The notes under the pieces are model-generated. The model saw nothing but the letters and a program-made list of their open reading frames with translations, had not been told where the DNA came from and made no database searches. The position numbers and the translations under genes are program-made. This document shows positions 1 through 24,000 of a stretch of 24,000 bases of DNA, in pieces. How positions within the stretch are numbered: position 1 is the first letter of the stretch; every line of letters starts with the position of its first letter. The stretch comes from an uncultured Porticoccus sp. (GTDB lineage: Bacteria; Pseudomonadota; Gammaproteobacteria; Pseudomonadales; Porticoccaceae), in assembly GCF_913061305.1 (NCBI RefSeq), contig NZ_CAJXST010000004.1, forward strand, positions 278,860 through 302,859, given 5' to 3'.

Positions 1-148
1 TGTCATCGGTCCACACGGTGACCGGATAAAACGGGCTGTCAAGCAACTCCCGGCAGTCGATACAGTGGCAAATGACCCGCACCTTGGGCTCGCCGCATAG
101 AGACAGTTCGATGCGGTTACAGCTGCAGTGGACGGTATAGGTTTTCAT
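1..148 (-). CDS. GFA (glutathione-dependent formaldehyde-activating / CENP-V-like) family protein; N-terminal part only, runs off the left window edge
   Basis: Not in the ORF track because it is too short. The reverse complement of 148..1 reads MKTYTVHCSCNRIELSLCGEPKVRVICHCIDCRELLDSPFYPVTVWTDD with no stop before the edge. GGAG (reverse complement of 154..157) lies 5 nt upstream of the ATG. The CxC ... CxCxxC cysteine pattern is what I associate with the GFA zinc sites. Confidence 0.55.
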   Translation of the reverse strand, partial: MKTYTVHCSCNRIELSLCGEPKVRVICHCIDCRELLDSPFYPVTVWTDD

Positions 149-217
149 AGTGGCTCCATAGATACGGGCAAGTACCGCTGATGTGGGCGGGCGGCTTCGT
201 TGCTCCTGTTGTGTGGC

Positions 218-439
218 TTATTGGCGAGTGAAATATAACAGTGCCAATGCCAGTATTAATACGAGGAGGCCTGCGACAAACAGAAATCTGTTGAAGGCAG
301 TGTAAGAACTTTGGTTGGCGTTTGTCTCAAGTAGTGACAATTTTTCTTCGCTCAGCCCCGATGTGATCTCGTGATTTTCGTCTGACAGATAGGCGCAGGC
401 ATCCTCGAACTGCGTGTCGAGTACAGCCCATAAACCCAC
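218..439 (-). CDS. Small hypothetical protein (73 aa) with a single C-terminal transmembrane helix (tail-anchored topology)
   Basis: ORF-track entry. It has an acidic/polar N-terminal part and then FLFVAGLLVLILALALLYF at the C-terminus. The only in-frame start is GTG at 439, with no clear Shine-Dalgarno sequence, so it is weakly supported. Confidence 0.35.
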   Translation of the reverse strand: MGLWAVLDTQFEDACAYLSDENHEITSGLSEEKLSLLETNANQSSYTAFNRFLFVAGLLVLILALALLYFTRQ

Positions 440-547
440 TTTGAATGCGCCAGCGACATAGCCGGAGGTGACATATGAGTTCTTGAATCGGCCGCAGTGC
501 TACGAATACTATTAATCCTCGCTGACTATCGGGTTTCTAGTGGACTG

Positions 548-1171
548 CTAGTCTGAAGCGCCACCCAGTTCCGGGTAGCGTGCGAAATCCCTCACGGTGG
601 GATAGCCGTCGATATAAACCCATTCGGTATTTTTAACCGGCACATGACAGCCAAAACAATTATTGAATCCTTCGCCATGCCAGGTGGTTGTTACATTCTC
701 TTTCGGTGCATCTGCCTTGAATAAAGCCCAACCCCAGCCTTCGCCCCAGGCTTTGTTGTCCGGAAATCGGTTTTCCCGGTCGCGCACCATCACAAACCAG
801 ACACCGATATCGCCGGCCCATTGTGCAGTCCCTGTAGATAACTGTTTTTCCTCAATTCCGGAAACGGTTTTTATCAACACTGCAGCATCGGGCCATTGAC
901 CATTTTTCTTGAATCCTTCGACGGACTCAGGCGTAGCGTAGACATCATGAACACCGGGACCACTCGCATGATCATCTTCCTTCACAAACCAGGTGCCGAG
1001 ATGAACCCAGTTTTCACGAAAATTATCTGGCCGACTAATGTTTCCCTGTTCATCGACATGTGGAGAAAAACCACTAGCCAGCATTTTCGGTTCTGATACT
1101 GAAGCGTCACCTGGCGAACAACCCGCCATGAGTATGGATGCAGCCACATACAGGATCATTAAATATCTCAT
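548..1171 (-). CDS. Cytochrome P460 / cytochrome c'-beta family haem protein, probable lipoprotein
   Basis: The track ORF is 548..1264. I prefer the internal ATG at 1171 (MRYLMILYVAASILMAGCSPG...). GGAGG lies about 9 nt upstream (reverse complement of 1172..1185 = GGAGGGATAAAGGG). That start gives a signal peptide with an LMAGC lipobox-like cleavage site. A single CxxCH haem motif (NNCFGCHVP) sits about 30 aa from the C-terminus, with WVHLGTW / WGWALFK blocks, as in the P460 family. Confidence 0.75.
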   Translation of the reverse strand: MRYLMILYVAASILMAGCSPGDASVSEPKMLASGFSPHVDEQGNISRPDNFRENWVHLGTWFVKEDDHASGPGVHDVYATPESVEGFKKNGQWPDAAVLIKTVSGIEEKQLSTGTAQWAGDIGVWFVMVRDRENRFPDNKAWGEGWGWALFKADAPKENVTTTWHGEGFNNCFGCHVPVKNTEWVYIDGYPTVRDFARYPELGGASD

Positions 1172-1299
1172 CCCTTTATCCCTCCGACCCAAACAGGAGT
1201 CGTATCCAAATAAATAACAATGGAATAGCCACTCTATAGCGTAGTGCCAGACAGGCAGTGCCACAAGTTCCAGTGCAGCCTGTTTGTCACCGTCAGTTT

Positions 1300-1308
1300 G
1301 GGGGGGGG
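1300..1308. repeat. G9 homopolymer tract in the divergent intergenic region
   Basis: The sequence reads cagtttGGGGGGGGGattacgg. It lies about 130 bp upstream of the P460 start and 130 bp upstream of the DUF3565 gene start. Confidence 0.9.
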
Positions 1309-1438
1309 ATTACGGTCGTTTTTGCCGGCAGAACTTGCTCTGCGGCCTGCAAGAAATCACAGTGATACCTATACTGGCATTGGGCGCTGAAAACTATTCG
1401 GCGTGTACGGTGTATCAGGTAATGACAGGTTTAATGTT

Positions 1439-1906
1439 ATGCAGAGAGTTATAGAGGGTTTTCACCTGGACCGCTTTCAGGAGTGGGTGGCGGAGCTGGA
1501 GTGTGGCCACGAATTGCAGATGAAGCACAATCCACCCTACATGGAGTGCCGTTGGATCGGAACCGGCAAGGGGCGGCAGGAGCATATCGGTGATAGCGTT
1601 GAGTGTGTGGACTGCGATATGCCCAAAATACCCGACGGCATGACACAGGTTGATACCAGTCCGGTCTATCAGCGTTCGGACATGCCCAGCGAATGGCAGA
1701 GTAGCTTCGCCACGGAACCCGGGGTATGGGGCAGAGTCGTGATCGTCGAGGGAATGCTGCAGTTCGTTATCGAGCCGGGTGTGGCTGCCAGCCGTGGTTT
1801 CCTTCTCGACAAGGGTTTTGCCGGTGTCATGGCTCCCGATCTCACGCACAGTCTCAGTCCGGCAATGGGAGATGTGCAGTTTTACATTGAGTATTACTCG
1901 GCCTGA
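1439..1906 (+). CDS. DUF3565 domain fused to a DUF1971 (YeaR / TehB-N-like) domain; function unknown
   Basis: The track ORF starts at GTG 1403; I prefer ATG 1439 (MQRVIEGFHLD...). The N-terminal block GFHLDRFQEWVAELECGHELQMKHNPPY matches my memory of DUF3565 (GFh.D....WVA.L.CGH.QH.RH.PP). The C-terminal part PSEWQSSFATEPGVWGRVVIVEGMLQF...DVQFYIEYY resembles the YeaR/tellurite-resistance-related cupin-like domain. Confidence 0.65.
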   Translation: MQRVIEGFHLDRFQEWVAELECGHELQMKHNPPYMECRWIGTGKGRQEHIGDSVECVDCDMPKIPDGMTQVDTSPVYQRSDMPSEWQSSFATEPGVWGRVVIVEGMLQFVIEPGVAASRGFLLDKGFAGVMAPDLTHSLSPAMGDVQFYIEYYSA

Positions 1907-2011
1907 TGCCTGGCTGGCGACTTTGTTATCGAGGTTGGAAAGGGTGGTTTCCGGGTGGAATTGTTCAAGGCGCCGTATCGTTACTATACTGATTTGACGG
2001 ATTCGATGGTT

Positions 2012-2044
2012 GAGTCAGCACTGTTTGTCTGACGGACTCTTTTT
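2012..2044 (+). terminator. Weak candidate terminator downstream of the DUF3565 fusion gene
   Basis: GAGTC (2012..2016) pairs with GACTC (2035..2039), followed by TTTTT (2040..2044). The alternative inner stem is GTCAG/CTGAC. The stem is short and the loop is large. Confidence 0.3.
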
Positions 2045-2099
2045 AGAAAGCCTGTCGGGCGCATTCCATAGTGAATTAAAACAGGTGATTGATTTCCGG

Positions 2100-2117
2100 A
2101 CAGGTCATACGACCTGT
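2100..2117. promoter_or_regulatory. Perfect palindrome ACAGGTC-ATAC-GACCTGT; candidate upstream activator sequence for the sigma54 enhancer-binding protein
   Basis: The 7-4-7 inverted repeat is read directly. Its centre is about 85 bp upstream of the -24 GG. A third half-site-like ACAGGTG lies at 2081..2087. A very AT-rich stretch (2140..2190) lies between the palindrome and the promoter. Confidence 0.4.
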
Positions 2118-2191
2118 TGCACGATCAAGTGAGACATGAATTTTTAATATAAAACAAATAGATATAATTCATACTCCGATCAGAAATAAGT

Positions 2192-2207
2192 TGGTACGTC
2201 TATTGCA
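2192..2207 (+). promoter_or_regulatory. Sigma54 (RpoN) -24/-12 promoter of the carboxylase operon
   Basis: TGGTACGtctaTTGCA compared with the consensus TGGCACG-N4-TTGCW: the GG and GC dinucleotides have exact spacing and there is a single mismatch (T for C). It sits about 105 bp upstream of the first start codon, and a sigma54 activator gene is present in the window. Confidence 0.7.
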
Positions 2208-2312
2208 TAAGTAATGGGGCTCTCTAGGTGGTGGCTATCTTTTTGGCCGCTTTCCAGTGAAGTTTATAACCCTAACTATTCTCGGCTAGTAAAAGAACTA
2301 AGGTAACTCGAT

Positions 2313-4247
2313 ATGGGAATGCTAATAAATATCGATAATGGCGGTACGCTCACAGATATCTGTGTGCTGACAGATAATAACTTCTACAAGACCAAAACTC
2401 TGACAACACCTTACGATTTGAGTAAGTGTTTTTTTGACGGTCTGCGGTCTGCTTCCAAAGCAGTTTACGGAGAAGAAAATGTCGCCCGTTTGTTGGCTGA
2501 AGTGGATCATATCCGCTATTCAACCACGCAGGGAACCAATGCCATTGTTGAACGTAAAGGTCCACGACTCGGTTTGATCATCAACAAGGGCTCTACGTTG
2601 CCTGCCCGTTTACGTGAGCAGGATCCTGAGCTCTATGACTTTCTGATTGGCGACAGGATTTCTGAGGTTGATTTGGCAGACGTGGATGACGAATCAAAAG
2701 GTGCAGATACCACCTCGGTTATTACGCGACTCACTTCCGTGGGTGCCAACCGTATTGTGGTCTGTTTTGAATCCGAGAAAGCTGACGAGTACGAAGCTCA
2801 GTTCAAGCGTATTGCCTTTGACAATTATCCTCGCCACCTGCTCGGCGCTGTTCCGATGCTGTTTGCCAGTGAACTGGCCGATGATGTGTCCACTGAGCGC
2901 CGTTGCTGGACTGCGATGATTAACTCATTTTTGCATCCGGCCATGGAGAACTTCCTCTATAACGCCGAAAACCGTCTTCGCGAGTATCGCACCAAGAACC
3001 CGCTGCTGATTTTCCGCAACGATGGTGATGCATCGCGCGTCGCAAAAACGATCGCTATAAAAACCTACAGTTCCGGTCCACGCGGTGGCATGGAAGGGGT
3101 TAAAACCTTCAGCAAGCAATACAACCTGCCCAACGTACTTTCCATGGACGTTGGTGGTACCACTACGGACATCGGTCATGTGATTGACCACGGTGTGCAC
3201 GAGCAGCGTCGCGGTACGGTTGAAGGTGTCCCCGTCTCCTTTGCGCTTTGTGAAATTGCCAGCCCCGGTGTGGGCGGCAGTTCTATTCTGACGGTCAAAG
3301 ACGGTGCCATCCAGGTAGGCCCGGAAAGTGTCGGTGCAGTACCCGGTCCGGCCTGTTTTGGTCGCGGTGGCAAGAACGCCACGATCACCGACGTAAACCT
3401 GCTGTTGGGTTTGCTGGATCCGTCCACGTTCTTCGGCGGCGGTCTGGCTCTCGATCTCGAGCGTGCCCGTACGGCAATCGCCGAAAATATTGCTACTCCG
3501 CTGGGCATTACCACAGATGACGCCCTGCTCCAGCTGCGCGATGCCTTCGAGCAGAAAATTGCCGGGGAACTGAAATCGTTTGGTGATATTAACAGCGATA
3601 CCGTGCTGCTCGCTTTTGGTGGAGCCGGTCCGATGAATGCTTGTGGTATCGCTGAAAACTGCGGTATTTCGACCGTGTTTGTGCCCAAAATGGCGGCGGT
3701 CTTCAGTGCCTTTGGCATTGGCTCCTGCGATATCGGCCAGAATTATTCCACCGTGTTGACCGGTAGCCGTCAGCAGGCACTGGAAACGGCCTATGCCTCA
3801 CTGATGGAGCGCGGCGAGCGAGACATGTTTGCCGAAGGTTATGGCAAGGGTGAATACGAAGTTGTGGCCCGACTGGTGGCAGAAAAGGCCGGTGTTGAGT
3901 CCATTCATGAACTGGGGCACACCATTACGATCCCGCAGGATATGGCAAAAGCTGACGATGTGACTCTCGAAATTGCGGTCCGTAAAAAGCTGAAAACCGA
4001 AGATAACAAGCACGCGGAAGTGTCCAAAGCGGCCCAGGCCCAATCGACCAAAAACCGTTCACTGTTTAGCGGTGCTGCTGGTTGGAACGACGTGCCTGTC
4101 TATGAAGTGAACAATATGCAGCCCGGTGCTCACGGCACAGGACCGGCTATCCTTGAGGAAGAATTCTTTACCTGCCTGGTTCGCGAAGGTTGGGAATTCG
4201 TGGTGACTGAGCTGGGCGATATCTGCCTGACCAAGGGGGACAAATAA
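2313..4247 (+). CDS. Hydantoinase A / oxoprolinase (HyuA) family protein; shorter paralogue, alpha'-like subunit of an ATP-dependent ketone carboxylase
   Basis: 644-aa ORF. It carries the ASKHA-type motifs IDNGGTLTD (N-terminus) and MDVGGTTTDIG. YSTTQGTNAIVERKGPRLGLI is typical of the HyuA N-terminal domain. It is clearly paralogous to 4707..6857. AAGGT lies 8 nt upstream of the ATG. Confidence 0.85.
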   Translation: MGMLINIDNGGTLTDICVLTDNNFYKTKTLTTPYDLSKCFFDGLRSASKAVYGEENVARLLAEVDHIRYSTTQGTNAIVERKGPRLGLIINKGSTLPARLREQDPELYDFLIGDRISEVDLADVDDESKGADTTSVITRLTSVGANRIVVCFESEKADEYEAQFKRIAFDNYPRHLLGAVPMLFASELADDVSTERRCWTAMINSFLHPAMENFLYNAENRLREYRTKNPLLIFRNDGDASRVAKTIAIKTYSSGPRGGMEGVKTFSKQYNLPNVLSMDVGGTTTDIGHVIDHGVHEQRRGTVEGVPVSFALCEIASPGVGGSSILTVKDGAIQVGPESVGAVPGPACFGRGGKNATITDVNLLLGLLDPSTFFGGGLALDLERARTAIAENIATPLGITTDDALLQLRDAFEQKIAGELKSFGDINSDTVLLAFGGAGPMNACGIAENCGISTVFVPKMAAVFSAFGIGSCDIGQNYSTVLTGSRQQALETAYASLMERGERDMFAEGYGKGEYEVVARLVAEKAGVESIHELGHTITIPQDMAKADDVTLEIAVRKKLKTEDNKHAEVSKAAQAQSTKNRSLFSGAAGWNDVPVYEVNNMQPGAHGTGPAILEEEFFTCLVREGWEFVVTELGDICLTKGDK

Positions 4248-4651
4248 TGAAAGTGTTGATGACTGAATATCTCCGTATTGATCTGGATTCGGAAAACTGG
4301 GAGTGTCGGGTGTGTGACCACGTGATTGGCCCAGCCCGCGGCAACTACAAAGAGGGTTTGCTGGTATACAACCGTGATCCAGCAGATATCCACCCGTCGA
4401 TTATCGACCCTGAAAAATACCGTTTCACCTTCTGTCCCGACAGGGAGTGGGTCAACATTTACGAGTTTTACTGTCCGTCCTGTGGCACTCAGGTAGAGGT
4501 TGAATACACCTTCCCCAACCATATGCCACTCTACGATATGGAAGTAGATATTGATGCCCTGAAAGAGCAGTGGAGTCACCGCGAAGAGATTCTCGAGCCG
4601 GTGAAAGGCCCCAATATTCTGGTAGATCGCTGTCACACCCACAAGCACTGA
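4247..4651 (+). CDS. Acetone/acetophenone carboxylase gamma-subunit family protein (small 4-Cys zinc protein)
   Basis: 134-aa ORF. Its ATG overlaps the upstream stop (TAATG, 4245..4249). Two Cys pairs (WECRVCDH and EFYCPSCGTQVEVEY) and a NYKEG block match my recollection of the acetone carboxylase gamma family. Confidence 0.8.
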   Translation: MKVLMTEYLRIDLDSENWECRVCDHVIGPARGNYKEGLLVYNRDPADIHPSIIDPEKYRFTFCPDREWVNIYEFYCPSCGTQVEVEYTFPNHMPLYDMEVDIDALKEQWSHREEILEPVKGPNILVDRCHTHKH

Positions 4652-4706
4652 TAGGGCTTGTTGATTGGTGATTGAATAAATTAGGTCTGTTTTAGGAAAA
4701 AAGGTT

Positions 4707-6857
4707 ATGAAACGTATATCAGTAGATATCGGTGGTACGTTTACCGATTGCTTTGTAGTGTGGGATGGCAAGTACATTGAAACCAAAGCGTTGACGACCC
4801 ACCAGAACCTGGCCCTCGGTTTTAACGAGGCCCTGGAAAACGCATACACTGAACTCGGCCTCACCATGGAAAGTATTCTTTCCGGAGTGGATTCGGTTCG
4901 CTACGCCACTACGCTGGGTACCAATGCCCTGATCGAGCACAAAGGTCCTCGCATCGGCATGCTGGTGACAGCGGGTTACGAGGCGATGGTGCCTCTCAGC
5001 CGTGGCCGCGGCTACGGTGAAGGTCTGGACGAGCTGGGCAAGCAAAACCTGCCCGATGCACAGCGCCCGGCCCCGCTGGTTCTGCCGCACATGATCGAAG
5101 GCGTTCGCGAGCGTCTCGGCTTTCAGGGTGAGCTGGTTATGCCGCTCGATGAGCCGGATGTGCGCGTCAAGATCAGAAAGCTGGTGGACAAGGGTGCTCA
5201 GGCCATTGTGGTCTGTCTGGTTAACTCCGTGGTTAACCCTGCCCATGAGAAGCGCGTCGAACAGATTTTGCTGGATGAGTACCCCTCACATCTGTTGGGT
5301 TCCATCCCGGTAATTCTGTCCCACCGCGTTGCCGGTCGGAAGGGCGAATATGTTCGTGCGACTTCGGCGATCGTTGATGGCTATCTTCACTCCACCATGT
5401 ATCACGCCATGAGCCAGCTGGAACAAAACCTGCGTTCCAACAAGTACGAAAAACCGATGTTGGTGATCCACAACTCCGGTGGTATGGCGCAGTTGAACTC
5501 CACCGATGCACTGCAAACCATTCACTCGGGTCCGGTATCCGGTATCAGTGCAGCGGAGCATTTGGCCAAGGAAGCCGACCTCGGCAGCGTGGTTGCCACC
5601 GATATGGGCGGCACCTCCTATGACATCGGTATCGTGGTTGAAGGCGGCATCAAGCACTATGACTTCAACCCGGTTATTGACCGCTGGTTGGTGTCCGTGC
5701 CCATGGTCCACCTGGTTACCCTCGGTGCGGGCGGCGGTTCCATCGCCAGCTTTGACCGGATGTACAACGCGGTTGCCGTCGGTCCGAAAAGTGCTGGCTC
5801 CGACCCCGGTCCAGCCTGTTATGACCGCGGTGGCATGAGTCCTACCGTAACGGATGCCGATTTGGTATTGGGTTATCTGGATCCCACCAACTATGCCGGT
5901 GGCCATATTCCGTTGAACCCCAAACGTTCCGTGTTCGCCATTGAAGAAACACTCTGTGACGACCTGGATGTATCACCGATTGAAGCGGCGCTGCTGATCA
6001 AGGAAAAAGTTGACAGCAACATGGCCAACGGCCTGCACACCGAGTTGCGGGTTCGCGGTTATGATCCCGAAGAGTTCACCATGCTCGCCTACGGTGGTAA
6101 TGGTCCGTTGCACTGTTGTGGTATTGCCAGCAATCTGAGCATTGACAAAATCCTGGCTCCGCCCATGAGCTCGGTATTCTCAGCGGTGGGTGCAGGCAAC
6201 ATGCATCAGATGCACATTCATGAAATGTCATTGTTCATGGTGCTGTACGATTCCAACACCCGCAAAGTGTTCGATGACTACACGCGCTTCAACGACATCG
6301 TTGCCGAGCTGAGCTCCCGTGGTCAAAACGATCTGCTGCGTCAGGGTATGAACCTTGAGGACATCCGTTATTCGCTGGAGCTGGATATGCGCTACGGTAA
6401 CCAGTTGGTTCAAACCACCGTGGTGGTGCCCAAGCACACCCTGGAATCTGCCATGGATGTCATGAATATCCTGCAACAGTTCTCCACGGACTACGGCAAG
6501 CGTTTCGGCGAAGGCAGTCAGGCACCGGAAGCGGGTATTCGTATCAACACCGTCCGTGTGGCTTCCTTCGTGGAGCACGAAACCGTGCACTTCAAACACA
6601 TCAAGCCGATCCCGGAAAGTGAGCGCATTGCGCCGCCGGAACCCATTGCCAAACGCACCTGCTACTTTGTCAGCACTGGTGCCAAGGCAATTGAAACACC
6701 GGTCTGGCGGAAAGCTGACATCCCGTCGGGAACAGAAATTGTGGGCCCCGGTATCGTGGCCTCGGAAGTAACAACCTACTTGATTGAACCGGGCTGGAAG
6801 TATGTCTCTGCCGAGCAGGGCGCCGTATGGTTCTTCCGCACCGATGCAAAAAATTGA
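4707..6857 (+). CDS. Hydantoinase A / oxoprolinase (HyuA) family protein; longer paralogue, alpha-like subunit of an ATP-dependent ketone carboxylase (equivalent of acetone carboxylase beta, AcxA type)
   Basis: 716-aa ORF. Motifs are VDIGGTFTD, YATTLGTNALIEHKGPRIGML, TDMGGTSYDIG and GAGGGSIA. AGGAAAAAAGG lies upstream of the ATG. Confidence 0.9.
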   Translation: MKRISVDIGGTFTDCFVVWDGKYIETKALTTHQNLALGFNEALENAYTELGLTMESILSGVDSVRYATTLGTNALIEHKGPRIGMLVTAGYEAMVPLSRGRGYGEGLDELGKQNLPDAQRPAPLVLPHMIEGVRERLGFQGELVMPLDEPDVRVKIRKLVDKGAQAIVVCLVNSVVNPAHEKRVEQILLDEYPSHLLGSIPVILSHRVAGRKGEYVRATSAIVDGYLHSTMYHAMSQLEQNLRSNKYEKPMLVIHNSGGMAQLNSTDALQTIHSGPVSGISAAEHLAKEADLGSVVATDMGGTSYDIGIVVEGGIKHYDFNPVIDRWLVSVPMVHLVTLGAGGGSIASFDRMYNAVAVGPKSAGSDPGPACYDRGGMSPTVTDADLVLGYLDPTNYAGGHIPLNPKRSVFAIEETLCDDLDVSPIEAALLIKEKVDSNMANGLHTELRVRGYDPEEFTMLAYGGNGPLHCCGIASNLSIDKILAPPMSSVFSAVGAGNMHQMHIHEMSLFMVLYDSNTRKVFDDYTRFNDIVAELSSRGQNDLLRQGMNLEDIRYSLELDMRYGNQLVQTTVVVPKHTLESAMDVMNILQQFSTDYGKRFGEGSQAPEAGIRINTVRVASFVEHETVHFKHIKPIPESERIAPPEPIAKRTCYFVSTGAKAIETPVWRKADIPSGTEIVGPGIVASEVTTYLIEPGWKYVSAEQGAVWFFRTDAKN

Positions 6858-6879
6858 GTGGATATAGGGGTATTTGATT

Positions 6880-9156
6880 ATGAATAACGAAACAAACAAT
6901 TCAGCTTTGCAAGATCAGGAGCTGATCGAAAAATTCCTCAAGGATACTACCCTTTTTCTGGGGCCCGATCCCGAGATCATGCGCGACCACCGCATCATGC
7001 CGCGCACGCCCGAAGAAGAAAAGGCGATGGAAGCTTTCACCGACCTCAACCAGATCGCCTCCATTCGCGACCGACTTCAGTCTGCCTGTGAAGAAGGTTT
7101 TGAAATGGTTGAGCAGATGGGTGCAGCTCCCGGTGCCAAGTGGGGTGACATTATCACCGGTATCTACTCGGCGTCTGGTGACCTCACGATCGGTAGTGCC
7201 GGCGGGGTATTGATCTTCTCCGCACTGGTTCACCACCCGATCAAGTTCATCATCAAGAACTGGATCGATGAAAAAACCGTAGGCGTCAGTGCGGGTGATG
7301 GCTTCATCCACAATGACTCCCGCTATGGCAACGTGCACAACACCGACCAGAGTATGATTCTGCCGGTATTCCACGAAGGCAAGCTGGTTTGCTGGGTGGC
7401 ATCCACTGTTCACGAAGGTGAGTGTGGTGCGATTGAGCCGGGCGGCATGCCTTCCATGGCGGAAACCTCCTTTGACGAAGGCCTGAAAATGTCTCCGTTC
7501 AAAGTGGTGGAAAACTACGAGATCAAGCGAGACCTGCTGACCTTCCTGCAGAATTCCGTGCGCGAGCCAAAGCTGCAATATGAAGACATGAAGGTAAAAC
7601 TGTTTGCCTGTATGCGTCTCGAAAAGCGTATCAAGGAAGTTCTGTCCACTGACGGTCCGGAAGCTCTGACCGCCTGTCTGCGTTACACCAACGAGAGTGT
7701 GGTAACTGAAGTCCGTCGCCGCATTTCCGAGTGGCCCGACATGACCGTGCGCACTCAGACCATCATGGATAGCACCCTGCGCGAAAATGCGCTGCTGAAA
7801 GTCAACCTGGCGGTGATCAAGAAAGGTGATCGGCTCATTTTTGATTTCTCTGGCACCAGCCCCGAGCTGACCAACCGGGCTATCAACACCCAGTTGCCCG
7901 GCATGAAGGGCATGGTGGGTCAGGCCTTCATGAACCACATCTGGCCGGATCTGCCCCGTGGTCAGGCGGGTCTGTCGCCCGTGGAGTTCGTGACTCAGCC
8001 CGGTACCCTGGTGGACTGTTCCTACTCAGCGCCAAACTCCCAGAGTCTGATGTCCATCTTCCACAGCTTTACAGTGGCCCAGCACGCCTGCGCCAAATTC
8101 CTGTACAGCTGTCCGGACAAGTACACCCGTGTACTGGCGCCCTGGCACAACATGATCAACACCTTCATCTGGGGTGGTGTCAACCAGCACGGTGAAACCC
8201 TGGGCAACCTCTGTGCCGACCTGAACGGTATGGGCGGCGGTGCTCGTATGGACCGCGATGGTGAACACGCGCTGTCGCCAATCTTTGCCACCATGGCGGA
8301 TATCGGTGAACAGGAAATGAACGAGGAAGAAGTTCCGTTCCTGCAACTGGTGTCCAAGAAAATGACGGCCAACACTCAGGCACCCGGCAAATACCGCGGC
8401 GGCATGGGTTACACCATGATCGCGGCCACCAAGGACAGTGAGCAGTGGGGCTTCATGACCACCACTCAGGGTTCCAAGGTGCCTACGATCCAGGGTCTGT
8501 TTGGCGGCTATGCCGGTGGTTCTTATCCCCTGTGTAAAGTTCAGGGTGTAGACGTGTATGAAGTTTTGCTGGAAAATCCGCAACTGTTCAAACACAGCAT
8601 CCACGAGATCATGAATGAGCAGCCGTTCCCGGATGCCAGATACACCACCCACCACATGGGTATGGGTTTTGACATTTCCAAACGCGGTGAGCTTTACATG
8701 ATCTCCCAGGGTAGTGGCGGCGGTTATGGTGACCCCCTCGAACGCGACCCCTTGTATGTCATCATGGATATTGAGGAAGGTTTGATTTCTCCCGAGTGGG
8801 CGAAAAAACTCTACAAGGTGGAGTTCAACGAAACCACTCTGGTCGTGGATAATGAGGCTACCGAAAAACTGCGTGCCGAGTATCGCGAGCAACGGAAAAA
8901 GCAGGGCGTGCCCTATGCCGAGTTCGTCAAGACTCAGGTCAAGGATCATCCACCCGAGAACATTCCGTTCTATGGTGCCTGGAATGGTGACAACGAGGTG
9001 ATTTATGCCGGCAGTCTCGACGACAAGCGCGATGCTCAAAACCCCGGCCCGATCTACGTCACCCATCCAAAAGACGTGAGAATTGCCGAACTGGAAGCCA
9101 AGCTGGCAGCGGCCAGGAAAGACGCTGGTCTCCCGCCCGAGAACGAAAGGAAATAG
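6880..9156 (+). CDS. Hydantoinase B / oxoprolinase (HyuB) family protein; catalytic large subunit of the ketone carboxylase (AcxB / Apc-beta type)
   Basis: The track start is TTG 6874. I prefer ATG 6880 because AGGGG at 6866..6870 is then about 9 nt upstream. The product is 758 aa. The HyuB-type C-terminal signature SQGSGGGYGDPLERDP is followed by DIEEGLIS, and the protein is homolog-like throughout. Confidence 0.9.
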   Translation: MNNETNNSALQDQELIEKFLKDTTLFLGPDPEIMRDHRIMPRTPEEEKAMEAFTDLNQIASIRDRLQSACEEGFEMVEQMGAAPGAKWGDIITGIYSASGDLTIGSAGGVLIFSALVHHPIKFIIKNWIDEKTVGVSAGDGFIHNDSRYGNVHNTDQSMILPVFHEGKLVCWVASTVHEGECGAIEPGGMPSMAETSFDEGLKMSPFKVVENYEIKRDLLTFLQNSVREPKLQYEDMKVKLFACMRLEKRIKEVLSTDGPEALTACLRYTNESVVTEVRRRISEWPDMTVRTQTIMDSTLRENALLKVNLAVIKKGDRLIFDFSGTSPELTNRAINTQLPGMKGMVGQAFMNHIWPDLPRGQAGLSPVEFVTQPGTLVDCSYSAPNSQSLMSIFHSFTVAQHACAKFLYSCPDKYTRVLAPWHNMINTFIWGGVNQHGETLGNLCADLNGMGGGARMDRDGEHALSPIFATMADIGEQEMNEEEVPFLQLVSKKMTANTQAPGKYRGGMGYTMIAATKDSEQWGFMTTTQGSKVPTIQGLFGGYAGGSYPLCKVQGVDVYEVLLENPQLFKHSIHEIMNEQPFPDARYTTHHMGMGFDISKRGELYMISQGSGGGYGDPLERDPLYVIMDIEEGLISPEWAKKLYKVEFNETTLVVDNEATEKLRAEYREQRKKQGVPYAEFVKTQVKDHPPENIPFYGAWNGDNEVIYAGSLDDKRDAQNPGPIYVTHPKDVRIAELEAKLAAARKDAGLPPENERK

Positions 9157-9157
9157 T

Positions 9158-10018
9158 ATGGCTTTAGAACTTACGTCCTATCTGGCAGCCGGGGGGGAAA
9201 CCCCCCGGCTTTGGATTAATTTCAACGACTACACCAAAAAACTATTGCTGGGCAAGGATGAAAATCCCTGGACCAACCCCGCTGCCTATATGTCGTTTTA
9301 TCGTCAGGCTCACGGTCTGGTGAAAGCCCAGGTAGTTGTTATCGATGTGTGGGACCTGTTTCAGCACTGGATCAGGGAAGACGCGGAGGCACTGCCGGCC
9401 ATGGCGGGCAAGCGGCGGGTCACTGCCGCCCTGAAAGCCATGCTGGAAGCCTATGCACCGCGTGAACTGTTGGCAGAGGTCATCACGGCCCTGGCCAATA
9501 ACTACAGCAGTTCTGCCCCTCTGGTCATGGTGCTGCCATCCCCCCGTGCGCTGCTGGTCAAGGCTCATCAGGCCGCCAACGGCGAGACTGCCGAGCCGGA
9601 TGAAATGAGCGTCGATACGGCAGCAATGTACGTGGCCGATTTCCTGCGTTATTTCAGCGAAACCGAGCTCTCCGGTGTGTTGCTGGTGGAAGATCCCGCA
9701 CTGATGCCTGCCAGCGGTGCTGAGTTGACCTGGTATCAGCCCGTTTATAACGTAGCAAAACACTACCGCTGGTCTGTGGGGCTGTATCTGCCCACAGCGG
9801 ATGCCGATTTCGATGTGCCCGCAGATCTGGCCTTTACCATTGCCCCGGCGACATCGCCGTTGGGGGCCACATCCAAAGGTGTCGAAGTGACAGACCTGCT
9901 CTGGGGTGATCAGGCGGGCCAATCGCTACCATCGGTGGAGGGATTTTATTACCTGACTATTCCGCCGGATGCGAAACCCGAGTTGGTACTTGATACCCTG
10001 TCGAGCCTGAAGGGTTAA
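9158..10018 (+). CDS. Hypothetical protein (286 aa), tightly coupled to the carboxylase genes; possible accessory (epsilon-like) subunit
   Basis: The track ORF 9083..10018 overlaps the upstream gene. I prefer ATG 9158 (MALELTSYLAAGG...), which is 1 nt after the TAG stop and has AAGGA about 9 nt upstream. It has no motif I can assign and no signal peptide or TM segment. Its codon usage and composition resemble its neighbours. Confidence 0.6.
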   Translation: MALELTSYLAAGGETPRLWINFNDYTKKLLLGKDENPWTNPAAYMSFYRQAHGLVKAQVVVIDVWDLFQHWIREDAEALPAMAGKRRVTAALKAMLEAYAPRELLAEVITALANNYSSSAPLVMVLPSPRALLVKAHQAANGETAEPDEMSVDTAAMYVADFLRYFSETELSGVLLVEDPALMPASGAELTWYQPVYNVAKHYRWSVGLYLPTADADFDVPADLAFTIAPATSPLGATSKGVEVTDLLWGDQAGQSLPSVEGFYYLTIPPDAKPELVLDTLSSLKG

Positions 10019-10046
10019 CCGGATCCAGTCGTAAGCGAGGCCCATC

Positions 10047-11612
10047 ATGCGTCTAGTCGATTTTCTCGATCAGAGTCCTGCCCTGTCCTCAGAGAAAGCG
10101 AAGTTTGTCGATCTGGACAATGATCTGTCGCTGAGCTATCGGCAAATGGTCGATGCCTCGGTCAAGATTGCCGCGTTGTTAAAGGAACGGGGGGTGAAGC
10201 GACAGGACATCGTCGCTACCTACGCCCCCAATTCCGTGGCGGCCTTCTGCTGCATCTTCGCCATTTCCCGGGCGGGTGCTGTCTGGTTGCCGCTGAATAT
10301 GCGCAACACCTTTGAGGCCAACCGCAAATTGATTGAAAAATCCGGTGCGGTAAAACTCTTTGTGGACGGCAGCGTCGCCACCGCTTTTCCTGAACTGTCC
10401 GACACTTTTCCCGATGATCAGCTCATTGAACTCAATGGCCAGCGTGTCGCCGGTATTGATCTTCGTGCGCTTTCCGGTCAGGCATCGGTCGTCGATTCGG
10501 AAAGCGATGTGGATGACGGGGCAGGGCTGGTCAACCTGTTTGCCACTGGGGGCACCACTGGCGACTCCAAGCTGGCGGAGTGGGGAAGTCTCACCTGGGA
10601 TACGCTTTCGGCGATTCAGAATGAATTGATGCCTTTGCCTGAGATTCCCGCCTGCTATCTGGTGGCGGCTCCCATGACCCATGCCGCCGGTATAGCCGCT
10701 TTCGAAGTGATTCGCCAGGGTGCCAACGTTGTCGTGATGGAGGGCATGGTGCCGGAGAGACTGCTGGCCACTATCGAAACCCATCGGGTCACCCACCTGT
10801 TCATGCCGCCCACCGCGATCTACATGTTACTGGCCCATCCTCGGGTGAAAGCCTGGGATTACAGCAGCCTGCGTTATTTCTGGTATGCGGCGGCACCGAT
10901 GTCGGTGGAAAAGCTCAAGGAAGCCATTGACGTTTTCGGGCCGGTGATGGTGCAGACCTACGGTCAGGCTGAAGCGCCGATGCTCTGTACCTTCCTCTCC
11001 GCCGAAGATCACGTGCTGGCGCTGGAAGGCAACAACCCCTCCATACTGCGTTCCTGTGGCAAGACATCGCCTCACGTCGAGGTGGCCGTTATGGATGACG
11101 AGGGCAACCTTCTCGAGCCGGGGCAGGAGGGAGAAATTGCCATCAGGGGCAACCTGCTGATGCGGGCCTATTACCGGAATCCTGAAGCTACCGAAGCGAT
11201 CCGCTGCGAGGGCGGCTGGCAGCGCTCCGGAGACATCGGCGTTTTTGATGAGCAGGGTTACCTGGCGATTGTCGACCGCAAGCGGGACATGATCATTTCC
11301 GGTGGCTTTAATGTCTACCCCAGCGAAATCGAGCAGTTGCTCTGGGGGCATTCGGCGATCAAGGACTGTGCCGTGATCGGTATCCCCGATGAAAAATGGG
11401 GCGAGCAGGTTACCGCAGTGGTGGAATTAAAGGATAAATCCCAATCGCCGGACGAGCAGGAGATTATTCAATACTGCAAAAGCAAGCTGGGTAGCGTCAA
11501 GGCACCCAAGCAGGTTCTGTTCTGGGATGAGCTGCCGCGCAGTCCCGTTGGCAAGGTTCTGAAAAAAGAAATTCGCAAGGTTTTCTGGGAGGCGGCGGGT
11601 CGCAAGATCTGA
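10047..11612 (+). CDS. Acyl-CoA synthetase / AMP-dependent ligase (class I adenylate-forming enzyme); candidate beta-ketoacid-CoA ligase
   Basis: 521-aa ORF. Motifs are ATGGTTGDSK (P-loop-like A3), YGQAE (A5), SGDIG...DRKRDMIISGGFNVYP (A7/A8) and PRSPVGKVLKKE (A10 Lys). Confidence 0.9.
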   Translation: MRLVDFLDQSPALSSEKAKFVDLDNDLSLSYRQMVDASVKIAALLKERGVKRQDIVATYAPNSVAAFCCIFAISRAGAVWLPLNMRNTFEANRKLIEKSGAVKLFVDGSVATAFPELSDTFPDDQLIELNGQRVAGIDLRALSGQASVVDSESDVDDGAGLVNLFATGGTTGDSKLAEWGSLTWDTLSAIQNELMPLPEIPACYLVAAPMTHAAGIAAFEVIRQGANVVVMEGMVPERLLATIETHRVTHLFMPPTAIYMLLAHPRVKAWDYSSLRYFWYAAAPMSVEKLKEAIDVFGPVMVQTYGQAEAPMLCTFLSAEDHVLALEGNNPSILRSCGKTSPHVEVAVMDDEGNLLEPGQEGEIAIRGNLLMRAYYRNPEATEAIRCEGGWQRSGDIGVFDEQGYLAIVDRKRDMIISGGFNVYPSEIEQLLWGHSAIKDCAVIGIPDEKWGEQVTAVVELKDKSQSPDEQEIIQYCKSKLGSVKAPKQVLFWDELPRSPVGKVLKKEIRKVFWEAAGRKI

Positions 11613-11703
11613 ACCGTTCCCGTCTCGGCTGCGTTTTTTATACACCTGTTGGCCGGGGCTGAAACACTTAACCATCTGTCTGTAATAGTAGTGAGGATAT
11701 ATT

Positions 11704-12969
11704 GTGAAGGTTAGTATTGTTGGTGCGTATAACAGCAAGTTTGGTGCGTTCGTCAAACGCGACCGTGAAACCGGTGAGGTCGAGGACCTCAAATCCTTTT
11801 ATGAATTGCTGACAGAAGCGGGGGCGGGTGCCATCGCTGATGCCGGGCTGGAAGCAAAGGACATCGATGCCATCTGGGTCGGTGCCTGCTCTCCATCCCT
11901 GTTCGTGAATCAGGAACACGTCGGGCCGCTGGCGCTGGAGATTGATCCCGAAGGGTTGCTGTTCAAGCCCACCACCCGCACCGAAGGAGCCTGTGCCACC
12001 TCCTCCCTGGCCATCTACAATGCCGCCTACGCGGTGGCCTCCGGCCGGTTCAAAAATGTGCTGGCGATTGGTGTCGAGAAAATGAACACCCTGAATACCG
12101 CCGGGGTGACCCATGCGCTGTCCTGTTGCTCCTACTGGCCGGAAGAGGGTAACAGGGGCATGACCTTCCCCGGTTTGTTTGCCGAACTGGGCAAGGCTTA
12201 CCAGGAGAAAGAAGAACTGTCCCCCGAACAGTTGCGCATCATGTTGGCCCACGTCAGTGCCCTGAACTACCGCAACGGTATCCAGAATCCACTGGCGCAT
12301 TTTGGCCCCGGTAGCATACCGGACATCAACAAGTTGACTACCGCCGAGGCGATCCTCAACCTGCCGGAATCGGGTAAGGGTAGCAACCCGATGATTGCCC
12401 CGCCATTGCGTCTGCACGATTGCTCACTGATTACCGATGGGGCGGCCGCCGTGGTGCTCACTTCAAGCGACAACGCCAAAGCCAGTTTCAATCATGCCGT
12501 TGAGCTGTCCGGTATCGGCCATGTGACCGATCGAATGATGCTCAAGGAGCGTATCGGCCGCCTGCATGAGCTTCGCGCCACTTGCCACGCCGTCGACCTG
12601 GCCCTGAAAGAGGCGGGTGCCACCGTGGATGATCTCGATCTGGCGGAGGTGCATGACTGCTTCACTATCAACCAACTTCTCTGCGTCGAAGCCATTGGCC
12701 TGTCCGAGTCGGGTCGTGCCGGTTACGATTTCATGAGTGGTAAATACGACCCTGACAGCGACTGTCCTATCAACCTGTCCGGTGGTCTGAAATCCAAGGG
12801 GCACCCGGTGGGTGCCACAGGGGCATCGATGCACGCGCTGGTCTACAAACAACTGGTGGGCGAACCGATCGGGGTGGCGGCAAAGGGCAATCCCGAAGTG
12901 GCGATGACCGTTAACATCGGTGGTTCCGGTGTGACCAACTGTGTCTCGGTGATGCGCCGACTCAAGTAG
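11704..12969 (+). CDS. Thiolase-fold protein (SCP-x / nonspecific-lipid-transfer-type thiolase subfamily); candidate beta-ketoacyl-CoA thiolase
   Basis: 421-aa ORF with a GTG start and GAGGA 7 nt upstream. The N-terminus is MKVSIVGAYNSKFG. The nucleophile context is EGACATSSLA. EVHDCFTINQL and GGLKSKGHPVGATG blocks are typical of this thiolase subfamily. Confidence 0.85.
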   Translation: MKVSIVGAYNSKFGAFVKRDRETGEVEDLKSFYELLTEAGAGAIADAGLEAKDIDAIWVGACSPSLFVNQEHVGPLALEIDPEGLLFKPTTRTEGACATSSLAIYNAAYAVASGRFKNVLAIGVEKMNTLNTAGVTHALSCCSYWPEEGNRGMTFPGLFAELGKAYQEKEELSPEQLRIMLAHVSALNYRNGIQNPLAHFGPGSIPDINKLTTAEAILNLPESGKGSNPMIAPPLRLHDCSLITDGAAAVVLTSSDNAKASFNHAVELSGIGHVTDRMMLKERIGRLHELRATCHAVDLALKEAGATVDDLDLAEVHDCFTINQLLCVEAIGLSESGRAGYDFMSGKYDPDSDCPINLSGGLKSKGHPVGATGASMHALVYKQLVGEPIGVAAKGNPEVAMTVNIGGSGVTNCVSVMRRLK

Positions 12970-12980
12970 CACTTTCCTCC

Positions 12981-13027
12981 CTGACAGGGTGCGGGCCGGT
13001 CACCGGCTCGCCCCTGCCAGTTTTTTT
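12981..13027 (+). terminator. Rho-independent terminator ending the carboxylase / ligase / thiolase operon
   Basis: A long GC-rich hairpin spans 12981..13020 (ctgacagggtgcgggccgg-tca-ccggctcgcccctgccag). It has about 17 pairs including one G-U, one bulge and one mismatch. T7 follows immediately at 13021..13027. Confidence 0.7.
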
Positions 13028-13232
13028 GTCCTCTCCCTGTCGTCCCAAAAAGTCTTGATTCCAATCAAACTTCCTGAACTTTTGTTGTCACAGTATTTGT
13101 TTTCCTGTGGGCTTGGTTTAATAATTGTCCCGTGGGTTATGATAGAGCTGGTTCCGGCAAGTTGTTTCGTACCGCACGCCTGGAACCGGTAGTTGTAGAT
13201 GTAGCAAGAATAAAAAATCAGGAGATGATGAG

Positions 13233-13955
13233 ATGCCAAAAGTAGCACTGGTGACTGGGGGAACAAGAGGTATCGGTGAAGTCATTGCTATTGAGCTCAA
13301 GGAGGCGGGCTATCTGACGGTGGCCAATTACGGAGGCAACGATGAACGGGCTCGCGAGTTCAGGGAGCGAACCGGTATTCCCACCTACAAGTTTGATGTA
13401 TCCGATTTCGATGCCTGTAAAAACGGTATCGAAACGATAGAGCGCGATATCGGACCTGTCTCCATTCTGGTCAATAACGCGGGGATCACCCGCGATGGCA
13501 CTTTGCACAAAATGTCCCGGCAATCCTGGCAGGAGGTGCTGGATACCAATCTGGGTTCCTGTTTCAACATGAGCCGCTGTGTGATCGAGGGCATGCGTGA
13601 GCGCCGCTTTGGCCGTATCGTTAATATCGGCTCACTGAACGGTCAGGCAGGGCAGTATGGGCAGGTCAACTACGCTGCGGCAAAGTCCGGTATTCACGGC
13701 TTTACCAAGGCGCTGGCGCTGGAAGGTGCGGGCATGGGGATTACAGTCAATGCGGTGGCCCCCGGCTATGTGGAAACCGATATGGTGAGGGCCGTGCCCG
13801 CCGCTGTGCTGGAAAAAATTGTCGCCCGTATTCCCGTTGGTCGGCTGGGCTCCGCCCACGATATCGCCCGGGGCGTATTGTTTCTGGTGTCCGATGAGAG
13901 CGGTTTCATTACTGGCTCCACCCTGTCCATCAACGGTGGTCAGCATATGTACTAG
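13233..13955 (+). CDS. phbB: Acetoacetyl-CoA reductase (NADPH-dependent short-chain dehydrogenase, PhbB/PhaB type)
   Basis: 240-aa ORF with GGAG 8 nt upstream. It has TGGTRGIG, NNAGIT and YAAAK (catalytic Y-x3-K). Along its length it resembles the roughly 241-aa PhbB sequences I remember (VALVTGG.RGIG ... GRIVNI.S.NGQ.GQ.GQ.NY.AAK ... ITVN...PGY..T.MV.A.P ... IPVGRLG ... FITGST.S.NGGQ). Confidence 0.85.
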   Translation: MPKVALVTGGTRGIGEVIAIELKEAGYLTVANYGGNDERAREFRERTGIPTYKFDVSDFDACKNGIETIERDIGPVSILVNNAGITRDGTLHKMSRQSWQEVLDTNLGSCFNMSRCVIEGMRERRFGRIVNIGSLNGQAGQYGQVNYAAAKSGIHGFTKALALEGAGMGITVNAVAPGYVETDMVRAVPAAVLEKIVARIPVGRLGSAHDIARGVLFLVSDESGFITGSTLSINGGQHMY

Positions 13956-13966
13956 TTTCGACGCGG

Positions 13967-13998
13967 CCCCGGTCAACAACGCCCTGGTTGTGACGGGG
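13967..13998 (+). terminator. GC-rich hairpin between the convergent phbB-like and regulator genes; possible terminator
   Basis: CCCCGGTCAACAAC (13967..13980) pairs with GTTGTGACGGGG (13987..13998), giving 12 pairs with two single-nt bulges. Only an interrupted U-rich tail (GTTGTTGT) follows on the + strand, and there is none on the - strand. Confidence 0.3.
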
Positions 13999-14025
13999 GT
14001 TGTTGTCGGCGGGGCGGGCTGCTGA

Positions 14026-16041
14026 TCAGGCCGGCTTCTTCAGACGGTACTTTTTCATTTTCTGGTAGAGTGTACTCTTGGCGATGCCCAACTGTTTGGC
14101 CGCTTGGGTCATATTGCCTTCCGCCTGTTTGATGGCGGCCTCGATGGTGGATTTTTCAACCCGGTCCAGATTGCCCTGGGGCGGGGTGATGAAAGCGTTG
14201 GAGTGTTCCGGCTCCAGATTGCTTTCCCCCGGACGATAACCTTCGGGGAGATCGTCAATCGTCAGGGTCTCGTTGCTGGACATAAAGCACATGCACTCCA
14301 CCACATTGGCCAGCTCGCGGATATTGCCCGGCCACTCGCGGCTTTTCAGGGCTGTCATCAGGCCCGGTGAGAAGCGTTTCGCTGCGATGTCGTCGGTTTT
14401 GCGGATGCGTGTCATCACCAGTTGAGCGATCCCTTCGATATCTTCCTTGCGGCCCGACAGTGGGTCCAGACTGATGGTCACGGTCGATAGACGGAAATAC
14501 AGATCCTTGCGGAACAATCCCTCGTTCACCGCCCCTTTCAGGTCGCGATTAGTGGCGGCAATCAGTCGGAAGTCCACCGGAATCGGTTTGATATCCCCCA
14601 CCCGGTAAATTTTCTTCTCCTGCAGTACCCTCAGAAACACCGGCTGCAATTCCAGCGGCAGTTCGCCAATTTCGTCGAGGAACAAGGTGCCGCCATTGGC
14701 CGCCTCGATTTTGCCCATCATGCCGCCCTTGCGTGCGCCCGTGAACGCCCCCTCCACATGGCCGAACAGCTCACTGCTGAGAATATCCCGGGTGAAGCCA
14801 CCGCAATTGAGGTCGATAAACGGCCCGTCAGCGTACTGGCTGCTGTCGTGGATGGCCTTGGCAAACACTTCCTTGCCGACCCCGGTATCGCCCAGGATCA
14901 ACACTGGCAGCGGCGTATTTGCCGCCTTGCGGGCCTTGTCCGCGCTGGCCTGAAAAGAGGGGCTCTTGCCGTAGATGTCATCAAACGGATCGAGACTGCC
15001 TGCCGGGCTGGCGGCCAGTGGCTCGGCCGTGGGCTTGGCGGCAGAGCGGCGCGGTGATGGCACCAGCACCTGAAAGCCGACGATATTGCCCTTGTGAAGT
15101 ATCGGTTCCACCCAATCCTCCGACACCCACAATCCTGCGTCGTGCGGGTAGACGATTTCATCGCCGCCGAAGCGCTGCATGGAGAGGCGTCGTTTGGTTT
15201 CGGGATCGTAGTCGATACCCAGGGAGTCCAGCGCGGCAGCGGCGTTGGCGGTGGAGTTGATCAGTCGGCCCTGTTTGTCCAGCAGCAGCTTGCCGGTGTT
15301 GCGGTAGTGGCCGAACTGGCTGTTGCTGTGCTCGATGATCAGGCTCCACAGGTCCGAGGTCTTTTTCGCCAGGCCCGATTGAATCTGGCTGGCCCAGGCC
15401 ACCACCAGCGGCACGTGGAATTTATCGTAAATGCTGCACAGTCCGGACAGGTCAATCACGCCCATCATCTGGTTGTCGTAGGGGTCGGCGATGACCGCCG
15501 CCGTGCAGGTCCAGGGTTTAAAGCCCTGAATGTAGTGTTCTTCGCCGTGCACCTGGGTCGGCTTGCGGGTTGCCATGGCGGTGCCCACGGCGTTGGAGCC
15601 GGAGTGGCCCTCGTTCCAGCCACTGCCCTCCACCAGTCCGATATCCCGGGCATCGTCAATGGTTCTGGGGTCGCCAACAATCTGCAGGTTCAGTCCCTGG
15701 TAGTCGGTCAGGTAGAGGATGGTCTCGAGATCCTGCAGAAACAGGCGCGCCTGTTCCAGCACAGGTTCGGCGCACAGCAATAAATCGGAGTTTCTCAGCC
15801 GGTGGTGGGACAGGGTGTTTTCGGAGACCAGCAGTGGTGCCGCTTTCTGTTCCGGGTTGACGCCCTGGGACAGGCAGCGCTCCCAGGAGCTGGCAATCAC
15901 GTCGCGAATCGGCAGGTCTTTGGCCTGGCCGCCCTTGCAGAGAAATTGCTCCCACGCGCGATCAATACCCCGCTGGGCATTCAGGCTGTCGCCGCTGGGC
16001 CGATAAATCAGGCCGGGCTTTTTGGTACTTGAGCCTCTCAC
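14026..16041 (-). CDS. Sigma54-dependent transcriptional activator, AcoR/AcxR type (N-terminal GAF-like sensor, AAA+ sigma54-interaction domain, C-terminal Fis-type HTH)
   Basis: 671-aa ORF with a GTG start and GGGAGG 9 nt upstream. Walker A is GDTGVGKE, the sigma54-contact loop is GAFTGA (VEGAFTGARKGG), and there are ELFGH and GTLFLDEIGELP motifs. The C-terminal HTH is GNMTQAAKQLGIAKSTLYQKMKKY. The N-terminal block GSGWNEGHSGSNAVGTAMA...EHY...WTCTAAVIADP...GVIDLSG is the AcoR-family sensor signature. Confidence 0.9.
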   Translation of the reverse strand: MRGSSTKKPGLIYRPSGDSLNAQRGIDRAWEQFLCKGGQAKDLPIRDVIASSWERCLSQGVNPEQKAAPLLVSENTLSHHRLRNSDLLLCAEPVLEQARLFLQDLETILYLTDYQGLNLQIVGDPRTIDDARDIGLVEGSGWNEGHSGSNAVGTAMATRKPTQVHGEEHYIQGFKPWTCTAAVIADPYDNQMMGVIDLSGLCSIYDKFHVPLVVAWASQIQSGLAKKTSDLWSLIIEHSNSQFGHYRNTGKLLLDKQGRLINSTANAAAALDSLGIDYDPETKRRLSMQRFGGDEIVYPHDAGLWVSEDWVEPILHKGNIVGFQVLVPSPRRSAAKPTAEPLAASPAGSLDPFDDIYGKSPSFQASADKARKAANTPLPVLILGDTGVGKEVFAKAIHDSSQYADGPFIDLNCGGFTRDILSSELFGHVEGAFTGARKGGMMGKIEAANGGTLFLDEIGELPLELQPVFLRVLQEKKIYRVGDIKPIPVDFRLIAATNRDLKGAVNEGLFRKDLYFRLSTVTISLDPLSGRKEDIEGIAQLVMTRIRKTDDIAAKRFSPGLMTALKSREWPGNIRELANVVECMCFMSSNETLTIDDLPEGYRPGESNLEPEHSNAFITPPQGNLDRVEKSTIEAAIKQAEGNMTQAAKQLGIAKSTLYQKMKKYRLKKPA

Positions 16042-16075
16042 TGTGGGTGACCTCCCCCGTTGTCAGGTAAACGGC

Positions 16076-16098
16076 CGGGTAATCGGGCGGGTAATCGG
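16076..16098. repeat. Tandem direct repeat CGGGTAATCGG x2 (12-bp period) just upstream of the regulator gene
   Basis: Identical 11-mers at 16076..16086 and 16088..16098, read directly. They lie 35-57 bp upstream of the regulator's GTG start. Confidence 0.85.
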
Positions 16099-16548
16099 CA
16101 ATGACGTGCTAAATCCATCGTCTGCGCTCACTGTTATTGGGCTTGCTCACTGCCTTGTTGCGTCCCACTGGCATTTCCCGCCGGGCAAAGATAAGTATAA
16201 GCCTCACACGGGGGCGACCGATAATAACACGCAGCGCCATGACCTGTAAGTCCGTTGATAAGAGCCCGTGCTGACGCGTGCCGGACAGTGCAGCAACCGC
16301 GAATTCTCCACCCGCCGGGCCCGCTCGGCCCAAAAAAATATCTGGAACCCCATAAATTGGGCTTGCCATGATTTTTCTTTAATCATACGATTTGTGTCGG
16401 GGTTCGTCCGATAATAATACGTTTAATATCGTGAAAGCCCCATGAACAAAGGCGTTCAGCGAAGAAGGTGCGACCGGAAGACCCTCGGTAACCAGTGTAT
16501 TGACCGTTTTTCGGACGCAATTACCACATTTATGTGGCAAAACTGTTG

Positions 16549-16577
16549 TTGCTGTTGGGGAAGAAGCTGTTTATATT
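16549..16577 (+). promoter_or_regulatory. Candidate sigma70 promoter for the envelope-module operon
   Basis: TTGCTG (16549..16554), a 17-nt spacer, then TATATT (16572..16577), about 65 nt upstream of the DUF1302 start. This is a motif match only. Confidence 0.3.
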
Positions 16578-16642
16578 TCGCATTGCTGTGCGGAATGTGC
16601 GGCGGCAACTAATAATAGTTAATAAATTAGTGGGAGAAGAAA

Positions 16643-18454
16643 ATGGTGATGAAAAACAACACCAGCATCAAGAAAGTAGGTGGCTTTCTGCTGGGCTTTG
16701 GGGGGCTGATGGCCGCCGCAAGCCCGACGTTTGCAGCCGATTTTGACTACGGCATGGACGAAAGTTTTTTTAAGCTCAGCTATAACGGCTATGTCCGCAC
16801 CACCGTCGGTGTGCTGCTGAATGATCATAAGGAAACCAGTGCCGACGACAAATGGCGCATGAACCAGGCGCGGGCCACCGTCAATATCGACTGGGACATC
16901 AAAACCGGGCCGCTGAACTGGCGGGTGGTCACCCGTGTCGAGCATGAGCACAAAACCGACTACCTCGAAGATCTGTCCGAGCGTATGGAAAAGCAGCACG
17001 ATGCGCTGAATGTCCTGACGCCAGGTACCGATAACCGCGGCAACTACGGCCGTGACGGCAAGAAAGGCAGTTTCATGGACCAGTATGAAACCACCGACGA
17101 GCTGATGGATATCGTGCGCGAAATCTACTTCGACTGGCAGATCACCGACCGCCTGTTTGCCCGTATCGGCCGCCAGCAGCTAGTGTGGGGGGAGTCCGAC
17201 TTCTTCCAGGCGATGGACGTGGTGCACGGCTATGACTTCCGCCAGCGGCTGTTCTATGAGAACAACGAAGAATGGCGCAAACCGCTGTTCCTGTTGAACT
17301 TCGTCTATGAGGTTCACGAGTGGGACGGCATGCTCAACTTCTATATTCGCCCGGGGATGGATCGCTCCGAGGATATGGGCAGCAACTACAATATCGAGGG
17401 CGGTCGCTGGATCCCCACCCCCTACCGCGGGGTTGACTTCACTCAGGTGACCGATGCCTATAACGAAGACCATAACAAGGGCGACTGGGACGACTGGACC
17501 TACGGTATCCGTTGGAACGGCCGCTGGGGCTCCGCCGGTTACTCGTTCTCCTATATGAAAACCTTTAACCCGGCTCCGGTGATCAACCCGAACCTGCGTT
17601 TGAATGCAGGCGGTGATCTTGCTGCCTTTGGTGAGTACTATGGGGTAGGTGATTCCACTGCTGTTGGTTTCAATCCTGGTGGAATGCCTACGGATGTTGC
17701 CCTTGAGGGCTATGGTGATGGCTACACTGGCAGTAAACTGCTGGGTGAGTGGCTCTATCCGGAAATCGACGTGTTCGGCTTTACCGTCAACTACTTCAGC
17801 ATGGCGATGGACTCCACGTTGAGTGCCGAAGTGGCGTTTATTCCGAACAAACCCTACAACTACGGCCAGTTGCAGTCCGACCTGCCCGGTTGGGGTGGTA
17901 TCAAGGAGAAGGATACCCTGAACGTCATGCTGCGGATCGACAAGGAGTTCAAATGGCAGCAGATTCTCGGTACCCACCGTCCGTCACTGTCCAGTATCCA
18001 GCTGTTTGATACCTGGATTATCAACCGCAAGAAAAGCGATGAGATTGTCGAATTCGCCTCCTTCGGTGAAGAGAAATCCGAGCACACTGTCTACCTGACC
18101 CTGTTCACCCTGCTCAACTACACCCGTGACACCATCAACCCCTCGCTGGTAGTCGGTACCGACCTCACCAACGGCGGCGGTTTTGTGATCCCGGCGGTGG
18201 AGTTTGTCTGGGGTAACGACTGGCGCCTGAAGGTTGAAGCTGACCTGTGGTGGAACGACGGCGACCGCAAAAAAGTCTGTGGTAAAGCGGATAACAACGG
18301 TAATGCTGCAAATCTAGGCCAGGATTTGGGCGTAAGCGGTTGTGATAAAACCGTCGGTGACGACCTGCTCGGCGTGCGTGAAAACGATGCCTCCTTTATG
18401 GATTGGTTCGCCCGCGACAACCAGCTGGTCTTCAAGCTGACCAGGCAGTTCTAA
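16643..18454 (+). CDS. DUF1302 family outer-membrane (beta-barrel) protein
   Basis: 603-aa ORF with GGGAGAAG upstream. It has a Sec signal peptide (...LMAAASPTFA|ADF) and the block RIGRQQLVWGESDFF that I associate with DUF1302 (R.GRQ.v.WGES.F). It is rich in aromatic/Gly alternating strands and has a C-terminal ...KLTRQF with a terminal Phe typical of OMPs. It is syntenic with DUF1329. Confidence 0.78.
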   Translation: MVMKNNTSIKKVGGFLLGFGGLMAAASPTFAADFDYGMDESFFKLSYNGYVRTTVGVLLNDHKETSADDKWRMNQARATVNIDWDIKTGPLNWRVVTRVEHEHKTDYLEDLSERMEKQHDALNVLTPGTDNRGNYGRDGKKGSFMDQYETTDELMDIVREIYFDWQITDRLFARIGRQQLVWGESDFFQAMDVVHGYDFRQRLFYENNEEWRKPLFLLNFVYEVHEWDGMLNFYIRPGMDRSEDMGSNYNIEGGRWIPTPYRGVDFTQVTDAYNEDHNKGDWDDWTYGIRWNGRWGSAGYSFSYMKTFNPAPVINPNLRLNAGGDLAAFGEYYGVGDSTAVGFNPGGMPTDVALEGYGDGYTGSKLLGEWLYPEIDVFGFTVNYFSMAMDSTLSAEVAFIPNKPYNYGQLQSDLPGWGGIKEKDTLNVMLRIDKEFKWQQILGTHRPSLSSIQLFDTWIINRKKSDEIVEFASFGEEKSEHTVYLTLFTLLNYTRDTINPSLVVGTDLTNGGGFVIPAVEFVWGNDWRLKVEADLWWNDGDRKKVCGKADNNGNAANLGQDLGVSGCDKTVGDDLLGVRENDASFMDWFARDNQLVFKLTRQF

Positions 18455-18538
18455 TAAAGATAATAACGAAAATTTGTGCAACTATTGCAAAACCGGATAG
18501 TCACAAATAAGACTTATTTTAAAACTGGGAGTAAGACT

Positions 18539-19987
18539 ATGTATAAGAAGTTACTAACGGCGTCGGTCGTGGCATCAATGGGCTTTGCGCCCTTGATGGC
18601 ATCCGCGGAAGACGAAACGGCGCTGCCGCTGTACGCCACCGACCGGGAACCCGGTTATGTGCAGCCAACGGCAGACGGTTCCAAGCCTAATCCAGTGTTC
18701 TACGGCAGCCCGGCCAAAGCCGGTCGCTGGGACAACGGCAAACCCACTGAGTCGGAAAAACTGCCCGAGGGTGTGACCGAAGACCAGGTAATGAAAGCGG
18801 GTACCGTGATCAATGCGGCCAACTTTGATAAGGTCAAGGACATGTACTTCGAAGGTAAGCGTGTCGGCGACATGATTACCGAGAAAGTCGAGTGGATGAT
18901 CCGCGAAAAAAACCTGGCGATGAATATCCGTCATTCGGAATTCATCGAGATGGACGAGAAGTACATGCAGGCCACTCAGGATGGCAAGGGCAAAGTAAAA
19001 TTTGACCCCGAAACTCGTGCAGTGTCTGGCTGGGAAGCCGGTATGTTCTTTGACCCGCAAGAAATCTCTATGGACGACCCCCACGCCGGTGACAAACTGA
19101 TCTGGAACCTGCGTTCACCGACCTACGGTGCAACCATGGACTTGCGTCACATCTCCTGGGTATTCCTCGACGGTGAAGACGGCATGGAGCGTATCCAGCG
19201 CTGGTGGGCTCGTCGCTACTACATGGAAGGCCGTCTCGACGGTGGTCCACTGGTAGAAGGTGATGGCGATATCATGCAAAAAACCGTTCTGGTGGCAATT
19301 TTCCCCCAGGATATTAAAGGTATCGGTATCTTCTCCGTACGCTACAACGACCCCACTGCGGAAACACCGGATGACGTTTGGGCCTACCTGAAGTCGGTTC
19401 GTCGTGCACGTCGTCTGTCCGGTAACGCCTGGATGGATCCAATCGGTGGTACGGTGCAGCTGTACGATGACTGGGATATCTGGGATGCGGTTCCGACCAA
19501 ATACAAAGAAGTAAAACTGGTTGATCGTCGCTATGTATTTGCGATTGCTCACGCACCGCTGATGACCGTGGATCTGCGCTTCAGAAACACCATTCAGGAG
19601 TTTCCAGCAGTCGGCATGGACATCCCGCCTCACTACTTCCCCGCGCCCCAGGTGCAGTGGGAACCACGTGAAGTATGGGTAATCGAAGGCACCCCGCCCG
19701 ATGTTCACCCCTACAGCAAAAAAGTAGTGTATATGGAAGTCGATTATCCTCGTCCCTACCTGGGTGAGGCCTACGACAAAAACGGTGAATTCTGGAAAGG
19801 CTTTATCTTCCAGAACCGTCTCGACGTAGGTGATGATGGCTACAAGGCGCTGATGCCGGTTGTTGGTCACATCATTGACTTTAAAGCAGACTTCGCGACC
19901 AACTGGTCTTCCAACATGAAAGCCAATCCGGCCGGTGTTGAAGAAACAGACGTCACGCTGCAAACGTTGATTGCTCTGGCTCGTTAA
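18539..19987 (+). CDS. DUF1329 family periplasmic protein (LolA-like fold family)
   Basis: The track ORF starts at GTG 18476. I prefer ATG 18539 (MYKKLLTASVVASMGFAPLMASA|EDE, a clean signal peptide, with GGGAG 9 nt upstream). The GDKLIWNLR block and the overall size (482 aa) fit DUF1329. It has the canonical position directly after a DUF1302 gene. Confidence 0.78.
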   Translation: MYKKLLTASVVASMGFAPLMASAEDETALPLYATDREPGYVQPTADGSKPNPVFYGSPAKAGRWDNGKPTESEKLPEGVTEDQVMKAGTVINAANFDKVKDMYFEGKRVGDMITEKVEWMIREKNLAMNIRHSEFIEMDEKYMQATQDGKGKVKFDPETRAVSGWEAGMFFDPQEISMDDPHAGDKLIWNLRSPTYGATMDLRHISWVFLDGEDGMERIQRWWARRYYMEGRLDGGPLVEGDGDIMQKTVLVAIFPQDIKGIGIFSVRYNDPTAETPDDVWAYLKSVRRARRLSGNAWMDPIGGTVQLYDDWDIWDAVPTKYKEVKLVDRRYVFAIAHAPLMTVDLRFRNTIQEFPAVGMDIPPHYFPAPQVQWEPREVWVIEGTPPDVHPYSKKVVYMEVDYPRPYLGEAYDKNGEFWKGFIFQNRLDVGDDGYKALMPVVGHIIDFKADFATNWSSNMKANPAGVEETDVTLQTLIALAR

Positions 19988-20007
19988 TTCGAACCGGTTC
20001 GTTCTGA

Positions 20008-20053
20008 AACAGGGCTGTCAGGCAAACCTAATCGTTTATCTGGCAGCTCTGTT
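20008..20053 (+). other. Intercistronic RNA hairpin between the DUF1329 and BNR genes
   Basis: AACAGGGCTGTCAG (20008..20021) pairs with CTGGCAGCTCTGTT (20040..20053). That is 14 contiguous pairs in RNA (12 Watson-Crick and 2 G-U) with an 18-nt loop. No U-tract follows. Confidence 0.5.
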
Positions 20054-20161
20054 GCAGTTTACACACTGAAAAATCAATAAAAACGACCGATCAGACGGTG
20101 TTCGTAGCACTGTAGTAGTAAAGGTGGCCTTCCTGGTCATTTAGATTTTTTTGGGGGTTTT

Positions 20162-21313
20162 ATGAATGTTGCTGGACAGGACCATGCTGGAACCAATTCC
20201 TCTGAGCCCGCAGGGCCGGTAGAAAAAACAGCAGGCCAAAAATTTATTGCATTGGTTTTATCAATTTTACCCTGGGCTATTGTCGGCACTCTGTTGTGGG
20301 CTGGCCTGTTTGTCAAACCAACTGCCGTGATAGAGGAAGTCACACCACCGGCGATTGACCGCCGTGACAATATTCTCGGCATCACCCAAGTCGGCCCCGA
20401 TGTGTATTGGGCGGCTGGTAACTACGGAAAAATCCTTATTTCCACTGACCGGGCGAAAACCTGGACCAATCAAAACTCCACCGTGGATACGCATTTTCAG
20501 GATATCGCTGCCTGGGATGAGAACCGTGCTGTAGCCGTGGGCAACAAAGGTGTTGCGGTGGTGACCGACGATGGCGGTAAGACCTGGATGTCAGTGGAGA
20601 CACCCAAATCCGAAATTTCCAACAAGTTGTTGAAAGTCCATGTATCTCCCGATGGCGAAGCGCTGGCGGTGGGTGAAATGGGCATGATCATTCAAAGTCT
20701 GGATTACGGAAATACCTGGAAGCGCCTGCGCGATGAAGAGGATATCTTCTTCAATGACGTTATCCGCACCAACGAAAACACCATCATCATTGCCGCTGAA
20801 GCAAGGGCGATTGAAGATCCTGATGCGCCTTATGATCCACACCAGCTGGTTCCGGACGCCTACGGTCTGATCTTCAAGAGTGATGACAATGGTGAGACCT
20901 GGCGCACCATTAAGACCGATAGCCTGAACAGCTTCGCGGCCATTGATTTCCGCAATGAACTGGAAGGGGTTGCGGTCGGTTTGTCCGGTACCATTGTCGC
21001 CACCTTTGACGGTGGTGAAACCTGGGCGCATGTCGACAGCGAAACCTCCGGTATGAAAGAACACCTCATGGATATTGCTTGGTCTGAGCACCTCAAGGAG
21101 TGGGTAGGTATTGGCAACAAAGGCAAGTGGATAACCTTCTCCGGTGATCTGTCGTCATTTGAAACACGTTTCCTGACAGAAGCCGCCGCAGATGTGAAGG
21201 ACTTTACGTCCCACGCTGAACTCGCCCTGACCGGTGATGGCGGGTTTGTCGGTGTCGGTGAGACGGTCGGTTATATGGATCTCGAAACGAACCAGTGGAC
21301 ATTGTTGCACTAG
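20162..21313 (+). CDS. BNR/Asp-box repeat beta-propeller protein with an N-terminal membrane anchor (Ycf48 / photosystem II stability-factor-like family)
   Basis: 383-aa ORF. It has one N-terminal TM helix (FIALVLSILPWAIVGTLLWAGLFV). Five Asp-box-like motifs are present: STDRAKTW, TDDGGKTW, SLDYGNTW, SDDNGETW and TFDGGETW. Confidence 0.8.
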   Translation: MNVAGQDHAGTNSSEPAGPVEKTAGQKFIALVLSILPWAIVGTLLWAGLFVKPTAVIEEVTPPAIDRRDNILGITQVGPDVYWAAGNYGKILISTDRAKTWTNQNSTVDTHFQDIAAWDENRAVAVGNKGVAVVTDDGGKTWMSVETPKSEISNKLLKVHVSPDGEALAVGEMGMIIQSLDYGNTWKRLRDEEDIFFNDVIRTNENTIIIAAEARAIEDPDAPYDPHQLVPDAYGLIFKSDDNGETWRTIKTDSLNSFAAIDFRNELEGVAVGLSGTIVATFDGGETWAHVDSETSGMKEHLMDIAWSEHLKEWVGIGNKGKWITFSGDLSSFETRFLTEAAADVKDFTSHAELALTGDGGFVGVGETVGYMDLETNQWTLLH

Positions 21314-21316
21314 TCA

Positions 21317-21346
21317 TTGACACAGTTGCGTGACGATTCAAATAAA
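21317..21346 (+). promoter_or_regulatory. Candidate internal sigma70 promoter ahead of the RND gene
   Basis: A perfect -35 TTGACA (21317..21322), an 18-nt spacer, then AATAAA (21341..21346). The -10 is weak, and this is a motif match only. Confidence 0.25.
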
Positions 21347-21399
21347 CAATTAAAAGATGCGCCCATCCAGGCAGTTTCGGATGGTTGGTGGAGGATAAC

Positions 21400-23748
21400 A
21401 TGTTAGAAAAATTTGCACTTGCCTGTATCAAATTCAGAAAAAGTGTTCTGGCAGTGGTGGCTGTTCTCACAGTTATATTTGCTTACTTTGCACAGAATAT
21501 CGAAGTTAAAACCGTATTTGACGACCTGATGCCGACCTCGCATCCCTATGTTCAGATACACAACGAATACAAAAACACCTTCGGTGGCACCAATATCATC
21601 ACCTTCATGATCGAAGCGGAAGAAGGTGATATTTTCCAGATGCCGGTTTTGAAGAAGGTCCGTGATCTCACCCAGGGTCTTTACAAGATCAATGCGATCA
21701 ATGAATTCCAGATCTATTCAATCGCCGGTAAAAAACTGAAGGAAGTGCGCGCTTCCACAGAGGGGATTGAAAGCTTCCCCTACATGTGGCCCGCTCTTCC
21801 GGAAGATGAAGCTGGTATTGAAAGGCTTCGGGAAGCAATCTTGCGCAGCCCGCTGGTCTATGGACCCTATGTGTCCAAAGATCTGACAGCTACGCTGGTG
21901 ACGGTGGATTTCTACGACAATCTGCTCGAGTACAACCGCGCCTACAAACAGGCTTACGAACTGGTAGACCGGTTGGATGATGACACCGTCAATATCAGCC
22001 TGGTGGGCAATCCGGTTCTGTACGGTTGGGTAAACCACTTCCTGCCTGAAACCATGAATCTGGTTCTGGTGGCGGCGCTGATCTTCCTGGTACTGCTGTT
22101 CCTGATCAACAGAACCTGGCGCGGTACGCTGTTGCCACTGCTGTCCGGTGCGATCAGCGCCACCTGGGCACTGGGCGCTGCACACATGCTGGGCATTCAC
22201 TTCGACCCGCTGGTAGTCGTGGTGGCCATGCTGATTACTGCCCGTGCAGTATCGCATTCGGTACAGATGATCACCCGCTTCCACGAAGAAATCGACAAGA
22301 TGACCGAGGGTCACGATCTCTGTTCAACGGAGGCGGCCCGCCTGACTCTGAAGGATCTGTTGCGTCCCGGCTTGCTGGGTATTGCTACGGATGCTGGCTG
22401 TGTGACCGTGGTTGCGATCAGCCCGATTCCTCTGTTGCAGAAGCTGGTGGTACTGGCGGTTGTCTGGGTTGGCACCGTGGCGGTGAGCTCGATTATTGTC
22501 ACGCCGATCCTGCTGTCATGGGTGAGAAAACCCAAGTCCTACGCTCACCCGCTGAACCTTGACCTGCTGCTCATCCGTCCTTTCCTGAACATGTGTGTCA
22601 AGATCGTGGAAACCCGGGCGCGCTATGTGGTGGTTGCGTTCTCTTTGGCCCTATTTATCGTTTGTGGCTTTTACGCGGTCGATCTGAAGGTGGGCGATGC
22701 CAACCCCGGTTCACCGATCCTCTGGCCCGATGCCCGTTACAATATCGATTCTGACAATATCAACAGCAAGTTCCCAGGCGCCGACCGGATGTTTGTGGTG
22801 TTTGGTAACGAAACCCGCGATAAAGAAGGCCTCATGAAAGAGGTCGACTCTCTGGACAGCATGTTGCGTTTTCAGCGCTACATGGAGCAGCAAGAGGAAA
22901 TTGGTGGCAGTCTGTCCCTGGCGGATGTTTTGCCGACGGTTAACCAGACAGTGCGGGAAGGTAACTACCGCTACGTGGAGCTGGGTGAAACCACCACCAA
23001 CAACGCCGAACTGATCTATATGTTCGAACGTGCCTCTGAGCCCGGTGACCTGCTTGGCTTTACCGATGTGAAAGCCACCAATGCCTCGGTGACGTTGTTC
23101 TTTACCGACCGTCAGGGCAAGACGATCCAGACAGCGATTGCCCGGATCAATGAGTTCAAGGACAACATGGCGGTTGAAGGGCTGACCATTCACATGGCTG
23201 GCGGTATCATCGGCGTGATCGGTGCGGTGAATGAGGTCATCCTCTCCGGACAGATTCAGTCGATTGCACTGGCGCTCTTCATTCTGGTGATGATGTGTAT
23301 CATTGTGTATCGCTCCAGTATTGCGGGGATGTTCTTTATGGTCCCAGTGGTGCTGTCCAACCTGGTAACCTTCGCCTTCATGGCATGGCAGAACATTGGT
23401 ATGAACATCAATACCGTGCCTGTTGCTGCGCTGGGTATCGGTCTGGGCGTGGACTACGCACTGTATATCTGTGACCGTATCCAGATCGAATACAAATCTG
23501 GCAAGTCACACATCGAAGCCATTTCCATGTCCCTGCACTGTGCGGGACGGGGTGTGCTGGTAACCGCTCTGGTACTGATTGCCAGCGTTGCTGTATGGCT
23601 GTTCTCTTCATTGAGATTCCAGGCTGAGATGGGCATGTTGATCGGCCTGTGGCTGTGTGTCTCTGCATTGAGTGCGTTGTTCCTGATGCCGGCTCTTGCC
23701 TTCATCTTCAAGCCGCGCTTCCTGTTTGGTGAAGTACAGCGTCACTAA
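21400..23748 (+). CDS. RND-superfamily permease of the MMPL / putative-exporter type (12-TM, two periplasmic loops)
   Basis: The track start is TTG 21385. I prefer ATG 21400 with GGAGGA 5 nt upstream (MLEKFALACIKFRK...). It has two internally repeated halves, each with one TM helix, a large soluble loop and a five-TM bundle. The second half carries GIGLGVDYALY, typical of MMPL/RND TM10. Confidence 0.85.
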   Translation: MLEKFALACIKFRKSVLAVVAVLTVIFAYFAQNIEVKTVFDDLMPTSHPYVQIHNEYKNTFGGTNIITFMIEAEEGDIFQMPVLKKVRDLTQGLYKINAINEFQIYSIAGKKLKEVRASTEGIESFPYMWPALPEDEAGIERLREAILRSPLVYGPYVSKDLTATLVTVDFYDNLLEYNRAYKQAYELVDRLDDDTVNISLVGNPVLYGWVNHFLPETMNLVLVAALIFLVLLFLINRTWRGTLLPLLSGAISATWALGAAHMLGIHFDPLVVVVAMLITARAVSHSVQMITRFHEEIDKMTEGHDLCSTEAARLTLKDLLRPGLLGIATDAGCVTVVAISPIPLLQKLVVLAVVWVGTVAVSSIIVTPILLSWVRKPKSYAHPLNLDLLLIRPFLNMCVKIVETRARYVVVAFSLALFIVCGFYAVDLKVGDANPGSPILWPDARYNIDSDNINSKFPGADRMFVVFGNETRDKEGLMKEVDSLDSMLRFQRYMEQQEEIGGSLSLADVLPTVNQTVREGNYRYVELGETTTNNAELIYMFERASEPGDLLGFTDVKATNASVTLFFTDRQGKTIQTAIARINEFKDNMAVEGLTIHMAGGIIGVIGAVNEVILSGQIQSIALALFILVMMCIIVYRSSIAGMFFMVPVVLSNLVTFAFMAWQNIGMNINTVPVAALGIGLGVDYALYICDRIQIEYKSGKSHIEAISMSLHCAGRGVLVTALVLIASVAVWLFSSLRFQAEMGMLIGLWLCVSALSALFLMPALAFIFKPRFLFGEVQRH

Positions 23749-23780
23749 CAGGGAAACAGCTTGAATTCCAATGCAATATT

Positions 23781-23810
23781 AAACAGGGCCCGCGAGGGCC
23801 TTGTTTTTTT
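23781..23810 (+). terminator. Rho-independent terminator of the envelope-module operon
   Basis: AAACAGGGCCC-GCGA-GGGCCTTGTTT forms an 11-bp stem (one G-U) with a GCGA (GNRA) tetraloop. It runs into a T-tract ending at 23810. Confidence 0.75.
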
Positions 23811-24000
23811 GTAGCGTAGATAACGGGTTCAGTGTCACGAGCCCGGTGGCAAGCTGGTTCCTGTGGACCCTGAATGTTGATCGAAAATAAAGTCGGCAGA
23901 AGTTTTGAGTGTGCCGGTTCAATCGGTCCGACTATCCACTAATTGAAAATACGGATTTGACCCAACAACAATAATGAAAATGAATACTGATGTGCTGGAA

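Follow-up and report, generated by a model that had tools for sequence, protein, structure and literature searches.

Organization of the Locus

The window (the whole 24,000-nucleotide stretch of DNA that was analyzed) contains seven co-directional genes between positions 2313 and 12969 of the + strand, preceded by a sigma-54 promoter (2192-2207) and followed by a strong terminator (12981-13027). The original prediction had listed the same seven genes, and all of them were found on the + strand as described.

2192..2207, + strand: sigma-54 (-24/-12) promoter TGGTACgtctaTTGCA, 106 nt upstream of the first gene
2313..4247, + strand: alpha' subunit (ApcA-like HyuA paralogue, 644 aa), putative bicarbonate kinase; NCBIfam ApcA, PDB 5L9W_b
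4247..4651, + strand: gamma subunit (ApcB-like, 134 aa), Cys4 zinc ribbon; PF08882, 5L9W_C
4707..6857, + strand: alpha subunit (ApcC-like HyuA, 716 aa), putative ketone kinase; 5L9W_B, RERLGFQG, ATP motifs
6880..9156, + strand: beta subunit (ApcD-like HyuB, 758 aa); 5L9W_A, H/D/H metal triad
9158..10018, + strand: epsilon-like subunit (286 aa), predicted URO-D/MtaA-like (beta/alpha)8 barrel; AlphaFold2 model, Foldseek, apcE position
10047..11612, + strand: FadD-type acyl-CoA ligase (AMP-binding, 521 aa), putative 3-oxoacid-CoA ligase; PF00501, PF13193
11704..12969, + strand: thiolase (421 aa), archaeal/SCP2-like "thiolase domain-containing" type; PRK07516 at 337 bits
12981..13027, + strand: intrinsic terminator, GC-rich hairpin (12981-13020) and U7

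The start of the gamma gene overlaps the end of the alpha' gene by 1 nt (TAATG), and a 1-nt gap separates the gene for the 286-aa protein from the beta gene. The beta protein has 758 aa when read from the ATG at 6880; read from the TTG upstream at 6874, it would have 760 aa. The five-gene core was syntenic in all examined related genome loci of sufficient length (80/80), and the gene calls were identical in independent metagenome assemblies; this arrangement is therefore not a product of chance.

The Core Subunits Match Acetophenone Carboxylase

The gene order alpha'-gamma-alpha-beta-epsilon is the same as in apcABCDE, the genes for the five-subunit acetophenone carboxylase (Apc) of Aromatoleum aromaticum EbN1 (5L9W for the core complex, 9FOU for ApcE), and this order defines the Apc branch (PMC5214803). 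The acetone carboxylases (Acx, AcxABC; Xanthobacter autotrophicus, 5SVB/5M45, and Aromatoleum aromaticum) belong to the same superfamily; however, they consist of three subunits, without alpha' and epsilon, and their gene order is HyuA, HyuB, gamma.

In NCBIfam, the first-ranked models for the four core subunits were ApcA (354 bits, equivalog cutoff 1250), ApcB (117, cutoff 250), ApcC (598, cutoff 1500), and ApcD (325, cutoff 1500); none of the four subunits reached its equivalog cutoff. Among PDB chains, the best match to alpha' was 5L9W_b (3e-87, versus 5e-42 for the best Acx match). The alpha subunit matched 5L9W_B (4e-165, versus 1.6e-82 for Acx), beta matched 5L9W_A (1.9e-87, versus 3.5e-41 for Acx alpha), and gamma matched 5L9W_C (2e-27, versus 2e-5 for Acx gamma) as well as PF08882 (2.3e-34). 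The identities to Apc were, in gene order, 32%, 46%, 40%, and 29% for the four core subunits; for beta, identity was 29% with true ApcD and 23% with genuine Acx alpha. Scores to caprolactamase, 5-oxoprolinase, and N-methylhydantoinase also fell well short of those to Apc (for example, 166 versus 297 bits for alpha', and 84 versus 297 bits for beta). Judged by these matches, each core subunit is far nearer to its cognate Apc chain than to Acx, caprolactamase, or hydantoinase.

Both HyuA paralogues retain intact ATP motifs, as in EbN1 Apc. The alpha' subunit contains the ASKHA motifs DNGGTLTD, DVGGT, and GAVPGP, and the alpha subunit contains the alpha fingerprint RERLGFQG. The Cys4 site of gamma, also present in EbN1, is formed by cysteines 20, 23, 76, and 79, and the beta subunit keeps the H/D/H metal triad. 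The gamma zinc ribbon, this triad, and a beta subunit of about 760-776 aa are features common to the window system and Acx, whereas the beta subunit of EbN1 Apc is 74 aa shorter than that of the window.

No Pfam or NCBIfam model matched the 286-aa protein, which is consistent with its earlier description as unassignable. However, for its AlphaFold2 model (pLDDT 92, pTM 0.91), the three highest-ranking PDB matches in Foldseek were all ApcE (9FOU; E 3.5e-9, TM 0.64-0.67), with URO-D and MtaA ranking below. A URO-D-like epsilon barrel is thus predicted for the window as in EbN1, although the two epsilon proteins have no detectable sequence similarity (HMM scores of 0-4 bits, hhalign probability 2.8%, both insignificant). 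Its gene also occupies the position of apcE. By predicted structure and position alone, the fifth protein is a remote ApcE.

CoA Ligase, Thiolase, and CoA-Transferases

As in EbN1, the carboxylase genes are followed by one for a CoA ligase. The original prediction had likened this to the bal arrangement; the likeness holds for gene position but not for the enzyme, which is of the FadD type (best PDB matches FadD8, FadD13, and feruloyl-CoA synthetase) and not a homologue of the PaaK-type Bal. The thiolase matched acetoacetyl-CoA thiolase (6ESQ, 2e-51) and an SCP2-thiolase-like protein (4BI9, 1e-50). It had been put forward as an addition to the Apc pattern; it is indeed present, but the addition is not unique, because apc operons with a thiolase exist (L009).

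The FadD-type ligase and the thiolase adjoin the core in 34 of the 35 marine-tier loci. Together with the subunit matches, the gene order, and the ApcE-like fold, this supports the earlier reading of the operon as Apc-type rather than Acx-type. ScoAB-type 3-oxoacid CoA-transferases (ScoA at 255 bits, cutoff 128.5) adjoin the core in Geobacter, Ampullimonas, Azotobacter beijerinckii, and Thalassotalea loci, and in seven loci they occur in place of, or alongside, the ligase. In the Geobacter-type loci, a thiolase comes next.

Regulation and Flanking Genes

TGGTACgtctaTTGCA is the sole match to TGGYRY-N5-TTGCW in the window. The same motif recurs at a conserved distance in 22 loci, 113-134 nt upstream of the first gene in the 16 marine ones and 163-181 nt in the six of the beta tier; across loci, the spacer varies and GG/GC are kept. 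The strong terminator predicted after the thiolase is real: the hairpin has a dG of -31.4 kcal/mol (z -4.96; 0/200 shuffles fold as well) and is followed by the U7 tail. A simple terminator scanner had missed it. Beyond the terminator, the window contains the following features.

13233..13955, + strand: PhaB-family acetoacetyl-CoA reductase-type SDR (240 aa); TIGR01829, 4KMS
14026..16041, - strand: sigma-54 enhancer-binding activator (MimR_N + GAF + AAA+ + HTH_8); Pfam domains
16643..18454, + strand: DUF1302 outer-membrane protein (AmeA-like); PF06980
18476..19987, + strand: DUF1329/LolA-like periplasmic protein (AmeB-like); PF07044 at 6.8e-49
20041..20055, + strand: second sigma-54-like element TGGCAGCTCTGTTGC, upstream of the BNR gene; matches TGGC-N8-TGC
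20162..21313, + strand: BNR/Ycf48-like periplasmic protein (AmeC-like); PF14870 and BNR repeats
21385..23748, + strand: HAE3-type RND/MMPL inner-membrane transporter (AmeD-like, 787 aa); PF03176

The SDR scored 336.7 bits against TIGR01829 (cutoff 302.1) and matched 4KMS at 3.7e-84; the 17 marine loci (of 35) that have it all belong to the Porticoccus subclade. The activator adjoins 25 of 35 marine loci, and more distant homologues adjoin 14 of 30 beta-tier loci; it is the probable regulator of the operon. Regulation of the sigma-54 type is shared with Acx, whereas Apc is controlled by a two-component system.

The neighboring genes, previously described as a hydrophobic-compound envelope module, can be specified through their protein families as an AmeABCD-type HAE3-RND cassette. 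All four families (HAE3 RND, DUF1302, DUF1329, Ycf48-like) are shared with the apolar monoterpene efflux system AmeABCD of Castellaniella defragrans, in which AmeA is a DUF1302 protein and the HAE3 member AmeD likewise has 787 aa (PMC6394551). Both cassettes lie beside catabolic genes for a (here putatively) hydrophobic substrate, those for monoterpenes in Castellaniella and those for the predicted ketone carboxylase in the window. The Ame-like cassette is located within 10 kb of the core in 24/26 marine and 12/26 beta-tier loci, so that cassette and carboxylase have stayed linked in different bacterial classes; this linkage sets the system apart from EbN1 Apc. TGGCAGCTCTGTTGC is weak by itself because the window shows no enrichment of TGGC-N8-TGC matches, but sigma-54 motifs upstream of BNR/RND genes in many beta-tier loci support it.

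A Separate Clade with Its Own Pocket Residues

The seven pocket residues of the alpha subunit, as tentatively assigned for Apc in the 2017 structure paper, are T-I-H-P-I-H-L in the window, L-F-N-P-I-Q-T in Apc, and L-I-V-P-M-A-M in Acx. The window differs from Apc at five of these seven positions (F281 to I among them) and from Acx also at five. The pocket T-I-H-P-I/V-H-L was present in the window and in all 47 scored clade members. The alpha' residues proposed for bicarbonate binding (E248, D274, and K281) are S/D/D in the window, two of the three being different; relative to EbN1, both pockets are fixed differently throughout the clade.

The clade was found in 141 species genomes (Porticoccus, Thalassotalea, Zoogloea, Azotobacter, and Geobacter), and no characterized member was found in the literature. 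Bona fide Apc orthologues cluster tightly: their ApcD has 684 aa and is at least 76% identical to that of EbN1. Given identities of 29-46%, scores below all NCBIfam equivalog cutoffs, and the distinct pocket, sequence comparison places the window carboxylase not as an Apc orthologue but in a separate sister clade with its own invariant pocket residues. These comparisons support the system as a new, uncharacterized member of the Apc branch.

Proposed Pathway and Substrate

We consider it likely that the locus is a sigma-54-controlled ketone-catabolic operon with a five-subunit Apc-like carboxylase, ligase, thiolase, activator, and Ame-like cassette. From homology, we infer the carboxylase activity, its ATP stoichiometry, and the substrate; the order of the pathway steps is likewise a proposal. 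The two separate ASKHA kinase subunits would each use ATP, one HyuA kinase converting the ketone to an enol phosphate and the other converting bicarbonate to carboxyphosphate, and the joining of these two would give a 3-oxoacid. The FadD-type ligase would then form the 3-oxoacyl-CoA, which the thiolase would cleave to acetyl-CoA and a second acyl-CoA; in Acx systems, too, the product is a 3-oxoacid fed to a thiolase. The MimR_N/GAF activator probably responds to the ketone, or to the alcohol that precedes it, and the Ame-like RND cassette probably transports, or gives tolerance to, a hydrophobic or solvent-like substrate. Because the enzymes that would take the product to acyl-CoA are joined to the carboxylase, the cell probably feeds on the ketone.

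Aliphatic and aromatic methyl ketones had both been offered as substrates; with five of seven pocket residues unlike those of Apc, the aromatic option is disfavored, and the substrate is probably a non-aromatic ketone. The remaining clues conflict: the PhaB-type reductase, ScoAB, and the acetoacetyl-CoA-thiolase-like enzyme point to C4-C6 3-oxoacids, whereas a more hydrophobic compound is indicated by the FadD-type ligase and the Ame-like cassette. The reductase (SDR) gene, moreover, sits past the terminator and is restricted to one subclade. In one locus (L021), a genuine Acx (1043 bits to 5SVB_A) is located 5.8 kb from a cluster of the five genes, ligase, and thiolase, which makes acetone unlikely. 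A short- to medium-chain, non-aromatic ketone other than acetone appears most likely, and this marine Porticoccus bacterium would probably grow on such a ketone with CO2 fixation.

Alternative Explanations

It is possible, though unlikely, that the system is an alternative and perhaps high-affinity acetone carboxylase. Acetone would then be converted to acetoacetate, which the ligase would activate to acetoacetyl-CoA; the thiolase would split this into two acetyl-CoA, and the PhaB-type reductase would send some carbon to storage. The SDR does match the acetoacetyl-CoA reductase model. The nearest solved relative of the thiolase is an acetoacetyl-CoA thiolase, and ScoAB replaces or joins the ligase in seven loci; the ligase itself, however, is of the FadD type and not an acetoacetyl-CoA synthetase. 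The MimR_N domain bears the name of an acetone/propane regulator, yet an RND cassette for hydrophobic compounds would be needless for acetone. The cluster is retained in the 1.44-Mb Porticoccus sp. Uisw_050_02 (L042), sister of "P. arcticus", in which acetone carboxylase genes are highly expressed according to a preprint; on the other hand, P. hydrocarbonoclasticus grows on acetone and is absent among the genomes with the fifth protein. Every subunit is also much closer to Apc than to Acx, the pocket is unlike that of Acx, and the Acx beside the cluster in L021 argues that the two are not redundant.

A role other than carboxylation is improbable. An ATP-dependent enzyme of the hydantoinase/oxoprolinase superfamily could phosphorylate a carbonyl for hydrolysis, isomerization, or elimination, acting on, for example, a lactam, cyclic ketone, or diketone, with the ligase and thiolase processing the ring-opened acid. 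Caprolactamase CapAB, 5-oxoprolinase, and N-methylhydantoinase (6YRA, 7HK5) share the HyuA/HyuB (alpha/beta) core and ATP-dependent carbonyl activation with the window system, the proposed bicarbonate residues of alpha' are not conserved (S/D/D versus E/D/K), and the alpha pocket contains histidines specific to the clade, suggesting a substrate of greater polarity. However, those enzymes consist of two subunits or a fusion and score well below Apc, and the gamma, alpha', and epsilon proteins that they lack are all present in the window. Moreover, the product of a ketone carboxylation would need exactly the conserved steps seen here, activation of a 3-oxoacid (by ligase or ScoAB) and then a thiolase.

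Slightly less probable again is that the enzyme truly carboxylates acetophenone or other aromatic methyl ketones, as a divergent orthologue of the A. aromaticum Apc that serves ethylbenzene, 1-phenylethanol, or acetophenone catabolism: all four core subunits find their best database matches in Apc subunits, gene order and the ApcE-like fold agree, and Porticoccus species have been linked with hydrocarbon degradation, but there are no ethylbenzene dehydrogenase genes in the window, all equivalog cutoffs were missed, the pocket differs (including F281 to I), the 758-aa beta subunit falls far outside the bona fide ApcD orthologues in identity and length, and the FadD-type ligase and sigma-54 activator stand where true apc operons have a PaaK-type Bal (L007, L009) and an adjacent two-component system.

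Gene order and core subunits

Seven consecutive genes on the + strand were recovered by ORF layout and family matches, all as listed in the original prediction. The same gene calls occur in independent metagenome assemblies, including one 573-kb scaffold.

Genes of the operon (window coordinates, strand, product)
2313-4247, +, HyuA-like protein (alpha'), 644 aa
4247-4651, +, Acetone_carb_G protein (gamma), 134 aa, overlap of 1 nt
4707-6857, +, second HyuA-like protein (alpha), 716 aa
6880-9156, +, HyuB-like protein (beta), 758 aa
9158-10018, +, fifth protein, 286 aa, after a gap of 1 nt, without Pfam or NCBIfam match
10047-11612, +, AMP-binding ligase, 521 aa
11704-12969, +, thiolase, 421 aa

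We searched each core protein against all PDB sequences and compared the best match per chain. The best match of alpha', gamma, alpha, and beta was in each case the cognate chain of the acetophenone carboxylase (Apc) core from Aromatoleum aromaticum EbN1 (PDB 5L9W).

E-values of the core subunits against Apc (5L9W) and acetone carboxylase (Acx)
alpha': Apc 3e-87; Acx 5e-42
gamma: Apc 2e-27; Acx 2e-5
alpha: Apc 4e-165; Acx 2e-82
beta: Apc 2e-87; Acx 4e-41

In bits, Apc compared with the best Acx or hydantoinase-type match as 297 versus 166 for alpha', 99 versus 28 for gamma, 554 versus 281 for alpha, and 297 versus 144 for beta; caprolactamase/oxoprolinase (6YRA) and N-methylhydantoinase (7HK5) scored below Acx for the core subunits. 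The top NCBIfam ranks were ApcA, ApcB, ApcC, and ApcD, yet far under the equivalog cutoffs. The comparison with Acx, Apc, caprolactamase, hydantoinase, and oxoprolinase that had been proposed as a check thus placed every core subunit nearest to Apc by PDB and NCBIfam scores. The hallmark order of the Apc branch is alpha'-gamma-alpha-beta with an optional epsilon, apcABCD(E) (Weidenweber et al., PMC5214803), and the ORF layout and family matches of the window give alpha'-gamma-alpha-beta-epsilon. Gene order and best core matches are therefore Apc-like, in line with the Apc pattern that had been claimed from the gene inventory.

The PHOSPHATE 1, PHOSPHATE 2, and ADENOSINE motifs of ASKHA ATP binding are kept in both HyuA paralogues and in nearly all members of the clade described below. 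In the window they read DNGGTLTD, DVGGT, and GAVPGP in alpha', and DIGGTFTD, DIGGT (the alignment-equivalent PHOSPHATE 2 is DMGGT), and GSDPGP in alpha. The fingerprint R/KERiDsxG, which in the Apc branch marks alpha but not alpha' (2017 definition), is largely kept in alpha: it reads RERLGFQG in the window (D to G), and RERLDFEG, RERLDFQG, or a similar variant in other clade members. The gamma protein (5L9W_C at 2e-27) has the four cysteines expected of this ~130-aa subunit, at positions 20, 23, 76, and 79.

The fifth protein

The 286-aa protein had been called unassignable. It does lack Pfam and NCBIfam matches, but its predicted fold points to ApcE (PDB 9FOU). It is part of an unnamed, conserved family, with 127 matches in a word-indexed search and 526 representatives in a profile search of a 50%-clustered library. 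To obtain ApcE for comparison, EbN1 ApcD was rebuilt from the PDB alignment, its orthologues were located, and an EbN1-type apc operon (locus L007) was fetched; its apcA-E genes, which encode a 303-aa ApcE, are accompanied by genes for a PaaK-type ligase and two SDRs. By sequence, the match between the fifth protein and ApcE was insignificant (BLASTP E 0.009; HMM 0-4 bits; hhalign probability for the two family profiles 2.8%). Direct sequence homology was accordingly dropped as an argument, and the link comes from the fold search. The alignments nevertheless always covered the same region, in which the family-invariant NVAKHYRW pairs with the ApcE invariant NVARFHR.

The AlphaFold2 model of the fifth protein (pLDDT 92, pTM 0.91) has eight beta/alpha units. 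In a fold search covering 350,542 PDB chains, 9FOU (ApcE) chains took the first three places (E 3.5e-9, TM 0.64-0.67). MtaA-like methyltransferases and uroporphyrinogen decarboxylases ranked next, none with an E-value better than 4e-5. Because of this fold match, and because its gene directly follows beta, the modelled protein is predicted to be a remote ApcE-type epsilon subunit. Epsilon is far more divergent than the other subunits of the Apc branch (PMC5214803). The window protein would provide a second, highly divergent example of this enigmatic subunit, and residues shared between the two families, such as N-V-A-[KR]-x-x-R, offer starting points for mechanistic studies. The ApcE-family protein P0489 has a precomputed Pfam match to URO-D (PF01208), which fits the URO-D/MtaA-like fold of the epsilon-like protein.

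A sister clade of acetophenone carboxylase

Using an alignment of the fifth protein, we scanned 185,579 species genomes and found the clade in 141 of them (141 loci; 80 of these were retained). The fifth protein of the window shares 97% identity with its counterpart in a Porticoccus MAG and 76% with the one in P. litoralis DSM 25064. A marine tier comprises Porticoccus, Cellvibrionales, 'Thiotrichaceae' MAGs, and Thalassotalea, with core subunits 68-100% identical to those of the window. In the second tier (Zoogloea, Rhodocyclaceae, Aromatoleum diolicum, Azotobacter, Xanthobacter, Pseudomonas psychrophila, and Geobacter), identity to the window is 57-60% for alpha', 64-72% for gamma, 75-78% for alpha, 69-73% for beta, and only 35-41% for epsilon.

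True Apc is more distant, at 32% (alpha'), 46% (gamma), 40% (alpha), and 29% (beta). True ApcD orthologues share 76% identity or more with EbN1 ApcD, compared with the 29% of the window beta. The window proteins fell short of the cutoffs of the Apc equivalogs (NF042960, NF042974, NF042975, NF042976), at 354 versus 1250 for alpha', 117 versus 250 for gamma, 598 versus 1500 for alpha, and 325 versus 1500 for beta. For the substrate pocket of Apc-alpha, we used the set tentatively assigned in the 2017 structure paper (L81, F281, N282, P285, I333, Q344, T345). The window keeps just P285 and I333 of these: its pocket, and that of 47/47 clade sequences scored, is T-I-H-P-I/V-H-L, compared with LFNPIQT in true Apc and LIVPMAM in Acx. 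In 53/54 clade sequences, the three alpha' positions with a proposed role in binding bicarbonate (E248, D274, K281) are occupied by S/D/D. The H/D/H metal triad of Acx is conserved in Acx, Apc, and the clade alike, and was dropped as a discriminator.

The window operon is thus a member of the Apc branch, and belongs to an uncharacterised sister clade to acetophenone carboxylase. Both presumed kinase pockets carry clade-specific invariant residues, and a different substrate is therefore likely. One defining trait of acetophenone carboxylase in the strict sense is that it hydrolyses 2 ATP to 2 ADP in a reaction that depends on acetophenone and bicarbonate. The clade is large and coherent, within a branch in which only one enzyme has been characterised (PMC5214803).

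Probable CoA activation and thiolysis

A FadD-type ligase and a thiolase directly follow the core in 34/35 marine loci with enough flank. The FadD-type ligase of the window (521 aa) resembles FadD8, FadD13, and feruloyl-CoA synthetases. The ligases of the true apc loci L007 and L009 consist of AMP-binding and AMP-binding_C_2 domains (452-464 aa); tblastn found no match between these and the window ligase, which is thus not of the PaaK type of benzoylacetate-CoA ligase (bal). The thiolase belongs to the archaeal/SCP2-like type (6ESQ at 2e-51). It had been put forward as an addition to the Apc-type set; it is indeed present after the ligase, but the true apc operon L009 has a thiolase too.

A ScoA/ScoB 3-oxoacid CoA-transferase pair adjoins the core in seven loci, from Geobacter/Desulfuromonadaceae, Ampullimonas, A. 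beijerinckii, Thalassotalea, and one marine MAG; in the Geobacter loci a related thiolase follows the pair. Ligase and ScoA/ScoB appear interchangeable for CoA activation of a 3-oxoacid, with thiolysis after each, which fits the needs of a ketone-carboxylation product. Past the terminator, an SDR passes the acetoacetyl-CoA reductase model (336.7 versus 302.1 bits); it is limited to the Porticoccus subclade (17/35 loci).

Two further neighbors were observed elsewhere. A zinc-free QOR/PIG3-type MDR oxidoreductase lies beside the cluster in both tiers (L026:14924-15916, L042:13866-14849, L005:18404-19387, and ~20 other loci), with two to three copies in some loci, and is absent from the lineage of the window; possible roles are reduction of an enone to the saturated ketone or oxidation of a secondary alcohol. 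Fifteen second-tier loci, and the true apc operons as well, have a gene for a CobW-family GTPase metallochaperone beside the core (L005, L051, L067, L088, L007, L009, and others), which suggests dedicated delivery of a metal, perhaps zinc, to these carboxylases. The window contains no CobW-family gene.

Regulation and the envelope cassette

A sigma-54 -24/-12 element, TGGTACgtctaTTGCA, lies at 2192, where the original prediction began the operon, and is the sole TGGYRY-N5-TTGCW match within the window. The canonical pattern TGGC-N8-TGC misses this promoter because its position 4 is T; the degenerate pattern finds it. In 22 loci a sigma-54 motif precedes the first carboxylase gene, by 113-134 nt in the marine tier and 163-181 nt in the second tier, and the spacer is freely variable across these loci. 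A divergent sigma-54 activator with MimR_N, GAF, AAA+, and HTH domains (14026-16041) adjoins the operon, as in 25/35 marine loci. The strong terminator described at the operon end is borne out by folding (dG -31.4 kcal/mol, z -4.96, followed by U7); a simple terminator scanner misses it because the stem is bulged.

Directly 5' of the promoter is a DUF3565 plus DUF1971/TehB-like gene (1403-1906, +), found in the same place in 13 Porticoccus-subclade loci; its relation to the operon is uncertain. Further upstream, 548-1264 (-) encodes a cytochrome P460-family protein (PF16694, 3e-23), present in loci L001 and L010 too. P460 proteins are usually associated with hydroxylamine or NO chemistry, and no link of this gene to the operon was apparent.

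The neighboring module, which had been described as an envelope module for hydrophobic compounds, is of the AmeABCD type by four Pfam families. Its four consecutive genes (16643-23748) encode DUF1302, DUF1329/LolA-like, Ycf48/BNR-like, and HAE3 RND pump proteins, the same families as in Castellaniella AmeABCD. AmeABCD is defined by a DUF1302 outer-membrane protein, a DUF1329/LolA-like protein, a Ycf48/BNR-like protein, and an HAE3 RND pump encoded together, and in Castellaniella the cassette confers monoterpene tolerance (PMC6394551); in Pseudomonas, a cassette of this type is co-fit on fatty esters. An Ame-like cassette lies within 10 kb of the cluster in 24/26 marine and 12/26 second-tier loci, often with its own sigma-54 motif. 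In the window, the sigma-54-like element TGGCAGCTCTGTTGC (20041-20055, +) lies inside the cassette, 107 nt 5' of the BNR gene. Because of this element, and because many loci of Zoogloea and Rhodocyclaceae have equivalent motifs 5' of their BNR/RND genes, co-regulation of cassette and carboxylase is suggested. The operon is thus under predicted sigma-54 control and linked to a putative hydrophobe-handling RND cassette. In place of the Ame-like cassette, the Geobacter-type loci L060, L067, L070, and L077 and the true apc locus L007 carry a gene for an outer-membrane channel of the Phenol_MetA_deg family alongside the cluster.

Relation to acetone carboxylase

Acx has three subunits (HyuA-type, HyuB-type, and a gamma of ~168 aa), without alpha' or epsilon, whereas the window encodes five, with a 134-aa gamma between the two HyuA genes. 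The window HyuB scored 144 bits to 5M45_A and is 23% identical to the genuine Acx HyuB of L021, a locus in a marine gammaproteobacterial MAG. There, a genuine Acx (L021:14394-18591; HyuA pocket LLVPMAM; HyuB 1043 bits to 5SVB_A) lies 5.8 kb downstream of the five-gene cluster with its ligase and thiolase. The pair is a 'ketone island' with two carboxylase types.

A 2026 preprint (10.64898/2026.08.16.745133) reports acxABC, scoAB, and atoD in P. hydrocarbonoclasticus and 'P. arcticus', with very high expression in the latter under the label 'acxABC'. P. hydrocarbonoclasticus was absent from the fifth-protein carriers among the 185,579 species genomes. Porticoccus sp. Uisw_050_02 (1.44 Mb), a sister strain of P. 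arcticus, has the five-gene cluster 3' of alaS and lysC (L042; NZ_CP159825.1, 410-431 kb), the same chromosomal position as in the scaffold of the window. Streamlined Porticoccus (1.3-1.4 Mb; L042, L044, L046, L047) keep the whole cluster and the Ame-like cassette. Because neither a sigma-54 activator nor a sigma-54 promoter motif was found within their 10-kb flanks, cluster expression in these genomes may be constitutive. Retention in a 1.44-Mb Porticoccus related to an abundant Arctic population means that the substrate may matter for marine volatile-organic-carbon turnover and heterotrophic CO2 fixation.

Function and substrate

Judged from sequence comparison, the operon presumably encodes an ATP-dependent ketone carboxylase of Apc architecture coupled to CoA activation and thiolysis. 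The interpretation of the operon as a predicted Apc-type ketone carboxylase stands, given the cognate Apc matches, the gene order, and the ligase or ScoAB plus thiolase context. Aliphatic or aromatic methyl ketones had been proposed as substrates. Short- to medium-chain aliphatic ketones are compatible with the data. The clues are contradictory, with small 3-oxoacids suggested by the PhaB-type reductase and ScoAB, and more hydrophobic compounds by the Ame cassette and FadD-type ligase. Acetophenone is disfavoured because both the pocket residues and the ligase type differ from those of Apc, and acetone is disfavoured because a genuine Acx co-occurs with the cluster in L021. C3 carboxylation of 2-alkanones, as in the anaerobic alkane route known from Desulfococcus oleovorans Hxd3, looked compatible in GC content and gene set, yet was dropped as an identification because a literature search gave no match and the window comes from a marine Porticoccus of aerobic type. 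A possible link to steroid side-chain enzymes such as 25-hydroxysteroid kinase was set aside, with no sign of steroid catabolism in the neighborhood.

A tentative reading, which we consider rather doubtful when taken whole, is that the clade forms a separate class of ATP-dependent carboxylases, hitherto unrecognised, acting on hydrophobic or medium-chain aliphatic ketones that are imported or tolerated via the Ame-like cassette; the class would be retained even in abundant, genome-streamlined Porticoccus of the surface ocean. Were the clade to act on hydrophobic ketones, candidate substrates would be 2-alkanones and isoprenoid or carotenoid-derived methyl ketones, and carboxylation might occur at an alpha-methylene, giving 2-alkyl-3-oxoacids suited to the SCP2-like thiolase. 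Such a class, if real, would mean that heterotrophs in the sea have a second ketone-driven route for assimilating CO2, and marine surveys using HyuB-type markers could be lumping the clade with 'acetone carboxylase'. The carriers include the culturable and genetically tractable P. litoralis DSM 25064, Azotobacter vinelandii, Zoogloea dura, and Pseudomonas psychrophila, so that the substrate is directly testable.

Follow-up and report, generated by a model that had tools for sequence, protein, structure and literature searches.

Envelope systems built from the same four protein families as the quartet analysed here have been named and studied since 2016-2018 (10.1101/072470; PMC6394551; PMC6449761), so the novelty implied in an earlier note on this DNA falls away. 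AmeABCD of Castellaniella defragrans was described in 2018 as a "tetrapartite RND" system, and deletion of ameABCD lowered the tolerance to monoterpene hydrocarbons and raised the accumulation of Nile Red, acetate rescuing the mutant partly (PMC6394551). In the data of Price et al., the quartet genes showed cofitness in Shewanella, Kangiella and Pseudomonas (10.1101/072470). Suvorova and Gelfand assigned them to aromatic-catabolism regulons and proposed a role in solvent stress by comparative genomics (PMC6449761). Further, AlphaFold-multimer predicts DUF1302-DUF1329 and DUF1329-BNR-RND complexes (PMC10866462; ipTM 0.84 in PMC13499233). Such genetic data and multimer predictions on homologous quartets (PMC6394551, PMC10866462, PMC13499233) agree with the notion, put forward in the earlier note, that hydrophobic molecules are handled by an alternative system spanning the envelope.

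The quartet of an uncultured Porticoccus sp. is an AmeABCD-type four-component HAE3-RND envelope system. What is new here is that its sub-branch of AmeABCD-type systems adjoins ketone-degrading genes in many bacteria.

The quartet and its surroundings in Porticoccus

The window, a stretch of 24,000 nucleotides, contains the following features.

2192-2207: sigma-54-like site TGGTACGTCTATTGCA, near the carboxylase operon
2313..13955, + strand: catabolic operon, acetophenone-carboxylase-like (Pfam)
14026..16041, - strand: divergent sigma-54 activator, AcxR/MimR-like (MimR_N, GAF, AAA+ and Fis-HTH domains; Pfam)
16218..16421, + strand: direct repeat CCGATAATAAYACG, copies at 16218-16231 and 16408-16421, 190 bp apart
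16535..16642, + strand: conserved leader or candidate promoter region upstream of the DUF1302 gene
16643..18454, + strand: DUF1302 outer-membrane beta-barrel, 603 aa (PF06980)
18539..19987, + strand: DUF1329, LolA-like soluble periplasmic protein, 482 aa (PF07044)
20041..20056, + strand: sigma-54-like match TGGCAGCTCTGTTGCA, one mismatch to consensus, uncertain
20162..21313, + strand: Ycf48-like BNR beta-propeller with N-terminal TM anchor, 383 aa (PSII_BNR)
21400..23748, + strand: MMPL/HAE3-type RND permease, 782 aa (MMPL)
23781..23812, + strand: intrinsic terminator closing the cluster, 11-bp stem (23781-23806) with 6 G-C pairs, 4-nt loop and T-run

An ORF check confirmed the positions of the four quartet genes, all on the plus strand. 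When the proteins were searched with Pfam and NCBIfam HMMs against the model cut-offs, the parts list drawn up earlier (DUF1302, DUF1329, an anchored BNR protein with five Asp boxes and a 12-TM MMPL-type RND permease) was upheld for all four families, and the localisation signals were those expected for these families.

The DUF1302 protein scored 40.2 bits against PF06980 (cut-off 23.2), covering profile positions 66-524 of 541. It begins with a signal peptide (residues 1-31, ending in SPTFA and followed by AD) and ends in TRQF, of which the final RQF is invariant across 29 homologues. Its AF2 model (pLDDT 66.7, pTM 0.70) has about 18 long strands, and the top PDB folds were OmpF-type porins and the 18-strand AlgE (E of about 1e-10 to 1e-8). 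The DUF1329 protein matched PF07044 with 167.5 bits and LolA_like with 37.6 bits. Its start is most likely ATG 18539 rather than the GTG 18476 of the mechanical ORF (18476-19987), because a GGGAG ribosome-binding site is present and the public gene call agrees. The signal peptide (residues 1-23, MYKKLL...LMASA, followed by ED) has no lipobox Cys, and the disordered stretch of about 60 aa after it is confined to the Porticoccus clade. Sequence matches in the PDB were 3BK5 and 9TP6, and the top fold matches of a low-confidence AF2 model were solely LolA-superfamily chains (3BK5, 9TP6 LolA3, 3BUU and the DUF1329 protein 4Z48). A barrel fold for the first protein and a LolA-like fold for the second are supported by these predicted models.

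The BNR protein (ORF 20162-21313) matched PSII_BNR/Ycf48 with 57.7 bits and also Sortilin-Vps10; its PDB matches were the Ycf48 structures 2XBG and 5OJR. Its five Asp boxes lie at residues 94, 135, 179, 240 and 281. The motif of its single N-terminal TM helix (about residues 28-50), P-W/x-x-I-V/I-G-x-L-L-W/Y-A-G-x-F-V-K, was found in 66 of 67 homologues despite overall identities of 31-97%. The last gene, for which the mechanical ORF (21385-23748) begins at TTG 21385, most likely starts at ATG 21400. Its product scored 92.5 bits against MMPL, and the top NCBIfam model was TIGR00921 (HAE3; 169.9 bits, under the cut-off of 351.9). The PDB relatives were MmpL4/5, MmpL3 and HpnN; membership of the HpnN or MmpL3 families was rejected by their models (HpnN, 68 bits with the cut-off at 752; MmpL3, 17 bits with the cut-off at 1400). 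About 12 hydrophobic or TM segments were counted in the permease, and each of its two periplasmic loops spans about 165-185 residues; D685, Y686, Y689 and D692 (GVDY motif, TM10) were invariant in 64 sequences, together with polar residues of TM4. A Pfam scan of the 16 larger window ORFs detected no HlyD/MFP or TolC/OMF domain, and the recorded Pfam families of the called genes, covering 21.8 kb of the source contig, include none either, in agreement with the earlier remark that a classical adaptor and TolC are missing.

The quartet had been described as bounded by a candidate promoter and a strong terminator. The terminator stood, with its stem and T-run, but the promoter was not supported, since the sigma-54 match ahead of the DUF1302 gene is degenerate (GT in place of the expected -12 GC); several relatives have strong sigma-54 promoter matches at this place. 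The leader contains the blocks AAAACTGTTGTTGC and GAAGCTGTTTATATT(G/T)CGCATTGC, a short inverted repeat and AAGTGGGAGAAGAAAATG. Across 13 genomes of the Porticoccus clade these are near-identical, although the DUF1302 proteins share just about 60-66% identity. The leader hairpin is weak with slight covariation, and the region matched no Rfam family. The outer-membrane and inner-membrane gene pairs are separated by 174 nt, and the match TGGCAGCTCTGTTGCA in this gap is possibly a chance occurrence, because it is kept only in relatives of 96-99% identity and is missing in the next clade. The CCGATAATAAYACG copies, in the intergenic region between activator and quartet, do not recur in the window and are candidate regulator-binding sites. 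GATAATAA is present at similar distances in three of four next-clade genomes (L011, L012 and L014; not L013) and is missing from nearly all more distant relatives, L040 having a single copy at a different distance.

The operon encodes two HydA paralogues, a gamma subunit, HydB and a fifth protein without a Pfam match, followed by an acyl-CoA ligase, a thiolase-like protein and an SDR. The top PDB match of HydB was acetophenone carboxylase (5L9W, 297 bits; acetone carboxylase, 144 bits), and ApcC/ApcD were the top NCBIfam models for the carboxylase genes, yet under their cut-offs. The activator likely regulates this operon and perhaps also the quartet.

Gene order and ketone-catabolic neighbours in relatives

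We compared 53 species-level loci of the quartet's sub-branch. A complete quartet with all genes on the same strand was present in 49 of them, in two orders, gamma-type (28 loci) and beta-type (21 loci), between which the outer-membrane pair (DUF1302 and DUF1329) and the inner-membrane pair (BNR and RND) are swapped as intact units. Judged from gene order, the quartet is thus made of two swappable two-gene modules. The gap between the pairs is the largest, 174 nt here and 89-291 nt in gamma-type relatives.

Apc-like carboxylase genes (at least 50% identity, within 10 kb) accompanied 33 of the 49 complete quartets, in at least three different architectures. Five loci carried a BVMO and an alpha/beta-hydrolase instead (three Neptuniibacter species, one labelled Dokdonia, and Aquariibacter); the DNA labelled Dokdonia appears to be from Neptuniibacter. 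The carboxylase of a Methyloversatilis locus (L084) is a true acetone carboxylase, with 1271 bits to 5SVB; next come a gene resembling acetate/acetoacetate-CoA ligases, one for a thiolase and one for a sigma-54 activator. Two further beta-type loci (L070 and L081) have the same weak hydantoinase-type matches as L084 at equal offsets. An AcxR/MimR-like activator is usual at the loci of the sub-branch: a homologue of the Porticoccus activator (at least 35% identity) was found in 32 of the 53, and in the gamma-type order it mostly points away from the quartet. Lipid-biosynthesis genes did not accompany the quartet at the loci examined.

The gene-neighbourhood comparison therefore bears out that the quartet is co-conserved and flanked by ketone-catabolic clusters, and the link to ketone catabolism noticed in the window is not merely local. 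This link is supported at the level of gene context, because Apc-like, acetone-carboxylase or BVMO/hydrolase genes recur beside the quartet together with the activator. The suggestion that the substrates are poorly soluble fared less well: some quartets lie inside acetone-carboxylase clusters, and acetone is water-miscible.

Cargo and direction of transport

The four proteins may form a complete trans-envelope machine. The reading we prefer, to which we give an even chance, joins two propositions: that the quartet is a proton-driven, Lol-like relay moving membrane-active neutral compounds outward, and that its sub-branch is dedicated to ketone catabolism. The permease would draw on the proton gradient via the invariant TM10 Asp-Tyr relay, and the membrane-anchored propeller would be a docking platform seated on it. 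The soluble DUF1329 protein would receive the cargo and carry it, or form a bridge, to the DUF1302 barrel, which would let it out across the outer membrane, a relay in place of a continuous duct of the AcrAB-TolC type. The quartet would be co-expressed with the carboxylase pathway under the AcxR/MimR-like activator. If so, it would serve as a safety valve, keeping the substrate load of the membrane tolerable while catabolism runs. Characterised HAE3 and MMPL relatives (HpnN, MmpL3) transport lipids outward, and the loops of the permease are short, like theirs.

Several points count against the outward relay. The sequence is compatible with either direction, and transport genes within catabolic operons more often encode importers. 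Since acetone, implied by the Methyloversatilis clusters, is not very toxic and crosses membranes freely, there is little obvious reason for a dedicated pump at those loci. Co-regulation in the window is only putative, given the degenerate match upstream of the quartet. Further, growth of mutants in homologous systems is impaired on limonene (PMC6394551), Tween 20 and butyl stearate (10.1101/2020.07.04.188060; PMC10866462) and, as cited in PMC13101534, phenanthrene, and these defects agree with uptake as well as with efflux.

That the quartet imports substrate for the carboxylase or BVMO pathway in an RND-dependent manner is possible, though we consider it doubtful. DUF1302 would admit the ketone, or alternatively a hydrophobic alcohol or ester, DUF1329 would ferry it across the periplasm, and the BNR-RND pair would insert it into or pass it across the inner membrane. 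The presence of the quartet within ketone clusters of three enzyme contexts argues for this, as does the likeness of a barrel with a soluble carrier to known hydrophobic-nutrient uptake routes; the Foldy authors speak of a substrate transport system. However, we know of no bacterial RND transporter that acts as an importer, and small ketones such as acetone need no transporter. Further, the ameABCD mutant was poisoned by high limonene even with acetate, and its Nile Red accumulation was higher (PMC6394551).

It is unlikely that the quartet instead exports an endogenous lipid or cell-envelope component to the outer membrane, vesicles or nanopods, adapting the surface to solvents or hydrophobic substrates while the xenobiotic is not carried. 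Price et al. inferred export of a cell-wall component from pleiotropic phenotypes (10.1101/072470), and Delftia nanopod or vesicle preparations contain DUF1302 and DUF1329 proteins (PMC3110197). The nearest characterised RND relatives (HpnN, MmpL3/4/5) move endogenous lipids or siderophores, and the fold of the carrier is LolA-like. The tight and repeated association with ketone-specific enzymes and ketone-type activators, however, indicates a substrate-specific role, and the lack of lipid-biosynthesis genes alongside the quartet also speaks against remodelling.

Least probable, and in our view very improbable, is that an outer-membrane uptake pair (DUF1302 and DUF1329) and the BNR-RND pair are separate systems that merely travel together: the swapping of intact pairs, the wide gap with its sigma-54-like site here, and the Pseudomonas pairs, which lie at separate loci with opposite phenotypes in one condition (10.1101/072470), favour it. 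Against it stand the co-localisation of the four genes in 49 of 53 loci, their cofitness in several species (10.1101/072470), the predicted binding of DUF1329 to the barrel as well as to the BNR-RND pair (PMC10866462), and the loss of the internal site beyond near-identical genomes.

Comparison with described systems

AmeABCD of C. defragrans 65Phen combines the same families as the Porticoccus quartet: DUF1302 in the outer membrane, DUF1329/LolA-like in the periplasm, and further a COG4447/Ycf48-like protein and an RND permease of the COG1033/HAE3 type (Puentes-Cala and Harder 2018, PMC6394551). The proteins are also alike in size (605/451/316/787 aa in AmeA-D and 603/482/383/782 aa in Porticoccus). 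Each quartet is part of a catabolic island serving a hydrophobic substrate and lacks an MFP or TolC gene; the neighbouring pathway is monoterpene degradation for AmeABCD and ketone carboxylation in Porticoccus. Further, the Porticoccus BNR protein has a conserved N-terminal membrane anchor, whereas AmeC is predicted to be periplasmic, and the Porticoccus DUF1329 protein has an extra disordered N-terminal stretch.

In Shewanella amazonensis, the same families act together genetically as a cofit cluster (Sama_1588-1591), and Pseudomonas has a split version (Psest_1122-1123 and Psest_1923-1924; PP_0765/0766 and PP_2018/2019). These systems have a two-module structure, as here, where the modules swap between gene orders. 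They are housekeeping or pleiotropic systems, or ester-linked ones (Tween 20), and are LuxR/AraC-regulated, whereas the Porticoccus quartet is contiguous, ketone-linked and adjacent to a sigma-54 activator. The AphS/AphR/AphT aromatic regulons of Betaproteobacteria hold COG4447, COG1033, PF07044 and DUF1302 genes (Suvorova and Gelfand 2019, PMC6449761). The same four-gene set recurs in the 'nanopod' cluster of ORM2a, which degrades benzene (PMC13101534). In these settings the set is co-regulated or highly expressed with the degradation of neutral aromatic or solvent-like compounds, although the pathways are those for phenol, toluene and benzene, not ketone carboxylation. The quartet of Burkholderia sp. 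383 adjoins a flavin monooxygenase and an esterase, like the Neptuniibacter and Aquariibacter loci.

HpnN and MmpL3 resemble the Porticoccus permease in working mode, with an RND core, short periplasmic domains and a TM Asp-Tyr relay. The Lol pathway (LolCDE-LolA-LolB) likewise places a soluble LolA-fold carrier between both membranes, but it is energised by an ABC transporter, whereas the quartet would be energised by the RND protein, and the outer-membrane partner of the Lol pathway is a LolB-type lipoprotein, that of the quartet a large barrel. The classical tripartite HAE1 RND pumps (AcrAB-TolC and the solvent pumps TtgGHI/SrpABC) share the likely role of the quartet, proton-driven removal of membrane-active organics, and are likewise sometimes encoded beside catabolic genes. 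In contrast to these pumps, the quartet has no HlyD-type adaptor or TolC-type channel, its permease scored 19.3 bits against ACR_tran, under the cut-off of 28, and the length of the loops suggests that an AcrB-type docking region would have little space. Adaptor and channel are replaced by a porin-like barrel and two unrelated periplasmic proteins.

Families, localisation and folds of the quartet proteins

The quartet consists of four plus-strand open reading frames within 16643-23748, as called in the window, and HMM searches against Pfam and NCBIfam bore out each of the four family names that the earlier note had given them. The DUF1302 protein matched PF06980 over nearly its full length (40.2 bits; cut-off, 23.2), and its translation begins with a signal peptide and ends in Phe (...RQF). 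The DUF1329 protein, which possesses a signal peptide without a lipobox, matched PF07044 (167.5 bits), with LolA_like as a secondary match. The propeller protein, in which five Asp boxes follow an N-terminal membrane helix, matched PSII_BNR (Ycf48-like; 57.7 bits; cut-off, 27), and its PDB matches were Ycf48 structures. The translated RND protein contains approximately 12 hydrophobic helices and matched Pfam MMPL (92.5 bits; cut-off, 20.5); its top NCBIfam model was HAE3 (TIGR00921), with a score of 169.9 bits, which is below the curated cut-off of 351.9. The most likely starts of the DUF1329 and RND genes are ATG 18539 and ATG 21400, respectively, each with a good ribosome-binding site and in agreement with the public gene call. 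Two segments within these proteins are considered below.

18608-18790 (+): extra stretch of the DUF1329 protein, residues ~24-84
20243-20311 (+): transmembrane (TM) helix of the propeller protein, BNR residues 28-50; motif LPWAIVGxLLW/YAGxFVKP, kept from Gamma- to Betaproteobacteria

The AF2 model of the DUF1302 protein (29 homologues; pLDDT, 66.7; pTM, 0.70) was all-beta with approximately 18 long strands, and its fold matched porins of the outer membrane (OmpF family) and AlgE, an alginate channel with 18 strands. Even with E values up to 1 allowed, a PDB sequence search with this protein gave no match, in keeping with a published remark that DUF1302 lacks a solved structure. The AF2 model of the DUF1329 protein was of low confidence (15-sequence alignment; pLDDT, 58) and served only to assign a fold class. 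Its sole significant fold matches were LolA-superfamily structures (3BK5, 9TP6, 3BUU and 4Z48), of which 4Z48 is a crystallised DUF1329 member; 3BK5 and 9TP6 were matched at the sequence level as well. An esterase function has been assigned to DUF1302/DUF1329 (Thompson 2020). We rejected this reading, as the folds are those of a porin-like barrel and a LolA-like carrier, and the original group later re-read the proteins as transport components (PMC10866462).

DUF1329 proteins of the Porticoccus clade carry, after the signal peptide, an extra Pro/Gly/acidic stretch of ~60 residues that is predicted to be disordered. Homologues outside the Porticoccus/Cellvibrionales clade do not possess it, and their matches start at residue 75-88.

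A PDB search identified MmpL4/5, MmpL3 and HpnN as the nearest solved relatives of the RND protein. The TM10 motif GVDY (D685, Y686) and several polar TM4 residues were invariant among 64 RND homologues. On account of these residues and its short, HpnN-like periplasmic domains, the protein fits a proton-relay transporter. The TM helix of the propeller was found with a conserved motif in 66 of 67 homologues despite overall identities down to ~31-35%. A mere anchor is not usually so conserved, which points to a specific contact within the membrane; the helix may thus pack against a membrane partner, most plausibly the RND protein.

Co-conservation of the quartet and its association with ketone catabolism

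The window is derived from a metagenome-assembled genome (MAG) of Porticoccus sp. (Cellvibrionales), and several MAGs are 96-99% identical to it. When one genome per species was scanned with the DUF1329 protein, 80 loci (designated by L-numbers) were found at an identity of at least 62%. Co-conservation was counted over the 53 species-level loci in which each flank spans at least 6 kb. The four genes were kept on one strand in 49 of these 53 loci, which supports their grouping as a module in the earlier note. The order DUF1302-DUF1329-BNR-RND was observed in 28 loci, mainly of Gammaproteobacteria (a few are labelled otherwise, including a Kordiimonadaceae MAG), and BNR-RND-DUF1302-DUF1329 in 21 loci, mainly of Betaproteobacteria. 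Between the two orders, the gene pairs are exchanged as whole units. Pseudomonas carries these pairs, DUF1302/DUF1329 and BNR/RND, apart from each other (10.1101/072470). Further, published AlphaFold-multimer predictions (Foldy, PMC10866462; ECLIPSE, PMC13499233) comprise a DUF1302-DUF1329 complex (ipTM, 0.84) and a DUF1329-BNR-RND heterotrimer. The exchange of pairs matches both this split and the two predicted sub-complexes.

Four loci (L029, L074, L075 and L082) harbor second DUF1329 copies of this same sub-branch (62-70% identity), and the other three genes are not nearby. Three of these solitary genes (L074, L075 and L082) adjoin hydantoinase-family genes. Such a lone carrier may work with another system or with a quartet encoded elsewhere. 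Three further loci are labelled Dokdonia sp. (L045), Pontibacter sp. JAM-7 (L047) and Bacteroidota (L063). L045 is 98-100% identical to Neptuniibacter marinus, and the quartets of the other two are typical of Gamma- and Betaproteobacteria; these public records are likely mis-binned or mislabelled.

Upstream of the quartet lies a five-component ketone carboxylase operon, followed by genes for an acyl-CoA ligase, a thiolase-like protein and an SDR (Pfam).

2192-2207: good sigma-54 promoter match of the carboxylase operon, TGGTACGTCTATTGCA
2313-13955 (+): five-subunit acetophenone-carboxylase-like enzyme, ligase, thiolase-like protein and SDR

The carboxylase is nearer to acetophenone than to acetone carboxylase (297 vs 144 bits to the solved enzymes), and its top NCBIfam matches were Apc models, at scores below the cut-off. 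The fifth subunit (9158-10018) had no relative in Pfam or the PDB. By analogy with Aromatoleum, the operon would encode a complete pathway that converts a secondary alcohol or ketone into an acyl-CoA. Upstream of it are genes for a cytochrome P460 family protein (548-1264, minus strand) and a DUF3565/DUF1971 fusion (1403-1906, plus strand), which have no evident link to the quartet.

Of the 49 complete quartets, 33 had genes for an Apc-like carboxylase within 10 kb (identity to the window genes, at least 50%), in at least three architectures.

Architecture 1: carboxylase operon upstream, with a divergent activator
Architecture 2: carboxylase operon directly upstream, without the activator
Architecture 3: quartet, then activator, then carboxylase

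Because the pairing recurs in several gene arrangements, functional coupling is a likelier explanation than inherited synteny. Five non-Apc loci (three Neptuniibacter species, the 'Dokdonia' locus, which is apparently Neptuniibacter DNA, and the betaproteobacterium Aquariibacter) possess a Baeyer-Villiger-type flavin monooxygenase and an alpha/beta-hydrolase. In one Methyloversatilis locus (L084), the quartet is flanked on one side by a true acetone carboxylase (1271 bits to 5SVB) and on the other by genes for an acetate/acetoacetate-CoA-ligase-like protein, a thiolase and a sigma-54 activator. Two further loci with the beta-type order (L070 and L081) gave the same weak hydantoinase-type matches as L084, at the same offsets. 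A few others adjoin fadBA-type or unrelated genes. Three unrelated ketone-attacking systems recur beside this quartet sub-branch, and the link to ketones that had been drawn from the neighboring operon is supported by comparative genomics. The substrates had also been supposed to be poorly soluble, which is not supported, because acetone, the substrate implied by the Methyloversatilis cluster, is water-miscible.

Regulatory sequences around the quartet

Between the carboxylase operon and the quartet, the opposite strand encodes a sigma-54 activator whose sensor domains are MimR_N and GAF (Pfam). The following features lie in the activator-quartet intergenic region, within the quartet and beyond it.

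16218-16231 and 16408-16421: direct repeats of CCGATAATAAYACG between the activator and the quartet, at a spacing of 190 bp; the window contains no further copy
16535-16642: leader of the DUF1302 gene, with the same regions in L009, L011-L014, L017, L018, L020, L023-L025 and L027
20041-20056: near-consensus internal sigma-54-like match, TGGCAGCTCTGTTGCA, within the 174 nt that separate the DUF1329 gene from the BNR gene
23781-23806: strong terminator after the quartet, present as claimed
23974-24000: beginning of a LuxR/GerE-type HTH gene (94 aa), just past the terminator and running beyond the window (L001, 17332-17616)

A candidate promoter had been proposed before the quartet. A conserved leader is present there; the best upstream sigma-54 match (TGGCAAAACTGTTGTT, 16535) is degenerate, with GT at -12 where GC is expected, and is out of alignment with the good sites of the L011-L014 clade. 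Good matches upstream of the DUF1302 gene were found in the relatives L011, L035, L041, L043, L046, L047 and L067. In the Porticoccus clade, the 110 nt before the DUF1302 start are nearly invariant, and the DUF1302 proteins themselves are only ~60-66% identical. Its conserved blocks comprise AAAACTGTTGTTGC, GAAGCTGTTTATATTGCGCATTGC, AAGTGGGAGAAGAAAATG and a short inverted repeat, TTGCYGT-N12-RCGGCAA; a TATATT box and the ribosome-binding site also belong to the conserved stretch. We rejected a structured RNA, as the leader had zero Rfam matches at E up to 1 and RNAalifold yielded only a weak 5-bp hairpin (-4.9 kcal/mol) with almost no covariation. The conservation more likely reflects a promoter or operator.

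The CCGATAATAAYACG copies may represent candidate activator-binding sites; GATAATAA is located at similar start-codon distances in three of four next-clade genomes (L011, L012 and L014; not L013). An operator common to the carboxylase and quartet promoters was rejected: the two share one 9-mer, ATGACCTGT, and its 7-mer half-site (GACCTGT/ACAGGTC) is not kept in relatives. The site at 20041 falls exactly between the DUF1302/DUF1329 and BNR/RND pairs, which Pseudomonas encodes at separate loci. Because only genomes with 96-99% identity to the window share it, and those of the next clade lack it, the match may be due to chance. Note that Pseudomonas DUF1302/DUF1329 genes are, according to published work, often accompanied by LuxR-type regulators.

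Proposed relay and comparison with known systems

We propose that the quartet relays its cargo outward, a reading to which we assign an even chance. The RND permease, for which the anchored propeller would serve as periplasmic platform, would use the proton gradient to extract a neutral, membrane-active compound. The permease would pass this compound to the LolA-like DUF1329 protein, which would dock on the DUF1302 barrel for release. The relay would thereby limit the membrane load of the ketone substrate, its presumed cargo, during degradation. The contacts between the proteins would be those of the published predictions on homologues. The outward direction would conform to the behavior of all characterised bacterial RND proteins and to the phenotypes of AmeABCD, a cassette of the same four families in Castellaniella defragrans: deletion of ameABCD lowered the tolerance of monoterpene hydrocarbons and increased Nile Red accumulation (PMC6394551). 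Further, the four genes lie within aromatic-catabolism regulons, and a role in solvent stress was suggested (Suvorova and Gelfand, PMC6449761).

Uptake by the quartet is rather unlikely. Growth on Tween 20 and butyl stearate was found to require the four genes (Thompson et al., 10.1101/2020.07.04.188060), as import would entail; the RND and AmeABCD precedents point outward. A particular form of uptake, which we regard as improbable, is that the sub-branch is a dedicated inward ketone conveyor, an RND-dependent Lol-like relay that brings its cargo from outside the cell to the inner membrane, where carboxylation or Baeyer-Villiger oxidation would follow. The cargo may be neutral ketones, such as acetophenones and long-chain or isoprenoid methyl ketones. 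If true, this would be the first bacterial RND system in nutrient import, and the function of DUF1302 and DUF1329 would be defined. There is only a slight probability that the quartet exports an endogenous envelope lipid. Price et al., who observed cofitness of the four genes in Shewanella, Kangiella and Pseudomonas, proposed that a cell-envelope component is exported (10.1101/072470). That the genes constitute two independent pairs, for which the divided Pseudomonas cluster would speak, is very improbable for a quartet so widely kept on one strand.

The earlier note had implied that the quartet was unexplored. This is not so, as the module has been described repeatedly; its statement that no mechanism is established still holds in the literature. 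The benzene degrader ORM2a expresses a homologous cluster at a high level (PMC13101534), and Delftia nanopod preparations contain DUF1302 and DUF1329 proteins (PMC3110197). A plasmid search identified one distant quartet (37% identity), on plasmid 2 of Aromatoleum aromaticum EbN1 in a beta-oxidation-like cluster, which PGAP annotates as exactly the four families. This copy confirms that the cassette is widespread and carries no mechanistic information. The cassette is found widely in hydrocarbon, aromatic and terpene degraders and is also conserved in Pseudomonas aeruginosa.

The sub-branch could decide between import and export and could reveal how, in the absence of adaptor and TolC, a LolA-like carrier connects an RND pump with a porin-like barrel. 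The ketone enzymes and AcxR/MimR-like activator beside it provide a substrate class that is defined, inexpensive and open to testing (acetone, butanone, acetophenone and 2-alkanones), and several cultivable hosts exist (Porticoccus litoralis, Neptuniibacter, Zoogloea dura, Aromatoleum diolicum and Methyloversatilis). Its value is that an open question becomes tractable, rather than that a new kind of system has been found.

Unlike a classical tripartite RND pump, the quartet has neither an MFP adaptor gene nor an OMF gene nearby; an OMF gene may lie elsewhere in the genome. As the earlier note had stated, no HlyD-type adaptor was found in the 16 larger window ORFs scanned or in the recorded Pfam families of genes in 21.8 kb of source contig, and no TolC/OprM-type outer-membrane factor in the window ORFs or the same 21.8 kb. 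The RND protein failed the AcrB-type ACR_tran model (19.3 bits; cut-off, 28) and scored 17-19 bits against multidrug RND models (cut-offs, 940-1250). It also scored below the curated equivalog cut-offs of the lipid exporters (HpnN, 68 vs 752 bits; BstA, 37 vs 1400; MmpL3, 17 vs 1400). The authors who named AmeABCD classed it as a tetrapartite RND transporter, assigned it to a new HAE3 lineage and showed that the organisation of its cassette is conserved (Puentes-Cala and Harder, PMC6394551). For the COG1033/HAE3-type permease of AmeABCD, the window counterpart is the MMPL-type RND protein, whose best NCBIfam match, TIGR00921, scored under the cut-off. The DUF1302, DUF1329 and COG4447/Ycf48-like BNR components of AmeABCD are all present in the quartet, and the genes are contiguous, co-oriented and co-conserved. 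The quartet is thus a further member of a known, mechanistically unsolved system, to which its ketone association and cultivable hosts add testability, not novelty.
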